Assembly: GCA_965214835.1 (NCBI GenBank)
Contig: CBDCCK010000002.1
Span: 3,072,001-3,136,000 of the forward strand
Reading direction: 5' to 3'
Length of the DNA: 64,000 nt
Origin: Nitrosopumilaceae archaeon
GTDB taxonomy: Archaea > Thermoproteota > Nitrososphaeria > Nitrososphaerales > Nitrosopumilaceae
Under the pieces are notes generated by a model. The model was not told where the DNA came from, ran no database searches, and worked only from the letters and a program-made list of their open reading frames with translations. Shown one piece after another: positions 1 through 64,000 of this stretch (position 1 is its first letter; each line of letters opens with the position of its first letter). The position numbers and the translations under genes were made by a program.

Positions 1-1
1 T

Positions 2-298
2 CTGCGCGGTGCCACGCTTGTCAGCCAGCCATGCCCGTACTGCAGCGGCGTGAGAGTCATCAAGGACGGAAACGCGCTGTGTACAAGCTGCGGAAGGAGG
101 CCGGGGGGGAAAGAGACTGGAAAAGACGCGACGGTGCAGGCACCCGCAGCGCTGCAGATTCTGGAAAAAAAGCTAGATGCGCTATCAAGGGAGCTGGAGG
201 GAGAGACGGATCACGGCAGGCAGCAGGAGATCATCAGGGCAGTGGACTCTCTGATTGATGCCATTGCCAAGCTCAAGGACGGCAATCAATCAGGCTGA
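2..298 (+). CDS. Zinc-ribbon protein, Auto_anti-p27/UPF0148 family (5'-truncated by window edge)
   Basis: Frame is open from base 2: LRGATLVSQPCPYCSGVRVIKDGNALCTSCG, the GATL..CPxC...CxxC signature of this archaeal family. Confidence 0.8.
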   Translation: MRGATLVSQPCPYCSGVRVIKDGNALCTSCGRRPGGKETGKDATVQAPAALQILEKKLDALSRELEGETDHGRQQEIIRAVDSLIDAIAKLKDGNQSG

Positions 299-518
299 GC
301 ACGTAAGGACTAAGACAGGCATGGATCCTAGATTGCCGCAGGCACCCAGGCCAGCTTCAGATACGTCCAGTCCGCGTATGATCCAGGTTGTGTAGCCTGC
401 GCATATGGATCTAGGGGTGATCAGAAATTGGCCTTGTGCCCAGCCCAAGCGGTTGCATTCAGTATCGTCATCAATGCTTAACTTGCTGTGAAGGGCAGCT
501 GACATCATGCCAAGGGCG

Positions 519-607
519 GCAAGAGCTTACCCCCTAGGCGAGACTGCAGGTCAGGGCCCTGACTGCCGTACCTGCCACGCCGTATTTTCGGGGAGATAAG
601 CTCTTAC
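519..607. mobile_element. MITE family A (IS66-like GTAAGAG ends), copy 1
   Basis: Inverted ends gcaagagctta/taagctcttac; flanking direct repeat ccaagggcg (510-518, 608-616); homologous to 51672-51748 and 62757-62841. Confidence 0.75.
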
Positions 608-658
608 CCAAGGGCGTGCAATAACGTTTTTAAGTAAATATTCGATTCGTAGGATATC

Positions 659-823
659 ATGGCAGAGAAGAAGGGGGCACCGCTTCCGGCATCAAGTGCG
701 GGACTGCTCAGGTTCTTTGAGGATGAGACCAAGGGATTCAAGATTGATCCAAGAATCGTAGTCACCATCCCAATCGGTTTGATTGCCCTCTCATGGGCTT
801 TGGATTTGTTGCTAGTATCGTGA
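659..823 (+). CDS. secG: Preprotein translocase subunit Sec61beta
   Basis: Not in the ORF track (54 aa); translated by hand: MAEKKGAPLPASSAGLLRFFEDETKGFKIDPRIVVTIPIGLIALSWALDLLLVS; TATA-like TTTAAGTA at 628-635. Confidence 0.93.
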   Translation: MAEKKGAPLPASSAGLLRFFEDETKGFKIDPRIVVTIPIGLIALSWALDLLLVS

Positions 824-830
824 AATCACA

Positions 831-2570
831 ATGGATGATTCGGCAGACAATGTTTCGGGGATTCACAAGCGCTACACACTTACGTTGTTCAACCCGTCAT
901 CGCACTACCAGTCACTGATTCTTTCCGTCGGCGTGGCCGCTGCAATAGCTGCCCTGGCCTCGCTCAGCTATGACATAACGGACAGCCTTCTGCCTGCGGT
1001 GGCGCTGATTGTACCGGTCATGCTTGCCACGCAGGCAGTCGACTCTAGGCTAATCCGAAACAGGGAATACTCAAAGGCGTTACACATGTCGCTGTTTGGC
1101 AACCTGATCTGGCTGATCACTGCGGCATCAGCAGTGCTTGCGGCACATGTCTTGGACAAGCCAGAGGCCTCAGTAATGCACCTTGTCATAGGGATGTTTC
1201 TGTTTGTGAGCTTTAGGATCGGAATACTTACAACGGTGCTGGGGGTAAGCCTGAAAAGGGCGTGGCTGTTTTGCTTCATCCAGCCGCTTCCGATGCTACT
1301 GGTCCTTTTGCCTGTTGACAGATGGGAGTCGACGCTGGCAGATCCGCTCACTCTGGCGTTTGGAGCGGCCTTTATTGCTATCGCATCGGTATGGTCCAGA
1401 ATGACGGACAATGCAGGAAGGCCCGGGGTCGAGAGCACCCACAGGCTCATACAGGTATACCTTTCATCGCAGGGCAGCGACAACGAGCAGATCGAGGCCA
1501 TAATAGAGGATCGCTCCAGTCCCTCCACGATCAAGACGCACCAGATCCGCCTGGAAAACGAAAAGGACGTCGATGTAAGGCTGGTGCTGCCAGGCATTCA
1601 TCCGGGCCCGTACCACCCGATCGGGGGAAGCAACATCCCGTTTAGGATCTACGAGGCGCTGGGCTCCTCGGCGATGGTCATGCACAGCATATCTGATCAC
1701 TCGCTGAACATACCGTCACAGAGGCAGGTGGAGCAGTACATTACGGACCTCAAGGAGACCTCGACGATAGACCGTGGAATGACGTGCACCGAGCCCGTGG
1801 TAGTCCAGATAAACAGGGCAAGGGTTACAGGGCTGTTGTTTGATAAAAAGCCGATCCTGTTTTTGTCGCTCTCTCCCCACGGAATGGAGGATCTACCAAG
1901 CTACATCAAGACCGAGATCGAGCAGTTTGCCAGAAACAGGAACTTTGAGCAGGTTCTGGTAGTGGACTGCCACAATGCAATGGGCGGGGAGATTTCAAAG
2001 TCAGACTCGGAGGACATGTTAAAGGCGGCAAAGTCATGCCTGGACACCCTGATCACCAAGGAGAAGCATCCGCTTGAGTTCGGGTACGCAAACTCGAGCA
2101 AGCTGAACCTGTACACCGTGGATCTGGCAAACGGGGGACTTGGAATACTGTGCCTGAAGATAAGGGATCAAAAGTACTTCCTCGGGTGGGCAGACGCAAA
2201 CAACATGGAAAACGGGGTGAGGGAGAGGATCGTCGAGGAGTTCAAGTACAACGGATACTGCCTACTAGAGCTTTTCACGTCAGACACCCACTTTTCACAG
2301 GTAAGGGTGCGCAACAAAAACGGGTATTACCAGTTCGGGGTGATGTCAGAGCCCGAGGAGATTGCGGCGTGGTACCTGAAGATAGCAAGGGACGCAGAGG
2401 ACAACCTCAGTCCGGGAAGGTTTGAGCTGCTGCGAAACACGTCAAAAATCAAGATCATGGGGCCCAAGATCTTTGAGGACTACAAGGTGGCAATAGACAA
2501 TTCGCTGAGAATCACAAAGTTTTTTGCAGGCGGGGGCTTTGCGCTGTTTATCTCGAGCCTGTTCCTATAG
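831..2570 (+). CDS. DUF2070 family membrane protein
   Basis: N-terminal TM helices; HPGP..GGSN, DCHN, DANNM and TSDTH motifs; usual neighbour of sec61beta. Confidence 0.85.
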   Translation: MDDSADNVSGIHKRYTLTLFNPSSHYQSLILSVGVAAAIAALASLSYDITDSLLPAVALIVPVMLATQAVDSRLIRNREYSKALHMSLFGNLIWLITAASAVLAAHVLDKPEASVMHLVIGMFLFVSFRIGILTTVLGVSLKRAWLFCFIQPLPMLLVLLPVDRWESTLADPLTLAFGAAFIAIASVWSRMTDNAGRPGVESTHRLIQVYLSSQGSDNEQIEAIIEDRSSPSTIKTHQIRLENEKDVDVRLVLPGIHPGPYHPIGGSNIPFRIYEALGSSAMVMHSISDHSLNIPSQRQVEQYITDLKETSTIDRGMTCTEPVVVQINRARVTGLLFDKKPILFLSLSPHGMEDLPSYIKTEIEQFARNRNFEQVLVVDCHNAMGGEISKSDSEDMLKAAKSCLDTLITKEKHPLEFGYANSSKLNLYTVDLANGGLGILCLKIRDQKYFLGWADANNMENGVRERIVEEFKYNGYCLLELFTSDTHFSQVRVRNKNGYYQFGVMSEPEEIAAWYLKIARDAEDNLSPGRFELLRNTSKIKIMGPKIFEDYKVAIDNSLRITKFFAGGGFALFISSLFL

Positions 2571-3186
2571 TCCTCAGATCATCGAGGTTTCCGTAAAACT
2601 CGTCGACAAAGGATGGGAACTGCAGGATTGGAACTATGGGCACGCGGTCAATAAAGTCGATTCTGTCATGGTATAGTGTGACGATCACGGGGATGGCCAC
2701 GGAGCCCTCCGTCCTTGCGACATACTGCTTGGTGCGTTCGACCTGCTTTTTGACCACGCCGCGCAGCAAGGAGGCGCCGTATCGCCGCCAGTGCTTGCAG
2801 TCCACTAGGATCGCAACCCCGAGGTTTACGCCTACCACGTCAATCTCCATCCTAGGCTTTGTCAGGATCAGGTTCCTCATGGTTGCAAAGCCCTTGGATT
2901 CGAGGATCTTGGCGGCCAGGCCCTCAAAGGACCTCCAGTCCAGGTGGACTGCGACGTCGTCAACCGGGACGCCTTTTTCAATCAGCATCAGGGCCGCAGA
3001 CAGCCTGTCGGAGGGCTCAAAGACATACTGCCGGCCCGCACGCCTGCCTATCCCGTTCTCAACCAGGGTCTCAAGCATCTGTGAGCAGGCAGGGACATCC
3101 ATCCCGGTTACGGCCGAAAAGTCATCAGGCGATATCCCGCCCGGGACTATCGCAGGCAGGGCATCAAGCATGGACGATATGTTCAC
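2548..3186 (-). CDS. Restriction endonuclease-like (Mrr_cat/PD-(D/E)xK) protein
   Basis: WRSFEGLAAKILE..GF...EIDVVG...LVDCKHW motif; start trimmed to GTG 3186 (alternative ATG 3171). Confidence 0.75.
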   Translation of the reverse strand: MNISSMLDALPAIVPGGISPDDFSAVTGMDVPACSQMLETLVENGIGRRAGRQYVFEPSDRLSAALMLIEKGVPVDDVAVHLDWRSFEGLAAKILESKGFATMRNLILTKPRMEIDVVGVNLGVAILVDCKHWRRYGASLLRGVVKKQVERTKQYVARTEGSVAIPVIVTLYHDRIDFIDRVPIVPILQFPSFVDEFYGNLDDLRTIGTGSR

Positions 3187-3298
3187 AGCGGGGATCAGGG
3201 CCGGCGCAACTTTAAGTGTTTTACGGGGACGCCGACCCGCGGGCGTCCTGCCGCGGCCCCGATCTTTTGGATTCGGCCCCGGGGGGCTCGGGCCCGCA

Positions 3299-4786
3299 TC
3301 AGGGCGATGCTGCAATGACGCCGTTCTCAATCAGCCACGTAATTCCGTCCACAAAGACCCTGTCGCCGATGATTCCCGCAGACCAGGCTCCTGTGGCGTC
3401 CCTTACCCAGCTTGGAACGGAACCGGCCGCATCTCCTGCCGCCTCGGTCGGCGGGATTACAATGACGCCGTTGTCTATCAGCCACCCAATGCTCTGCAAA
3501 AAGGTAGAGTCGTCGGTTATCCCCATCGACCAGGCCTCCGCACTGCCCTTGATCCAGCTTGGAAGATTGATCTGGGCATCCGCTACAGACGGGACTGTAA
3601 TCCCGGACTGATCGTTTTGTTGAACGGTTATGGGCACCAGCAGGTAGTCAGTCGGAGTCCTGGTAAAGTCGGGCACGACAAACTCGGGCGCCAGGCCATA
3701 CACCATTATCAGGTAGTTGTTCTCGCCGGCAGGCTCTCTTGCAAGCATTGTCCTCTCTGCCAGCCCGGAGGTGGAGTACAGGGATTTTCTTGCGTCCTCG
3801 TCGGCCAGGCTTCGAAGTGGCGGGAATGTGATATCGTCATCAACCACCATTATGTCATACTGGACCTGGTTCAGGAATTCGGTCTCGTCATAGGGCTCGA
3901 ACTTTATCAGCCACTCGATGTCACATCCCTGTTTTGGCTGCTCGGGCTTGTACAGCACCTCTAGGTTGTAGTTAAACTGCGCGGTGGGTTTTTTGAGGGA
4001 GGTAAACTGCAGCTGATCAACATCCGGGCACCCCAGCGCCTGCCGGACCTGCCCGTCGTCCTGTATGCCGGCAAACGGATCCTCCTGCACGTTCTCCCTG
4101 TAGTCAAGCAGTGTCAGGGCATACTCCTGCAGATGCTGGCCCTCTGCAACATGGGTCCAGGTGCTTGCCTTTACCGGAAACGGGAATCCATCCACGATCC
4201 AAATGTGGCTGTGCGCGCCGCCTGTCTTCCATCCAACACGTATGGCATCAAAGGTTCCGGCGGGAACCGTTACGGACTCGGCCGCCTGTGGGGCCACCTG
4301 CACGCCTCCTATGTCTCCAATCTTGGCCCACGATGGCCTGCTGAACTCCTTTGGTCCTTTCCCGCCCTCGCCGCCATATGATGTCGCAAATGAGGACAGC
4401 CATGATATCGAGGACTTGATTGCGACGCGGTAGGTCGCCAGGTTATCAGTACCCTCGGTCGGCTCGGCCGTAATCTTGCCAAACTCCAGCTCCCCCTTGT
4501 GAACCCTGCCGCCGTCATAGACTACTGCCTGTGCCAGCCACTTTGCCTCAGAGCCCACCTGCCTGTCCCCCTGAATCCAAAAGTCGACCTCAAAGAAGGT
4601 ACACTCCTTATAGTCAACATGGCAGAGGCGGTACGAGAAATAGTCACCCTGCTTGAGTCCCTCGCCCAGCCACCACTCCCCGGGAACCTGGATGCCGCCC
4701 CCAATCTGCGACGCGTGTGCAGCTGACGCCGTCGAGAGTAGGGCAACGGCTGCGCCCAGCACCAATGCGGAAATTACGGCCTTCAA
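3299..4786 (-). CDS. Secreted thaumarchaeal protein with two C-terminal PSW(I/V)..A.AWS repeats
   Basis: Signal peptide; LPSWIKGSAEAWS..ITDDSTFLQSIGWLI and VPSWVRDATGAWS..FVDGITWLI motifs typical of Nitrosopumilales surface proteins. Confidence 0.8.
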   Translation of the reverse strand: MKAVISALVLGAAVALLSTASAAHASQIGGGIQVPGEWWLGEGLKQGDYFSYRLCHVDYKECTFFEVDFWIQGDRQVGSEAKWLAQAVVYDGGRVHKGELEFGKITAEPTEGTDNLATYRVAIKSSISWLSSFATSYGGEGGKGPKEFSRPSWAKIGDIGGVQVAPQAAESVTVPAGTFDAIRVGWKTGGAHSHIWIVDGFPFPVKASTWTHVAEGQHLQEYALTLLDYRENVQEDPFAGIQDDGQVRQALGCPDVDQLQFTSLKKPTAQFNYNLEVLYKPEQPKQGCDIEWLIKFEPYDETEFLNQVQYDIMVVDDDITFPPLRSLADEDARKSLYSTSGLAERTMLAREPAGENNYLIMVYGLAPEFVVPDFTRTPTDYLLVPITVQQNDQSGITVPSVADAQINLPSWIKGSAEAWSMGITDDSTFLQSIGWLIDNGVIVIPPTEAAGDAAGSVPSWVRDATGAWSAGIIGDRVFVDGITWLIENGVIAASP

Positions 4787-4831
4787 GTGCCATATTGTAA
4801 AAAAATCCCTAGTTAAGCCTTGTTCATATTT

Positions 4832-5489
4832 CAGCTGAGTACCCCAGATCCGGCGTCATGGAGAGGACTTGGGCTCCCTGAGATACACCGTCATGCACTC
4901 CTTGAACACCGGGCATCGTCGTGACGTTTTGCACCCCGGATTCCTCGACAGAGCAGCGCCCTAGCAGTTATCCACTCGTTGAACAGCATCATCGAGTAGT
5001 AAAAGCACAGGCGTCCTGGTGGCCAGGTCGGCGGTCCGGGTCTTGGCCCTGCTTAATCTTTCACACTGCCGTTTTATCTGCGCCTCAAAGGCCTCCTGTG
5101 CGGCCTCCAAGGGTGGTCGCCTTGATCCTGTAGGTGTGCCACCGGGCAGAGGAACCGGCGCCGCTTGTACACGTCGTGGCGTTGATGCACCCGCCCACCG
5201 ATGCGTCATTGAGGGCACCGCGCATCATGCCGCGGCTCAGGTAGTCGATCCCGTATATGGCGTTGTGTTTCCCGGACATTCTGACACACGAGAGCATCTC
5301 CTTCCGCCATCTGTAACATGTTCATATATGCGCGGGTCGTTCTCAAGATCGCGGCACTTTCTGGATTTTTGTTTTATCACGAAAACCACGGGGCCGCACC
5401 CCGACTGATCCGTTTGCATCTGATAGTATTGTCAAGACGGTCTAAATTTCTTGGTTTTCTGCCTGACTGGGGTACTTTTCACTTAGCTG
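4832..5489 (-). mobile_element. ISH3-family element, internally deleted remnant
   Basis: Ends cagctgagtacccca (partly deleted) and tggggtacttttcacttagctg; interior matches the two ends of the 37381-38657 copy with the DDE core missing. Confidence 0.8.
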
Positions 5490-5960
5490 AAGCTGCAATG
5501 CAAAGGGCAAGGGCAGCGGCGACAAGTGGGGCCGGCTGGTGCGATGGTAGATCGGTGGCTGCCCCAAGGTGCCGATGGGTGATCTCTCAAAGGCAGGGAG
5601 ACAGGAGGGCCTATGGTATCCGAGGAGCACCGTGCTACGGCAGGAGGCGGATCGTCGGGATCGTGATACCTGCCATAAAGCGCATGTTCGGCGAGGACGT
5701 AAAGGCCCTCAAGTGGCTCAATATAGTGCAGGAGGGGGTTGTCGCCTAATTCGTCAGAATTTCTGAAAATCATACGATGTTATCCGGACTAGGCGTGCAA
5801 AAGTGCAGAAATTCAGAAAAACGTGCGGATTGAGTCCGGCAGGTGGAATTAGGCGACAACCCCGTGCAGGAGGTAAAGTTGAGGATATGGCTGCACAGCA
5901 AGTGGATCGCAGAGGCGCTGGCTGCCATGTGGGAGCCGAGCGCCGGCCACGATACTGGCG
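5490..5960 (+). pseudogene. IS5-family transposase C-terminal fragment, interrupted by a MITE
   Basis: YGRRRIVGIVIPAIKRMFGEDVKALKWLNIVQE continues as VKLRIWLHSKW after MITE removal. Confidence 0.7.
5735..5863. mobile_element. MITE family B (129 bp), copy 1
   Basis: Perfect TIR ggggttgtcgcctaattc/gaattaggcgacaacccc; 9-bp TSD gtgcaggag (5726-5734, 5864-5872). Confidence 0.92.
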
Positions 5961-6046
5961 GATTGACTGGGCTCTAGTCGGAGCCATGTAACAGACCAGC
6001 GCAACCCAAATATACAATTATAACATAGTATAAGTGGTGAATGTGC

Positions 6047-6169
6047 ATGGATAAGGAGACCAATGATGTTGAAGACATTGTCTTTGACGATAACGAAAAA
6101 ATTGAAATTGCCTGCTCGTACCCGGATGTGGAAACTGCTATAAAGGCGCTCCACGCTTCAGTCAAGTAA
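6047..6169 (+). CDS. Small acidic putative antitoxin (40 aa)
   Basis: MDKETNDVEDIVFDDNEKIEIACSYPDVETAIKALHASVK; stop overlaps next ATG (TAATG); AT-rich. Confidence 0.45.
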   Translation: MDKETNDVEDIVFDDNEKIEIACSYPDVETAIKALHASVK

Positions 6170-6333
6170 TGGCAATCTCAAAAAAACTCATTTCCTTTTC
6201 TAAAGATTTTAAAAAGCAGTATCCAAACAGGTCAAAACCCGTACGTGATGAAATTGATGCAATTCTTAAGGATGTTGGAAAGATGGTGCAATACATCAGA
6301 AAAAATGATCTGCCGCTCAGAAAAGCTAAACTA

Positions 6334-7425
6334 TACTGATGATCATTGAAAATTTCGCCTGATTACACATCTTGTAAAGGTTTATAGCTCCCCACCATGT
6401 CACTCCCGGCATGAACAAGACGAAAATCCTCACGGATGCCATGCATGTCGAAAAGGATCTCAAGATTCACACCAGAATCATGGCGGTGCGCTCCGTACTG
6501 CTTGGCAACACCACCGCACAGACTGCAGAGATTGCCGACGTGACACAGCGTACCGTACAGATGTGGATCAAGAGATTCGAGCTTGACGGCATCGACGGCC
6601 TCCGTGACTCCTAACAGGGACAAAAAACCAAAGGTTCCGGTCGGCAGGATAAAAAAGATCGCCACAAAGTTGCGTAGGATGGAAAAGCTCACCCCGAAGA
6701 AGCTGTGCAACCGGGTGCGCCGCAGGCTGCATGTCACATACAGCGTGGGAAGCATCAGAAGAATCCTGCGCACGATGGGATTCTCGCCAAAGACGTCAAC
6801 CACCAGGCTTGCAGATGCTGCCGACGCAAAGGCGGTAAGACGGTGGCAGGGGGTGGCAAGAACCGCGATCAAGCTTGCAAAAAGGCGCGGATTTAGGATA
6901 GCCGTACAGGACGAGTCGATATTCGTCAGTACGGGAAGGGACGGCAGAAAGTTCTGGTCGCCCGTGGGGGACAGGATCGAGGTGCAACGATCCGGCAGAA
7001 GGGAGCGCGTCGCGGTATACGGAACGATTGCAGACGACGGAACCCGGCTGATGCGCACATACGACAAGTTCAACAGCGCAAACTTTGTGCATTATCTCAA
7101 GCAGGTGCACAAAAAGCGGGGAAAGGTTCTGATTGTGATGGACAACGCAGCACAGCACAAGACCGGAAAGGTCCGCAGGTACCTGAAGAAAAATCCAGAC
7201 GTCGTCCTGCTGTACCTGCCGGTAGCCAGGCCGGAGCTGAGCGTCATAGAGGCAGTCTGGAAGGATGCCAAGTACGGGCCGGTCACGTCGGCATTTTACG
7301 AGACGGTAGATCACCTCAAAAGGGCCGTCTCGGAATACTTTAGGACGTGTTCCATCAAGGTTGACATCTATAGGTACCTTGAGCGCAGCTTGTAAGGGAG
7401 GCGAAATTTTCAATGGTCATCAGTA
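6334..7425 (+). mobile_element. IS630-family insertion sequence (transposase frameshifted: 6411-6614 + 6583-7395)
   Basis: TIR tactgatgatcattgaaaa/ttttcaatggtcatcagta; TA duplication; HTH plus QDES, MDNAAQH, PELSVIE DDE motifs. Confidence 0.93.
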
Positions 7426-7445
7426 TAGTTCTTAGAATAAAAAAG

Positions 7446-9282
7446 GTAACAGGTCGGGCTCCGGAAGCTGTTCCTGATTCCAGGCACGAATCTGTCTGAT
7501 CGGGCTCCGGAAGCTGGATTTTGGCACAATCTGCCATGTTTTTCGGGCTCCGGACTGCGGTGGCACATGAGCGGAACCGAATTCGTGTACCGCACACCAT
7601 TTACGGCAGCCACCGCTATCATTGTATTGCTATTCCATGGCAGCAGCCATGCGCATCCGGATTCAGGGCGTGCCTGCAGGGCCTGTCATGCCTTTGTTTA
7701 TGCTGCCGCCGCGCCGACTTGCGGGGCAGGCATCGGGATCTCCGTGACCCTGCCGTCAAGATAGTCCGTTACGAACGAGCAAAAGTTGACGCCGCGCAGC
7801 TCACACGTGGCGTATACTGTACACATGGTCTCAGTCATCTTCATTCCCTTCTCGGATCTGTTTCCGTACAGGATCTTCCGTATCACGGCAATCATGCGCA
7901 GTACCCTCTCGCTGCCGTTGTTGTGATACTCGACGTCATGCTCCAGGAACGTAAACAGGTCGTCGACCTCCCTTTTGAGGCGCTTTGTATATCGGATGCA
8001 GTCCGTGTCCGTGTACGCGGCCGAGGCAAGCTTGTGTATGCGGTACTTGAGGCACTGCACCTCCCCGGGCGTGGCCTTGCCCATCTCTATTGCGTCCTTT
8101 AGGATGCCGCGCAGCCTGTAAAACAGCGTGCCGTACTCGGCGCTGCCGTTTTTATCCAGCGTCAGGTACATGTCCCGAAAGTAGTGCAGGAGGCACTTTT
8201 GGTGCTTGCCGCCGATGCGGTTCCACACCGAGTACGAGTCTGATGAGACGATGCCGTCAAAGGCTGCCATCAGGGAATCTATGACGTCGCCTGAGCGGGA
8301 CGGCGCTATGTGGTAGAACACCGAGAACCGGGTCACAAGCACCCAGACCCAGTGGCCCGTCCCGTTGAGAAACCAGCCCGTCTCATCACCCCCGACGGAC
8401 TCTGAGCGCCGTATTCCCTCCAGAATGCCGTCATATACAGGCATCATCCTGGTAGTCGATACATCACACAGGTGGATCAGGGTGGACTTTGGTATGCAGG
8501 CGTCGTGAAGCGTGTGCAGTATGATCTGGATCTTTTCAAAGGATATACACATGCAGCGAAGAAACACGATTATCCCGATGATGCGCGTGCCGTAATGCTC
8601 GTCCGGCAGCACGCCGGGCACGGGGCGGCGCGCTTTTTCTTGCATGACTTGCAGTAGCGCTTGGTGACGTCCCATTCCGTCTCGGTCCACTTGCCGTCGA
8701 CCAGATCCTTGGACTTTCTTGTGTACCTTTCGCACCAGTCAGAGAGCTTGTCGCCGCATCCGGGGCAGAACTCGGCGTCTGCCGTGCACGTGCGGGTGAC
8801 TGCCTTGGTCTCTGGCTTCTTTTTTGGGGCCGCCTTTTCAGGATGCGGAAAGTCGTGGAACTTGCGCACGTTATAGCTGCGCGAGTTCGGCTCTTTGCGG
8901 GCCTCCTTTGGGACCGAGCCGTCTGCCGGCCCGGATCCGGACGCCGGTATCTGCTGGCCGAGCAGTGTCCTTAGCCGTTCGATTTCCTCTTGCTGCTGCT
9001 GGATCACTTTCTGCAGCTGTCCGATTTCCTCTTGCTGCTGCTGGTTCTCGTTTTCAACCTTCTCCACCCTTGACCTCATGTGTTCAAACAGGCGGATCAC
9101 GTCGGGAATTCTCCAGTCCACGTCCGTAATGTCAGGATCCCCAACCAATACCCGGAAGGCAGATCCTGGGATCTTTATGTGTTGTGATTCCTCCAGATCT
9201 TCCTGCTAACCCGGGGTGCTGCTCAAGGGGGCCTCCAAGGTGGCAAGATTCACGCCTGAACTTCCCGAGCCCGACCTGTTAC
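7446..9282 (-). mobile_element. IS66-family (single-ORF ISBst12-like) element; transposase frameshifted (8570-9148 + 7698-8735)
   Basis: TIR gtaacaggtcgggctc/gagcccgacctgttac; 8-bp TSD taaaaaag; coiled coil, CPGC zinc finger, DETGW, SDSY, CLLHYFR, NNGSER motifs. Confidence 0.93.
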
Positions 9283-9590
9283 TAAAAAAGTCTAACGAGG
9301 CACTTGAAGTAATTATCCTTCCGGTTCCACGCATAATCATAAAAAGAATAGCATAGCAGACTGCATAAACGAAAACAATAGGCTGTGGTGTAGATTAGAA
9401 GTTATTCAACAACAAAAAGTACCCCCCCCCCCAGTGGCCCACATCACATGAGTTAAAGAATTTTTGATCATCACTGTGGATCGCTGTAACATGCAGATAC
9501 CAATTTTGTTGCGAGAAGGTTTGGTCATGACTGAAAGCCAAGTTGGACTAACCTGTACAATTGACTTTGAACAAATCCCAGAATCTGCTA

Positions 9591-10110
9591 GGGGACTTGG
9601 GCTCCCTGAGATACACCGTCATGCACTCCTTGAACACCGGGCATCGTCGTGACGTTTTGCACCCTGGATTCCTCGACAGAGCAGTGCCCTGGCAGTTATT
9701 CACTCGTTGAACAGTATCATCGAGTAGTAAAAGTACAGGCATCCTGGTGGCCAGGTCGGCGGTCCGGGTCTTGGCCCTGCATTCTGTCTTGGCGCATCCT
9801 GTCTCGATTCCCCACCTTGACGAGTACGACTCGATCCTGATTCCGGGCAGGTTCGCTGCAAGCCCGATGGACTTTTTCTCCGGCCTGTCCTCCTTTGATG
9901 CATCCATGGGCCTGCCGTCATCCCCGGACTTTTTCCTCTCCGTTACTATCATCTAATACGTGGCTGAGCTCGTGCTGTTCCCGATGACGTTTTTGGATGC
10001 CCGGGGCCTGTCCCTGCGGCCGAACCCGTCTAGCGCTGCGACCGCGCTGCCCGTGTTCCTGCACGGCATCAGGAACCTTACCCCCTCTCCTGCAGCATGG
10101 CAATCACCAC
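9591..10110 (-). pseudogene. ISH3-family transposase 3' remnant
   Basis: YSSRWGIETG..KTRT motif; near-identical to 37420-37935. Confidence 0.8.
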
Positions 10111-10241
10111 CGGCAGGGGGGACGTGACCTCGTACTCGAGGAATGTTTTTGGGAACCGGAAGGAAAAAAGCCGCGGCTTGATGCCCCGTGCGCTCAAAAA
10201 ATGAAAAGGACGTTTAATTACGTCCGCAGCTGAAACAAGGC

Positions 10242-12692
10242 GTGAGGGCCATAATCATCATGCTGATTGCAGCCGTTGCAGTGGCATCAGGCACGTCAGC
10301 TGCGCACTCTATAGGGACAAACGTGGAGTCGGTAAAGTTCATCCAGTATTTGGACGAGAATACGGCGCTAGAGGAGGTCCGCAACGGAAACCTGGACATG
10401 TACTACTTTAGGATCTCCCCAGACAGGATTGAGGACGTCCAGTCAAGGGAGGGCCTGAAGGTCTATGACTCGACGGGCGGATCCTACAGCATCCTGGTGA
10501 ATCCGGCCGAGCCCAAGGATGGATACAATCCGTTTTTTCACAGAGACGCCAGATTTGCGCTAAACTACCTGGTGGACAGGAAGCTGATCGTAAACGAGCT
10601 GATGGGCGGGTACGGCGTGCCGATGATCTCAAACTATGGCCCGTTTGATCCCGAGTACCTTACGATTCTGGGCCAGCTAGAGGAGTTTCAGTTCAGGTAC
10701 AACCCCAGGCTGGCCGAGCAGATGATCTCAGACGCGCTTGAGGCAGGCGGGGCAGAGAAGATCGGCGGCATCTGGACCTTTGAGAAAAGGCCGGTCACGG
10801 TTACCGTCTTTATCAGAAGCGACGACCCGGTAAGAAAGTCCATCGGCGAGATTCTGGCAGCAGAGCTGGAGGCCCTGGGCCTCGTGATCGTCAAGGACTA
10901 TGGGGATCTGAACAAGGCCTTTGTCGTAGTATACGGCTCAGACCCGGCAGACAACAGGTGGAACCTGTACACCGAGGGGTGGGGGGGACGCTCTGCCTTT
11001 GTCAGGTATGATCCAGTCGGCCTGGCGCAGATGTACTCCCCGTGGTTTTCAAACACGCCGGGATTCAACGATCCGGACTACTGGAACTATGAAAATGATC
11101 ACCTAGATAAAATCACGCAGAGGATCTACACAGGGGACTTTGACTCCGAGGGGCAGAGAAACGATCTGATACGGCAGGCCACGGAGGAGGCAGTCAACGA
11201 GTCAGTCAGGGTGTTTCTTGCAAGCAAGATAGACCAGTACGTGGTAAGCGAGAACGTAGACGGCGTGATCAACGACTTTGGCGCGGGAGTGCCCACAAGG
11301 TTTACCCCCATCAATGCCAAAACGGACGACGGGGAGCTTGTCATAGGGGTCAAGCAGATCTATCAGGGGGCGTGGAATCCGGTAATGGGCCTGACTGACA
11401 GCTACAGCACGCACATTTGGAACCCAATCAACGATCCCGCGCTGTTCAAGCACCCGTTTACCGGGGACACGATACCGATCAGGGCCCAATGGAGCGTGGA
11501 GACGGACGGGCCCGGGCATAAAATCGATGTCCCCGGCGACGCAATCCTGTGGAACCCGCAGACGCAGGCCTGGGAGGGCGTAAGGGACGGGCAGGCCACA
11601 AGCAAGGTAACCTTTGACTTTGAGTTTGGGAGATGGCACAACGGCCAGGCGGTGGACATCTATGACATGCTGTACATCGCATACTTTGATCTAGAGTGGG
11701 GAGAGGCCGTTGACGAGGAGGACAGGACGGTGGACTCGGAGTTCACCCCCCAGGCGGCCCAGATGGTCTCCAGCATAGTCGGGATAAGGCCCGTCGGGAG
11801 CTCGCAAATCGAGATGTATGTAGACTATTGGCATTTTGACGAGTCAGAGATTGCGCACTGGGCGGCATTATGGGGCAGCATGATGCCGTGGGAGGTCTTT
11901 GCATCCATGGAAAAGTCGGTACTGGATGGAAAGATGTCGTTTTCACGGTCTGGTGCTGCAAGCAAGAACGTAAGCTGGCTGTCGCTGATCGTCCCCAACG
12001 ACGCCCGGATCATAGGGGAGAATCTTGAAGAGTACGGCCGGGAGGGCTTTGTTCCTGCGCCCCTGAGGGGATTTGGGCTGGAGGAGGACTATTTTGACTC
12101 AAGGTACGGCGCCACTGCAGGATGGATTGAGCGGATGGATCACGCAGTAATCAGCAACGGGCCGTTTTACCTGGAATCATATGCCCCAGAGTCAAGGACG
12201 ATCACGCTTGCCGCGTTTGATGATCCGGACTATCCGTTTGGGCAAGGGCACTGGTCGGAGTTTGAAGGCGCTGACTTTCCAAGGATAACAGGCTTTGAGG
12301 TTCCAAGGATAATTCCAAAGTCAGAGAGGATCGAGCTGCACATAGAGACGGAAAACGCATCGGAGATAAGGTACTTTGTCTCAAATCAAAACGGCATAGT
12401 AGAGTCGCAGACGATACGCACAGGGTCAGGCAGGGACATCATCGAGATACCAGGCGAGGTAGTCGTGGAGGGCACAAACAGTATCAAGGTCTTTGCAGTA
12501 TCCGATGAGGTGCTGAGGCCGGATTTGTACGAGACAAGCTTCGTGGTAAGCGAGGGCGCCGTATTGATTGACGAGGGCGGCATGGGGAATGTCCCGAAAA
12601 TCAGCAGTGCGGATTATTCGTGGGCATATGCGGCAATTGCCCTTGCAGTTATTGCGCCAACAATTATTGCAGTCAGGATGAGGCTAGGTTAG
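10242..12692 (+). CDS. ABC transporter substrate-binding protein, family 5 (peptide/nickel)
   Basis: Signal peptide; NPF..RFALNYLVDR; ISNGPFYLESY; C-terminal TM anchor. Confidence 0.88.
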   Translation: MRAIIIMLIAAVAVASGTSAAHSIGTNVESVKFIQYLDENTALEEVRNGNLDMYYFRISPDRIEDVQSREGLKVYDSTGGSYSILVNPAEPKDGYNPFFHRDARFALNYLVDRKLIVNELMGGYGVPMISNYGPFDPEYLTILGQLEEFQFRYNPRLAEQMISDALEAGGAEKIGGIWTFEKRPVTVTVFIRSDDPVRKSIGEILAAELEALGLVIVKDYGDLNKAFVVVYGSDPADNRWNLYTEGWGGRSAFVRYDPVGLAQMYSPWFSNTPGFNDPDYWNYENDHLDKITQRIYTGDFDSEGQRNDLIRQATEEAVNESVRVFLASKIDQYVVSENVDGVINDFGAGVPTRFTPINAKTDDGELVIGVKQIYQGAWNPVMGLTDSYSTHIWNPINDPALFKHPFTGDTIPIRAQWSVETDGPGHKIDVPGDAILWNPQTQAWEGVRDGQATSKVTFDFEFGRWHNGQAVDIYDMLYIAYFDLEWGEAVDEEDRTVDSEFTPQAAQMVSSIVGIRPVGSSQIEMYVDYWHFDESEIAHWAALWGSMMPWEVFASMEKSVLDGKMSFSRSGAASKNVSWLSLIVPNDARIIGENLEEYGREGFVPAPLRGFGLEEDYFDSRYGATAGWIERMDHAVISNGPFYLESYAPESRTITLAAFDDPDYPFGQGHWSEFEGADFPRITGFEVPRIIPKSERIELHIETENASEIRYFVSNQNGIVESQTIRTGSGRDIIEIPGEVVVEGTNSIKVFAVSDEVLRPDLYETSFVVSEGAVLIDEGGMGNVPKISSADYSWAYAAIALAVIAPTIIAVRMRLG

Positions 12693-13169
12693 ACGATAAT
12701 CGGAGGCTATCTGCTCTATGTCACCCTCCAGCCTTGCCTTGGAATAGTCCTCTAGCAGGTTTTGGTTCAGGGTATAAAACGTATGGCCCCACCTGAACTT
12801 GTCAAGCAGCCTTAGCGACTCGTCCCTCAGCCCCATGACAAACAGCGCGCCGGATACGGCCTCAACGGTAGTCAGCTTGCCTATCTTGGAGTAGTTTACG
12901 GGGTTTCCGGCAAGCATCGGGGGCAGCCTTCGTCGGATCCCTGCGAGTTTTTTGGAAAAGACGCCATCGGCCAGGCTCCAGGAGCAGTCGACGGCGGTGA
13001 TGGAGGCGGATCTGTCAGAGGGAAGCAGGTATCGCGTCGCAAACGGATCCAGGACTATGGTGCTGGCGGAGGTTTTTTTGATGTTTCGCGCAAGGCCGAG
13101 CCTTACCAGCCTTACGGCAGTGCACTTGTCAGGATCGTCCTGCCTGAGCATCAATACCTGGACTCTCAA
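12684..13169 (-). CDS. tsr3: 16S rRNA aminocarboxypropyltransferase Tsr3 (DUF367)
   Basis: QDDPDKCTA, VDCSW, RRLPPMLAGNPVNYSK, LTTVEA, FRWGHTFYTLN motifs. Confidence 0.93.
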   Translation of the reverse strand: MRVQVLMLRQDDPDKCTAVRLVRLGLARNIKKTSASTIVLDPFATRYLLPSDRSASITAVDCSWSLADGVFSKKLAGIRRRLPPMLAGNPVNYSKIGKLTTVEAVSGALFVMGLRDESLRLLDKFRWGHTFYTLNQNLLEDYSKARLEGDIEQIASDYRLT

Positions 13170-13321
13170 CGGATGACATCAGGGATGCGGTGGTATTAAT
13201 TATTCAGTAGCCGAGTCTACGCCCCGCACCGGTACCGCCGCGCCAGCCCGCAGTGGCTTTGGTGATCCGTAAGATCGCTGTGCGCCATCCGGCCCTGCAT
13301 CGGGTGCGGCCAGGCCAGTGC

Positions 13322-16300
13322 CTAGTCGGACTCGGTATAGATGGGCCCAAACGACAGCCCCCTCATGATCTCCTGCATCCTCTTTTGCTCTGCAAGTATG
13401 GCCTCCTCCAGGCGGTCAAGGCGCGCGTCCCCTCCGTCCAGATCCTCTGGCAGATCGTATGCAAGTACGGGTTCAAGCTCCGACATCAGCTGCGCGGCGT
13501 CAAAGACCAGCACGGCCCTGTCCTGCTCGGCCTGTACGAGCGCTGCAAAGTTGGAGTTCATCCTGGTCATCACGCCCCACGTCCCGTCCTGGTGGCGCTC
13601 AAACGGCTCTGGCACCAGCCTCGACCAAGTGCCGTACGAGTTCCGGGTCCACTCGCCGCCCCACTGGTCCTCCCACGTGTCGCTCAGCTTGTCGGTGCGC
13701 TGCAGCGATATGGCTACGGCATCATACTGGTTTCCCTTCTTGGATATCCCGGCAGTCTCCCTGGGTGCCGGGTTCAGCGAGTCGCCTTGCACCAGCAGGC
13801 CGTCGTTCATGTAGTTCTGCGCGCTCCAGCGCTGTACGTCCATCACATATATGACAAAGGGCTCGTGGTACATCTGCTCCCTGAAGAGCAGTCCGTCGAC
13901 TGAGAGCTCCACGCACTTGGTTGGGTCATCAGGTGACATGCAGCCGACAAGCGCCACGTCCAGCGTGGCCTCGCCCAGGATGTCGTTTGGATCCGTGTAG
14001 GTTGCATCCCGTATCTTGTAGGTCGAGTTTGTGGCATAGTCGCGCTCGAGATCGACGGTCAGTACTGCCTCGGACTGGCCTATGGACGAGCCCACCTCCG
14101 GCACCCCGAAGCCCATCTGGAACTGCTGTACCCCTGTTACAGAGTGTGCCTTTAGCGTAAAGTCGTGTGTCGAATTGGTCTGTATTGATTCGCGCCTGTA
14201 ATCTACGTGGTAATCAAGCACGTCGCGGCATGTGCCGTCCATGGAGTACCCACAGCTTACCATCTGGCTGCCCGTCTGCGGCGATACGCCAAAGGTCGGC
14301 GCCGTCTGCCACTCGTCGTCATTGCCGCCGCCCGACGGTCGTTTGAATTCACCATCAATCCAGGTGCCCACGAGTGTCCAGCCCGATCTATCCATGCCCC
14401 ATACGGCATATGTGAGCCAGTCCAGATCTCCTGCCTCATTCAGATGTATGTTGCCCAAGGCCCCATCGTGCTGGGATGCGGCCTCCGCGATGGTGTCCTT
14501 TATTGCCGCAAACTCGGCGTCACTTCCGGCCCGTTCCAGGGCCAGACCGAGAATCCAGATGGAATCATACATGCCGTACGTGTATGCCGTAGGCGTGGTG
14601 CCAAACTCGGCCTCGATCAGCCTTGTCAGCTTCCTGTGTGGGTCGCTGCCAGAGTCCTCTGCAAAGATGGGCGCCACGAAGTTGGCATCCCTCAGGAACT
14701 CGAATACTCTAGGATCGCCTACCAGTGCATCGTCGAGGACCGAGACGTCCGAGCCCACCCACTGCACCGTACGCAGTACCGGATGGTCTGCAGCCTTGCT
14801 TACGAACCTAGACATCTCATCTTGTCCTATGAACAAGACGGCCACCCGGTCTGCCCCCACATCCCCTACATGGTCTGAGACGGTGTCGGCAAGCCGTCCG
14901 GCCAAAGTCTCAAAGACGGCATCCAGATCGGCGGCGTTCGGATCGTAGCTGCCCACGGTATCGTCAACGGCGCCTCCAAGCTCTTCAAAATTGTCTGCAA
15001 CCGAGTCCTTGAGTCCGATTCCCCAGATGTCGTCCCGCCATACCATCACTGTGACGTTCCTTCCGTACTCGTTCTTGAGCAGGTCGGCAATCACGGGCCC
15101 GTACTGCAGGCTGTCAGGGGCCAGGCGGAACATGTTGTCGCCTGCAATTGCAAGCGAGGGCGCCGTCGAGCAGCAGCTGAAAAATATCATGTCGTTGGAA
15201 TCCACATATGGTACTATGGACTCTAGGTCTGGGCCCCGGATGGATCCGGAGACAAGACTGACGTCGTCTGCCTTAAACGACTGGATCGCAGCCTGCACGC
15301 CGTATTCCTCCGTGTCCTTAATGTCGACGGCGATGCGCCAGGTGGCCTCGTTCCGCGTGAGATAGGCGTTAAAGTCAGATACGGCAGTCTCTACTGCAAG
15401 GATGTATTGCGAGGCCAGCTGGTCGCCCGTGGCCTCTGCCAAGACTTGCATGTTGTTTGCAACTGCCGCAAGGGCCTGTTGCTGGCCCAGCTGGTCACCT
15501 GCGTCCTCGCCAGAGTGTATGATGGTGCCGATCTTTACTACGTCCAGGGCTACCAGCACCGTCCTAGTGGCCGTGGCCGTGTTGCCCGCATCGTCGGTGG
15601 TAGTATAGGTTACCGTGTAGGTGCCGGGCCTGTCGGTGTCTATTGCCGCAGCATCGTCAGACACGGATCCCACATAGCCCGGATCGTTGTCAGTCGAGGT
15701 GGCACCTTCGTCTTTATACACCGAACCCAGATCTATGGACACTGGATCATCGCCGGATACGGTGATGACCGGCGGCGTGGTGTCGCGCACCGTGACGATT
15801 CTCGTGGCCATGCCGTCGTTGCCGTCCCCGTCGGTGGCCGTATAGGTTACCGTATAGGTGCCGGCCTTGGTCACGTCTACTTCAGAGTCCGTGATGACTG
15901 GCAGGCCTCCCTCGGCAGTGGCGCCCAGCTCGACATAGTTGTCTCCCAGCTCGACGAACACGGTCGCGTCCCCGTTGAGTGTTACCGCCGGCCCGCTGGT
16001 ATCCTGTACCACGACTGTGCGCGTGACAGGATCCGGCGTGTTGTTTGCGTCATCTGTCGGAGCCGTATACGATACCAAGTAGGTGCCGATAGAGCTTGTG
16101 TCCACGGTATCGCCGCCTACTGTGGCCACCGTGGTTGTATATGCAGGATCGTTGTCGGATACGGTGGCGCCCGGCTCCGTGTACGCGTCGCCGATCTCGA
16201 CGGTCACAACCGCGCCTCCGTTGAGTGATATGACAGGCGCCGTGGTGTCCTGGACCGTGACGGTGCGGGTGACCGGACTGGGCAGATTGCCGTCCCCGTC

Positions 16301-19300
16301 TGGCGGCGCCGTATACGATACCGTGTAGGTGCCCGCGGTGTTTGTGTCAACGGTGTCGCCTCCGACTGTGACCGTGCCTGCATAGCCGGGCTCGCTGTCG
16401 GCCACCTCGGCGCCCAGCTCAGTGTACGTGCCGCCCAGCTCGACGGTCACAGTCGCGTTCCCATAGAGTGTTATTACGGGTGCAGTCGAGTCCCGGACAA
16501 AGACAAACCTGGTGACCGTGTCAGGTGCGTTACCCGCATCGTCTGCCGGTGCCGTATATGTCACCTGATAGTCGCCTGACACTTGCGTGTTGACCGTTCC
16601 CGACTCGGTCACAATGCCGTTATAGTTGGGATCGTTGTCAGATACAGTGGCGCCCTGCTCGGCGTAGGTGCCGCCGAACTCGACGGTCACAGACGCGTCC
16701 CCGTTGAGTGTTATGACGGGTGCCGTGGTGTCCTGGACGGTGACGGTGCGGGTGACCGGATCCGGTGCTTTGCCGGCGTCATCTGCCGGCGCCGTATACG
16801 ATACCGTGTAGGTGCCCGCAGAGTCCGCATCCACGGTGTCGCCTCCTACTGTGACCGTGCCGGTATAATCGGGATCGTTGTCAGATACAGTGGCGCCCGG
16901 ATCCGTGTATGTATCACCGAGCTCGTGAACCAGCGGGTCGTCGCCCGTGGCGCCGATGACAGGCTTTGTGGTGTCGCGCACCTGAACCGTCCTAGTGTTC
17001 TTGCCCTCGTTGCCGTCCCCGTCGGTGGCAGTATAGGTTACGGTATAGTCGCCGTGCTCGTTGACGTCGACGGCCGAGGAGTCCGTGATAACTGCCGAGC
17101 CGTCGTCAGAAGTGGCGCCCGGATCCGTGTACGGGTTGCCGAGCTCGTGGGCCAGCGGGTTGTCGCCGGATACCGTGATGGTGGGCGCCGCCGTATCCTG
17201 GACTATGACGGTACGGGTGACCGGATCCGGCGTGTTGCCGGCGTCGTCTGCCGGCGCCGTGTACGATACCACGTAGGTGCCCGTGGAGTTTGTGTCCACG
17301 GTGGCGCCTCCGACTGTGGCCGTCGTGGTTGTATAGTCGTCATCGTTGTCAGATACGGTGGCACCCAGCTCGGCGTATGCGCCGCCCAGCTCGACTGTCA
17401 CGGACGCGCTCCCGCTGAGTGTTATGACGGGTGCCGTGGTGTCGCGCACCTGAACCATCCGGATGGCCGTGCCCGTGTTGTTACCCGCGTCGGTGGCCGT
17501 GTATGTAACCGCATAGTCACCGTGCTCGTTGACGTCTACTGCCGAGAAGTCTGTGATAACTGCCGAGCCGTCGTCAGAAGTGGCGCCCGGATCCGTGTAC
17601 GGGTTGCCGAGCTCGTGGGCCAGCGGGTTGTCGCCGGATACCGTGATGGTGGGCGCCGCCGTATCCTGGACTATGACGGTACGGGTGACCGGATCCGGCG
17701 TGTTGCCGGCGTCGTCTGCCGGCGCCGTGTACGATACCACGTAGGTGCCCGTGGAGTTTGTGTCCACGGTGGCGCCTCCGACTGTGGCCGTCGTGGTTGT
17801 ATATGCAGGATCATTGTCAGATACGGTGGCGCCCCTCTCCGTGTAGCTGCCGTCGATCACCAGGGTCAGTGACGGCGGACCGGTCACCACAATAACGGGT
17901 GCCGTGGTGTCGCGCACCTGCACCGTCCTAGTGGCCGTGCCCGTGTTGGCGTTATCGTCGGTGGCCGCGTATGACACAAAGTAGTCGCCGGACTTTGTCA
18001 CGTTGACGTTCGAGCCAGTGGTGTGGACTACCGAGCCGTCGTCAGAAGTGGCGCCCTGGTCGGTGTACGGGTCGCCGAGCTCGTGGACCAGCGGACTGCC
18101 ACCGGTTATCGTGATTACGGGCGGTGTCACGTCCGGTGCCTCCACCGCCGTTATATGGAACGTCTCCGAGTCGGCGCCTCCGCGGGTGTCATTTACCGTT
18201 ATTGTAACCTCGTGTGTCTGCCCGGCGTCTGCCTGAACCGGCGTCCAGTCGAGGCGGCCGTCAGACGTGCTGAACGTGGCAGCTGCCGGCAGCGTGCCGC
18301 GCGATATCGAATACGTATGCGTGTCAGTCGGATCCGCGTCAGTCACGTCAGGAGTTATTATAAGCTGGATGCCCACCGTGGCAGTCTGGTTGTCTATTGC
18401 GCCCAGGACCGGGGCGTTGTTGTCGCGCGTGATTGTCACAGTTATCGTGCCCTGTGCTGTGTCGGCCCCGGAGGTGACAGTATAATCAAACGTGTCGGTG
18501 CCATTATAGTCCGGGGACGGCGTGTACGTGATGTCCGTGTCGCTGAAGGTGGCAGATCCTTCTACAGGAGTGCCGACATCCGTTATCCTGGGCGTGTCGC
18601 CCGGATCCGGGTCGGATATGGCCGGCGTGATGACTATGGCCGTGTCCTCCGTGGTCGTGGCATCTGTGTCCGGTGCAACCGGCGGAGCCGGCTCCGGCCT
18701 TCCGGCGGTCTCTAGGGTCTCAGAGACGCTGCGTATACTGTTGCCGGACAGATCCGAGAAGGCACCCTCGTCGACGTCAATCGACGGACTGGCCATGGCA
18801 TCGACCTGGTGTGCCTGTTCCCTGGTAAGCGTAAGCGTCACTGCATCGGAGTCCATCCCCGTGTGGTCGGCACCTGCCAGGCTCACCCGGTTCGAGCCCT
18901 CGACTATGGACAGCTTTGACAGATCCGTCTCGGATGCGTCTATCGTCTTGTCAAACGTGGCGCTGAAGACCCTCGTGTTGAAGTCCAGCGTGGCCGACTC
19001 GAGGACGGGTCTTGACGTGTCTGCATGCTCGAGCTTGACTATCTGGATGCCGTCCTCCGTCCATGAGGCCACTGCGGCGTACGTGGTGCCGTCTATTACG
19101 AAGGTGTCCACGTCGTAGGTGTCAGCAAGCAGTCGGTTGCCGTTGTCGCGCATCTCCACGACAGGAATCAGGTTGCGCGGGTCGCTGACGTCGACCACCT
19201 GCAGGCCGTCCTCTCCTGCGGTGACTGCCACGTACGTGTATATGCCTATCTCAAAGGCCGCCACGCCGTGCGGCCTGTTGAGAATCAGGCCGTTGCCGTC

Positions 19301-22300
19301 GCGGTCGCGGTCGTCATCTGACAGCCTTGATGATATGCTGGTTACGGTGCCGTCTCCATGGAGGCGGACTATTTCCAGTCCGTTGTCCCCGTTGCCGGTG
19401 ACTGCAGCATAAGTGCGCTCTCCTATGACAAAGGTGTCCACTCCGCGTGTATTGTCAAGCCGCCGATTGTTGTCGTCCTCCAGCTCCCCGCGGAATACGG
19501 GGTTGCGCGGGTCGGTGACCTCTATGGTCCGGATGCCGTCCCAGCCGTCTGCGCCGTATCCCGTAACGACTGCGTAGATTCTGTCTTCTATCGTAAAGAC
19601 GCTGATGTCGCGAGCGTCGTTGAGCGTCGGATAGTGGCGCAGGAATCCGTGGGCGACGGGGTTGCGCGGGTCGGTGACCTCCACTATCTGAATGCCGTCC
19701 TCCGCAGAGGAGGTCGATACGGTGTATATCTTGCCGTCCTTTTCAAAGACGTCGACGTTATGGGGGTTTCCGAGCCGCTTGTTACCGTCGTCCCGTACGC
19801 GCGCCACCGGATCCGGGTTGGCCGGATCCGTGATGTCGATAATCTCCATGCCGTCGTCGTGCGCCACGACTGCCGCATACGTCTTTGTTCCTATCTTGAA
19901 GATGGCCGTGTCGTGCGGATCCCGGAGCTCGAGGCCGCTGGTGTCCTTTACCCTCCCGACGCCGGTCGGATTCTTCGGATCGGTGACCTCGATCAGCTCG
20001 AGGCCGTGATTTGATATGGAGGTGACTGCCACGTACGTCTTGTCGCCTATCACAAACGCGTTGACCGAGCGCGGGCCGTTGAGCAGCAGGGTGTAGTCGT
20101 CCCTTATGTTTGCCACGGGGGTCGCAAACAGCAGCGGGCTCTCGGCGGTGATGCCGGCGGGGTTGTCCGTCGAGCGTCCTATGGTGTTGCCGGCAAGATC
20201 GGTGACGGCGCCGGCGCCGATGTCCAGCTGCGGCGTGTTCATCGGCGATGTCCGCAGTAGATGGGACTCTGTAAGCGTGATGGTCATGGTATCCGAGTCG
20301 GCCATCTCCGAGTCCAGCTCGGCGCCTGCCAGCGAGACGGCATCCACGATACCGTCCTGGCTGAGGTGCATGCGGCCCAGATCGGTCATTGAGACGTCTA
20401 CCTTCTCGCTGAACTCTACTGTGAGGACGCCCCTCCTCTCGTCCAGGGAGGCCGATGCAAAGCGCGGCGGCTCGTTCTCGGCAAGGGCCAGCCGGACTAT
20501 CTGGATGCCGTCCTCCTCCCATGCCGAGACGGCCGCGTACGTGACGCCGTCTATCTCAAAGACCTTTACCTCGATGGCGCCGTCTAGCAGCAGCTCACCG
20601 GAGTCCCCGAGGGATCCCGCCGGTGCCGGGCGATCCGGATCGGTGATGTCCACAATCTGGATGCCGTCGTTGCTGTACGATGCCACGGCTGCAAATATGT
20701 ATTCGCCCATCTCAAAGACGTCCACGCCGTGGGCGCCGTTGAGTATCAGCGATTGTCCCAGGCCGCCGTCGCTGTCGCTCAGCTTGCCCTTGGCGGTCGG
20801 GGCTCCCCCTGCGTCGATCTCAAATATCTGGATGCCGTTGTCAAGCCAGGAGGCCGCCACGACGTAGGTCTTGCCGTCCTTCTCATAGGTGTCTAGACCC
20901 CGGACGTCCTCGAGCAGCAGGTCATTGTTGTCGATTATGCGTCCGACAGACGTTGGGCTGTTTGTATTAAGCTGGATTATCTCAAGGCCGTCCTCGTTGC
21001 CGGCCACCGCCGCGTACGGGGTGGTGCCCCCAACAAAATTGAATGTGGCCACGGCCCAGGCCTCGTTCAGTCGCAGGTGGGTGGTGTTGTCGCGCAGCTT
21101 TCCGACGGCATCAGGACTGGACGGGTTGCCTATGTTGGTTATCTGGATGCCGTCCTCCGTAAAGGAGGTCGATATGGCGTATACGTCCGGGCCCCGGTTG
21201 AATATCGCCACGCCCTCGGCGTTGCCAAGCAGTCTGTCATTGTTGTCATTTACGTGTCCCCGCTCGTGATCGCCGGATCCGGGATTGGTGACATCAAGTA
21301 TCTGGATGGCATCATCATGTCCCACCACGGCAGCATATATGCGATTGTTCCTCTCGTAGACTGCCACGTCGCGCGCCCAACTGAGCTCCGAGCCTTTGCC
21401 GTCGCCGTTGCGGCCGGCGCCTCTCGGGTCGTCCGGATTAGTGAGGTCTACAAACTGCACGCCGCTGTCGGTGTGCGATGTCACGACGGCGTAGGTCTTG
21501 CCGTCCAGGGCAAACACGTCCAGGCCGCGCGGCCCGTCAAGGTGCAGCTCCTTGTTGTTGTCGTGCAGTTTTCCCACCGGAGTCACGACGACGGAGGCTG
21601 CCATTCTGGTGACTTTGATCGGGTTGTCGGCCGCCGACGCTATGTTGTTTCCGGCCCGGTCCCTGACGGCTCCCTCGGCAATATCCAGCTGCGGCGTCTC
21701 CATCGGGACGACAATCCTCCGCTGCGACTCGGTAAGCGTAAACGTCAGGGTGTGCGCGTCGGGTTTCGTGCCGTCAAAGCCGGCACCGGTCAGCCTGACC
21801 TGGTTGGCCATCCCGGTGTCGCTTATATAAAGCCGCCACAGGTTGGTCCTTGACACGTCGACGGGCTCGTTGAATGTGACTGTAAGTCGTCCGGTGTTCT
21901 CGTCAAGCTCGGCCGATGCAAACTCCGGTTTTGTGTCCTCCTCGAGGGCCAGTCTGACGACCTGCAGCGCATCCTCCTGCCAAGAGACGGCAGCCGCGTA
22001 CGTCGAGGCGCCTATGGTAAACACGTCTATGTCGTATATCGTATGGAGGTTCCTGCCTGTCGAGTCCCACAGGTTCCCCACGGACACCGGCCTGTACGGA
22101 TCGGTGACGTCTATGAACCGTATGCCGGCAGTGCCGTCAAAGCCCATGGCCACAAAGGTGCGGCCCTCCATCTCAAAGACATCCATCTCGTATGGTCTCG
22201 GAGACGACGAGGACGAGCCGCCGATCCACTGGCCGGCGAAGGCCGGGGAACTGGGGTCGCCCAGATCCACCATCCGCAGCCCCTTGGAGGAGGCCACGGC

Positions 22301-25300
22301 CGCATAGTTATGTCCGTCGATCTGGAAGGTGACGACGCTGTTGGGGTTGTCATAGTCCAGGCGAGGGTCAAACGTGAGCTGTCCGGCTGCACGTACACGG
22401 TTGGCTCCGATCTCGAGCACCTGTATGCCGTCCTCGGTCGAGGACGTGATGACAGCGTATCGGTTAGTGCCATCGGCAAAGACGGCCACGCTGCGGGGAT
22501 CGTCGAGCAGTAGGTCGCTCGAGTCGGCCAGTTTGACAGTGGCACCCAGGTTTCTGGATAGATTGTCTACATTGATCACCTGGACGCCATTCTCGCTCTC
22601 AGAGGTTACGATTGCGTATTTGATTCCACCAGGAGGATCAAAGGTGGCAAGCGCGTAGCCGTTGCCCAGGAACAGGTCTGTGTGATCGTTCAGGTGCCTG
22701 GTCTCCCGGATGTCGGAGGGATTGGTGATCTCAAGCACCTGAACGGCATCGTCGTCTGAGACGATTACGGCAAAGATCTTGTTGCCGTTCTTTACTATGG
22801 CCACGTCGTTTGGATTATTGAACTCCGAGTTACGGCCGTCGCCCGAATGGTCGGTGGCCCGCAGGTTGTCCGGATCCGTGATGTCTATAATCTGGAGGGA
22901 GTCATCTGACTGGGTCACTATGGCCGCGTAGGTGCGCCCGTCCTTCTCAAAGATCTCCAGGCCGGTGGGGCCGTTGAGCCGCTCGGCACCGCGTCCGTCG
23001 ACTATGTTCGAGGAGGCAGTTATGATGAGGCCCGGCAGCCTTTCGGTGATCTCGATCCGGCCGTCGGAGACCGCCTCGACGTCGTTGCCTGAGAGGTCGA
23101 CGACGGCGCCCTCCCGGATGTCCAGCAGCGGCTCAGGTATGGCGGCTATCCGCCGCAGCTGCGACTCGGCAAGCAGGAGAGACAGGGTGTCCGTGTCGGG
23201 TCCCGTACGGTCAAGGCTGGCGCCACGCAACCTGATCGGATCCCTGGCCGGATCCGCCCCGGCGTAGGTCACGTTCATCCGCCACGTGTTGGTCTCTGAC
23301 ACGTCGATGATCTCGTCAAAGCTGATTGAAATGATCCTCGTGTTCTCGTCCAGTGCGGCAGACACGAACGCCGGCCTGTCGCTGTCGCCGGCAAGCGTGA
23401 TTCGCTTGTTATTCGTCGTGGAAATCTCGTTGCCGGCCAGATCCGACACGCCTCCCTCGGATATGGTCAGCCTTGGGCTGTTCATCGCGCCGACGGTGTT
23501 TATCTGTCCAGAGGAAAGATGAATGGTTATCGTATCAGAGTCGTCCGTCGTGGACAGTGGAAGTGCAGCCAGACGGAAGCTGGGATCGCCGTCTGCGTCG
23601 GTTATGAGGAACCTACTCAGACTTACCTCGGAGACGTCGATCTTCTCGTCGAATGTGACGGTAAGGACGCGCGTGTTTGTATTCAACGAGGCCGACTCGA
23701 AGGCGGGCCTTGAGGTGTCCGCATGCTCGAGCCTGAGTATCTGGATGCCGTCCTCGGACCAAGAGGCCACTGCGGCGTACGTGGTGCCGTCTATTACGAA
23801 GGTATCCACATCATAGGTGTTATCAAGCAGCAGGCTTGGCGTATCGCGCACCTCGGCTGCTGGGATCGGGTTGTTTGGCTTGGTGACGTCGATCAGCTGC
23901 AGGCCGTCCTCGCCTGCGGTGACTGCCACGTATGTCCTGATGCCTATCTCAAAGGCCGCCACGCCGTGGGGGTTGTTGAGAATCAGCCCGCCGCCGTCGC
24001 GGTCGCGGTCGCTGTCTGACAGCCGTCCTACGCTGGCCGGATTGGCCGGATCGGTAACCCGGACTATCTCCACCCCGTCGTTCCCGTTGCCGGTGACTGC
24101 CGCGTACGTGTGCTCGCCTATGACGAAGGTGTCCACGCCACGGGTGTCTTTGAGCAGCCGGGTGCCGTCATCGCGCAACGCTCCGACAAAGGCCGGACTG
24201 CGCGGATCGGTAACGTCCACGATCCGGATGCCGTCCCAGCCCTCGCTGCCGCCGGCGCCGTATGCGGTCACCACCGCGTAGATGCGATTCCCTATCGTAA
24301 AGACATCCACGTCACGGGCGTCATACAGTGTCCAGCCGTCAAACAGGGTTCCGAGGGCCTCCGGGTTGCGCGGATCGGTGACGTCCACGATCTGTAAGCC
24401 CCGATCCGCACTGGCCGTCGATACGGTGTATATCCTGCCATCCTTTTCAAAGACGTCGACGCTGTGCGGGTTTGAGAGCCGCTTGCTACTGTCGTCCCGT
24501 ACGCGCGAGACCGGGGTCGCCCCGGCCGGACTTGTGACGTCGATTATCTCCATGCCGTCGTCGTGCGCCACGACTGCCACATAGTAAGATCCGTTCTTCT
24601 CGAAGAAGGCGCTATCGTGCGGATCCCGAAGCTCGAGACCCTTGGTATCGCTCACCTGCCCGGCACCTTCCGGATTCGTCGGATCGGTCACACGGATAAA
24701 CTGGATGCCGTGGTTTGATATGGATGTGACTGCCAGGTACGTCTCCGGTCCTATCGTAAATGCGTTGACCGAACGCGGGCCGTTGAGCAGTAGGGCGCCG
24801 GTGTCCTTTATGGACCCGACTGGGGTCGCGACAAGGAGTGCAGTCTCTGCTTCGACGCTGACGGGGTTGTCCGGCATGCCCCTTATGGCGTTGCCGGCCA
24901 GGTCGGTAACGGCGCCGGCGCCGATGTCCAGCTGCGGCGTGCTCATCGGCGACGTCCGCAGCAGCTGCGCCTCTGTAAGCTTTATGGTTATGGTGTCCGA
25001 GTCGGCCGCCCTCGAGTCCAGGCTGGCGCCTGCCAGCGAGACGGTGTCCACGTCGCCGTCCTGGCTGAGGTGCATGCGGTTCAGATCGGTCATTGAGACG
25101 TCTATCCTCTCGGTGAACCTGACTGTAAGGACGCCACTCCTCTCGTCTATGGAGGCCGACGCAAAGCGCGGCGGCTCGTTCTCGGCAAGGGCCAGCCGGA
25201 CTATCTGCAGGCCGTCGTCATGCCATGGCGAGACGGCAGCGTACGTGACGCCGCCTATCTGAAAGACCCTTGCCTCGACGGCGCCATCTAGCAGCAGTTC

Positions 25301-27907
25301 GCCGGAGCCCCCGGTGTCCCCGAGGGATGCCGCCGGTGCCGGGCGATCCGGATCAGTGACGTCCACAATCTGGATGCCGTCGTTGCTAAACGTTGCCACG
25401 GCCGCAAACACGTATTCGCCCAGCTCAAAGACATCCACGCCGTGGGCGCCGTTGAGTATCAGCAGGCCGTCCGTGTCACGCAGATTGCCCTTGGCAGTCG
25501 GGCTGGCCGGATCGGTGACATCCACAATCTGGATGCCGTCGTCAAGCCAAGAGGCCACCACGGCGTAGGTCCTGCCGCCCTTCTCAAACGTGTCCACGCC
25601 CCTGGTGTCCTCAAGCAGGCGATCCCCGTTGTCGCCTATACGTCCCACGGCGTTAGGAAGGTGAGGACGGCTGATGTCTATGATCTGGAGGCCGTCCTCG
25701 TTTGAGGTCACCGCCGCGTACGTGGAGCCGTCCCTCTCAAAGACGGCCACGCCCCAAGGCTCGCCCAGCAGGCGGTCGCCGTTGTCAGGCATGTTCACAA
25801 TTGCAGTCGGGTCGGAGGGATCGCTGATGTCGGTTATCTGTATGCCGTTCTCCGTGTGGGAGGTCGATATGGCGTATGTGGTTCCGTCTATGTTGAACGT
25901 CGCCACGCCATCGGCGTTGCCAAGCAGTCTGGCACTGTTGTCATTTTCGTGTCCCCGCTCGTGATTGCCGGCTCCGGGATTGGTGACATCAAGTATCTGG
26001 ATGGCGTCATCATGCCCCACGACGGCCGCATATATTCGCCCGCTCCTCTCGTAGACTGCCACGTCGCGCGCCCACCTGAGCTCCGAGCCTCTGCCGTCGC
26101 CGTTGCGGCCGGCGCCGCTCGGGTCGTCCGGATTAGTAACGTCTACAAACTGCACGCCGCCGTCGGTGTGCGACGTCACGACGGCATATGTCCTGCCGTC
26201 CCGGGCAAACACGTCCAGGCCGCGCGGCCCGTCAAGGTGCAGCTCCTTGTTGTCGTGCAGGTTTCCCAAGGGGGTCACGACGACGGAGGCTGCCATTCTG
26301 GTGACTTCGATCGGGTTGTCGGCCGCCGACGCTATGGCGTTTCCGGCCCGGTCCCTGACGGCGCCCTCGGTGATGTCCAGCTGCGGCGTGTCCATCGGGT
26401 CGATGATCCTCCGCTGCGACTCTGAGAGTTTGAACCTCAGGATGTCCGCATCGGATCCCGCCCTGTCGTAGTCGGCGCCATGCAACGGAACCTGGCTGGA
26501 CGCCCCGACGCTGCTCACGTGCAGGTGCAGCATGTTGGTCTTTGACACGTCGACGGGCTCGGTGAATCTGATCGTAAGGACCCCGGAGCGCTCGTCAAGG
26601 CTGGCCGAGGCAAGCTCCGGCTTTGTGTCCTCCTCAATGGCCAGCCTGAGGATCTGCATGGCGTCCTCCTCCCAGGAGACGGCCGCCGCGTACGTCGAGT
26701 CCCCTCTCGTAAATATGTCAATGTCATATACCGTGTCAAGGGCCCTGCTTGTCGAGTCCTTCAGACTCCCCACATGCACCGGGGCATGCGGATCCGTCAC
26801 ATCCACAAACGAGACGCCGCCGCTACCGTCAAACGTCATGGCAACAAAGGTGCGTCCCTCCATCGAGAAGACGTCCATGTCGTTGGGCCTGGTGTCCTGC
26901 GAGAACGAGCCGTCCACCCACTGGCCGGCGTTGACGGGCCGGTCAGTATCGCTGATGTCTATTATGCGCAGGCCCTTGGTTGAGGCCACTGCGGCATAGT
27001 CGTTTGTGCCTAGCTCAAAGACGACCACGTCGCGCGGGTTGTCATAGTCCAGATCTGCGTCGGCGGCGAGCCTCCCGACGGCACGCAGGCCGTTGGGATC
27101 ACTGAGGCTCACGATCTGGATGCCGTCCTCGGTCTCGGAGGTGACGACGGCAAAGTTGGTGTTTCCCCTGGCAAAGACGGCCACGCCGCGGGCATCGTCA
27201 AGCAGGCGCTGGCTGTTGTCGCCCAGGCCCCCCGCCAGTCGCAACTCCTCAGGATTGCTGAGGGTGACCAGCTGGATGCCGTTCTCACTCTCGGATGCCA
27301 CGACCGCGTAGACGGCTCCCTGGCGCTCAAAGATATCCACTGCGTGGCCGTTGCCCAGGTATACACCGCTTTCATCCCTCACGTGTGAGGTGATCTGGAG
27401 GTCGCCGGGATCGGATACATCAATTACCTGGACGGCGTCTTGGTGCGAGACGATCACCGCGTAGGTCTTGCCGTCCCTCTCGTATATGGTCACGTCATGC
27501 GGATCCAAAAAATAACGGTTACGGTCGTAGGTGTCGATGGCGTCGGTGGCCCGCGGGTTGTCTGGATCCGTGATGTCCACCAGCTGGAGGGCGTCTTCGG
27601 CCTCTGTGATTATGGCCGCATAGACGCGCCCGTGTCTCTCGAAGGTTTCCACGCCGGTGGGCTGCCAGAGCCGCGGGGCGTCGTCATCGTCCCATACGAT
27701 CGAGGCTTCGGATACTATGAGGCGCGAGACCGGCTCTTGTACCTGTGCCTCGGCCTGGAAGCCGGTGGCAGCAAGGCCGGAGACGGCGGCCACAGCTAGT
27801 ACCGTGAACAGGACGGCCATCCGTGCCGGATCCCGACGGAGAAGATGCTGCCGTGCCGCAGCTATGGCAGATCGGCCACCTGACTCGTTACGAGAGCGGT
27901 GCCTCAT
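13322..27907 (-). CDS. Giant (about 4,830-4,860 aa) secreted surface protein: six LVIVD-like beta-propeller modules with Ig-like spacers, cadherin/He_PIG-like domains, a DUF5011-type Ig array, a type 1 periplasmic-binding domain and a C-terminal domain
   Basis: Uninterrupted 14.6-kb ORF; likely start MAVLFTVLAVAAV at 27820; repeated YAAV...DGIQIVDVTDP blades; DTTAPVITL.G...Y.E.GA repeats; VKIG...SCCSTAPSLAIAGDNMFRLAPD PBP1 signature. Confidence 0.9.
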   Translation of the reverse strand: MRHRSRNESGGRSAIAAARQHLLRRDPARMAVLFTVLAVAAVSGLAATGFQAEAQVQEPVSRLIVSEASIVWDDDDAPRLWQPTGVETFERHGRVYAAIITEAEDALQLVDITDPDNPRATDAIDTYDRNRYFLDPHDVTIYERDGKTYAVIVSHQDAVQVIDVSDPGDLQITSHVRDESGVYLGNGHAVDIFERQGAVYAVVASESENGIQLVTLSNPEELRLAGGLGDNSQRLLDDARGVAVFARGNTNFAVVTSETEDGIQIVSLSDPNGLRAVGRLAADADLDYDNPRDVVVFELGTNDYAAVASTKGLRIIDISDTDRPVNAGQWVDGSFSQDTRPNDMDVFSMEGRTFVAMTFDGSGGVSFVDVTDPHAPVHVGSLKDSTSRALDTVYDIDIFTRGDSTYAAAVSWEEDAMQILRLAIEEDTKPELASASLDERSGVLTIRFTEPVDVSKTNMLHLHVSSVGASSQVPLHGADYDRAGSDADILRFKLSESQRRIIDPMDTPQLDITEGAVRDRAGNAIASAADNPIEVTRMAASVVVTPLGNLHDNKELHLDGPRGLDVFARDGRTYAVVTSHTDGGVQFVDVTNPDDPSGAGRNGDGRGSELRWARDVAVYERSGRIYAAVVGHDDAIQILDVTNPGAGNHERGHENDNSARLLGNADGVATFNIDGTTYAISTSHTENGIQITDISDPSDPTAIVNMPDNGDRLLGEPWGVAVFERDGSTYAAVTSNEDGLQIIDISRPHLPNAVGRIGDNGDRLLEDTRGVDTFEKGGRTYAVVASWLDDGIQIVDVTDPASPTAKGNLRDTDGLLILNGAHGVDVFELGEYVFAAVATFSNDGIQIVDVTDPDRPAPAASLGDTGGSGELLLDGAVEARVFQIGGVTYAAVSPWHDDGLQIVRLALAENEPPRFASASIDERSGVLTVRFTERIDVSMTDLNRMHLSQDGDVDTVSLAGASLDSRAADSDTITIKLTEAQLLRTSPMSTPQLDIGAGAVTDLAGNAIRGMPDNPVSVEAETALLVATPVGSIKDTGALLLNGPRSVNAFTIGPETYLAVTSISNHGIQFIRVTDPTNPEGAGQVSDTKGLELRDPHDSAFFEKNGSYYVAVVAHDDGMEIIDVTSPAGATPVSRVRDDSSKRLSNPHSVDVFEKDGRIYTVSTASADRGLQIVDVTDPRNPEALGTLFDGWTLYDARDVDVFTIGNRIYAVVTAYGAGGSEGWDGIRIVDVTDPRSPAFVGALRDDGTRLLKDTRGVDTFVIGEHTYAAVTGNGNDGVEIVRVTDPANPASVGRLSDSDRDRDGGGLILNNPHGVAAFEIGIRTYVAVTAGEDGLQLIDVTKPNNPIPAAEVRDTPSLLLDNTYDVDTFVIDGTTYAAVASWSEDGIQILRLEHADTSRPAFESASLNTNTRVLTVTFDEKIDVSEVSLSRFLITDADGDPSFRLAALPLSTTDDSDTITIHLSSGQINTVGAMNSPRLTISEGGVSDLAGNEISTTNNKRITLAGDSDRPAFVSAALDENTRIISISFDEIIDVSETNTWRMNVTYAGADPARDPIRLRGASLDRTGPDTDTLSLLLAESQLRRIAAIPEPLLDIREGAVVDLSGNDVEAVSDGRIEITERLPGLIITASSNIVDGRGAERLNGPTGLEIFEKDGRTYAAIVTQSDDSLQIIDITDPDNLRATDHSGDGRNSEFNNPNDVAIVKNGNKIFAVIVSDDDAVQVLEITNPSDIRETRHLNDHTDLFLGNGYALATFDPPGGIKYAIVTSESENGVQVINVDNLSRNLGATVKLADSSDLLLDDPRSVAVFADGTNRYAVITSSTEDGIQVLEIGANRVRAAGQLTFDPRLDYDNPNSVVTFQIDGHNYAAVASSKGLRMVDLGDPSSPAFAGQWIGGSSSSSPRPYEMDVFEMEGRTFVAMGFDGTAGIRFIDVTDPYRPVSVGNLWDSTGRNLHTIYDIDVFTIGASTYAAAVSWQEDALQVVRLALEEDTKPEFASAELDENTGRLTVTFNEPVDVSRTNLWRLYISDTGMANQVRLTGAGFDGTKPDAHTLTFTLTESQRRIVVPMETPQLDIAEGAVRDRAGNNIASAADNPIKVTRMAASVVVTPVGKLHDNNKELHLDGPRGLDVFALDGKTYAVVTSHTDSGVQFVDLTNPDDPRGAGRNGDGKGSELSWARDVAVYERNNRIYAAVVGHDDAIQILDVTNPGSGDHERGHVNDNNDRLLGNAEGVAIFNRGPDVYAISTSFTEDGIQITNIGNPSSPDAVGKLRDNTTHLRLNEAWAVATFNFVGGTTPYAAVAGNEDGLEIIQLNTNSPTSVGRIIDNNDLLLEDVRGLDTYEKDGKTYVVAASWLDNGIQIFEIDAGGAPTAKGKLSDSDGGLGQSLILNGAHGVDVFEMGEYIFAAVASYSNDGIQIVDITDPDRPAPAGSLGDSGELLLDGAIEVKVFEIDGVTYAAVSAWEEDGIQIVRLALAENEPPRFASASLDERRGVLTVEFSEKVDVSMTDLGRMHLSQDGIVDAVSLAGAELDSEMADSDTMTITLTESHLLRTSPMNTPQLDIGAGAVTDLAGNTIGRSTDNPAGITAESPLLFATPVANIRDDYTLLLNGPRSVNAFVIGDKTYVAVTSISNHGLELIEVTDPKNPTGVGRVKDTSGLELRDPHDTAIFKIGTKTYAAVVAHDDGMEIIDITDPANPDPVARVRDDGNKRLGNPHNVDVFEKDGKIYTVSTSSAEDGIQIVEVTDPRNPVAHGFLRHYPTLNDARDISVFTIEDRIYAVVTGYGADGWDGIRTIEVTDPRNPVFRGELEDDNNRRLDNTRGVDTFVIGERTYAAVTGNGDNGLEIVRLHGDGTVTSISSRLSDDDRDRDGNGLILNRPHGVAAFEIGIYTYVAVTAGEDGLQVVDVSDPRNLIPVVEMRDNGNRLLADTYDVDTFVIDGTTYAAVASWTEDGIQIVKLEHADTSRPVLESATLDFNTRVFSATFDKTIDASETDLSKLSIVEGSNRVSLAGADHTGMDSDAVTLTLTREQAHQVDAMASPSIDVDEGAFSDLSGNSIRSVSETLETAGRPEPAPPVAPDTDATTTEDTAIVITPAISDPDPGDTPRITDVGTPVEGSATFSDTDITYTPSPDYNGTDTFDYTVTSGADTAQGTITVTITRDNNAPVLGAIDNQTATVGIQLIITPDVTDADPTDTHTYSISRGTLPAAATFSTSDGRLDWTPVQADAGQTHEVTITVNDTRGGADSETFHITAVEAPDVTPPVITITGGSPLVHELGDPYTDQGATSDDGSVVHTTGSNVNVTKSGDYFVSYAATDDNANTGTATRTVQVRDTTAPVIVVTGPPSLTLVIDGSYTERGATVSDNDPAYTTTTATVGGATVDTNSTGTYVVSYTAPADDAGNTPDPVTRTVIVQDTAAPTITVSGDNPLAHELGNPYTDPGATSDDGSAVITDFSAVDVNEHGDYAVTYTATDAGNNTGTAIRMVQVRDTTAPVITLSGSASVTVELGGAYAELGATVSDNDDDYTTTTATVGGATVDTNSTGTYVVSYTAPADDAGNTPDPVTRTVIVQDTAAPTITVSGDNPLAHELGNPYTDPGATSDDGSAVITDSSAVDVNEHGDYTVTYTATDGDGNEGKNTRTVQVRDTTKPVIGATGDDPLVHELGDTYTDPGATVSDNDPDYTGTVTVGGDTVDADSAGTYTVSYTAPADDAGKAPDPVTRTVTVQDTTAPVITLNGDASVTVEFGGTYAEQGATVSDNDPNYNGIVTESGTVNTQVSGDYQVTYTAPADDAGNAPDTVTRFVFVRDSTAPVITLYGNATVTVELGGTYTELGAEVADSEPGYAGTVTVGGDTVDTNTAGTYTVSYTAPPDGDGNLPSPVTRTVTVQDTTAPVISLNGGAVVTVEIGDAYTEPGATVSDNDPAYTTTVATVGGDTVDTSSIGTYLVSYTAPTDDANNTPDPVTRTVVVQDTSGPAVTLNGDATVFVELGDNYVELGATAEGGLPVITDSEVDVTKAGTYTVTYTATDGDGNDGMATRIVTVRDTTPPVITVSGDDPVSIDLGSVYKDEGATSTDNDPGYVGSVSDDAAAIDTDRPGTYTVTYTTTDDAGNTATATRTVLVALDVVKIGTIIHSGEDAGDQLGQQQALAAVANNMQVLAEATGDQLASQYILAVETAVSDFNAYLTRNEATWRIAVDIKDTEEYGVQAAIQSFKADDVSLVSGSIRGPDLESIVPYVDSNDMIFFSCCSTAPSLAIAGDNMFRLAPDSLQYGPVIADLLKNEYGRNVTVMVWRDDIWGIGLKDSVADNFEELGGAVDDTVGSYDPNAADLDAVFETLAGRLADTVSDHVGDVGADRVAVLFIGQDEMSRFVSKAADHPVLRTVQWVGSDVSVLDDALVGDPRVFEFLRDANFVAPIFAEDSGSDPHRKLTRLIEAEFGTTPTAYTYGMYDSIWILGLALERAGSDAEFAAIKDTIAEAASQHDGALGNIHLNEAGDLDWLTYAVWGMDRSGWTLVGTWIDGEFKRPSGGGNDDEWQTAPTFGVSPQTGSQMVSCGYSMDGTCRDVLDYHVDYRRESIQTNSTHDFTLKAHSVTGVQQFQMGFGVPEVGSSIGQSEAVLTVDLERDYATNSTYKIRDATYTDPNDILGEATLDVALVGCMSPDDPTKCVELSVDGLLFREQMYHEPFVIYVMDVQRWSAQNYMNDGLLVQGDSLNPAPRETAGISKKGNQYDAVAISLQRTDKLSDTWEDQWGGEWTRNSYGTWSRLVPEPFERHQDGTWGVMTRMNSNFAALVQAEQDRAVLVFDAAQLMSELEPVLAYDLPEDLDGGDARLDRLEEAILAEQKRMQEIMRGLSFGPIYTESD
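17061..17800. repeat. Near-identical 468-bp-period tandem duplication in the Ig array of the giant gene
   Basis: Antisense ORFs 17061-17276 and 17529-17744 differ by one residue and lie 468 bp apart. Confidence 0.85.
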
Positions 27908-28214
27908 GTGTATGTCCCCCTCCCGCGGAACTGCCTGCAGCTGACGGTGTCCCGTAAAAACATCCGGCCGCAGGATGCACGGACGTCTCCACTCATGCCG
28001 TCCCCCGTACAGTCATGGCCGGAGCCGCATACGAGTCCATTACAGTTGTCCTGTCGCACAGAGGCTGAAACTGGGTCACCCCCCCCCCCCAATCCAGCAA
28101 TCATGGTAAACTCTAACAGTGGTTCCCGGCCGTATGGCAGCGTGCAAAACGTTCATTTGGATACCATGGTTAAAATAAATTGGGTTATTAAGGTTATATG
28201 CTGGGCTGGGGCGT

Positions 28215-30849
28215 TGTATTGTACGAAAATTAGGTCGCACTAATTTGAGGAGGGTTGCAAAGGATTACTTTAGGCGTACGAGGTCACGTTCCTAAACCAG
28301 TTTCATGACCTCGTCTGCTACGGATCTGCCCCTTGCCCTCCATGTCAGTATGCACGTCATAAACCACGACCACCTCCTCATCCAGAGTTCCCCTCCCTTG
28401 ATCTGCCCGTTTATCTTGCGGAAGACGACGGCGTAACGGAGGGCACGCTCTGCGGCGTTGTTTGTGGGATGCACGTTGTCGTGCTCCAGGAACGTAAACA
28501 GGTGCGGCAGCGAGCTTGTCAGTCTGCGCAGTACCGGGCCCAGGACGGGGTCGTCCGTGCTTTCCCGGTACCCGAACAGTATGTTGCGCAGCCAGGACTC
28601 GAACCTTCTGCGCAGATCCTTGCCCCTGTCCTTCCTCGCTGCCCTGACGGCGCTGCGGTACAGCTGCCGAAGCTGCTCGTACAGTATTCCCGCAAACAGC
28701 GGGGCGCCCTGCTTTTGCGCCGCGTATTTTGATACGCGCAGCTCGTGCGACCAGCACAGCTGGTGCCTGTCCTCCCCGTTGAACCTGTCATACACCGAAT
28801 ACTTGTCAGATGTCACTATTCCGCCATACCCCTCCATGTGCCTGTCCAAGAACAGTGCGCCCCTGCTCGTATTGTACTCGACAAACACGCCGTTGTCCGT
28901 CTCGGCAGTCCATGTCCATATGCGGCTGCCGTTCATGTTGGCCGCAGTCTCGTCTATTCTGACGTTGGATGATCTCTTGATGCCGCCCAGGATCGCGCCT
29001 GACGGCTTTTGCATAGAGTCGCATACCCCTCCGATCATGTTGATTACGGTAGATTTGGCGATGCTCCTGCCGGTAAAATCCTTGAGCGTGTCTGCCACGG
29101 ACTGCAGCGGCATGTGCCTTGCGCGCAAGGCAGACACAAGGGAGATCATGTGCTTGCCGTACCTGCCCCTCCTTGGGAGTCCGTCGTCTGCTGATATCAT
29201 AATGCCGCACAGTCTGCATGTGGCACGCTCGGTTATGTGCCGCGTCTCTGTCATCCTGACCGGTTCAAAGTCGATGATGTCCCGTATCAGGGCAGTTATG
29301 TCCATGGCCCTCCCGCACATGCACACCGGCGAGCACGTCCCGTCGTTGTCCTGGAACGTGTGAAGCACCGTCTTCTGTGGGTCGTGTCTTCTGGATGTCC
29401 CCTTGTGGCCCCTCTGGCCTCCCGGCTTTTTGCCGGTGCCACTATTGCTGCCGTTGCCACGGTTACTGGCCCTCTCCCTTTTCCGCTGCGCCTTTTGCCT
29501 CTTGTACTCTAGTGATTCTGCAGACGGTGGCGAGTTCTCGTTCTCGTAGTACCGGAGCCGCCTGTTCTGCTCCTCGATTGTCCTGTCCTTCTCCTTCATC
29601 ATCCTGTTCTGCTCCTCGATTGTCCTGTCCTTCTCCTTCATCATCCTGCACATTGCCTTTTGGTTATTTTCTAGCGTGCTTATTCTGTCTGTGAATGATA
29701 CGATTGTGGCCTCTAGTTCGCGGTATGTGGGTCGACGGCCTTTCATGTTGATGCTATACAGGCATCGTATTTGATCAGCATGATCGCAATATGTTAAGCA
29801 GGTTGTCAAAACACGTCAAAACTAGGTGACCTCGTACCTTTAGGCTTTACCGATCAAGAAAACCGATGGTTGCAAGGCTCAAGGCAAAGCAGATCAGATA
29901 CGCAGTGACGCAGTGTGCAGGGGGACGAAAGCCCTCGGAGGTGGCCCCGGAGATAGGCGTCACGACAAGGCACGTCCAGCGGATGTATGCCAGGTTCAGG
30001 AAGACAGGCGACACGCACCACGTGCCGCTCAAGCCGGGAAGGAAAAGGAGCGCCCCGGTTCCCGACGTGGCCGTGCGCGCAGTCCTAGAGGAGTACAAAC
30101 ACAGTGCAGCAGGGGTGGTTCATACGGCCAAGAGGCTGCGAAGGCAACTCGATATAAGCTACTACGAGGTATACAGGATAATGAAAGAAAACGGACTGGT
30201 GACGCCATCGGCTGCAAAATCAATGCCCAGAAAATACGTCCGCTTTGAGCGCAAATACTCCAATGCCATGTGGCACGTGGACTGGCATACCATGAAGGAT
30301 CCGCGCTTTGCAGGGCTCAATTTGGTCACGTTTCTGGACGACTCGTCCAGGTGCGTGACTGGTGCGGGCCTGTTCAGGGAGGCCACCTCGGAGAACGTCG
30401 TGGCGGTCCTGCGGCAGGCCGTGGCCCAGTTCGGCGCACCTGCTACTATTCTATCAGACAACGGCAAGTGCTTTGTCGGGGCACGCTCGGATCCGAAGAA
30501 GAGAAAGAACCCTCCCAAGAAAGGGTGGACGCCGACTGCCTTTGAGGAGGAGCTGCTCAACCTCGGAATCGAGCTGATAAACTCCAGGCCGTACCACCCA
30601 CAGACCAACGGCAAGCTGGAACGCTTCCATCGGAGCATCGAGGAGGAGATATGGAACCACGAGAGCCTGTCTGCGTACATCGGCTACTACAACGAGGACA
30701 GGCTGCACTGGTCGCTGGATATAGACAACTACCAGACGCCTCTGCGAGCATTCTGTGACAGGAAGGCCACAGAAGCGATCAGGAAAAGCAACCCAAAATG
30801 GATGGAGGAGGACACCGGTGATGGTGCGACATAATTTTCATATAATACA
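28215..30849 (+). mobile_element. IS481-family element (transposase 29866-30834) with a nested IS66
   Basis: TIRs tgtattgtacgaaaattaggtcgcac and gtgcgacataattttcatataataca; WHVD, LDDSSR, SDNG, HPQTNGKLERFH, YYNEDRLH motifs; no matching TSD seen. Confidence 0.9.
28276..29837 (-). mobile_element. IS66-family (ISBst12-like) element with intact transposase 28292-29809
   Basis: TIR gtacgaggtcac/gtgacctcgtac; 8-bp TSD ctttaggc; NSPPS, KPGGQRGHKG, IDET, SDKY, CWSHELR, TNNAAERALR motifs. Confidence 0.95.
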
Positions 30850-31120
30850 TGATTCCAAGGATGGCAGCAGACGCATTAAAGATTGATTTGAGTCGGGCAG
30901 AAAAATCAAACTCTGCCGGTGTGGGAGGCATCTTTGCGACCTACGAAACCAAGATACATCTTGAAACCATCCACCGCGGAACTCCCGTGGACATCGGCAT
31001 GGTGGATGTTTCAATTACAGAAATAGAGTCAGAAGGAACGGACTGAGCAGAACACACTCTTAGGAGAAAGTCAACTGTTCAGGAAGTATCAGATTACGTG
31101 TAATGAACATGACAGGACAA
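30850..31120 (+). pseudogene. Retropepsin-like (clan AA) aspartyl protease fragment, truncated by IS481
   Basis: IP..AADALKIDL...AGVGG...; after an in-frame stop HTLLG..QLFRKYQIT; catalytic N-terminus absent. Confidence 0.5.
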
Positions 31121-31790
31121 TCCTGTTTGAGAGGATTGAACCACGACGCCAGTAATCCCGTTGGCACTACTGGCCCGGCTGCATGCCATCGGACAGCACG
31201 CCAGCGAGCTCTTCGGCCCGAGTGCAGTACCCGGACTAAAGCCGCGTTGATCACAGCGGCAAATCCTTTACAGAACCGCGCACAGCTGCCGTCCAGGAGA
31301 GGTTCACCCATCTTGGATTAGCGTGAGCCCCTCGGGGATCGAACCCGGATCTTAATCGGGCGTATTCTCATCATATTGGGAGCCTATGATTTTCATGCCT
31401 GGCTGGTAGGTGGGACGCGGCCTCATACCACAGATCAGTCGAGATCAGGGCCAGCGACGTGGGCCGCATCCGTTATGATCATGTTGGAGAGTTTAGAGTC
31501 AGACCAGCTGCCGAGCTAGGAAACAGCCCCCATACGATGAGGCCGGCCTTAGAGAACCATGCTCCAAAGGCCATCAAAGCTTGAAGGCTCGAGGCACCAG
31601 TGCAGAATTGCAGGATGCGGCAAAGCTTGAGCAGGAATCGCCATTTAAGAAAATGGGACAATTTGAAAAATCACAGTGCAATCCCTGCCCGGCACAGCAT
31701 GCAAGTGCTCTGCCGCAGCACTGTGCAAAGGGATATTGCCAGAATCCAGCAAGTCGTTTGAAAGAGACAGGCCAGGAATTTTTGAGGCAT

Positions 31791-32724
31791 CTATTCGTAC
31801 AACCAGCACCTGACATAGCCTGTTTCGGTTTTAAACCTGGGAGGAAGCTGCTTGCATTTTTCAACTGCCTGAGGACACCTGCCCAGGAATCTGCACCGTG
31901 TCGGCTCGTCAAGCAAGCTTGGCGGAACTCCTTTGATGTACTTTGGCGTGTCTCCGCCCAGGGTGGGAATTGATTCCAGCAGTCCCTGCGTGTACGGATG
32001 CTTTGGGTTTTTGTAGATCTCTTCAGATGAGCCAAACTCGACAATTTCTCCGCCATACATTATCCCAACGACATCTGAAATCTCCGAAAGTACTGCTAGG
32101 TCGTGCGTAATCAGCATAAAAGACATGCCGTCTTTTTTGAGTTTTTTTTAGCAGATTGATTATCTGAGCCTGGATTAGAACGTCTAGAGCCGTTGTCGGC
32201 TCATCGGCAATAACAAGATGGGGTTTGAGAAGCAGAGCCATTGCAACGGTTACGCGCTGCTTCATCCCACCACTAAGCTCATGCGAGTATTTTTTGAGAA
32301 CGGTGCAGTCCAGACTGACCGAGTCCATTGCGTCGGCAATCACGTGCTTTGAATCACCTGAAAAATTGTGTTGTTTTAGAATCTCCTCGAACTGTTCTTG
32401 TATGGTAAAAACCGGATCAAGGGAATTCATCGCGCCCTGAAACACCATGGAGATTTTCTTCCACCTGTATTCAGAGTCAAACTTTGACTCATCCATGTCC
32501 AGGATCGATTTGCCGCCTCCAATTGAGACCTTGCCTGCCGTAGTACCGCCTTGGAGCATTCGAATTATCGATAGTCCCAGTGTACTCTTGCCACACGCGC
32601 TTTCTCCTGCAATTCCAATCTACTGTCCCTGTTATAGGGTAAAATCAACATCATCAACAGCATATACAGGGCCATCAGCGGAGTTGTACCTTACAGACAA
32701 TCCTTTGACTGTGAGAAAGTCCAT
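31791..32724 (-). pseudogene. Oligopeptide ABC transporter ATP-binding protein (OppD/DppD-like), decayed
   Basis: GESACGKST, ELSGGMKQR, IADEPTTALD, PKHPYTQGLL, C-terminal Cys motif; two in-frame stops near 32620-32635 and a frameshift in the T-runs at about 32133-32149. Confidence 0.9.
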
Positions 32725-33125
32725 AGTCTTGTTGGAAAGGACTAGGATTTTTGCTTTGCACTAGGGAGACAGACAACACGCCCAGAACGACAAAGGTCGG
32801 TTTAAGATGGGGGGCTCCCAGTCTGTGGTTTTGATGCAAAAAACATACTCTGTCCTCAACGTGAGGGCAAAGTCAGTGACTGAACACTAGCGCAAGCAGG
32901 CAGCAGCTCGGGCTCGGAGTTCAGGCGTGGATTTCACCGCCGGAGGCTTTCGCAGATGCCCTGTATTTGGCCAAAAACGACATCCCGGCCATCCGCCAAG
33001 GCAGAAACCCTGCGCGGGCGGACTCCAAGAGCGGTTCAGGGGTAAAATATGGCTTGAGGCCGACAAGAGATTCATCGATGGCCTGTTTTTCCCCGACCTG
33101 GATTTTGTCAATCATCCCAGTCTGG

Positions 33126-33539
33126 GCAGGAGAGAAGATTGAATTCGGGGATGATTTGCTGGATTCACATCTCAGAATTATCGGCGGGAATCATCCAGGA
33201 CTCTTCTTTTTGACTGACTGGCCAGTGAGGCTCAAGTCATTTTACATCAGGGAAAAAGACGAGGATCCGGAACTGTCACGCTCATTTGGCCTGCAGTATG
33301 GATATCTGGAGTTGTCATCCGGCGGGACCAGACTCCACAATCCAGATACCAAGTGCGCCCAAAGGAGCAGGGCTTGGATCCCGTAGTTCCAAGACCATCC
33401 AAAGGCCTTTGATTGGGGAATGCCTCCGCATTCAGGCTGGGGCATGGGACTAGACAGGTTGCTGACCACGCTGGTTGGCATTGACAATGTACGTGAAGTT
33501 GTGCTGTATCCAAGGGATCCCGGCAGGCTGAAGCCTTGA
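33126..33539 (+). pseudogene. aspS: Aspartyl-tRNA synthetase C-terminal fragment
   Basis: FFLTDWP..KSFY, YLELSSGGTRLH, WGMPPHSGWGMGLDRL, NVREVVLYPRDP.RLKP; frameshifted, no N-terminus. Confidence 0.88.
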
Positions 33540-33568
33540 GTTTTGAGAAAGACGTGTGCACTCGGCTG

Positions 33569-36500
33569 CTACCCGGTGTAGGTGATCTTGTAGTATATTC
33601 TGGAGGGCTGATCATCCTTGATTACAGACACGTCAAATGCGCCCATGGGCAACGGCTCGCCATCCAGTGCGGGCACAATTGAGAACTTTTCGAGTTTGGC
33701 ATCAGGCCCGCTGTACCGCACCATATACTGCGAGTCATCAAACGTCACAGTGGTAGATATGGCACCCGGGGCGCGGGTGGATTCGGATACCAGGCAGCCG
33801 GGGGCCTGGCCTATGACACAGGCCCCGCCAGGAGAATGCACCTGAAAGTTGACTGCCGGCTCCTCTCCCCTGGAGGGGGTGATCAGCATGCCGGAGAGCA
33901 CCCTGGGGATCAGCTCAAGTCCCCCGGAGGTCTTTGCCTCTGGCGCAATCGACACGCTTGAGTCAGGTATGCGGCTTGCCTTTTCGATTATTCTGGCGGG
34001 ACCGGGTTCGGGTTTTTCGGCCACGTCAAATGTCACGGACTTGGTATCAAAGCCGGCATCCACAACAATCTCATAAGAGCCGACGCTGTCGGTTTCGGGG
34101 ATGGCGTATGTGTGCGTAAATGCGGCAAGTGGATCCGGCTTCAGAATAGATATGGGACCGGCATGTCTTCCACAGTAAAACGATCCGCAGTAGACTTCAT
34201 GGTCGGATTGCTTGATCACACTGATGGCAAACTGCCCCAGATGCACTATCTTGCTTGGCCGTCCATCCAAAGTCAGGACGTCGCCGGGGTTGTAGGAGTC
34301 CTTGTCCAGGGTCAGGATCAACTCCGGATCCTCGCCGCCCTGAAGATAGCTTTCGGCCACCGAGAAACTCGTTTCTGCCCTCGCGTCATTATAGGATGCA
34401 CGAACCTTGAAGGCTCCCTCATGAAACAAAGAAGGAAGCAGATCAAACGCAGTTGAATAGTATCCGCCCTGATCAGGATAAACGGTCGCAGTGTGAATTG
34501 GGTTCAGGGGTACTCTGGTTGGCATGACCTCTACTGTAACCAACTCGGGAATGCCCAAGCCGTCATGAGTGGCGCCGCGCGGTACTACATATCCGGAAAC
34601 ATAAAGCTTGTCACCTGCCAGATAGACGGACTGGCCGGCGTCTACGGTGATGGGATCCCGATTCAGGGTGTCAGTCTCGGGATTTGCAGATACCTTAAAG
34701 GGCAGATTGGTGCGGATCCCTTCAGCCTCCAGGCCGATGCGATAAACCCCGAGATTGCCAGACTGGGCCGCCCGCTCATTGTCGGCACCGGGTACGACTG
34801 CCCGAGCCGGCGTATTCCAGCTCCAACTAAATGCGCCGCCATCCAGGCTTGCCTCAAACTTGTCGGTATCGCCGTCTGGCTTGTAGAGTGTGATTTGTAC
34901 GCTTCCGCCGCCTGCCGCCCGGATCCCAAGGCTTCCAGACAGTGTCAGCGTCTCTCCCAAGCCGTAGACCTCCTTGTCTAAAGATGCGTCAAGCCCAGTG
35001 CTTCCAGTGTCGGCAGGATCAACAACGGCAAATGAGGTCTGAGACTCGAATTTGTCATGCTGGGCAAGCACGGTATACACGCCCTCAGTGAAAAAGCTGC
35101 GGGTTATCTCGCTGTCAACTGAAAAGACTCCGGCCGGATCAGGTATGGCAGTAAAGTAGAGATCGATTCTGCTGTAAACGCTCCCTGTCAAGTCCTCAGG
35201 GCCCCCCACAAATGACAGTATCCTGCCACCAGAGTCCCTTATTTCAATATGTACGGGGTCGGCCTCAAAGGTACCCTGATAGTCCATTATAAGGCCAGAT
35301 ATCTTCAGGGGATCCCCGATGCCGTAGGATGCCTTGTCCACGGATACGATGAACGGATCGGTAACCTCAACGAATGTACCCGGATCCTCAACTATTGCAA
35401 ACTTGGTTGTAAACGTCCCAATCTCTCCGGATACTGTCACGCGATACTCGCCAAAGCTGGCAAAAGAGTCAGGAATTGGGACGCCATAGGAAAACGTTCC
35501 GTCGCCCTCCAGCCTAAGGGTGTCTAGAACCTTCAGTCCGGTGCCTCCGGCGGTGCCTGGCGCCAGGCTTGCAGAGCGCAGAATCTCAAGGGACAGCGCC
35601 GGGACGTGGTACATGTTTGAGCGTCCAGATATTTCCACGGTATCCCCCGGCCGGTAGACAGGCCTGTCGGTCTCTAGGGATACTATTGACGGATCCTTTT
35701 CGTCAGGGATCACCGAGAAGTAATGTTCTGCGTCCTGGGAGGAATACTCGGCCGCTATCTGATATGTGCCATAGACTGGAGACACGGTATCGATGAATAG
35801 CTCGGTGACAAAGTGGGACTGAGCCTCGCCGCCAGTGTTTGCACCGGGGCGTGGGAACAGAGTGCCCTCCTCAACGACGCTGCCGCCAGGATCCACTATG
35901 TTGAACCTTAGCCCCGCATATGGAACCTCCTCGGTTGTGGTAGCCGAGATTGTTGCAGTCTGGCCCGGAACATAAGAGTCAGAGTCCGTCTGGATTGAAA
36001 GCACGCCGGACTGCCTCTCGTGGACTGTAACTGCCGGGTGCCCTACAGAAAACTGCGCAGTGCCTATTTCGCCGGAATATTCTGCAGTGATGTTATAGGC
36101 TCCCTGCTTGACTCCCATGACCTCCTGCAGGGCCAGGGTTGTGGAGAACTCCAAAGAGGCGCCAGGGTACAGGGTTACTGTGCTTTGATAGTCCGGGCCG
36201 TCAACGGTAATCAAAATGAACTCCGGCAAAAAGGTGGGCTTTTCAACAAACACCCTCTCAGATACCGTGCCGGAGATGATGGCAGTCTCGCCAAGCACGT
36301 AGGAGGTCCGGTCAGAGCCGACGGTGATCAGGACGGGGGTTGGCTTAAAGACGGCCTCAACACTGCCGTTTGCTACCCCGGCAGTCGAGGTGGCAAAGAC
36401 CCAGTCAGAGGTAGAGTCGGAGTCCAAGCCGTCATAGACTCGCTGCCAGGAGCCATAACCGTCGACGGTGTCATACAGTGCGGGGGTCTTGTCGACAACG

Positions 36501-36853
36501 GTTCCCTGTGAGTCTCGAAGCTCTATGGACTCTGACAGATCAGAGAACCAGGTGGGCTGGTATGAAAAAATCTGGTACTGTCCCGGCTTTAGCTCAAAGA
36601 CGGGCGGGATTGTCAGGGTTTTTTTGAAGACGACAGTTGATGCAATCTCCCATCCTCCGATGTCTACCGGTTCGGTGGTGGGATTATAGATCTCAACCCA
36701 TTCCGCAGCAGACTGCGCGTCATCTCCTGGGGGGTTGGTGTCAACCTCGTTGATTACCACATGATCTGCAAGCTCCAGTGCATGCGAGTCGGCATGCAGC
36801 AGGGAGGAGAATGCCACAGCCAGTGCCAGCAATAATACAGCCCGGGTTTTCAT
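33569..36853 (-). CDS. Secreted lamin-tail-domain protein with Ig-like (D..Y..GD) repeats
   Basis: Signal peptide MKTRAVLLLALAVAF; VVINEVDTNPPG..EWVEIYNPT..VDIGGW LTD motif. Confidence 0.88.
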   Translation of the reverse strand: MKTRAVLLLALAVAFSSLLHADSHALELADHVVINEVDTNPPGDDAQSAAEWVEIYNPTTEPVDIGGWEIASTVVFKKTLTIPPVFELKPGQYQIFSYQPTWFSDLSESIELRDSQGTVVDKTPALYDTVDGYGSWQRVYDGLDSDSTSDWVFATSTAGVANGSVEAVFKPTPVLITVGSDRTSYVLGETAIISGTVSERVFVEKPTFLPEFILITVDGPDYQSTVTLYPGASLEFSTTLALQEVMGVKQGAYNITAEYSGEIGTAQFSVGHPAVTVHERQSGVLSIQTDSDSYVPGQTATISATTTEEVPYAGLRFNIVDPGGSVVEEGTLFPRPGANTGGEAQSHFVTELFIDTVSPVYGTYQIAAEYSSQDAEHYFSVIPDEKDPSIVSLETDRPVYRPGDTVEISGRSNMYHVPALSLEILRSASLAPGTAGGTGLKVLDTLRLEGDGTFSYGVPIPDSFASFGEYRVTVSGEIGTFTTKFAIVEDPGTFVEVTDPFIVSVDKASYGIGDPLKISGLIMDYQGTFEADPVHIEIRDSGGRILSFVGGPEDLTGSVYSRIDLYFTAIPDPAGVFSVDSEITRSFFTEGVYTVLAQHDKFESQTSFAVVDPADTGSTGLDASLDKEVYGLGETLTLSGSLGIRAAGGGSVQITLYKPDGDTDKFEASLDGGAFSWSWNTPARAVVPGADNERAAQSGNLGVYRIGLEAEGIRTNLPFKVSANPETDTLNRDPITVDAGQSVYLAGDKLYVSGYVVPRGATHDGLGIPELVTVEVMPTRVPLNPIHTATVYPDQGGYYSTAFDLLPSLFHEGAFKVRASYNDARAETSFSVAESYLQGGEDPELILTLDKDSYNPGDVLTLDGRPSKIVHLGQFAISVIKQSDHEVYCGSFYCGRHAGPISILKPDPLAAFTHTYAIPETDSVGSYEIVVDAGFDTKSVTFDVAEKPEPGPARIIEKASRIPDSSVSIAPEAKTSGGLELIPRVLSGMLITPSRGEEPAVNFQVHSPGGACVIGQAPGCLVSESTRAPGAISTTVTFDDSQYMVRYSGPDAKLEKFSIVPALDGEPLPMGAFDVSVIKDDQPSRIYYKITYTG

Positions 36854-36981
36854 ATCCTTACACTGAAGGCACGAAACGATCATTTTAGAGTGAAATTGAG
36901 TAAAAGTTGAGCTGGTTGTTAAAGTCGTATGCCTTTGACGCACAAGACCAGACAGCCTTTTTGCGTATTAAGGCGTGCTGA

Positions 36982-37230
36982 TCATTTATACCCGGCATCG
37001 CAGTTTGGGCATTTTTTGCCCGCCAGCCTGGCCCCGCACTCAGCACAAAGTCCCTGGCCGGCAGCGTCCATTATCTGGCGGCGCCTGCGTCCAACAAACA
37101 CCTTGACTCCAAAATATACCAAGAACGCGACTGCCAGAGCGTACCCTATTCCGATGAACGGGGACAGGCCCAGCATGAACATGATCGAGGCCCCGATCAG
37201 GACAAGGTCACGCCTTTCAAACTGCATCAA
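36982..37230 (-). CDS. Small membrane protein with C-terminal zinc ribbon
   Basis: Two TM helices plus CAEC..CPNC. Confidence 0.7.
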   Translation of the reverse strand: MMQFERRDLVLIGASIMFMLGLSPFIGIGYALAVAFLVYFGVKVFVGRRRRQIMDAAGQGLCAECGARLAGKKCPNCDAGYK

Positions 37231-37380
37231 AGGACAGACCTGCGAATTTGATAAAAATCTATGCCGGAACTCAGAGCCATAAAGCGTTACTTCACCAAAA
37301 AGTCATTACTCTAACTCTTCTTCATCGTCCAGGCAGTACAGCATGCCCGGGCCGGGATAATAATTCTTTTTGGAGGGGCC

Positions 37381-38657
37381 CAGCTAAGTGAAAAGTACCC
37401 CAGATCCGGCGTCATGGAGGGGGCTTGGGCTCCCTGAGATACACCGCCATGCCCTCCTTGAACACCGGGCATTGTCATGACGTTTTGCACCCCGGATCCC
37501 TCGACAGAGCAGTGCCCTGGCAGTTATCCACTCGTTGAACAGTATCATCGAGTAGTAAAAGCACAGGCATCCTAGCGGCTAGGTCGACGGTCCGGGTCTT
37601 GGCCCTGCATTCTGTCTTGGCGTATCCTGTCTCGATTCCCCACCTTGAAGAGTACGACTCGATCCTGATCCCGGGCCGGTTCGCTGCAAACCCGATGAAC
37701 TTTTTCTCCGGCCTGTCCTCCTTTGATGTACCTACGGGCTTGCCGTCATCCCCGGGCTTTTTTCTCTCCGTTATTACAATCGAATACGTGGCAAAAGCCG
37801 TGCCGTTCTCGATTATATTCCTGGATGCCCCGGGCCTCTTATCGTCATCAAACTCGTTGAGTGCTGCGACTATATTGCCCGTGTTCATGCACGGCATCAG
37901 GAACTTGACATTTCTTTTCTGCAGCATGGCAATCACCTCAACTGAGAAGAACCCGCGGCCAGACAACAGGAGGCGCGCCTTGATGCCGGCCCGCTCAAGC
38001 CGGCCAAGGATCAAACCGGCAGATTCAGGCACGGAACCGGGCCTTTTTACGTGCAGCACGCCCAGTGTCAGGCCCAGCCCGTCGTCGACGCACTGTACGG
38101 TGACGTACCGCTCGGCGTATGTCGTCCCGTCCTTTTTCTTCTGACGCGACAGGTTCCCGTCGGGCCTTCTGTCATAGCGGGAGATCTTGTGCATGTCCAT
38201 TGCTATTGTCAGCCCGCACTTTGGAATCCTTCCGGCCCTGCTTAACCTTTCACGCTGCCGTTTTATCTGCGCCTCAAAGGCCTCCTGTGCGGCCTCCGAG
38301 GTGGTCGCCTTGATCCTGTAGGCGTGCCACCGGGCAGAGGAACCGGTGCCGCTTGTACGCGTCGTGGCGTTGATGCACCCGCCCACCGATGCGTCCATGA
38401 GGGCGCCGCGCATCATGCCGCGGTTCAGGTCGTCGATCCCGTATATGGCGTTGTGTTTCCCGGACATTCTGACGCAGGAAAGCATTCCTTGTGTCCTCTA
38501 ACATATTGGTATATGCGTGGGTTGCCTTTAAGATCGCGACACTGTACGGCTTTTTGTTTGCTCAACGAAAACCACGGGGCCGCACCCCAATTGATCTGTT
38601 TGCATCTCCCAGTGTTGTCAGGATGGTCTAAATTCCTTGATTTTCTGCCTGGCTGGC
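37381..38657 (-). mobile_element. ISH3-family element with degenerate transposase (37475-38485)
   Basis: End cagctaagtgaaaagtacccca; AMDMH..RYD; LSGRGFFS (catalytic D lost); YSSRWGIETGY; other end truncated. Confidence 0.87.
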
Positions 38658-38702
38658 GTCCTAGGAACCTTTTTCAAATCTTTAAAAACCCCCGTTCCCT
38701 AC

Positions 38703-38782
38703 TAGCCTGTTGCATAACCCCGATTTTAGGCACGAAAAACTGGCTGTTTTTACGCTTTCAGGCACGGTTATGCAACAGGCTA
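38703..38782. mobile_element. MITE family C (80 bp)
   Basis: 17-bp TIR tagcctgttgcataacc/ggttatgcaacaggcta; 8-bp TSD ttccctac. Confidence 0.9.
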
Positions 38783-38792
38783 TTCCCTACCA

Positions 38793-38859
38793 TGCTTAGA
38801 GTAGTGGCCTTCGGCCACAGCGGAAAGCAACGCGGAGTTTCTCCCCTAGCTTTCCTTTT
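38793..38859 (-). ncRNA. Candidate DUF3800-associated structured RNA
   Basis: Starts directly after the DUF3800 stop; GGAAAGC/GCUUUCC stem enclosing GGAG-AAA-CUCC, then GUGGCC-GAA-GGCCAC hairpin; GC-rich against an AT-rich gene. Confidence 0.55.
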
Positions 38860-39700
38860 TTATGGAAATTTCTTCAGACCATAATTTCGGTAGGAACTGG
38901 TTTTAGGATTGTAATCGAATTTTGTTTCAATTTTTTTATAAATTTCATTCCAAGATTTCGTAGATTTATTGTCAGGGTTGCTTCCGGTTCTATGGTGTTT
39001 TCTAATCCCATATGCCATACAATCCACAAGCTGAGACAGATTTCTCCATTTAGAATCCGTGAAGAGAGGATCTTCAATGATGCATTCTAACTGGGAATGA
39101 ATCGTTCCATGTCTGAGCATATCAATCAGCTTGTTTCTCAATTTTTGATCTTTTACCGTGCCTTCGGTATCTAAAATCATGATACCGTATTCATATTGGA
39201 GTCCGTCATGAACGTTTACCATGTTTTTTCTTCTGATGAACATATTCAATCTTTCAATAAGCCTATACGCCCATTAGACTTTATGCGTAATCGACCTGAA
39301 TGAGATGAATTTGTTCCTAATAATCCTAGATCTGAACCGATTACGCATAAAGTCTATTGTTCAGCATCAACATTGTGGTACAGGTTGTTCTTTTCAATCA
39401 ATGAGGCAATTATCGTAATTTTAGTCGCATGGTCTGCCACAAAATTAAAAATATCATCCAGTATCTCAAAAATTTTATTCCAAGAAAGTGATTTGAAAAT
39501 TCCTCCCTATTCATCATGTCTTTGGCATGAAATTCCACTTTTTCGTCCGGTAAACTGGGAAAATGCTTCAGTTTGATTTGTTTAATCTTGTTATCAAGAT
39601 CTTGATAATTTTGTTCTTTGATTATCACAGATGCCAATGTGAAACTTTCAGGATCGGATTGCTCTGGCCTGCCAGATGCGTCCAAGTATATGATAAACAT
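38860..39700 (-). pseudogene. DUF3800 family (RNase H-like) protein, frameshifted and MITE-disrupted
   Basis: IYLDASG, EFHAKD, FTDSK..LSQLVDCMAY, GLKKFP* motifs; frameshift near 39510; MITE at 39275-39356. Confidence 0.85.
39275..39356. mobile_element. MITE family D (82 bp) inside DUF3800
   Basis: 19-bp TIR tagactttatgcgtaatcg/cgattacgcataaagtcta; related end at 51368; no TSD seen. Confidence 0.8.
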
Positions 39701-39729
39701 GTATTGGGAATCACAATATTAGAAATAAG

Positions 39730-39821
39730 ATACGAGGTCACCTACCCCCATCAGTCAGGCACGAATTAGATGCATGATTGTGATTTTCGTGCCTAGCTAA
39801 CAAGGGGACGTGACCACATAC
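39730..39821. mobile_element. MITE family E (92 bp) with ends matching the IS66 at 28276
   Basis: atacgaggtcac...gtgaccacatac ends; 8-bp TSD gaaataag; internal palindrome ggcacgaa/ttcgtgcc. Confidence 0.8.
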
Positions 39822-39843
39822 GAAATAAGTCTATTACCGCAGG

Positions 39844-40263
39844 CAGTAGTTCCGATTGTGGCCTGAAAATGCAGTAAAATGACAGGTTTTTCTGATCAAC
39901 CAGATCTATAGACGGGGGCCCGGCAGTACCTGCGTGCCAAAACGGGACAAGGCCGTTCAGCTGTGCGGACACAGGGAGCGCAAAATGTACCAGGCGGCCG
40001 TCTCGTCCATAGGCATGAGGTTCTCCGACAGACCCAACGCGATATACGGCAAGGCGGATGCCGCGGCTCTACTGGCAACGATGTCCAGGGAGCGCATGTG
40101 CGCCGAGCAGGCCTCGGAGACGCTCCGGGATTCTGCGGGCCGCAGCCCCGGCGCCGACTGGCTGCTTGGCAAGATGGGCCATATACGGTACGAGACGATG
40201 CACAGGAGGGCAGACCGGATCCTGGACAGGACGGTCAGGGATTCCATAAAGGGCCCGGCCTGA
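39844..40263 (+). pseudogene. ISH3-family 5' fragment
   Basis: cagtagtt end; FSDRPNAIYG...PGADWLLGKM is homologous to the N-terminus of the 40493-41740 transposase. Confidence 0.7.
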
Positions 40264-40383
40264 GGTTCTGTGTAAAATTGGGGATATGGAATTTCACCGG
40301 ATTCGGATTTTCCTTGGTTTGGTGGCCAGATCTCTAAGCCAGAGATGTTTGGAAATATGCATAATCTTGGACACCTGAAAGTG

Positions 40384-41885
40384 GGGGCTGTCGCCCAATT
40401 CCACTTATTTGACTCAACCTGCACATTTTTCTGAATTTCCGCCCTTTTACACGCCTGATCCCAGTAGTTGAAAATGTACCCCATAAATCCGTCTAGCCGG
40501 GATCATGCCGCCGTCGCCCCACCCCGATCCTGTCGGCATCCGGCGCACGGAGGCAGCACGAATACAGGACCACGGCATACATCAGAGTCAGCAGCGCCAT
40601 GACGCGGGTCTTTGGGTCTCCCGAGTCCCTCATTGTCAGCCATATGTTGCATACTGCAAGCGACATGTAAAACAAAAGCACACGCAGGACAGGATTCCTG
40701 CTGGTGGTCCGCGGCCTGACGCTCTTGGCACAGCGGTATCCGGTCTCTATGCCCCACCTGTTCCGGTACTCTCTTGTCACATGGCAGAACAGCTGCCGAT
40801 AGCTGCAGCAGCGCACCGTGGTCGCAAACACGTGGTATCTGTCAAAGACGTTCTTTGCCTTGGACCTTGAGATCTTCTTGATGACCAGCGTGAACGTGAA
40901 CTCTTTGCCGTCTGACGACCTCATGGTATACCTTGATACTGCCTTTCTCTTGCCGCGGGCGCGCTGCACTATGGCCCTCTTTATCCCCGGCGTCTTGACT
41001 GCGGGCATGATGAATGCAAACCCGGGTTCGGATATGGCATCCATTACATCGACCGAAAAGAACCCCCTGTCAAGCAGGATGATGCTGCGCCTTGACCCGA
41101 GCCTGGGCGTAATGCCCAGATCGGCGCATTTTTTGAGCATATTACGCACCAGATCGGCCTGTTTGTCGCCCTCGGTCACCATGCGGCAGGCCGTATGCAC
41201 GTCGGCGCCGGCCTTGGATGTCAGCTTGCATGTCATGTACTGCTCATAGTTGATGGTGCCCCTGTCGCGCTTTGACTTTACCAGGTGCTTTATGTCGGTT
41301 TTCTTGTCGTATCTGGGCAGCTTGGTCTCGTCTATGGCAAGGACAGGCGCCTTGTGGCTCCTTTGGAGGGAGCAAAGCTGCCTGCCCACCGCCTCGGCGG
41401 CCGTGTAATGCAGCATTGCATCGCACCTTTTCTCCATCGTGGACAGTCTTGCGTGCCCCAGCTTTGCAAGAAGCCAGGCCGAGCTGGGCACCGCGGCCCC
41501 GGCGCCTTCTGATGCAAGAAGTGCAAGCTTTTGGGCGGTATAGTGCGCACATGCGGAACGCTCCGACATGGATGCAATCAGGCGGGAGGCGTCTTCCAGG
41601 CCCCACATGGCGTTGTGTCTTGAGGAGAACTTGATTTTCAGCATGCCTACTGCGGTAACCAAGAATTTAAATCCGGCCTCACCGTACCTTGTGTGGTGTT
41701 TCTGTTGGGTTTGGTTCATTATCAAGGTAGACAGGAACACCGCTGTTTATAGCTCGATTGGTGAAAAAATCATGTCAACTTGTTCAAAACATTCAGACAC
41801 TTAAAAAGGGGGTACATTTTCAACTACTGGATCCATATGGCAACTCAATGTTTTTCAGGAATTCTGATGAATTAGGCAATAACCC
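40384..41885. mobile_element. MITE family B copy split by an ISH3 insertion
   Basis: ggggctgtcgcccaatt at 40384 and aattaggcaataaccc ending at 41885; the halves join at the gatcc TSD. Confidence 0.8.
40462..41829 (-). mobile_element. Intact ISH3-family IS (transposase 40493-41740)
   Basis: Perfect 21-bp TIR cagtagttgaaaatgtacccc; 5-bp TSD gatcc; LAIDET, LLDRGFFS, YRNRWGIETGYR, RTTSRN motifs. Confidence 0.95.
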
Positions 41886-41897
41886 ACTTATTACCAG

Positions 41898-41945
41898 CAG
41901 ACTATGTTTAGTATGACTATTTATATTGGTCATGCCAATAGTCTG
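41898..41945 (+). promoter_or_regulatory. Palindromic operator overlapping the TATA box of the wHTH/NTase operon
   Basis: cagactat...atagtctg and imperfect tagtatgacta/tggtcatgcca arms around TTTATA. Confidence 0.55.
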
Positions 41946-41962
41946 ACTAGTTAGGTGATGTT

Positions 41963-42892
41963 ATGGAATGGATCCCGTCGTGGGTAGCAAAATCCTACGC
42001 CAAACTATATGCAGAAAAGGATACGAGTTGGTTTGATTTCGAAACTGGCAAATCAGTACTCAAAATTGCAGACAAGAGGATTCTGTCCCTTAGGCTGACA
42101 AGGCTTGTGGAGGCAGGTTTTCTGACCTCAAAAAGGGATTCTGTTGATAGGCGGAAAAAATATTTCAGGCTGATACAACCCAACGATGCAATCTTCTCCT
42201 ATGGCATACGACTATCGTCATCATCAGAGGACGTCATGGACCGCCTGGCTGCTGCCTCCAAGCACGTGGATTTTGTGTTGGGTGGAAATTATGCTGCATA
42301 TGCCTACACCGGCTATGCAACACCGGGAAAGATAGACATCCATGCCAGTGAGAGGGACAAAGACAGGCTGATTTCACTTTTGTCTGATAAATCCACGTCC
42401 GTTTCTGTAGATGATCTGTTGTCTGAGAGGATCGCAAAAACAAACGTGCACATACACTCGTCTTTGACACCTGAGATGATGGATGACTCGACGGAGCTAG
42501 GCGGCATCAAGTATGTGAATCCGGAGGTTCTCGTGATAGAGGGACTCGTAGAACAGACAGAATTCCTACTTGCAGACGCCCTTGCCCTCTTGATCAAAAA
42601 AAGAGGGGAGCTTGACTTTGACTATTTGCTAAGAATTGCAAAAGGTGAGAATGTTCAAAGGGAGCTGGGGGCCTGTCTAGAGATGATAAACTCAGGGTCC
42701 GGAAGGGATCTTTTTGATGCGGATCTGATAAACAAGATACATTCAAGTACAGGCCCGTCAAGAAGAAGACTCTTTCCAAAAAACACCACGCAGGAAACCA
42801 AAAAGTGCTACGATCTTGCAGATAGGTGGAACCTGATAACTACCTTCGAGAGGGGGTTTGTCTCGAAAATAGTCATGGATTTGGCAAGATGA
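41963..42892 (+). CDS. wHTH protein fused to a degenerate nucleotidyltransferase-like domain; putative AbiEi-type (type IV) antitoxin
   Basis: LTRLVEAGFL..RD..DRRKKYFRL MarR-like wing; FVLGGNYAAYAY..PGKIDIH. Confidence 0.65.
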   Translation: MEWIPSWVAKSYAKLYAEKDTSWFDFETGKSVLKIADKRILSLRLTRLVEAGFLTSKRDSVDRRKKYFRLIQPNDAIFSYGIRLSSSSEDVMDRLAAASKHVDFVLGGNYAAYAYTGYATPGKIDIHASERDKDRLISLLSDKSTSVSVDDLLSERIAKTNVHIHSSLTPEMMDDSTELGGIKYVNPEVLVIEGLVEQTEFLLADALALLIKKRGELDFDYLLRIAKGENVQRELGACLEMINSGSGRDLFDADLINKIHSSTGPSRRRLFPKNTTQETKKCYDLADRWNLITTFERGFVSKIVMDLAR

Positions 42893-43635
42893 CTCTGTCA
42901 GAAGAGCAGAAGATGGCAGATGTTGAGCGCGAAAGTCTCAAAGATCTCAGGGCCATCGTTGAAAAGGCAAATGAATGGGGGGTGCCTACAGTCGTCATAG
43001 GCGGATATGCCGTCAGGGCCTTTACCGATGCATACAGGCACACAAAAGACATCGACATGGCAATAGCAAAAGAAGGACAGGGGGATTTTATCGCGCTACT
43101 AAAAGGCCTAGGTTATGAGATACGAGATACCGAATTTGGACTAGCAGCAACAAAAAAATCTGGTTCAGACTTTATTGACGTCCACATAAGCGTGGGTAAA
43201 ATATACGATGTTTCAAGTGGACTGTCATATCCTGTAACCGGCCAATTATTTAGAGATTGTAAAGTCATGCCGGTAGGTGCTAGGTATGATGACAACAAGT
43301 CATGTAAAACCAACGCCCCCACAGTAGATCTGAACAGGCTTGTGATTCTAAAATTAATGCCAAGGGGCAGGCCGGAAAAAGACGCTGTTGATATTATATC
43401 ACTTATAATGGATCAATCTCGTAATATGGATATTCCAACGATTGTAAAGAAATGCCAGGAAGCTGGTTTGACGGATCACATGCTGACACAAATTCAAGAA
43501 TTTGCAGAAAAAATAAACAGCGGTAAGGTGTCAAAGATTTGGTCAAATATGACTGGTGTCAAGCTGACAGGCATCCAAGCAAGAAGCATTCAAAAATTGT
43601 TACGAGATCTGGACAAGGGCCTCAAGTGCAGATAG
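42889..43635 (+). CDS. Pol-beta-fold nucleotidyltransferase; putative AbiEii-type (type IV) toxin
   Basis: VVIGGYAV....RHTKDIDM, LVILKL..GRPEKDAVDI motifs; ATGA overlap with the upstream gene. Confidence 0.75.
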   Translation: MTLSEEQKMADVERESLKDLRAIVEKANEWGVPTVVIGGYAVRAFTDAYRHTKDIDMAIAKEGQGDFIALLKGLGYEIRDTEFGLAATKKSGSDFIDVHISVGKIYDVSSGLSYPVTGQLFRDCKVMPVGARYDDNKSCKTNAPTVDLNRLVILKLMPRGRPEKDAVDIISLIMDQSRNMDIPTIVKKCQEAGLTDHMLTQIQEFAEKINSGKVSKIWSNMTGVKLTGIQARSIQKLLRDLDKGLKCR

Positions 43636-43743
43636 GACACATATTATAGCAACGGTCACAAGTAGTTGGGGGCTTACCGGCGATCTGTAAATATACTTGT
43701 ACATGTAAAGGCGGGCAAACGACGCCGTCCCGTAGTACCCGGG

Positions 43744-43873
43744 GGGGTTGTCGTCTAACTCACCTATCTGTCTCAATCTGCACGTTTTTCTGAACTTCCG
43801 TCCCTCTTGCACGCCTAGATCCGGATGACATCGTATGGTTTTCAGGAATTCTGATGAATTAGGCGACAACCCC
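43744..43873. mobile_element. MITE family B copy
   Basis: ggggttgtcgtctaact/aattaggcgacaacccc; imperfect TSD agtacccgg/agtgcccgg. Confidence 0.85.
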
Positions 43874-43939
43874 AGTGCCCGGATATGGCATGCCGCAGCT
43901 CGCTGATCTTTCCGTACACTATCACCCTGAAAACGGCAT

Positions 43940-44294
43940 GTCTGCCCAGGTTCCAGCATTCTTCTACAACATTGAGGTACGGCGATTCTCTTGGGATCAT
44001 CGTCGGCTTGATGTTGGGATGGCCCGTCAGGATGCTGTACTTTTACCATTCAACGGTACTGTTCAACGAGTGGATAATTGCCAGGGCGCTGCTCTGCGAT
44101 AGATCCGGGGTGCAGAACGTCATGACGATGCCCGGTGTTCAAGGAGGGTATGACGATCGATATCATGGAGTCCAAACCTCAAACAAGTTTTTTACCCTGC
44201 CCTGCCAACTCTATAACGGAGGGTATGACGATCGATATCATGGAGTCCAAACCTCCCCCATGACGCCGGATTTGGGATACTTTTCACTTAGCTG
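43940..44294 (+). mobile_element. ISH3-family 3' remnant with terminal inverted repeat
   Basis: RMLYFYHSTVLFNEWIIARALL; ends gatacttttcacttagctg. Confidence 0.8.
44143..44255. repeat. Isolated repeat-spacer-repeat unit 1 (38/37/38 bp)
   Basis: ggagggtatgacgatcgatatcatggagtccaaacctc at 44143-44180 and 44218-44255. Confidence 0.95.
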
Positions 44295-44419
44295 GGGCCG
44301 TCCAGGCAGATGCGCTCAAAAATAGAGCAGGGCAGAAGCGGGCAAGAGGAGCTACTCATTGTGCACAGCTGCAAGAAAGGCAGCGAATCCATTCACGCCT
44401 AGCTTGGCCAAAGGCAGGA

Positions 44420-44493
44420 TGGGATTGGCAGGATTTGAACCTGCGACCCCTGGTACCCAAAACCAGGATCATGCCAAGCTAGACCACAATCCC
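44420..44493 (-). tRNA. tRNA-Pro(UGG)
   Basis: GGGATTG/CAATCCC acceptor stem; CTGGT-TTTGGGT-ACCAG anticodon arm; GCAGG-TTCAAAT-CCTGC T arm. Confidence 0.96.
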
Positions 44494-44793
44494 CAGATTA
44501 CACAGAATCATGGGCCCCAATTTAAGCCTGACACAGTGGTTGCAGGTGCACACTCCCAATCCCGCCTCGCCGTACCTCCATGGCCCTGCACGCAGAACCC
44601 TGCATGGCAGAACCACGTGAAACAGCGACCGCGGTGAGTAGCAAGCACACCTTCAGATGCTGCGACGCGCAAGGCCACGTCTCCCCAGTGGCCATGCAAG
44701 GTCACAGCTACATGCGAGCTCATGCCTAGCTGGCCGAGGATGGGTGCCCGTACACCGGCAGATGATGATTTTAAATAGCAACGCAGCTGAGGC

Positions 44794-45693
44794 GTGTCGT
44801 TGGAAGTAGACGACTATGTCAAGGCAGGAAGGATTGCCGGCCAGGTAAGGGAGGCTGCCAGAGGCAGAAACTGGGTCGGAAAAACGGTTTATGAAATCTG
44901 CCAGGAGATCGAGGGCCAGATTAAAGGCATGGGGGCAAGGTGCGCATTCCCGGTAAACACAAGCATCAACGAGGTTGCAGCGCACTATACTGCAGAGCCA
45001 AACGATGAGCTGACGATACGCGAGGATGATCTGGTCAAGATTGATCTGGGCGCACAGGTCAACGGCTGGATTGCAGATACGGCAGTTACCGTAAACTATG
45101 ATCCCCGGTATGACGGCCTAGTCCGGGCGGCAGAGGAGGCATTGAGCAGTGCGATGGCGCAGGTCAGGGAGGGTGTAAAGGCAAGCGACATCGGAAGGAC
45201 GATAGAGAAGACGATCAAGCAGTTGGGATACACGCCAATAGTGAACCTGAGCGGGCACTCGCTTGGGCAGTACACCATCCATGCAGGCAAGTCCATACCA
45301 AACATCTGGTCAATAGGATCGTTCTCACTGTCTGGCAGGTCGGCATATGCGTGCGAGCCCTTTGTTACGACCAGCCAGGGACTGGGATTTGTCAAGGAGG
45401 GGAAGACAAGGAATATCTTCGCCCTGGTCTCAAGGAAGAGGACAAAGAACGAGGAGGCCGACAGGCTGTTGGAGTTTATCTGGGATAACTTCAACATGCT
45501 GCCATTTGCACTGAGGTGGATAGTCGAGGAATACGAGGAGGGAAAGGCAAGGGAGCTCCTCGAGGTTCTGGTTAGGAAAAAGGCAGTCCAGGCGTATCCG
45601 GTGCTAGTCGAGGGCAACGGCCAAAGGGTGGCACAGGCAGAGCACACCTTCATTCCAAACGAGGCGGGTGCCCTGGTTACAACGGCGGCATGA
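44794..45693 (+). CDS. map: Methionine aminopeptidase type II
   Basis: AFPVN.SINEVAAHYT, KIDLGA, IADTA, NLSGH, EPF, AQAEHT motifs. Confidence 0.96.
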   Translation: MSLEVDDYVKAGRIAGQVREAARGRNWVGKTVYEICQEIEGQIKGMGARCAFPVNTSINEVAAHYTAEPNDELTIREDDLVKIDLGAQVNGWIADTAVTVNYDPRYDGLVRAAEEALSSAMAQVREGVKASDIGRTIEKTIKQLGYTPIVNLSGHSLGQYTIHAGKSIPNIWSIGSFSLSGRSAYACEPFVTTSQGLGFVKEGKTRNIFALVSRKRTKNEEADRLLEFIWDNFNMLPFALRWIVEEYEEGKARELLEVLVRKKAVQAYPVLVEGNGQRVAQAEHTFIPNEAGALVTTAA

Positions 45694-45873
45694 CTATTGC
45701 CTGACGATCTCGCCGTAGATCCTTTCTATGTAAAAGTCGCCGCCGCAGCTGCACGGGCCTGCCCTCGCAAAGACGGTGTCTCCCCGCCGGTATTTCCTTT
45801 TGGTTGATTTTTCACAAGAGTCGCATCCTTCAACGGCATACGCTACGGTGATCTCTTTTTTAGAAAATATCAT
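45694..45873 (-). CDS. Small zinc-finger protein (59 aa)
   Basis: Translated by hand: MIFSKKEITVAYAVEGCDSC..KRKYRRGD.VF...PCSCGG..YIERIYGE; start overlaps the DUF1512 stop. Confidence 0.75.
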   Translation of the reverse strand: MIFSKKEITVAYAVEGCDSCEKSTKRKYRRGDTVFARAGPCSCGGDFYIERIYGEIVRQ

Positions 45874-46991
45874 TGTGGTACGCCCATCGTATTGCCCACG
45901 CCGATTATGAGTACCGTGTTTGCAGGCTCGGTGTTGTTTTTGATCAGATCATAGACGCGTCCCCTAGCCTCATCGGCCTTCTCGGCAATGTCACGGGTCA
46001 TCAGGGTTATGGCCTCCTTTATGGACTGCTTTACAATCACAGCAAATATTGGAATGCCGCATCTTGCTGCGACCTCCTCGATTTGAAACCTCTCGGTTCC
46101 AACTCCCCCTATTGCCGCCCCAAATCCTTGTGCTATTCCCGCAGAGTCCTCGCCCTCAAACTTTAGTGCGGCATCGACCATGATTATCGCATCAAGCTTT
46201 GTCTCCTTTGCAATTGACTCTAGCGCGTCCGCGGGCCTGCCAACGGTCGACGACGGCCCCTCTGCCTTTAACAGAATCAGCCTTCTGCCTTCATACTCGG
46301 TGCTACTTGAGACGGTTTGGAATGCAATCTCCTTTTTTATAGTATTTAACATCATTTTTCCAACGACCATCGGGCCTATGCCATCCCCAATTGGCTGGCT
46401 CTGCCTAAAAGCAGGGACGGCCTCCTTTAATGCCGTAGCCTCCTCCATTATAAAAGGAAGCATCATCTGCAGCGGCAGGATTAGCGGGTAGTTGTTTTGC
46501 TTTTTTGCAGTAAGGAATAGGTGGTTGACTATCTTGTACAGCAGCTGCAGGGAGGTTGCGATTTCCAGCAGGGTCTGGATTTTGTTTAGTTCGGCATCCG
46601 GGATGTCTGGCATGATTGACTTGATGTTGCCCCGGGTATAGTCCTCCCTGGAGTGGATTGTATGCCTGATTTTTGGGATTATCCCATTTGGATCCAGGTC
46701 AACGGGTGGAATTGTAAAGTACTCCAGAAACTGGTCGATTCTGGCAGAGGGCTCCAGTTTTGGATTGCAGTTTTTCTTCACATAGTCAATCAGCTCGGCC
46801 CTAGTCTCGGCCCGGTACGAGTCAAGCATCCTTATGCTTTTTTTGATCTGGCCGGAGGTAATCTGCAGCTGAATGCGCTGCCCGTAAAAAATGAAGATGA
46901 CCACCGGCAGGATCCAGATAAGCATCATGAAGAGGCTGGTGTCGTCATTGAACCCAAAAAACTCCCCAGCGTCAAAGTCCGTAAAGTTCAC
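45870..46991 (-). CDS. DUF1512 family protein
   Basis: PVDLDPNGII, PIGDGIGP, VDAALKFEGE, IGVGNTMGV motifs. Confidence 0.88.
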   Translation of the reverse strand: MNFTDFDAGEFFGFNDDTSLFMMLIWILPVVIFIFYGQRIQLQITSGQIKKSIRMLDSYRAETRAELIDYVKKNCNPKLEPSARIDQFLEYFTIPPVDLDPNGIIPKIRHTIHSREDYTRGNIKSIMPDIPDAELNKIQTLLEIATSLQLLYKIVNHLFLTAKKQNNYPLILPLQMMLPFIMEEATALKEAVPAFRQSQPIGDGIGPMVVGKMMLNTIKKEIAFQTVSSSTEYEGRRLILLKAEGPSSTVGRPADALESIAKETKLDAIIMVDAALKFEGEDSAGIAQGFGAAIGGVGTERFQIEEVAARCGIPIFAVIVKQSIKEAITLMTRDIAEKADEARGRVYDLIKNNTEPANTVLIIGVGNTMGVPQ

Positions 46992-47131
46992 TAATTACGG
47001 CGATCAGATATTGCAAATTAAATCATTCGCTATGCGGTCAGAGGGTGGCCTCAGGCACAAAAGGCGCCGTGCCCATTCCAGGCAATTAGCGAGTGCTTTT
47101 ATTATAGTTAATATACGAAAAATCGGAAAAC

Positions 47132-47692
47132 ATGCCACAAACAAAACCCATAGTCAGCGTTGAAAACGTAGTAGCCTCTGCCTCGGTGGACCAAAAGATG
47201 GATTTGAACGAGATTACACGTACCTTTCCAGACGTGGAATATCACCCGGATCAGTTTCCCGGGCTGGTCTTTAGACTGAAGAGTCCAAAGACTGCGACAC
47301 TGATTTTCACATCAGGCAAGATGGTATGCACTGGTTCAAAGTCAGAGGAGATGGCAAGAAAGGCCGTAAAGACGGTTGTTCAAAAGCTTAGAAAGGGCGG
47401 CATCAAGGTCAAAAAGGACGCGGTCGTGGAGATCCAGAACATAGTTGCATCGATCAACCTGGGCGGAAAGATCCACCTAGAGCAGGCTGCCAGGACGCTC
47501 CCAAGAAGCATGTACGAGCCCGAGCAGTTTCCGGGCCTGATTCACAGAATGCTTGACCCAAAGACGGTAATCCTGCTGTTCTCCTCGGGAAAGCTAGTCT
47601 GCACCGGGGCCAAAAAAGAGCCCGACGTTTACAGATCCGTCAACAACCTGCATGCCCTTTTAGAAGAGAAGGATCTCATGATCTATGATTGA
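47132..47692 (+). CDS. tbp: TATA-box binding protein
   Basis: Two ENVVAS/QNIVAS..YxPxQFPGL..LIFTSGKMVCTG repeats. Confidence 0.98.
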   Translation: MPQTKPIVSVENVVASASVDQKMDLNEITRTFPDVEYHPDQFPGLVFRLKSPKTATLIFTSGKMVCTGSKSEEMARKAVKTVVQKLRKGGIKVKKDAVVEIQNIVASINLGGKIHLEQAARTLPRSMYEPEQFPGLIHRMLDPKTVILLFSSGKLVCTGAKKEPDVYRSVNNLHALLEEKDLMIYD

Positions 47693-48452
47693 CTCATAGG
47701 CCACCTTTCACCTGTTTTTGTTGATCCCAGTGGATCGCACAGGCATCATGGAGACAAGATGATTATACTGCAGGATAGTCCAGCCATCAAGGCAAAAGCA
47801 GTCGGGAGTTCAGGGCTTCCGAGCTTGCGCTGATCAGCTCACTGCCGGACAGTGGTGAGGCTAGGCCTCACAGCACATAGGAGCTAGACGTGCAGGCCTC
47901 ATCAAGGACTATAGCTTCAGACAGGCCGTGGGTAAACCAAAGGCAGTGCCTGATCTCGGTACCGCATAACAAGCACGGGCTGCCAGTCGGTGAAAAAAGC
48001 ATGGTCGTTGTCTTTTCTGGCAAGAGCCGGCCCCGGGAGCCGGACACGCTGATGATGCCTACCATATGGTTTGTGACTATGCGCAAAATCTGCATGGCTG
48101 CAAGGACGGTTTCGGTGGAAGGATGCACGGCACGGATGCGGCGCGGGGGTGTTCGGAACAGTGGCAAGCCAGAGTGTGCTTTGATCTGCAAAACAGCATG
48201 ATGCCCCACCGGCATCAGGAGTGAGCATCATCACGTGGCTTGACGGCCTTATTCCAGGCAAGGCATGGGGCGGTGATATGGACGGCATTGGCCTGCTCGG
48301 GAAGATTGTAGGCCTGCCCGGCAGTACAGCACTGCCAGCTGCACGGTTCAAAAAATCGCGGAGATCATCAAGGCAGACATTTGCACGGTGGAGCTTGCGG
48401 CGGGCCGCCGAGTCCCCGGCAGAGCTCAAGGAGAATCCCGGCACCAGATATC

Positions 48453-48791
48453 CTATCTTATCCTTGTCCCGGCAGGAACGTCCCCATGCACGGTCAGCCA
48501 AAACGGTCTGTCGTCGACATCAGCTGCTAGCAGCATCGCATCGGACTCGACTCCGGCCACCCTTTTGGGCTCTAGGTTTGCAACTGCGATGACCGTCCTG
48601 CCCACAAGATCCTCGGGCTCAAAGAACTGGGCCCCGCCAATTATGACGGTTCTCTCCTCGCCCCCAAGATCGATTGTTCCCCTGACTATCCTAGTCTTGT
48701 CCGGGATGGGCTCTGCAGATTTTATTTTTGCCACGCGAAGATCCAGCCTGGCAAAGTCATCATATGTTATGGCAGGCATGTCATGCGTCAA
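48453..48791 (-). CDS. tRNA-binding OB-fold protein (Trbp111/CsaA-like)
   Basis: YDDFARLDLRVAKI, ANLEPKRVAGVESDAMLLAA. Confidence 0.9.
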   Translation of the reverse strand: MTHDMPAITYDDFARLDLRVAKIKSAEPIPDKTRIVRGTIDLGGEERTVIIGGAQFFEPEDLVGRTVIAVANLEPKRVAGVESDAMLLAADVDDRPFWLTVHGDVPAGTRIR

Positions 48792-48818
48792 TATCCTCCC
48801 GTTAAAATGAATTTCGGC

Positions 48819-49016
48819 TCATTCCAGCTCGGGCCTGGTGGCGCCCGAGGTCTCAATTTCGTATCGTAGTGCGGCAGGCAGATCCTCATATTTTTTATTG
48901 GCAAGAACCGCAATTTGATCCACGGGCACGCCTGCCTTCCTTAGTAGCATGCCCCGCTGATGGGCATAGGCGTTCTTCCAAAAGTTCGAGGCATCAAAGG
49001 TCTGAATTTTTGGCAT
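48819..49016 (-). CDS. Hypothetical small protein
   Basis: MPKIQTFDASNFWKNAYAHQRG...; start trimmed to avoid overlap with the divergent SRPBCC gene. Confidence 0.6.
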   Translation of the reverse strand: MPKIQTFDASNFWKNAYAHQRGMLLRKAGVPVDQIAVLANKKYEDLPAALRYEIETSGATRPELE

Positions 49017-49083
49017 GTATTTTGAGGGCCTCATGCAGTCATGACGCAAATACAATATATTTAGTGTGTGAGGAAGCCCAGTC

Positions 49084-49500
49084 ATGGCCCGAATCGAGGT
49101 CTCAATGGACATCAACGCGCCTCTAGACAGAGTGTGGGGGATAGTATCGGACATAGACAACGAGCCGGAGTTCTGGAAGGGTACCAAGGAGATCAGGAAC
49201 ATATCAAGGCAGGACGGAAAGATAACTCGGGAGATCACTATTGCGTTTAGGGATCAAAAATGCATGCAGGAGGTCACCATAGAGCCCAAAAGCAGAGTTC
49301 ATGCGGTTTTTACAAAAGGCATCATTGACGGAACCAAGACGGTGACCGTGAGGCCGGAGGGGGAAAAGATCAGGCTGGAGGTAGTATGGGATATAAAGCT
49401 TGCAGGGATGATGGGGATGTTTACGGGAATGATAAAAAAGCACATCAGGGGCGGTACGGAGCAGGCCGTCGACGGCATCAGAAGGGAAGCAGAGAGTTAG
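49084..49500 (+). CDS. SRPBCC/polyketide cyclase family protein
   Basis: IEVSMDINAPLDRVWGIVSD...PEFW motif. Confidence 0.85.
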   Translation: MARIEVSMDINAPLDRVWGIVSDIDNEPEFWKGTKEIRNISRQDGKITREITIAFRDQKCMQEVTIEPKSRVHAVFTKGIIDGTKTVTVRPEGEKIRLEVVWDIKLAGMMGMFTGMIKKHIRGGTEQAVDGIRREAES

Positions 49501-49503
49501 CCC

Positions 49504-50712
49504 ATGTCGCTACTGGTAGAGGCAGTCAACTATTCCCTGGCCGCAATACTGATGGGCATAGTCGGGGCATGGCTTGTTCTTTTAAGATCTATGCTGGCGT
49601 CTTTCAGGTACACGCCATACCTGGACGGATTTCAAAAAACCAGCCACGGCGCTCCAATGGTGTCAGTAATCCTGCCTGCAAGAAACGAGGAGGGGTTTAT
49701 CGCAAAATGTCTTGGATCCCTAGTCGAGCAGGATTATGAGAACTATGAAGTCATAGCAGTTGATGACTCCTCAGAGGACGATACAGGGGACATCATCAGG
49801 GAATATGCCCGGAAAGACAGCAGGGTCGTACACGTAAGGGCAGGGCAAAAACCGGACGGATGGATGGGCAAGAACTGGGCATGCATCGAGGGCTACAAGA
49901 GGGCCGCCGGGGAGCTGCTGCTGTTTACAGACTCGGACACAAGGCACGAGCCAAACGTTGTTTCGCTGGCAGTAGGGCACCTGCTGTCCTCAAAGCTAGA
50001 CGCGCTGACTGCAATGCCAAAAATGCTGTCGCTGGATTTCTGGACGGGGATTACCCTGCCGGTGATCTCCGTGTTTTTGCATACGAGGTTTTCGGCATTA
50101 AGGGTAAATGATCCTGCAAAAAACACGGGGTATTTTTTTGGCAGTTTTTTCATCATAAGGAGGGAGGTATATGAGGGGGTCGGAACCCACGAGGGCGTAA
50201 GGCAGGAGATCATCGAGGACGGGGCGCTGGGAAGAAAGGTCAAAGAGGCAGGCCATAAAATGAAAATGGTAAGGGGGGACCACCTGATCGACGCCGTCTG
50301 GGCAAGAGACGGGCCGACGCTTTGGAATGCCTTGAAAAGACTGATGATTCCGCTGTATCTGCAAAGCAGCACGGTTGCAGTGGGGGCGTTCCTTGCAGTC
50401 CTGTTTTTGCTCTTTATGCCGTTCCCACTGCTAGGCTATGCAGTATTGGGGTTTGACGGAGGGGCCTCATCTAGCCTGCTACTGCTGTTCTCGTCGCTTG
50501 CATCACTGGTCATTTATGCCGGGGCAGTCATCGAGTCAGCCAGGGGACTCTGCGCAAGGCTGGAATACGCCATGATGTGCCCGCTGGGGGGCCTAGTGGT
50601 AGTCTCGGGCTTTATGTCAGGACTGGTTCGTGCCAAAAGCGATGCAGCAGTTTCATGGAGGGGCAGGATATACTCCATGAAGGATCATGCCCAAAGCGCA
50701 ATCAGTGTATAA
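49504..50712 (+). CDS. GT2 family membrane glycosyltransferase
   Basis: VSVILPARNEE, VDDSSED, GWMGKNWAC, FTDSD, IIEDGALG, WRGR motifs. Confidence 0.92.
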   Translation: MSLLVEAVNYSLAAILMGIVGAWLVLLRSMLASFRYTPYLDGFQKTSHGAPMVSVILPARNEEGFIAKCLGSLVEQDYENYEVIAVDDSSEDDTGDIIREYARKDSRVVHVRAGQKPDGWMGKNWACIEGYKRAAGELLLFTDSDTRHEPNVVSLAVGHLLSSKLDALTAMPKMLSLDFWTGITLPVISVFLHTRFSALRVNDPAKNTGYFFGSFFIIRREVYEGVGTHEGVRQEIIEDGALGRKVKEAGHKMKMVRGDHLIDAVWARDGPTLWNALKRLMIPLYLQSSTVAVGAFLAVLFLLFMPFPLLGYAVLGFDGGASSSLLLLFSSLASLVIYAGAVIESARGLCARLEYAMMCPLGGLVVVSGFMSGLVRAKSDAAVSWRGRIYSMKDHAQSAISV

Positions 50713-51671
50713 CCACGACGCTGTCCAGTCATCCCCAGGAACTCCCACAGCCCCAAGCAATTCAGGCTGGGCTGACTGCAGATCCGCATAGTCGCCACGA
50801 GTTGGAGCTCATCAGAGAAGCGATTCGCAATTGGCAGGTTTTGACCCAATTGGGCACAAATCTGTACCTGACGGATCAAGATACGGGCAGAACCGGGTAC
50901 CAAACCATGAAGTTGATCAAGCTGACAAAGCCCACGGGCCGTCCGTATCGCCCTATGAATCGTGATCTTGGAAAAAACCCCGCCATCTGGAGACGCTTAT
51001 CCCCTGTAGGTCGGTTCTGTCAGCTCTGATATGAACTCGTCAAGCAAGCCGATCCTTGCGATTCTGCCAAAGTTGTTTCCGCCATCCGATTCGGGCCTGT
51101 CACTTATGCTCTCACGTCCCCTTGGATACGGTTCTATGCCATCAGGTGCACCTATCCTCTTATCTGCGCCGGTCTCCCTTACGTTCTGCAACCAGAAATT
51201 CCTGTACTCGCAAGAGTATCCCGCCATGTCAACGAGTGGCTTGAGTATGATCGGCTTGCCGGACGGGACGCGGGACAGCCCCATTGAACCAGCATCGCAG
51301 GATCCTTGTCCGTGCATGCGTTCCTGCTCACCCCCAGCCTAAAGATCGGCATTCCCTCCTTGGCCAGTAGACCTTATGCGTAATCGGCACAAATCAAAAA
51401 AACCATGCAGTTTTTGCGTCATTTTTGGCAAGTCCGCAAAGGCCCAATGCACGTGCACGGCCACAGCTCCTTGCCGGCCAAGCAAAAATCACAGCAACAT
51501 GCGAGTTCATGTCTGATTGACTAAGGGGGTGACTTTACGCTGCCATGTAAGGGTCTGCTTGCAAGCTAAGTGAAATGTAAGTGGGCTGCTGTTTTTGTCT
51601 TGCTAGAGGCGTCATGCCTCTTGCCAAGTTTCTGTTTTTGCTCGATTTTTTGGTACACTTCACTTAATCTG

Positions 51672-51748
51672 CCTCCGGAAGATATGGCGTTGGGGGCACG
51701 GTGATCAAGGCCCCTGCAGGCAGTGTAGCCTAGGGGGCAAACTCTTAC
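51672..51748 (-). mobile_element. MITE family A copy 2, truncated by an ISH3-type mini-element (about 51562-51671)
   Basis: Reverse strand gtaagagtttgccccctaggctacactgc...tcttccggag; neighbour has gctaagtgaaatgta/tacacttcacttaa ends. Confidence 0.65.
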
Positions 51749-52027
51749 CGCCGTCACGTCCCTGTTCACCTTGGACTCGTCAAAATCGGCTGCGGCCACG
51801 TCTCCGCCCTCCTAGGAATCATACCTGCCATCGGCCTTCTCGTACATGGATAACGGCTTCATGCCCCATTGTCCCGGCGCCTTGTCTATTATCTCACGCA
51901 ACTCATCCAGCTGGGGAGTGCCCTCGATATCGAGCCATCCACGGATATGGTTGAAGCACCGGGTCTTGTCGCCCCCATGCCTGACAAGCTCCACCAAGGT
52001 TCTGTGCAATCTTCGACACCTGAAATA

Positions 52028-52156
52028 GGGGCTGTCGCCTAATTCCACCTACCTGACTCAACCTGCGCGTTTTTCTGAATTTCCGCCATTTTTGCACGCC
52101 TGATCCACATAGCGTCTCAGCGGTTTTCGGGAATTCTGGCGAATTAGGCGAGACAT
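52028..52156. mobile_element. MITE family B copy
   Basis: ggggctgtcgcctaattc...gaattaggcga. Confidence 0.8.
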
Positions 52157-52576
52157 CTATGTTAAAAGCATCCGTCGTAGAAACGACGATGTTCCTAGCT
52201 TCTTCTGATCCATGCCTAGCTGATCATGTCCCACTTTGTAGCTAACGCTGGTTTACATGATGCAGCCGCGCTTGCCTTGTCCGTGCGGTTGTGCCATATC
52301 CTCCCAGATAATAGGTGGGTGGCGGGGCAAGAGGTGAGTCACCGCCGACGGTTTCTTTCCTCCTAGTCTTGATGAACCAGAAGCTGTAGTCATTCACTAG
52401 TGCGAAGCACAGGAACGCCGCAGCTCGGATCCCCATTCGGCTACGAGTGCGCGAAGCACATGCATAATGAGGGGTTGATCCATCACCCTGGCTACGGCGA
52501 GGGCATTTTTATCATGTGTTCAACAAACTATATTTTTGAGAACATCTTTAAAGCACACATGTTCGTACAAAGGGTG

Positions 52577-53053
52577 ATGGATAGTACCACGAGCAGATCT
52601 GTAGTTGATTTGGGACTGGTATTACGAAATCTGGACAACTTTAGCATGTCCTCTTTTGATGGACGTCTGAAACTGCAAAAAACCGTATACCTGCTACAGT
52701 CATATGGGATTTATCTTGGATATGGATTTGCTTGGTACCTGCGTGGACCATACTCCACAAGACTAACAAAGGACGGATTCGTACTACAAGCAATTTACAA
52801 ACAGGTTCCAAAGGGCTCATTTAAGGAAAAAAACATTCAGAAACGATTCAGTGAATTTCTAAGATTCATGGAAGACAAAAAGGATGATCCGGGCAGGCTG
52901 GAAATACTGGCATCAATTCACTTTCTCAAAAAAGTTTACAAGGGTATGACCAAGACAGAGATACTCAAACGTGTCAAAGAAAAACAGTCTTACTTTACAG
53001 CGAAGCAGTGCAGGGACGGATGGGATGAGCTAAAGCAGGCAGGCATGATCTAG
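52577..53053 (+). CDS. SocA/Panacea (DUF4065)-like protein
   Basis: RLKLQKTVYLLQ, F.WYLRGPYS, LEILASIHF motifs; start trimmed to ATG 52577. Confidence 0.7.
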   Translation: MDSTTSRSVVDLGLVLRNLDNFSMSSFDGRLKLQKTVYLLQSYGIYLGYGFAWYLRGPYSTRLTKDGFVLQAIYKQVPKGSFKEKNIQKRFSEFLRFMEDKKDDPGRLEILASIHFLKKVYKGMTKTEILKRVKEKQSYFTAKQCRDGWDELKQAGMI

Positions 53054-53407
53054 ATGTCGCTAAAACCCAGGCACAGAACAACGGTTTTCCCACAAACAAG
53101 GGTCACCAGAAACTTTCCAAAAAACATCTTTGAGCTTCAAAAATCATTCAACAGCATCGACGATCTTGAAAAATTCCTCTTTCTGGCAGACGCCACCTGC
53201 CGAGACAGGCAGGCTGCAAGCATAGAAAAGGTACATGTGGATATTTTTAAAGAATCCACGGTTGCAAGGACAAAAGTGGCATCCTCACTCAGAGAGACAC
53301 TTGAAATTCTCTTGGACGAGGATCTGGTGAGGCAAATCAAAAAAAGTGAAAAAGACGTCAAGGAGGGCAGGCTGGTTCCGTGGAACAAGGTAAGGGCAAA
53401 TGTGTAA
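53054..53407 (+). CDS. Type II antitoxin (YefM/RelB-like C-terminus)
   Basis: SLRETLEILLDEDLVRQIKKSEKDVKEGRLVPW motif; overlaps the toxin gene. Confidence 0.72.
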   Translation: MSLKPRHRTTVFPQTRVTRNFPKNIFELQKSFNSIDDLEKFLFLADATCRDRQAASIEKVHVDIFKESTVARTKVASSLRETLEILLDEDLVRQIKKSEKDVKEGRLVPWNKVRANV

Positions 53408-53679
53408 CATATGCAGTCCGGTTAACCGCTAACTGCCAAAGACAATACAGTAAATTCAAGAAAAAAGGAGACAGGCAGCTCCTAAAAAGACTAACTTATG
53501 CAATTAATGATCTGAGAACAAACCCTCATAGCGGAAAAGACCTGGTAGGTGGCCTTAGAGGACTAAAATCTTCACGTATTGGAGGTTACAGAATAATCTA
53601 TAGCGTAAATGAAAGCCCAGAGTGCCTAGTCATTGTACAGTGCATAGGATCAAGGGACGCAATATACAACCTGTCATAG
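53380..53679 (+). CDS. RelE/ParE family toxin
   Basis: YAVRLT...L.TNPHSGKDLVGGLRGLKSSRIGGYRIIYSV...IGSRDAIY; start uncertain. Confidence 0.88.
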   Translation: MEQGKGKCVTYAVRLTANCQRQYSKFKKKGDRQLLKRLTYAINDLRTNPHSGKDLVGGLRGLKSSRIGGYRIIYSVNESPECLVIVQCIGSRDAIYNLS

Positions 53680-53694
53680 TGCCTAGCTTGCAGT

Positions 53695-53806
53695 GACGAC
53701 TAAAGCAGTGGGCGCTATATGAAATCTTGCCATGCCAAACATTCCTGCCAGGCGCGCCTCGTTGTAGGAGACGACTAAAGCAGTGGGCGCTATATGAAAT
53801 CTTGCC
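53695..53806. repeat. Isolated repeat-spacer-repeat unit 2 (37/38/37 bp)
   Basis: gacgactaaagcagtgggcgctatatgaaatcttgcc at 53695-53731 and 53770-53806. Confidence 0.95.
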
Positions 53807-54359
53807 GGTATCCTAGCATGCAGTCACGCCCCCATCCTTTTCCCTCATTTTTTCATGATGTATCTGTGTGGCATGTTGTGTAGGTTGAGGCCCCTTCTGC
53901 TGAAATTTTGCCCTTGCATACCGGTGAAAGGACGTGTCCTTCCATGCGTGGTTTTTGATTATCGCACCTGGCTGACTTTCATGTACGGGTACGCCGAGTA
54001 TGCAAAGACTAGAAACCCCGTTGGCACTCATGCTGCTGAAAAACTCCTTGTATTCGGCCCCGGCAGGTTAGCCGCTTTTTCACTCTCCTGCGACTCGAGC
54101 TCCCCTGCCACGTTCTGCCCTCAGTCGACCTTCTTCCATGAGCAGCCGCCAAAACCCAGACATTCTCCGGATGCCATGCCCTCTCGTCTGCTGTCTCGCT
54201 GTACGGGCCGTAGCTGCCAGCATCACAGCTGTGCCTGTCCTCTGACTTTCCAGCCTGTCCGCGAGCAGAGACATCATTTTTTGCAGCCCTGCCCCTGACC
54301 GGCTCGTCATTGGTGCTTACCAGCATAATCATCCCACCTTTGCAGGCCATCTGCGCCGT

Positions 54360-55262
54360 TGATCGCTTTTTCCAAGCCTGTCATCCCTTCATCCCGGATG
54401 TCCTGATGTGTGGGCTGTGATGCCTGTGATTTTGATCCCCTGCTGCGGCAAAGTCGGGCGATATCACAGCTTCTGGCCCGAATGCCGCTGCCGGGCTCCT
54501 TTATCGCTCTGCCAAGATCGCATTTACCACGCCGTCCTGCCCCGGCCTTGAGACGATCCTACATTTTCCATCCTCTGTCTCAAGGACTGCGCCCCTTGTA
54601 ATCACGCCGCGGCGCCTGTAGTCGTTGTTTGTCGGGTTCAAGACCTTGAGAATCTTTGTCTTTACCCTGCCGTCTCCGGTGACTAGGTTTGCAAAGTCAT
54701 GTCCCGTCACCTCCCCGTGTTTTGCGTGGCTCCAGCTCCTGTACTTGCGGAGGCCGAATCCCGTCGAGTCGCCGTGCAGATCCGCTATGCGCTCGCCGTC
54801 TGACATGGCCAGCATGACCTCGTCCACAAAGTCCTTGCCCATGTCCCAGAGCATCTTCATCCTGTTGTGCAGCATCGACTTGGAGTGTGCATATCTCAGG
54901 CCACCCCGCCTGAGATCGTCAGGGTGTCTCCAGATGCGTGACCATCCTCCTGTAGGACAGGCCGTTTTCGATCCTGAGGATCGCAATGCGTATGGCAGAC
55001 CACGCAAGGCCGGCATCGATTCCCGTCTCGGCCGCCATCTTCCTGGCCACCCTGCGTACGATCTTTCTGATTCTTCATCATCCTCTTCTTGCGGGAGCTC
55101 TCCTGCCTGCGCTTTTGCTCATAGAGGCGGTTGTAGTCCGTGTTCTTTCTGTCGTTGCTCATTGGAATATCCGGGATCGGCTGATCAAAAGCGTTTTCGG
55201 TGCCGTGCGCCCGTGATCTACAAGCCTGGCGGTCATTTTGCGGAAATTTTTTGGACAACCCC
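54360..55262 (-). mobile_element. IS5-family remnant carrying an rps8e fragment
   Basis: End ggggttgtccaaaaaa; DYNRLYEQKR, HGDSTGFG..Y..W.HAKHG motifs. Confidence 0.7.
54501..54698 (-). pseudogene. rps8e: Ribosomal protein S8e C-terminal fragment
   Basis: FANL...TKILKVLNPTNNDYRRRGVITRGAVLETEDGKCRIVSRPGQDGVVNAIL. Confidence 0.9.
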
Positions 55263-55395
55263 CATATTTCTTGGCATAATCGGCCTTCATTGCCTCACTG
55301 GCGTCCCTGTCGAGATAAAGTGTAATACGGATGGGATCCACCTTGGCCGCCACCATAGCAATACTTTTTAGAGAAAAATTAAGAGTCTGAGATCT

Positions 55396-56628
55396 ATGGA
55401 AAGATCCGGCGTGTTGATTGGGGGGGTGTTTAGCGTGGCAGTCGCAATAGTTGCCATCACGGTACTGATGAGTCCCCCCTTGGAGATGCAGTCCAAGGTG
55501 GCAGTTGATGAGGAAATTATCAAGGCGGGGAACGAGACCGTAGCCAAGATCAACACGACGGAACAGGTGGCAGTTGATGAGGAAATTATCAAGGCGGGGA
55601 TGTCGCCCAATTCGCTTCAGGCCGCCTCCGCCGGCGAGGCACAAATCGACATGCTCAGTGAGCTGTCCCTGGTGGAGGTTTTTAGGATGTCAGAGCCGGG
55701 GGTGGTCCAGATTAACGTAAGAAAGGGGATCTCCGACATTTCCGGGATCGGCCTGGGCTCGGGTTTTGTCTATGATGTCGAGGGTCACATAATTACCAAC
55801 GCACACGTGGTTAGAAACGCAGAGGATGTCATCATTACGTTTTTGGATGGACGCTCGTACATCGGACAGGTGATTGGGGCAGACATGGATACCGATTTGG
55901 CGGTGATCAAGTCCGATGCAAACCGCACCACGCTGCACCCACTGCCAATCGGAGACTCGTCAAGGCTCAAAATTGGAGAGCAGATAGCAGCAATAGGAAA
56001 CCCGTTTGGGCTGTCGGGCTCGATGACGTCAGGAATAATAAGCCAGATCGGGCGCCTTCTTCCCCAGGCAACAGGATTCTCAATACCAGACATAATACAG
56101 ACGGATGCGGCCATAAACCCAGGCAACTCAGGCGGTCCTCTAATCAACATGATGGGGGAGGTGGTAGGAGTCAATACGGCAATACAGTCCGCCACGGGCG
56201 AGTTCACCGGAATTGGGTTTGCAGTGCCATCAAACACAATCTCAAAAATTGTCCCGGTGCTGATTTCTGAGGGGGAATACCAGCACCCGTGGCTTGGAGT
56301 CAGGGGAGCCGATATCGGTCCAGAATACGCAGATGTCCTGAACCTTTTGGATGCAAGGGGGTTTCTGATAATGGATGTAATAGACGACAGTCCGGCATTC
56401 AAGGCAGGACTGCAGGGAGCAACGGACACAGTCCAAAAGGACGGGCAGGTCTACAGGATAGGCGGGGATATCGTGCTGTCGGTGGACGGCAAGGAGGTAA
56501 GAAAGATTGACGACATCCTGCTACACCTGCAAAGGGAAAAGGCTGTCGGGGACACGCTGGAACTAGAGGTTCTTCGAGACGGCAGAACCTCCAGCCTGGC
56601 AATCATGCTAGAAGAGCGGCCAGAGTAA
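55396..56628 (+). CDS. htrA: HtrA/DegP-like membrane-anchored serine protease with PDZ domain
   Basis: GSGF, ITNAHVV, DLAVIK, AIGNPFGL, IQTDAAINPGNSGGPL; PDZ. Confidence 0.93.
   Translation: MERSGVLIGGVFSVAVAIVAITVLMSPPLEMQSKVAVDEEIIKAGNETVAKINTTEQVAVDEEIIKAGMSPNSLQAASAGEAQIDMLSELSLVEVFRMSEPGVVQINVRKGISDISGIGLGSGFVYDVEGHIITNAHVVRNAEDVIITFLDGRSYIGQVIGADMDTDLAVIKSDANRTTLHPLPIGDSSRLKIGEQIAAIGNPFGLSGSMTSGIISQIGRLLPQATGFSIPDIIQTDAAINPGNSGGPLINMMGEVVGVNTAIQSATGEFTGIGFAVPSNTISKIVPVLISEGEYQHPWLGVRGADIGPEYADVLNLLDARGFLIMDVIDDSPAFKAGLQGATDTVQKDGQVYRIGGDIVLSVDGKEVRKIDDILLHLQREKAVGDTLELEVLRDGRTSSLAIMLEERPE
55496..55600. repeat. Isolated repeat-spacer-repeat unit 3 (36/33/36 bp), in frame within htrA
   Basis: aggtggcagttgatgaggaaattatcaaggcgggga at 55496-55531 and 55565-55600. 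Confidence 0.95.
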
Positions 56629-56661
56629 TACAAGAATAAATACTTGAAACCTTCACAAGTC

Positions 56662-57834
56662 ATGTTGAGTGAGCTGATTCTTAACTCAGAATCATTGAAC
56701 CGGGTTTTAGATGGAGGACAGCTGCCAAGGGAGGGGCTGTACGAGGTGTTTGAGTCATCCCAGAATAATCCCGGCGAGCTGTTCAAGGCAGCGCAAGCAC
56801 TGCGCAGAAAAAACAAAGGCGGCTTTGTCAGCTTTTCCAAAAAGGCGTTTTTCAACCTGGTAAACCTGTGCAGGGATGCGTGCTCGTACTGCACATACAA
56901 GGCAGAGCCGGGAGAGAAAAAGCTGTCACTAATGTCAAGGCAGGGCGTCTCAGAGGCACTGGATCTGGCCAAAAGGTACCGCTGCGTGGAGGCGCTGCTT
57001 GTCACAGGCGAGAGTCCCGAGCACAGGTACCAGGAGGCAAGGGACTGGCTAAGGCAGAACGGGTTTTCAAGCACCGTCGAGTACATCGCGCACTGCTCTG
57101 AGGTCGCACTGGAGAGGGGGCTGTTCCCACACACCAATGCAGGCAACCTCTCAAAGGAGGAAATGGCCGAGCTCAAGAAAACAAATGTAAGCATGGGCCT
57201 GATGCTGGAAAACGTCAGCGACCGGCTCGCCCAAAAAGGCGGGCCCCATTTTTTTGCAGCAAGCAAGAGCCCAAAGGCAAGGCTGGAGGTGCTGGAAAAT
57301 GCCGGGAAGCTGAAGATTCCAATGACTACGGGGGTGCTGCTGGGAATAGGCGAGACCGCCGAGGAGATGATCGACTCCATAGTTGCAATACAGCAGATTC
57401 ATCATAGACACGGAAACATTCAGGAGGTGATCCTGCAAAACTTCCAACCAAAGCCGGACACGATGATGGGCGGGCACCCGTCGGCAGACGAGGGCTACTT
57501 TAAGACGGTCGTGGCACTGACAAGGGTAGTCATGCCGGAGATGAACATACAGGTACCGCCAAACCTTTCGCCCGGATCATACCAGGGCTTCATAGAGGCG
57601 GGAATCAACGACTGGGGCGGGATATCACCGCTTACGCCAGACTTTGTAAATCCGGAGTTCCCCTGGCCGGACATAGGTGCAGTGGAGCGGAACTGCAGTG
57701 ATGCGGGGTTTGGCCTAAAGTGCAGGTTCCCGGTTTACCCGGAGTTTTTCTCCATGGTGGATGACGGCCTGAGAGACAGGCTCTCATCAATCGCAGATGT
57801 GGACGGGTATGTCAGAGAGGACTATTGGAGGTAG
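56662..57834 (+). CDS. cofG: FO synthase subunit CofG
   Basis: LCRDACSYC, PHTNAG, SMGLMLE, QEVILQNFQPK, IQVPPNL, INDWGGISP motifs. Confidence 0.95.
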   Translation: MLSELILNSESLNRVLDGGQLPREGLYEVFESSQNNPGELFKAAQALRRKNKGGFVSFSKKAFFNLVNLCRDACSYCTYKAEPGEKKLSLMSRQGVSEALDLAKRYRCVEALLVTGESPEHRYQEARDWLRQNGFSSTVEYIAHCSEVALERGLFPHTNAGNLSKEEMAELKKTNVSMGLMLENVSDRLAQKGGPHFFAASKSPKARLEVLENAGKLKIPMTTGVLLGIGETAEEMIDSIVAIQQIHHRHGNIQEVILQNFQPKPDTMMGGHPSADEGYFKTVVALTRVVMPEMNIQVPPNLSPGSYQGFIEAGINDWGGISPLTPDFVNPEFPWPDIGAVERNCSDAGFGLKCRFPVYPEFFSMVDDGLRDRLSSIADVDGYVREDYWR

Positions 57835-57837
57835 GAG

Positions 57838-59085
57838 ATGCAGGCGACAGAGTCCGTGCTCAGGGATGCAGATCCGCAGGTGGCAGACGTCCTAAACAGG
57901 GCGCTTGATGAAAGGGAGATCTCGCCTCAGGAGGGCCTTGTGCTGTACGACGTAGGAGGACAGGATCTCCATCTTGTCGGACTGGTTGCCGACGAGCTGA
58001 GACGGAGGAGGGTCGGGGACGTCGTGACATATGTGGTGAATCGCAACATCAACTTTACCAACGTATGCATAAAGCAGTGTGGATTCTGCGCGTTCAGCAG
58101 GGACTTTAGAGAGGAGGAGGGGTACCTTCTGCCCACAGAGGAGGTGGTCAGGAGGGCAAGGGAGGCGCACAGCCTGGGTGCAACCGAGGTCTGCATCCAG
58201 GCAGGACTGCCGCCGGATATGGACGGCAGCCTGTATGAAGACATGTGCAGGGCAATCAAGAGTGAGGTTCCAGGCATCCACATACACGGTTTTTCGCCAG
58301 AGGAGGTTCTCTACGGCGCGTCGAGATCCCATTCATCAGTCAGGGACTATCTGCTGAGGCTAAAGGATGCAGGGGTAGACACGCTGCCGGGAACGGCCGC
58401 CGAGATCTTGGATCAGGGCATGAGGGACAGGATATCCCCGGGGCGAATATCGGTAAAGGACTGGATTGATGTGATAAAAACCGCCCACGGCGTAGGAATC
58501 AGCACCACATCGACTATGATGTTCGGCCACGTTGAGACGGCAGAGGACAGGGTAAGACACATTGCAAAGATCAGGGAGATTCAAAAGGAGACGGGCGGGT
58601 TTACGGAATTTGTTCCGCTGAATTTCGTGCACGCAGAGGCCCCAATGTACAAGCACCGGCTGCACGAGGGCATCAGGGAGGGGGCAAGCGCAAGGGACAT
58701 CCTCCTGACGCACGCGGTGGCAAGAATCATGCTAAACAACCAAATCGACAACATCCAGACGTCATGGGTAAAGGAGGGTCAAAGAATGGCGCAGTTGCTG
58801 CTTATGTGGGGCGCCAACGATTTTGGAGGAACGCTGATCAACGAGAGCATCTCGACCTCGGCAGGGTCTGCACACGGCCAGCTCCTAAGGCCCAAGGAGA
58901 TCAGGCGGATGGTAAGGGAGGTGGGAAGAGTGCCTGCAGAGAGAAGTACGAGGTACCGGATCCTGAGGGAATTCTCGTCTGAGAACCAGGACGGCGCGCT
59001 TGACTCGGCCGATCAGGAGCGGTTCGGATCATACTTTGACTTGATCAAGATCAACAAATATCGCTACAAAAACCCCCGAAGGTAA
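57838..59085 (+). CDS. cofH: FO synthase subunit CofH
   Basis: VTYVVNRNINFTNVC..CGFCAF, PGTAAEIL, GFTEFVPL, NIQTSWVK motifs. Confidence 0.95.
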   Translation: MQATESVLRDADPQVADVLNRALDEREISPQEGLVLYDVGGQDLHLVGLVADELRRRRVGDVVTYVVNRNINFTNVCIKQCGFCAFSRDFREEEGYLLPTEEVVRRAREAHSLGATEVCIQAGLPPDMDGSLYEDMCRAIKSEVPGIHIHGFSPEEVLYGASRSHSSVRDYLLRLKDAGVDTLPGTAAEILDQGMRDRISPGRISVKDWIDVIKTAHGVGISTTSTMMFGHVETAEDRVRHIAKIREIQKETGGFTEFVPLNFVHAEAPMYKHRLHEGIREGASARDILLTHAVARIMLNNQIDNIQTSWVKEGQRMAQLLLMWGANDFGGTLINESISTSAGSAHGQLLRPKEIRRMVREVGRVPAERSTRYRILREFSSENQDGALDSADQERFGSYFDLIKINKYRYKNPRR

Positions 59086-60447
59086 TTGTCACACTGTGAA
59101 GGCGTCTTGCGGGCCGCAAAAAGGATCGGGGCCTGCGAGTCAGAGGCGGTATACTCAAAAAAACGAGTCGTCACGGTCAGAATTACGGACTCGGAGATCG
59201 CCGAGGTAAAGGAGACGGTCAGCGAGGGGATATCGGCCAGGCTGGTTCAGGGAAAGAGGATGCTTTCGATCAAAGCGTCGGATCCGGATAAAATTTCACA
59301 GTATATGGAGGACGGCCAAAGGGCGGCAAGGTACCTGAGGCCAAAGGAGTTTTGGAGGACGCTTCCCCAAGGATCCCCAGGCAGCAGAAAAATCGACAGG
59401 ACCTATGATTCAAGGCTAGACGAGATCCGGGGGGGTGACGCCGCAGATGTTGCCCAGACCATGATAAACGAGGCCATGGACTGCAGGATAGCGGCAGTTT
59501 CGGGGTCGCTGAACATAGTATCAGACAGGTTCCAGATAGCAAACAGCCACGGCCTTGAGCTTGAGGATTCTAGCACATACATTTCGGGAGTCATAAACGC
59601 AGACTCGAAAAGCGGGCCCGTGGCAGTCTCGGGGATAGGGCAGGACTGCTGCAGGACGCTAGGGGGGTTTGATGCTGGCAGGGTCGGGCAGGATGCAAGG
59701 GCCATGTGCATCGGCTCGGCCAACCCAAAAAGGACAGAGTCGGGGGAGTATTCTGTGATTTTGGAGCCGTATTCTGTGGGAGAGATAATGGCCTTTGTTC
59801 TTGCATCGAACTTCAGTTTTCGGGCACTGCGGGAAAAAAGGAGCTGCTTTTCAGGCAGGCAGAACAGTGCCGTTGCGCCAGACATCCTGAACATTTCAGA
59901 TGATCCCTTTGTTCCAGACTCAATTGGGGCAAAGGCAGTCGATGACGAGGGGGTGCGCACCAAAAGGCTGTCTTTTATAAAAGGCGGGATATTCAGTGAT
60001 GCGTTCTCTGACCTTGAGGACGCATACAGGTTTGACGGCAGATCCTCAGGAAATGCAAGCAGGCCAGGATCGCCGATGGGAACCAGTGCAGAGCCCGACC
60101 CGATTGCGGCGCCCCACAACATCAGAATCGAGGGACGCACATGCAAGCGGGGCGACATGATCAAGGATGTCAAAAGGGGGATCATCGTAGGCAGGCTCTG
60201 GTACACGTATGCGATGAACCCCACCCGCGGGGATTTTTCATGTACGGCAAGAAGCGGAATACAGATTGTTGAAAACGGGGAGGTAAAAAACCCGGGCAAG
60301 CCGGTAAGAATAGTTTACAACCTCAGGAGGCTTCTTGAGAACACGGCAAATATCGCAGACGACGCAAGAAGCGTTCAGCAGTGGGACTCCCTGCCGTCAA
60401 TTGTGCCAACGGTGCAGTTCGACGGGGTTCCGGTGAGATCCATATAA
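59086..60447 (+). CDS. TldD/PmbA family protein (PmbA/TldE-like)
   Basis: GEYSVILEP, DDEG, SSGNA, GDFS, IVENGEV motifs. Confidence 0.88.
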   Translation: MSHCEGVLRAAKRIGACESEAVYSKKRVVTVRITDSEIAEVKETVSEGISARLVQGKRMLSIKASDPDKISQYMEDGQRAARYLRPKEFWRTLPQGSPGSRKIDRTYDSRLDEIRGGDAADVAQTMINEAMDCRIAAVSGSLNIVSDRFQIANSHGLELEDSSTYISGVINADSKSGPVAVSGIGQDCCRTLGGFDAGRVGQDARAMCIGSANPKRTESGEYSVILEPYSVGEIMAFVLASNFSFRALREKRSCFSGRQNSAVAPDILNISDDPFVPDSIGAKAVDDEGVRTKRLSFIKGGIFSDAFSDLEDAYRFDGRSSGNASRPGSPMGTSAEPDPIAAPHNIRIEGRTCKRGDMIKDVKRGIIVGRLWYTYAMNPTRGDFSCTARSGIQIVENGEVKNPGKPVRIVYNLRRLLENTANIADDARSVQQWDSLPSIVPTVQFDGVPVRSI

Positions 60448-61386
60448 TCACAGGTACAAAAGCGACAAAGCAAGGTAGGCCGCATATCCCACGGCCAGGC
60501 CAACGCCGACTTTGCGCGCAACCAGGCCTGTTTTCATGACCGCGACCAGTACAAGGCTGAATCCAACCATGACTGCATAGTCGACATAGATTTCGTCGAC
60601 TATTGCAATGCCGGCCAAGGCAGAGGCCACGCCCATAATCATCAGGATGTTGTATATGTTGCTTCCAACAATATTTCCGATTCCGATGTCGGCATGTCCC
60701 TTCCTGATTGCAATGACGGACGTGATCAGCTCCGGCAGGGATGTGCCGATTGCAATTATTGTAATCCCTATGACCTTTTCAGATATGCCAAATGACTGCG
60801 CAATTCTTACGGCATTGTCGACGGTAAGCTCCGAGCCAACATACAAGAGCGCAATTCCAACCCCCAGCAGGACAAATGACTTCAGGTGGGAGCTGCCGGA
60901 GCGTTCAGTGGCGTCTTTCTCTCTTGCCGGCTGCCCCATCCTGATTGAGCGGTACGTGAGGGCCGTAAATGCAACCAACACGGCGATTAAGAGGGCCCCG
61001 TCATACTGAGATATCTGGCCGTCCAAAGACAGGGCAATCAGAAGTGCAGAGGCGCCTAGCACGACAAGCAGCTCCTTTCGGACTGCCGTCCTGCTGACTG
61101 CCAGGGGAACTAGGATTGCAGACACTCCTATAACCATTCCAACATTGGCGATGTTGCTTCCGACGATATTGCCCAAGATTATCTGGGAGTGCTCCCCTGC
61201 AGCAGCAATGCTTGCGGCCAGCTCGGGAGTCGACGTCCCATAGGCTACCACGGTCATGCCAATCACGATGTTGCTTATGCCCAAGCGCTTTGCAATAGCC
61301 ACGCCCCCACCAACAAGCCAGTGGCCGCCATAGCACAGCATGGCAAGTCCTGCAATGGTCAGTGCTGCATTTAGGGCAAGCTCCAT
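60448..61386 (-). CDS. Na+/Ca2+ antiporter (CaCA family)
   Basis: Two GTS(T/L)PEL...GNIVGSNI repeats. Confidence 0.95.
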   Translation of the reverse strand: MELALNAALTIAGLAMLCYGGHWLVGGGVAIAKRLGISNIVIGMTVVAYGTSTPELAASIAAAGEHSQIILGNIVGSNIANVGMVIGVSAILVPLAVSRTAVRKELLVVLGASALLIALSLDGQISQYDGALLIAVLVAFTALTYRSIRMGQPAREKDATERSGSSHLKSFVLLGVGIALLYVGSELTVDNAVRIAQSFGISEKVIGITIIAIGTSLPELITSVIAIRKGHADIGIGNIVGSNIYNILMIMGVASALAGIAIVDEIYVDYAVMVGFSLVLVAVMKTGLVARKVGVGLAVGYAAYLALSLLYL

Positions 61387-61548
61387 GGATTGGTCTTCAA
61401 GGAGGGCTGTTTAAAGTGGTACCTTGCCCCTCGCTTGCCAACCTAGCAGCGGGAGCCAGTTCTGGCCCAGTCCAGGCACAAGGTGCCGGCAGAATCTGCC
61501 GAAAATGACAGATAACAATGAAATAGTAAAAACCACCAGAGAAGCCAT

Positions 61549-61842
61549 ATGGCATCAGCTATCATCATACCCATAGTCATCGTGGCAATACTGGGACTAG
61601 CCGGATACCTGGTTTACAGATACGCGCTGTTTGATGCGCTGTGCAAGAGCTCAATCAATAAAACCCTAAGGAAATACGACATACAAAAAACGCCATTTGA
61701 GATCATACAAGAGTTCTACAAGAGCAGGGGGGAGGCGCTGTCTGAGAGGGAGATCAGGGAGCTGGAGAAAAAATACAGGCAGACTGATCCTGACGAGTTC
61801 CTGGCAATGTACGACTCAATCAGGGAGGATCGGGAAAAGTAG
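61549..61842 (+). CDS. Hypothetical membrane-anchored protein
   Basis: N-terminal TM helix and charged C-terminus. Confidence 0.7.
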   Translation: MASAIIIPIVIVAILGLAGYLVYRYALFDALCKSSINKTLRKYDIQKTPFEIIQEFYKSRGEALSEREIRELEKKYRQTDPDEFLAMYDSIREDREK

Positions 61843-61844
61843 GA

Positions 61845-62711
61845 TCAGGGATTCGTCGGGATTTGAATGAACGGGGTTCCGCCCTCGCCGACAACAAGCG
61901 GAAGCTTTCCGTCCCAGGCCTGCGTCTTGAGCCATTCCAGATAGTTCGGATTTTGTGCAAGTGCATCGTTGATGATCCTGATTGCCTCGGCCTCACCCTG
62001 CGCCTCTGCAATGTTTGCAGCGGCCACGCCCTTTGCCTGCTGCTCGTTCTGCCTTGCCTCCACCTCGATTCGTCGAAGATCATTTTCAGCCTTGAGCGCT
62101 TTTTGCTCTGCCTCGACCTTGGCCTCTATGGCAGCTGCAAAGAGGGGGGAGAACTGAAAGTCGGTGATGGAGATTACTTCGGTGACGATATTAAAGCCGT
62201 TGAGACGATCGGTGATTTCACGTTCAATGTCTGCCTTGACTGCGGGCCTTTTGGTGATGAGCTCCTCTGCGTTATAGTTGGCAGTAACCTGCTTTACAAC
62301 CTCCTCAACAGCAGGCTGGATTATCCTGTTTTCATAGTCAAGGCCGACATTTTGGTACAAAAAGTGGACTGATTCCGGGGAGGGGTGATAGTTGACAGTC
62401 ACGGCAGTAGAGACGGTCTGCAGATCCTTGGATGCCGATGAGGTGGACTTGACATACTTGAGGGTCCTGATTTCAATATCCACTACAGAGTCGGCAAAGG
62501 GGGTGACAAAATGCAGTCCCTCATCAAGGGGCGGGACGGTTGTGTCAACTGCATTCCAGTGCAGCAGCACGCCGCGGTGTCCGGCATCAACAATTTGTAC
62601 AGACGCATATGCCACGACGCCAATCACGATCAGGATGACAATTCCAATGGCAGCGCCCTTGGCTGCCCCCATGTTTACGGTCATTTTGGGGGACTGGTAT
62701 TTGGACAACAA
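61845..62711 (-). CDS. Prohibitin/SPFH family protein
   Basis: GHRGV, EGLHF, SKDLQ, AAIEAKVEAEQ, WDGKLP motifs. Confidence 0.93.
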   Translation of the reverse strand: MLSKYQSPKMTVNMGAAKGAAIGIVILIVIGVVAYASVQIVDAGHRGVLLHWNAVDTTVPPLDEGLHFVTPFADSVVDIEIRTLKYVKSTSSASKDLQTVSTAVTVNYHPSPESVHFLYQNVGLDYENRIIQPAVEEVVKQVTANYNAEELITKRPAVKADIEREITDRLNGFNIVTEVISITDFQFSPLFAAAIEAKVEAEQKALKAENDLRRIEVEARQNEQQAKGVAAANIAEAQGEAEAIRIINDALAQNPNYLEWLKTQAWDGKLPLVVGEGGTPFIQIPTNP

Positions 62712-62756
62712 AATAGCGCGGTATTGCCAACTAATATACTAAGCTGAGATCGCCAT

Positions 62757-62841
62757 GCCAGGAGCTTGCCCCCTAGGCGACACTGCAGTCCAGGGACTTC
62801 ATGCCTGTCATGCCGCATCTTCCGGAGGGGCAGACTCTTAC
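62757..62841. mobile_element. MITE family A copy 3
   Basis: gagcttgcccc...ggggcagactcttac; TSD atcgccat/accgccat. Confidence 0.7.
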
Positions 62842-62910
62842 ACCGCCATGAAACTAGCACCGCAGAAACCAAGCAATAGGTTTATCCGGCTCTAGACGCA
62901 ATAAAAGAGA

Positions 62911-63306
62911 TTGGCAAACGAGTTCATGTGGCTGTACTTGGCGGTTTTCTTGGCAATCCCGCTAGTCAGAGTGCTGCCAAGAATAATACGCAAGCTGAAA
63001 AGCGAGTACCCGGGAGAGGAGGAATACTCCAAAGCCGGCGGATGGAACGTGCGGACGACACAAAGGCCAGACGAGTCGCTAGGGCCTCAAAATAACGACA
63101 TGCTGATACTGGGGCAGATGATTGCAGGTGCAAAGACGTTTGAGGCCATTCAAAAGCATACACGTCTTTCAGACAAAAGACTCGATGCAGAACTGCAGGA
63201 TTTAGAGTCCAGAGGCATGATCAGGGTAGAGCAAAAGCAGGGACTGCTGGGGCCAAGGGTGGAAATCCATCCTACCAGCAAGGGGCTAAGGGAGTTCCAT
63301 AACTAG
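62911..63306 (+). CDS. Membrane-anchored winged-helix protein
   Basis: N-terminal hydrophobic segment; LQDLESRGMI...TSKG wHTH. Confidence 0.7.
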   Translation: MANEFMWLYLAVFLAIPLVRVLPRIIRKLKSEYPGEEEYSKAGGWNVRTTQRPDESLGPQNNDMLILGQMIAGAKTFEAIQKHTRLSDKRLDAELQDLESRGMIRVEQKQGLLGPRVEIHPTSKGLREFHN

Positions 63307-63381
63307 TGTAAAAAAACCAGCCAGACGGATCAACAAAGATCAACCGAATGTTAATAAGGCGATGGTACCGTACCATACGGT

Positions 63382-63729
63382 ATGATGAAGACACGATCAA
63401 GATACGTGCCAATCGAGGTAGCCGATCAGTTCGGCGGCTTTATCATAAGGCGCGATGAACAGGTTCTTGATGCCGTAAAGGCAAGAACCAGAGACTATAG
63501 TACGCTTTCCCTCCTAAAGCTCCTATACCAGGTAAGGGGAAGGCCGTTGACGTTTTCAGCCCTGTATGCAAAGTCAAAGATCAGAATGAAGAGGTCGTTT
63601 CTCAACTACCTGGACCTGTGCGTTGATTACAACTTTATCAAGAAGGAGGCTGTCGGCGCAAACGTGATCTACTCGATTACGGACAAGGGCAGGACGATGC
63701 TGGAACTGTTCATGCATAAAGGTAATTAG
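63382..63729 (+). CDS. Winged-helix DNA-binding protein
   Basis: FLNYL...FI....YSITDKGR motif. Confidence 0.78.
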   Translation: MMKTRSRYVPIEVADQFGGFIIRRDEQVLDAVKARTRDYSTLSLLKLLYQVRGRPLTFSALYAKSKIRMKRSFLNYLDLCVDYNFIKKEAVGANVIYSITDKGRTMLELFMHKGN

Positions 63730-63745
63730 ACAGGATAATTTGCGA

Positions 63746-64000
63746 TGTATTATATGAAAATTATGTCGCACCATCACCGGTATCCTCCTCCATCCATTTC
63801 GGGTTGCTTTTCCTGATCGCATCTGTGGCCTCCCTGTCGGAGAATGCTCGCAGAGGCGTCTCGTAGTTGTCTATATCCAGCGACCAGTGCAGCCTGTCCT
63901 CGTTGTAATAGCCGATATATGCAGACAGGCTCTCGTGGTTCCATATCTCCTCCTCGATGCTCCGATGGAAGCGCTCCAGCTTGCCGTTGGTCTGCGGGTG
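63746..64000 (-). mobile_element. IS481-family element, second copy (runs off the window)
   Basis: TIR tgtattatatgaaaattatgtcgcac; near-identical to 30595-30849. Confidence 0.92.

Follow-up and report, generated by a model that had tools for sequence, protein, structure and literature searches.

How do short stretches of DNA come to be framed by exact copies of ordinary chromosomal sequence, in units with the dimensions of a CRISPR repeat and spacer? The question is raised by three repeat-insert-repeat units in a 64,000-nt stretch of the genome of an ammonia-oxidising Nitrosopumilaceae archaeon (C2:3072001-3136000, the window; plain positions below are counted from its first nucleotide). In the original prediction, made from the sequence of the window alone, the units were read as off-target insertions by a Cas1-type integrase encoded elsewhere, or else by an unknown ruler-based integrase. 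Off-target spacer integration giving rise to neo-CRISPR loci was reportedly described for the type I-E system of E. coli by Nivala, Shipman and Church in 2018 (Nat Microbiol 3:310). According to passages of a preprint that cites that work, such integration was shown in E. coli overproducing Cas1-Cas2, the evidence from two other species being circumstantial only. Here we propose that the three units are very probably the result of off-target (non-canonical) integration by the organism's own type I-G adaptation module, acting as the putative catalyst. Approximately 40-60 scars scattered over the genome, some of them in protein-coding genes, appear to have been left by this resident CRISPR spacer integrase.

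Three repeat-insert-repeat units in the window

All three units were recovered exactly as originally described, with repeats that are 100% identical. In unit 1, two target copies of 38 nt (44143..44180 and 44218..44255, spacing 75) enclose a spacer-sized insert of 37 nt (44181..44217), and in unit 3 two copies of 36 nt (55496..55531 and 55565..55600, spacing 69) enclose an insert of 33 nt (55532..55564); both units are given without strand. Unit 2, on the + strand, consists of target copies of 37 nt (53695..53731 and 53770..53806, spacing 75) around a 38-nt insert (53732..53769) that is an exact copy of C2:1227786-1227823. The orientation of unit 2 was set by the TTC found immediately before this source, which puts its first target copy on the leader side. 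Exact repeats of 36-38 nt at a fixed spacing cannot have arisen by chance in 3.2 Mb. The units are absent from the output of Tandem Repeats Finder, as expected, because each comprises only 1.5 copies. For the unit 1 insert nothing beyond a 17-mer was found elsewhere in the genome and for the unit 3 insert no source was found in the genome, and neither insert has an exact match in viral/metagenome contigs.

The contexts assigned to the units at the outset (IS remnant, intergenic DNA and htrA coding sequence) proved roughly right. Unit 1 lies within an open frame of 146 codons that matches no Pfam family and is part of a repeated element with paralogs. Unit 2 follows a ParE-like toxin ORF (53380..53679, + strand; PF05016, E = 1.2e-07) that ends 16 nt before it. 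Unit 3 is held within the ORF of an HtrA-like serine protease (55396..56628, + strand; 410 aa, Trypsin_2 and PDZ), to which it contributes 69 nt, or 23 codons, in frame.

Units of the same kind across the genome

When the whole 3.22-Mb genome (2 contigs) was scanned for isolated direct-repeat pairs, 116 pairs were obtained, with peaks of repeat length at 36 (n=15) and 37 nt (n=11), of gap at 36 (n=15), 37 (n=10) and 38 nt (n=7), and of period at 72 nt (n=22). Rather than being broad and unpeaked, the lengths thus form a sharp genome-wide peak at repeats of 36-37 bp and inserts of 36-38 bp. Two sets of units were used, one of 42 high-confidence units and one of 64 curated units, each unit having its own repeat and its own insert. 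The exact repeats of the 42 high-confidence units range from 31 to 42 nt (36 nt in 15 units, 37 nt in 11), with gaps of 36 (15), 37 (7) and 38 nt (5) and periods of 72 (16), 73 (9) and 75 nt (7). Repeat and insert each vary by 1-3 nt among units, and unit 2332658 combines a duplication of 38-39 nt with an insert of 34-35 nt, as judged by the extent of its protospacer match. The inserts have no similarity to one another, apart from those carried by paralogous copies belonging to a single repeated family. A repeated element holds one unit in 4 identical copies, and a second unit occurs in 2 copies, so that units are evidently copied along with the DNA that carries them. Scar density is higher in the half of the chromosome that contains the cas locus.

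Open frames of 150 codons or more span 30 units, of which 23 have a period that is a multiple of 3, versus 13 of 30 other units; for comparison, 62 of 147 repeat-plus-spacer periods in the native CRISPR array are such multiples. The excess of multiples of three in open frames is a sign of selection.

The search for insert sources and a shared PAM, which had been suggested as a check, traced several inserts to distant parts of the chromosome, where TTC/TTN usually flanks the copied DNA. The inserts of at least 9 units are exact or near-exact copies of chromosomal DNA elsewhere, and a protospacer-like match elsewhere (filled paralogs left out) was found for 14 of the 64 units, no source being found for the other 50. 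TTN is strictly adjacent to 7 of the 14 matched sources, compared with 11.9% for random 36-mers, and in 5 of these 7 it is TTC; three units (2814926, 1652870 and 2927710) have diverged protospacer matches without TTN. Inserts of self DNA make up approximately one fifth of units, versus 0-1 of 147 spacers in the native array, and a hot spot of self-derived inserts adjoins orc1/cdc6.

The resident type I-G system and alternative explanations

A Cas1-family gene encoded outside the window, which the original prediction required, is present. The genome carries one type I-G CRISPR-Cas locus, approximately 590 kb from the window, in which an adaptation module consisting of a Cas4g/Cas1g fusion and Cas2 (C2:2480012-2482006) adjoins an array of 148 repeats. 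The fusion matches NF049935 at 754.8 bits (cut-off 560) and Cas2 matches TIGR01573 at 32.1 bits (cut-off 24.5). In genome-wide profile searches one Cas1 (298 bits) and one Cas2 (59 bits) were matched, neighbours of each other and of the array; since the sole Cas1 match lies at C2:2480729-2481571, the window itself holds none, as had been stated. After the array come Cas3g, Cas7g (Csb1) and Csb2, all over cut-off (TIGR02621, 630.3 bits, cut-off 400; TIGR02570, 140.7, cut-off 38; TIGR02165, 126.5, cut-off 45), and a 271-aa ORF that matches TIGR04106 (Cas8g2) at 100.8 bits, under the cut-off of 125.

The repeats of the native array are 36 nt long and its 147 spacers 35-40 nt (36 nt, 45 spacers; 37 nt, 54; 38 nt, 18; 39 nt, 16; 35 nt, 7; 40 nt, 4), a geometry that the units match; of the window inserts, those of 37 and 38 nt lie within the native spacer range and that of 33 nt falls outside it. 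Only one native spacer has a target, located on contig C1, and there TTC lies on the leader-proximal side. Aligned in register with the leader end and the repeat, the target sites agree at 15.78 of 46 positions versus 14.10 +/- 0.41 for matched random sites, a score reached by 1 of 2000 controls, which suggests that they resemble the leader-repeat junction slightly more than random DNA does. An expectation-maximisation search gave no target motif consistent with the orientation that the PAM defines, agreement being found in 5 of 8 cases.

Among the alternatives, another mobile element or integrase (a casposase, a transposase or an unknown ruler-type enzyme) producing a 36-bp target duplication survives best, and even so it is very unlikely. 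Many transposase genes are present in the genome (DDE_Tnp_4, IS66 and IS110 families), and the role of Cas1 as catalyst is one that we infer. However, inserts lacking any common sequence argue against an element with conserved ends, there is a single Cas1-family match in the genome, and the units agree with the resident type I-G system in repeat length, insert length and PAM. There is no need to invoke an unknown ruler-based integrase.

It is highly improbable that the units are absent from cells and were generated as artefacts at short repeats during assembly or polishing. The method by which the two contigs were assembled is not stated, and a contig from sequencing run X1 joins 55495 to 55565, omitting the 69 nt of unit 3 (depth 34.6, no mismatch), while another contig of this run ends 17 nt past the first copy of unit 2 and does not enter the insert; this evidence is at the level of contigs, in which a loop of the assembly graph may have been passed over, and not of raw reads. 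In run X2, from a different study, the contigs stop at 53724 and 55525 and start again at 53777 and 55571, precisely the points at which 31-letter words would fork, given reads that contain the repeat-insert-repeat structure. Moreover, an artefact would not copy distant DNA lying beside TTC, reproduce the native CRISPR geometry, favour multiples of three in open frames, or turn up in the same form in all 4 copies of one repeated element.

Just as improbable is a local tandem duplication, or replication slippage, whose length of approximately 72 bp is a coincidence. Tandem repeats are very abundant in the genome, with periods that include 42, 84 and 156 nt, and at C2:2832639 (a locus outside the 64, dropped by the filter for repeats shorter than the period) the same insert is present twice, in the order repeat-insert-repeat-insert-repeat. 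A tandem duplication, however, consists of two full copies of a local unit, whereas empty sites show the insert to be non-local. Such empty alleles, whose existence the original prediction had implied, carry the target once and without the insert in paralogs, in a sister species and in the run X1 contig. For 32 of the 64 units, paralogs could be aligned through both junctions with a reconstruction of the empty allele (in one example with 99.3% identity over 280 nt and no gap). The element containing unit 1 (unit 3116139) has an empty paralog in the window itself, with the target once and no insert (37371..37573, - strand; C2:3109573-3109371; 84.7% over 203 nt, 2 gaps). In the sister-species genome G002 the target is found once at 4 of 4 informative sites, 5 more sites being uninformative; at the site of unit 2 (C44:54-192) both flanks and a single 37-nt target (130-166) are present, without the insert. 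Slippage also gives no ground for a peak at 36 + 36 or for inserts that copy distant loci in at least 9 units. With peaked lengths, a resident Cas1 and inserts that are not the native DNA of larger tandem duplications, the reading of the units as Cas1-type off-target integration is supported.

Least probable of all is an origin of the units from true CRISPR arrays that have decayed until two repeats are left of each. Decay or movement of arrays in this genome is indicated by a small second array, of 8 diverged repeats (C2:135821-136367), but the repeats of the units all differ, are ordinary local DNA (coding and repeated-element sequence included), are single-copy in empty paralogs and orthologs, and have an identity to the native repeat that is barely over random.

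Proposed mechanism and relation to known systems

The comparisons above point to natural off-target spacer integration on an unusual scale, with Cas4/1-Cas2 as the probable catalyst. A prespacer of approximately 36-38 nt would be chosen beside a TTC/TTN PAM, the host chromosome being one of its sources. Bypassing the leader-repeat junction, the integrase would join it, in two steps of presumed order, to ordinary DNA at staggered positions separated by approximately 36 bp. The approximately 36 bp between the joints would then be duplicated by gap repair to give target-insert-target. We propose that the integrase measures out the stagger and that this accounts for its agreement with the native repeat length. 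Since the new repeats are not those of a CRISPR array, guide-RNA processing should bypass the inserts, and self-derived inserts would therefore be tolerated; scars would last where they are neutral or in frame.

The units share with the E. coli neo-CRISPR loci a spacer-sized insert outside the array, a target duplication of one repeat length, and Cas1-Cas2 as the proposed catalyst. Unlike the E. coli events, those described here are natural, taking place without over-expressed Cas1-Cas2; they belong to an archaeal type I-G system with a Cas4-Cas1 fusion, 36-nt repeats and a TTC PAM, and not to type I-E; and dozens are fixed in one genome, many of them coding and in frame. In contrast to growing neo-CRISPR arrays they are one-spacer scars, a third repeat copy with a different insert being found in 0 of the 64 units; one locus with three repeats and two inserts occurs in another genome, G066. 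The region was not found in any RNA run. Casposons and transposons also duplicate their target through staggered joining and gap repair. These elements have conserved sequence of their own and much shorter duplications, whereas here all inserts differ and the duplication has the length of a CRISPR repeat.

In canonical type I-G adaptation, with Geobacter sulfurreducens as the model, a Cas4-Cas1 fusion acts with Cas2 and the PAM is 5'-TTN. Papers by Almendros (2019) and Hu (2021) are said to deal with type I-G adaptation. The present module resembles the canonical one in its NF049935 family, in the TT-containing PAM indicated by insert sources, and in the leader-facing PAM-proximal end (one native spacer), and differs in that its target would be ordinary chromosomal DNA weakly resembling the leader-repeat junction. 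The mechanism of the I-G Cas4 is treated in passages of PMC13748974. Parts of PMC9456107, PMC13769266 and PMC13748974 describe promiscuous integration in vitro by Cas1-Cas2 alone and a DNA-bending host protein that curbs off-target events, and name IHF, HU and archaeal histones as on-target host factors; these results were obtained in vitro with CRISPR subtypes other than the type I-G considered here. That host factors normally suppress promiscuous Cas1-Cas2 would explain how scars can arise. Ectopic spacer acquisition within CRISPR arrays of Streptococcus thermophilus, reported in a portion of PMC7999890, is likewise an integration away from the leader-proximal repeat, but it uses genuine array repeats, whereas the targets here are non-CRISPR DNA. 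In recent papers ectopic integration is described as "generally considered deleterious", and preventive host factors are being studied. No earlier report of a genome-wide natural case was found in the literature searched, most subscription journals lying outside its coverage.

In genome G004, of the same genus and with the same system, 0 units were found in the 400 kb sampled, so a type I-G system alone does not predict scars. Units of the same kind are present in a second type I-G genome, which is from another genus. As a more tentative proposal, to which we give somewhat less than even credence, the integrase may be an ongoing genome-wide insertional mutator in some type I-G ammonia-oxidising archaea, still active, with the scars forming an unselected fossil record of its captures. 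This proposal draws on sites that differ between samples of one species (as seen in contigs), on in-frame protein insertions of 23-25 codons such as that in the HtrA-like protease, and on the recurrence in the second genome.

With 40-60 apparent natural events in a wild-type type I-G system, existing sequence can address the questions of how faithful adaptation is in nature, what is captured when interference does not filter, how targets are chosen, and what the host pays. The scars also suggest how genes may be disrupted, and proteins acquire in-frame insertions, in ways that would escape ordinary annotation. If the integrase is indeed a mutator, these archaea would provide a natural system for measuring how accurate CRISPR adaptation is, what it costs and which evolutionary side-effects it has.

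Repeat pairs of one geometry in the window and across the chromosome

The three exact repeat pairs of the original prediction were found as described, with 100% identity between the two copies of each. Unit 1 (window positions 44143-44180 and 44218-44255) is composed of a 38-nt repeat and a 37-nt insert (period 75) within an open frame that belongs to a repeated element; unit 2 (53695-53731 and 53770-53806; repeat 37 nt, insert 38 nt, period 75) is located 16 nt past the end of a ParE-like toxin ORF; and unit 3 (55496-55531 and 55565-55600; repeat 36 nt, insert 33 nt, period 69) is found in frame within the gene for a Trypsin_2 plus PDZ (HtrA-like) protease. All three periods are multiples of three. 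The window also holds a 468-nt unit repeated three times (16731-18115), and tandem and dispersed repeats are extremely abundant in the genome overall; among them are many arrays with periods of 42, 84 or 156 nt within coding-like sequence, together with an array of a palindromic 24-nt motif at 34440-35700 of the large contig C2.

The assembly (3.22 Mb in two contigs, GC 52.6%, no N), of which the window is C2:3072001-3136000, is that of an archaeon, with archaeal ribosomal proteins, an archaeal proteasome and an archaeal amoA gene, the last of which marks the organism as an ammonia oxidiser. A scan with seed 14 and a maximum spacing of 400 gave 2779 pairs of exact direct repeats, among which 116 were isolated, contained a gap and had a spacing of at most 200. 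Where the original prediction called for the genome-wide length distributions, those of the 116 pairs were sharply peaked in repeat length (36 nt in 15 pairs, 37 in 11), gap (36 in 15, 37 in 10, 38 in seven) and period (72 in 22, 73 in nine, 74 in seven, 75 in nine). Exact repeat lengths fall off from 36 to 37, 38 and 39 nt (15, 11, 3 and 2), which we read as a duplication of about 36 nt extended by chance matches at its edges.

A second scan that tolerated mismatches (period 66-80, repeat 28-46 nt, native CRISPR arrays excluded) yielded 79 candidates, and 15 of these, in nine tandem or low-complexity regions, were discarded by eye to leave a curated set of 64 units, named here by their C2 positions. 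This set takes in several units from a single old repeated family (608096, 2707227, 1995601 and four copies of 1308253), which may represent a single event or a structural feature of the element, as well as weak candidates with periods of 66-68. Requiring a period of 69-79 and 31 nt or more of exact repeat, and counting identical paralogs once, gave a strict subset of 42 distinct, high-confidence units. Repeat and insert differ from unit to unit, and likeness between inserts was seen only between paralogous copies.

The resident type I-G locus

One Cas1 match and one Cas2 match were detected in the genome. The Cas1 is a 566-aa Cas4g/Cas1g fusion (NF049935, 754.8 bits against a cut-off of 560) whose gene is directly downstream of a ribosomal-protein operon, about 590 kb away from the window. 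Cas2 is followed by an array of 148 identical 36-nt repeats (C2:2482178-2492954), and past the array are found, in this order, Cas3g (630 bits), a Cas8g2-like ORF under its cut-off, Cas7g/Csb1 and Csb2, in what looks like a complete type I-G system. The 147 native spacers are mostly 36 nt (45 spacers) or 37 nt (54) in length, followed by 38 (18), 39 (16), 35 (7) and 40 nt (4). Comparison with a native array and a search for its Cas1 thus uncovered both, and the scattered units match the native array in repeat and spacer length. That the inserts are copies of array spacers was rejected: matches between inserts and native spacers did not exceed 11 nt, which is the chance level.

A second, small CRISPR array is present on the minus strand at C2:135821-136367. 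Its eight repeats fall into two variants that share about 86% identity with the main repeat, and one of its spacers occurs twice. Just upstream of the cas locus, the ORF of ribosomal protein L24 (KOW/Ribosomal_L26; C2:2475820-2477028, or L003:13320-14528 in an extracted stretch of the same genome) is 402 aa long, with repeats of 66 and 75 nt forming an extended array in its interior.

Empty target sites and the history of the units

The alternative that the inserts are simply the native sequence of larger tandem duplications was decided against by target sites without an insert. An empty allele was rebuilt for each unit from the left flank, one repeat and the right flank, and for 32 of the 64 units it aligned across both junctions to copies of the same repeated element elsewhere in the genome; gapless examples span 280 nt at 99.3% identity and 276 nt at 99.6%, and one empty paralog of unit 1 is in the window itself (37371-37573). 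In the sister species G002 (same genus, 76% complete) all four readable sites, those of unit 2, 2360350, 2814926 and 2209451, were empty and carried the target once (37, 36, 38 and 34 nt). The comparison gave no reading at five sites (unit 3, 2366624, 2369023, 2810966 and 2453978); at unit 3, contig C49 of the sister genome begins inside the variable N-terminal region. Empty alleles thus exist in paralogs and in the sister species, and the units are insertions, with an origin by tandem duplication very unlikely. At the orthologous locus of unit 2, the sister genome is missing 148 nt of the ParE-like toxin ORF (window 53471-53618) and has about 3.3 kb of additional DNA soon after the empty site.

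Part of the region is present in 13 public sequencing runs from eight studies, none listed as an RNA run, and contigs assembled from the reads of four were examined. Run X2 has contig ends at 53724 and 55525 and contig starts at 53777 and 55571, the points where 31-letter words lose uniqueness if two paths lead into a 36-37-nt repeat, and the filled form therefore appears to be present in the reads of that run. A contig of run X1, which belongs to a different study, passes directly from 55495 to 55565 (depth 34.6, no mismatches over 498 nt) and so lacks the 69 nt of unit 3. A second X1 contig reads through the first repeat of unit 2 into 17 letters differing from the insert, which fits the empty form. 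No X1 contig covers the insert of unit 3, and the bin depth equals, by our own arithmetic, that from the skipping contig alone; we take this depth as no more than consistent with an empty allele, since rare variants are lost from contigs and loops may be bypassed. Because the data are contigs, they give a strong hint, not proof, of a filled/empty polymorphism in natural populations.

For 60 distinct units we asked if the unit was spanned by an open frame of 150 codons or more. The period was a multiple of three in 23 of 30 units in such a frame compared with 13 of the 30 others, in a test that is partly circular since a frameshift shortens the frame; in the native array our own count of multiples of three was 62 of 147. 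The bias fits selection removing frameshifting insertions. One unit is shared by four identical copies of a repeated element, and another by two, so these units were copied after their formation. None of the 64 units has acquired a second, different insert. Outside this set, C2:2832639-2832822 has the order repeat-insert-repeat-insert-repeat with the same 38-nt insert twice (repeat 36 nt, period 74), an arrangement suggestive of a scar that was tandemly duplicated, possibly when its repeats recombined.

Insert sources, target choice and relation to known systems

The search of the inserts against the genome and for a shared PAM, as proposed in the original prediction, was productive. Inserts of 14 of the 64 units match the chromosome at a place other than a filled paralog, nine of them at full length with 97-100% identity and, in eight of these nine, at a single other locus; the 38-nt insert of unit 2 is identical to C2:1227786-1227823, and that of 2950434 has matches in 14 copies of a repeated element. 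TTN strictly adjoins the source in seven of the 14, versus 11.9% of random 36-mers, and in five of the seven it is TTC; two more units have TT shifted by one base beside the source, and one further unit has TTT. For the inserts of units 1 and 3, the genome search returned nothing longer than a 17-mer, and exact scans of 29-33 nt, which a source with one mismatch would escape, gave no match in viral or metagenome contigs.

About a fifth of the off-target inserts match self DNA, and the native spacers gave only chance matches of 16-17 nt to the chromosome. Such a difference would be expected if self-targeting guides are lethal from the genuine array and harmless in scars, whose flanking "repeats" presumably cannot be processed. 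Only one native spacer has a target within the assembly, at C1:6366-6401 in a gene for a 1270-aa glycosyltransferase, with TTC adjoining on the leader-proximal side. Besides transposases of the IS66 and IS110 families, the 13-kb contig C1 encodes a LamG-domain protein and a methyltransferase; it resembles a chromosomal island more closely than a virus or plasmid, and this spacer may therefore be self-targeting.

Four insert sources fall within 6.2 kb around an orc1/cdc6 gene flanked by the large and small subunits of DNA polymerase D (C2:900127-901338 and C2:900193-906410, outside the window). In archaea such a gene neighbourhood suggests a replication origin, and C2:900193-906410 looks like a prespacer hot spot at that probable origin. 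The 42 high-confidence units are unevenly spread by raw count, which may simply reflect where repeated or dispensable DNA lies: 27 are located within 2.0-3.2 Mb and 14 within 2.2-2.7 Mb; the former stretch contains the cas locus (2.48 Mb) and is opposite orc1/cdc6 (0.90 Mb).

Target sites resemble the leader end plus repeat, in register, slightly more than matched random sites do, at 15.78 versus 14.10 ± 0.41 of 46 positions (one of 2000 controls as high). There is a weak signal of G or C at the first (33/42) and last (31/42) base of the duplication. Expectation-maximisation over the 42 units with orientation as a hidden variable gave 5.98 bits of motif information versus 3.88 ± 0.15 at random sites; we claim no target-site motif, as its orientations match the PAM-defined ones in just five of eight units.

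Among 121 genomes sampled from the family, a Cas4g/Cas1g above the cut-off is encoded in 12 and any match was obtained in 47; the tallies include the unpublished genomes G090 and G104, both with sub-cut-off matches only and neither used for any other result. Four arrays read in related genomes have 36-nt repeats of one family and periods of 70-76. We sampled 400 kb each of two such type I-G genomes for units: none was detected in that of G004, from the same genus, and roughly 10-14 (repeats 30-39 nt, periods 70-73) in that of G066, from another genus (GC 71%), an approximate count read by eye in very GC-rich, repeat-rich DNA. One scattered G066 unit has an insert that includes the end of that genome's own CRISPR repeat, and about 4 kb from cas4/1 three copies of a local sequence of about 40 nt enclose two unlike inserts, each about 30 nt long, which makes this locus a candidate for a growing neo-array (loci of interest: L080:5807-5985 and L080:3240-3421 in an extracted stretch, and sample position ~110117 of its contig C1). 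The units are therefore not unique to the genome studied here, nor are they a companion of every type I-G system.

Off-target spacer integration in E. coli was reportedly described by Nivala et al. 2018, and the mechanism matches. According to papers citing Nivala et al. 2018, it happens on over-production of Cas1-Cas2, is promoted by IHF-like sites and is able to spawn new arrays, with circumstantial evidence in two other species; recent work describes Cas1-Cas2 alone as promiscuous in vitro and held back by HU or archaeal histones (PMC9456107, PMC13769266, PMC13748974). Our full-text literature search, with most subscription journals and supplements outside its coverage, returned no report of genome-wide natural off-target integration. 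That an integrase encoded elsewhere inserts short DNA across this chromosome, as originally predicted, is supported by the peaked scan, the resident system, the insert sources and the empty sites, and judged from sequence, the units are very probably best explained by off-target integration by the resident type I-G Cas4/1-Cas2. What appears to be new is the dozens of fixed events, their natural setting, the subtype, the PAM-flanked self sources, the empty alleles and the coding consequences.

Follow-up and report, generated by a model that had tools for sequence, protein, structure and literature searches.

A precise 75-bp gain in the terminal fragment of an insertion sequence (IS), here called unit 1, is very probably the scar of an off-target (non-canonical) spacer integration made by type I-G Cas4/Cas1-Cas2. 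Unit 1 lies in the window, a stretch of 64,000 nucleotides from the genome of a Nitrosopumilaceae archaeon (contig CBDCCK010000002.1, positions 3,072,001 to 3,136,000); coordinates given below are those of the window unless they carry a contig prefix (C1 or C2). Two identical 38-bp copies of a target sequence, GGAGGGTATGACGATCGATATCATGGAGTCCAAACCTC, occupy positions 44143-44180 and 44218-44255, and are separated by a spacer-like insert of 37 bp (44181-44217) that occurs once genome-wide (no strand is assigned to these three parts). The start-to-start distance of the copies is 75 bp, as is the total gain. The 38-mer is found exactly twice in the whole 3.22-Mb assembly, both times at unit 1, and an exact 38-bp repeat at a spacing of 75 cannot be a product of chance. 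The first-pass annotation of this DNA described a 38-bp duplication with a 37-bp insert. The exact repeat stands as described; the duplication itself was most likely 36 bp, the length of the CRISPR repeat, with 2 bp of chance identity added, because the genome-wide class of units described below points to a 36-bp duplication, i.e. to a 36 + 39 rather than a 38 + 37 division. Chance identity of 2 bp, as unit 1 needs under the 36-bp model, is expected in ~10% of events. Three 36-bp registers are possible in unit 1, one of which puts GGGG just outside the segment (on the reverse strand).

The host of unit 1 is, by homology, a terminal fragment of an ISH3-like IS (44028-44294, plus strand); the match of the transposase to the ISH3 family is weak (66.7 bits, with a cut-off of 225). 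Comparison with a full IS copy places the transposase stop codon at about 44123-44125, ~18 nt before unit 1, and the IS terminus at about 44294, ~40 nt after it. Since the stop precedes and the terminus follows, unit 1 is located in non-coding IS-end DNA. Its pseudo-repeat is IS-end DNA, is present in only two copies, and is unrelated to the real CRISPR repeat. Neither of two familiar arrangements describes the unit. A canonical array contains several repeats of its own beside a leader, which unit 1 does not have, and an IS or transposon insertion places element ends or a transposase between the target copies, while unit 1 has there a unique insert of 37 bp.

Other copies of the same IS end provide a record of the site before the gain. 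The first-pass annotation had pointed to a homologous end with a single copy of the 38-mer, differing from unit 1 at about 10 of 38 positions, and a count of 10 was obtained with the full IS copy, where the single-copy homologue is at about 37420-37457 on the minus strand. Unit 1 and this minus-strand homologue are colinear both upstream (gttcaa) and downstream (c[c/t]ccatgacgccgga). Twelve other copies of the IS end were collected from the genome by blastn and aligned with unit 1 using MAFFT. All 12 contain one homologue of the 38-mer and a 75-column gap opposite the insert and the second copy, and none of them carries the 37-mer. The earlier proposal of a recent, long target duplication around a foreign insert, with paralogous copies serving as an internal empty-site control, is thus upheld by 12 empty paralogues out of 12.

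The possibility that no reads span the unit, also raised in that annotation, was addressed by comparing Logan contigs of four public runs with positions 43700-44700. Runs X1 and X3, which belong to two studies, each yield a 97-nt unitig that covers 44151-44247 with 0 differences and so crosses the insert; this interval corresponds exactly to all 31-mers that hold insert bases, and comprises the end of copy 1, the insert, and the start of copy 2. Because the X1 and X3 unitigs span the insert, the filled form of unit 1 exists in two studies. A different structure is present in run X2. A 531-nt contig from this run joins 43844-44142 straight to 44218-44449 with 0 differences, omitting exactly 75 bp (38 letters fit both sides). 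Depth in the two insert-spanning bins of run X2 was 0 and 20.6, the latter bin consisting mostly of copy 2. The X2 contig represents the unit 1 locus and no other IS copy, because it reaches the unique flank and the tRNA-Pro(TGG) gene (44420-44493, minus strand). Unit 1 is therefore an exact gain of 75 bp whose presence varies between closely related samples. In run X3, the depth of the insert unitig was 13 and that of the flanks 34-38; unitig depth is a weak measure, and the difference may reflect a mixed population.

Unit 1 belongs to a class of ~50 units of the same geometry. Direct repeats were sought genome-wide at all periods between 40 and 200, and isolated, non-redundant cases were kept. 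Of the 41 such cases with an exact repeat of 33-40 bp, 38 had a period of 69-76. Exact repeats of at least 36 bp at periods 68-78 were 36 bp long in 15 cases, 37 in 11, 38 in three, 39 in three, and 44 in one, and the counts for lengths 36-39 fit a fixed 36-bp duplication with chance extension (expected 17.9, 9.0, 3.4, and 1.7; chi-square p = 0.57). When mismatches were tolerated (at least 31 of 36 positions identical), 50 of 79 distinct isolated hits had a period of 68-76; the remaining periods had 0-2 hits each, save 84 and 156, where the excess was attributed to multi-copy elements. Each unit duplicates its own local sequence, and the inserts of separate units are unrelated. The commonest period is 72 (18 of 50 units); after subtraction of 36, the periods of the 50 units leave 36 (18 units), 39 (10), 37 (nine), 35 (four), 38 (four), 33 (two), 40 (two), and 32 (one).

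Two further members of the class are found in the window. Unit 2 (53695-53806, no strand assigned) is formed by a 37-bp exact repeat at 53695-53731 and 53770-53806 with a 38-bp insert (53732-53769), and lies outside any long open frame. Unit 3 (55496-55600, plus strand) is formed by a 36-bp exact repeat at 55496-55531 and 55565-55600 with a 33-bp insert. Some units are off the 36-bp ruler, including several with exact repeats of 31-34 bp and one with a 42-bp repeat and a 37-bp insert. The latter is present in four IS copies and was left out by the isolation filter, as were three loci with three pseudo-repeats and an identical insert present twice, at C2:2610439, 2832639, and 2513205; the locus at C2:1927769 has this form too. 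Such repeat-spacer-repeat-spacer-repeat loci look like products of unequal recombination between the pseudo-repeats of one unit, a process by which precise deletion of a unit could also occur. An exact tandem of 2 x 75 bp is present at C2:1978922.

The dimensions of the units match those of the resident CRISPR system, which is of type I-G and is the only one in the genome. Its arrays, a large one of 148 repeats (C2:2482178-2492954) and a small one of eight (C2:135821-136367), have a 36-nt repeat that is found nowhere else, and a similar leader on the matching side of both. The 147 spacers of the large array are 37 (54 spacers), 36 (45), 38 (18), 39 (16), 35 (seven), and 40 (four) nt long, with three outliers; their mean length is about 36.8, compared with 37.0 for period minus 36 in the units. 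The insert of unit 1, at 37-39 bp, is inside the resident spacer range (mostly 35-40 nt). The sole Cas1 match genome-wide is a full-length Cas4g/Cas1g fusion (NF049935, 754.8 bits with a cut-off of 560). Its gene, cas4/1, lies on the rpl6 strand, 618 nt downstream of that gene, and is followed by the Cas2 gene, the array, an IS630-family transposase gene, and then cas3g, cas8g2, cas7g, and csb2. Interruption of a ribosomal-protein operon by the CRISPR-cas locus is not shown by this gene order: there are no ribosomal-protein genes after the cas genes.

Some minor features of the system were noted. A fragment corresponding to the C-terminal part of Cas3g is encoded at C2:130,078-131,262 (L005:2078-3262), 4.6 kb from the small array, and is probably a remnant of a second I-G locus. 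A spacer of the true array (C2:2485136-2485172) matches, at 36 of 37 nt, a glycosyltransferase gene at C1:6366-6401, and may be a self-targeting spacer. Contig C1 (13 kb) was considered as a plasmid or virus and rejected as such: its genes code for an IS66 transposase, glycosyltransferases, a methyltransferase, and a laminin-G protein, and it is probably an unplaced piece of the chromosome.

Target sites were analysed in 15 units, those with a repeat of exactly 36 bp, which leaves no ambiguity about the boundaries. The first base within the 36-bp segment is G or C at 27 of 30 ends (p = 1e-5), and GG stands just outside at least one side in nine of 15 units, compared with 13.5% of random sites (p = 3e-5). 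The real leader has GGG immediately before the repeat. Mean identity of the targets to the leader plus repeat was only slightly raised, at 15.71 of 46 positions compared with 14.07 +/- 0.45 in controls, and the largest of 300 control means (15.77) was higher still; the targets resemble the real leader and repeat weakly. In vitro, Cas1-Cas2 of Pyrococcus furiosus is described as integrating at non-CRISPR sites where G/C are placed one repeat length apart (PMC6698737).

Sources of the inserts were sought by blastn-short searches of all unit inserts against the genome, with exclusion of hits that extend through the repeats (whole-unit copies) and of the weak or partial insert hits of C2:1652870 and C2:2227481. 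A chromosomal source that is non-paralogous and evaluable was found for 12 of 50 inserts, and no source was found in the genome for the other 38. TTC is exactly adjacent to the source in five of the 12 cases (C2:2332658, 2453982, 2950434, 3125695, and 3161274), TTG is exactly adjacent in two (C2:2445029 and 2245958), and TTG is one base away in three (C2:1033730, 1625426, and 2394950), while neither is present in two (C2:2814926 and 2927710). Exact adjacency of TTC or TTG in at least seven of 12 sources, at a chance rate of 0.062, has p = 2e-6. A Cas4/Cas1 fusion of a type I-U/I-G system, that of Geobacter sulfurreducens, is reported to select TTN PAMs (PMC6547450), and the occurrence of TTC or TTG at 10 of the 12 sister-unit sources fits a TTN PAM of I-G Cas4/Cas1 as reported there. 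The insert of window unit 2 reproduces, without a mismatch, the stretch C2:1227786-1227823 of an aspartokinase-like gene, where TTC stands before it; other units have sources in genes for CTP synthase, a class-V aminotransferase, and a DDE transposase. At C2:2445029, the orientation deduced from the PAM conflicts with that deduced from the GG side.

A stretch of 6.3 kb (C2:900,193-906,409) beside orc1/cdc6 and the genes for the small and large subunits of PolD contains four of the 12 self sources (p = 7e-9). This segment is probably the replication-origin region; in P. furiosus, hot spots of self protospacers are reported to include oriC and transposase genes (PMC5737086). Self-derived inserts are commoner in the units (12 of 50) than among spacers of the true arrays (two of 154, p = 9e-7), from which we infer that the units escape the autoimmunity selection that acts on real crRNAs.

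For the insert of unit 1, the source and PAM search suggested by the first-pass annotation came back empty. In the genome, blastn-short returned a 17-nt chance match only, and an exact 30-mer core of the insert had 0 hits in the viral_contigs, genome_contigs, and metagenome_contigs collections. The best blastn match to phages was 23 of 25 nt at E = 0.2, and the search against plasmids returned nothing. The insert of unit 3 likewise had 0 exact hits in viral_contigs and metagenome_contigs.

We infer that the unit events were catalysed by the resident Cas4/Cas1-Cas2. According to the proposed mechanism, the complex would capture a DNA fragment of ~37-39 bp and attach the two 3' ends of that fragment to the opposite strands of a site outside CRISPR, in this case in an IS end. 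The attack points would be 36 bp apart, the spacing that the complex normally measures across the 36-bp CRISPR repeat, and gap filling would then duplicate the intervening 36 bp, giving a pseudo-repeat, a spacer, and a second pseudo-repeat. An identical reaction would have taken place ~50 times across the chromosome. One idea for the low fidelity is read-through expression of cas4/1 from the rpl6 side; it is suggested by the position of cas4/1 behind rpl6. Off-target integration is supported by the geometry of the units, the match to resident lengths, the single intact cas1, the empty sites, TTC or TTG at sister sources, and the G/C ends. Several observations go against it. The insert of unit 1 itself has no found source or PAM, and the exact repeat of unit 1 is 38 bp long; two of the 12 sources have no TT[C/G], and a few units are off the ruler. 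To these are added the weak leader and repeat resemblance, the orientation conflict at C2:2445029, and the single candidate unit in the sampled part of congener G004 (see below).

Other origins of the units were weighed against the same data. A process unrelated to CRISPR could add a constant ~72 nt, by combining a short copy of the cell's own DNA with a compensating duplication of the target. The prevalence of period 72 (18 of 50 units) would be in line with such a process, as would the fact that about one quarter of inserts copy the own genome, and some shorter exact repeats do have longer inserts (31 + 38, 32 + 40, and 34 + 38). However, these shorter repeats are 36-bp repeats bearing one to four mismatches at one end, and compensation is not seen where the repeat is constant at exactly 36 bp: the period of those 15 units still varies from 69 to 76. 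A constant-length process also leaves unexplained why the repeat mode equals the resident CRISPR repeat length, why insert lengths track spacers, why TTC or TTG stands beside 10 of 12 sources, and why 38 of 50 inserts have no source in the genome; we consider it very unlikely. Replication slippage, tandem duplication, or templated break repair without an integrase appears highly improbable. Slippage can yield direct repeats, and the tandem at C2:1978922 and the loci with three pseudo-repeats are of a kind that it could produce, but tandem duplication cannot turn an ancestral A into A-B-A, and B is absent from the X2 allele, from 12 of 12 paralogues, and from five of five orthologues in the case of unit 3. 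Neither a sharp 36-bp mode at ~50 unrelated sites nor a PAM at distant sources would be expected from slippage.

Unit 1 could also be looked upon as a functional mini-CRISPR, i.e. a neo-CRISPR or a regulatory crRNA-like gene maintained by selection. Its repeat-spacer-repeat architecture invites this view, three loci have grown to three repeats, and the idea that off-target units may seed new arrays has been published (Nivala et al. 2018, as presented in passages that cite it). The pseudo-repeat is, however, unlike the real repeat, and recognition by a repeat-processing Cas protein would not be expected; the three-repeat loci hold one spacer twice, which has the look of unequal recombination and not of a second acquisition. 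Unit 1 is missing from one sample and is located in a dead IS end, and the excess of self inserts (12 of 50 units, compared with two of 154 in the arrays) suggests that the inserts do not guide interference. Selection for such a function is thus a most doubtful explanation. The chance that unit 1 is an assembly artefact is practically negligible: IS fragments and repeats abound in the region, but in X1 and X3, which come from two studies, the insert and its two junctions are crossed by unitigs with 0 differences, and ~50 units of equal geometry are found in unique DNA.

Returning to off-target integration by the I-G complex, its consequences for host genes can be traced in the units themselves. 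When units were removed in silico, 31 of 50 fell in open frames of 150 codons or more, and 12 of these 31 frames stay open with the unit in place and are longer by one third of the period, i.e. by 23-25 codons (examples are C2:204691, 1033730, 1849910, 1921439, 2366624, 2445029, and 3127496). In the gene for an HtrA/DegP-like protease (55396-56628), window unit 3 makes an in-frame insertion of 23 residues that includes a repeated VAVDEEIIKAG and lies close to the N-terminus of the protein; the insertion is absent in all five orthologues compared (four from the same genus and one from the same family). Periods divisible by 3 are found in 30 of 50 units and in 62 of 147 cases in the array (p = 0.03), an excess that is not concentrated in long open frames (17 of 31 units inside and 13 of 19 outside), so that no selection for in-frame inserts is concluded from it. 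The units are unevenly distributed: the 300 kb upstream of cas4/1 (C2:2,180,000-2,480,000) contain 16 of the 50 (scan-statistic permutation p = 0.0012), and proximity to the cas genes, a tolerant region, and local DNA features are candidate causes of this clustering.

A congener, G004, has an uninterrupted Cas4/Cas1 that is 65% identical, a near-identical 36-nt repeat, and an array. In the 1.14 Mb of its genome that was sampled, there was one candidate unit, compared with ~18 expected at the density of the studied genome. This points to a species- or strain-specific burst, which the integrase family alone does not explain. The genes upstream of cas4/1 in G004 are different from those in the studied genome. 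The one candidate, at C1:1094039 of that genome (L021), has a 37-bp exact repeat with a period of 71, in a genome of 38% GC.

A broader reading is that the units record a recent or ongoing burst, in which about one quarter of the retained I-G Cas4/Cas1-Cas2 integrations took place outside the arrays, so that the complex acts as a genome-wide insertional mutagen and leaves a record of uptake that is unfiltered by autoimmunity and still polymorphic between populations. We regard the case for this reading as evenly balanced. If it is true, the module adds in-frame insertions of 23-25 residues to otherwise open genes, the 300 kb upstream of the cas genes are struck most often, and the self DNA preserved in the units is PAM-selected, with orc1/cdc6 next to its hot spot.

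The proposed reaction resembles target-site duplication (TSD) by transposons, IS elements, and casposons, in that a staggered attack on two strands followed by gap repair duplicates the target. Casposons are transposons with a Cas1-solo integrase and have TSDs of ~14-15 bp. Unlike transposons and casposons, the units have no mobile element between the repeats, which enclose unique inserts of 33-40 bp, and their duplication is 36 bp long; unlike in casposons, the sole cas1 of this genome belongs to a CRISPR locus.

A close known counterpart is the formation of neo-CRISPR units by over-expressed type I-E Cas1-Cas2 of E. coli (Nivala, Shipman and Church 2018, Nat Microbiol, as cited in 10.1101/148544, PMC7054753, and PMC6698737). 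As far as these citing texts describe it, the E. coli events share with the present ones a spacer-sized insert, a duplication equal in length to the resident repeat, and a scatter over the chromosome. Here, in contrast to over-expression in E. coli, the events are natural and archaeal, involve a type I-G Cas4/Cas1 fusion, and follow a ruler of 36 rather than 28 bp. They also differ from the E. coli case, as it is cited, in the ~50 retained events beside 154 array spacers, in the PAM-bearing sources, and in one event being polymorphic. P. furiosus Cas1-Cas2 as described in PMC6698737 is similar in its full-site integration, with G/C one repeat apart and a loose resemblance to the repeat; that work was done in vitro, on plasmids, with a 30-bp ruler, whereas the scars described here are fixed in a genome. 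The G. sulfurreducens Cas4/Cas1 is similar in its Cas4g/Cas1g NCBIfam family and its TTN-type PAM, while the work on it concerns on-target acquisition, and its abstract is silent on off-target events (PMC6547450). The clustering of self protospacers at the origin region and at transposase genes is shared with naive uptake in P. furiosus, as reported in PMC5737086, although the spacers there come from true arrays in culture and those here were kept in off-target units.

According to what could be consulted of 10.1101/148544, off-target integration has been demonstrated mainly with over-expressed E. coli Cas1-Cas2 and in vitro, and natural cases are circumstantial. Our literature search found no natural genome with dozens of such events, and none for type I-G or for archaea in vivo, in a coverage that left subscription journals mostly outside, so that a report could be missed. 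Off-target integration is thus a known kind of event, and natural cases on a scale of ~50 units appear to be rare. The new elements are that a single archaeal genome contains so many natural events, that self sources carry a PAM, that genes have received in-frame insertions, and that one allele is still segregating in public data. The ~50 scars constitute natural data on what an integrase recognizes without a leader or repeat, namely a 36-bp ruler and G/C at the attack points. They also bear on uptake before autoimmunity selection (about one quarter self DNA, PAM-selected and origin-proximal), as well as the cost of adaptation to the host, whose genes are interrupted or lengthened in frame. 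Real-time tracking of the process may be possible, since public runs differ in unit 1, one lacking it and others containing it.

Repeats of other kinds were noticed in passing. Within C2:34,400-35,750, there are ~25 copies of a palindromic motif of ~24 nt (AAAATGTGGCAA[A/T]ATTGCCACATT) at a spacing of ~50-100 bp, followed by a region of 84-bp tandem repeats. In the window, Tandem Repeats Finder reported a 468-bp tandem repeat at 16731-18115, with three copies and an 81% match.
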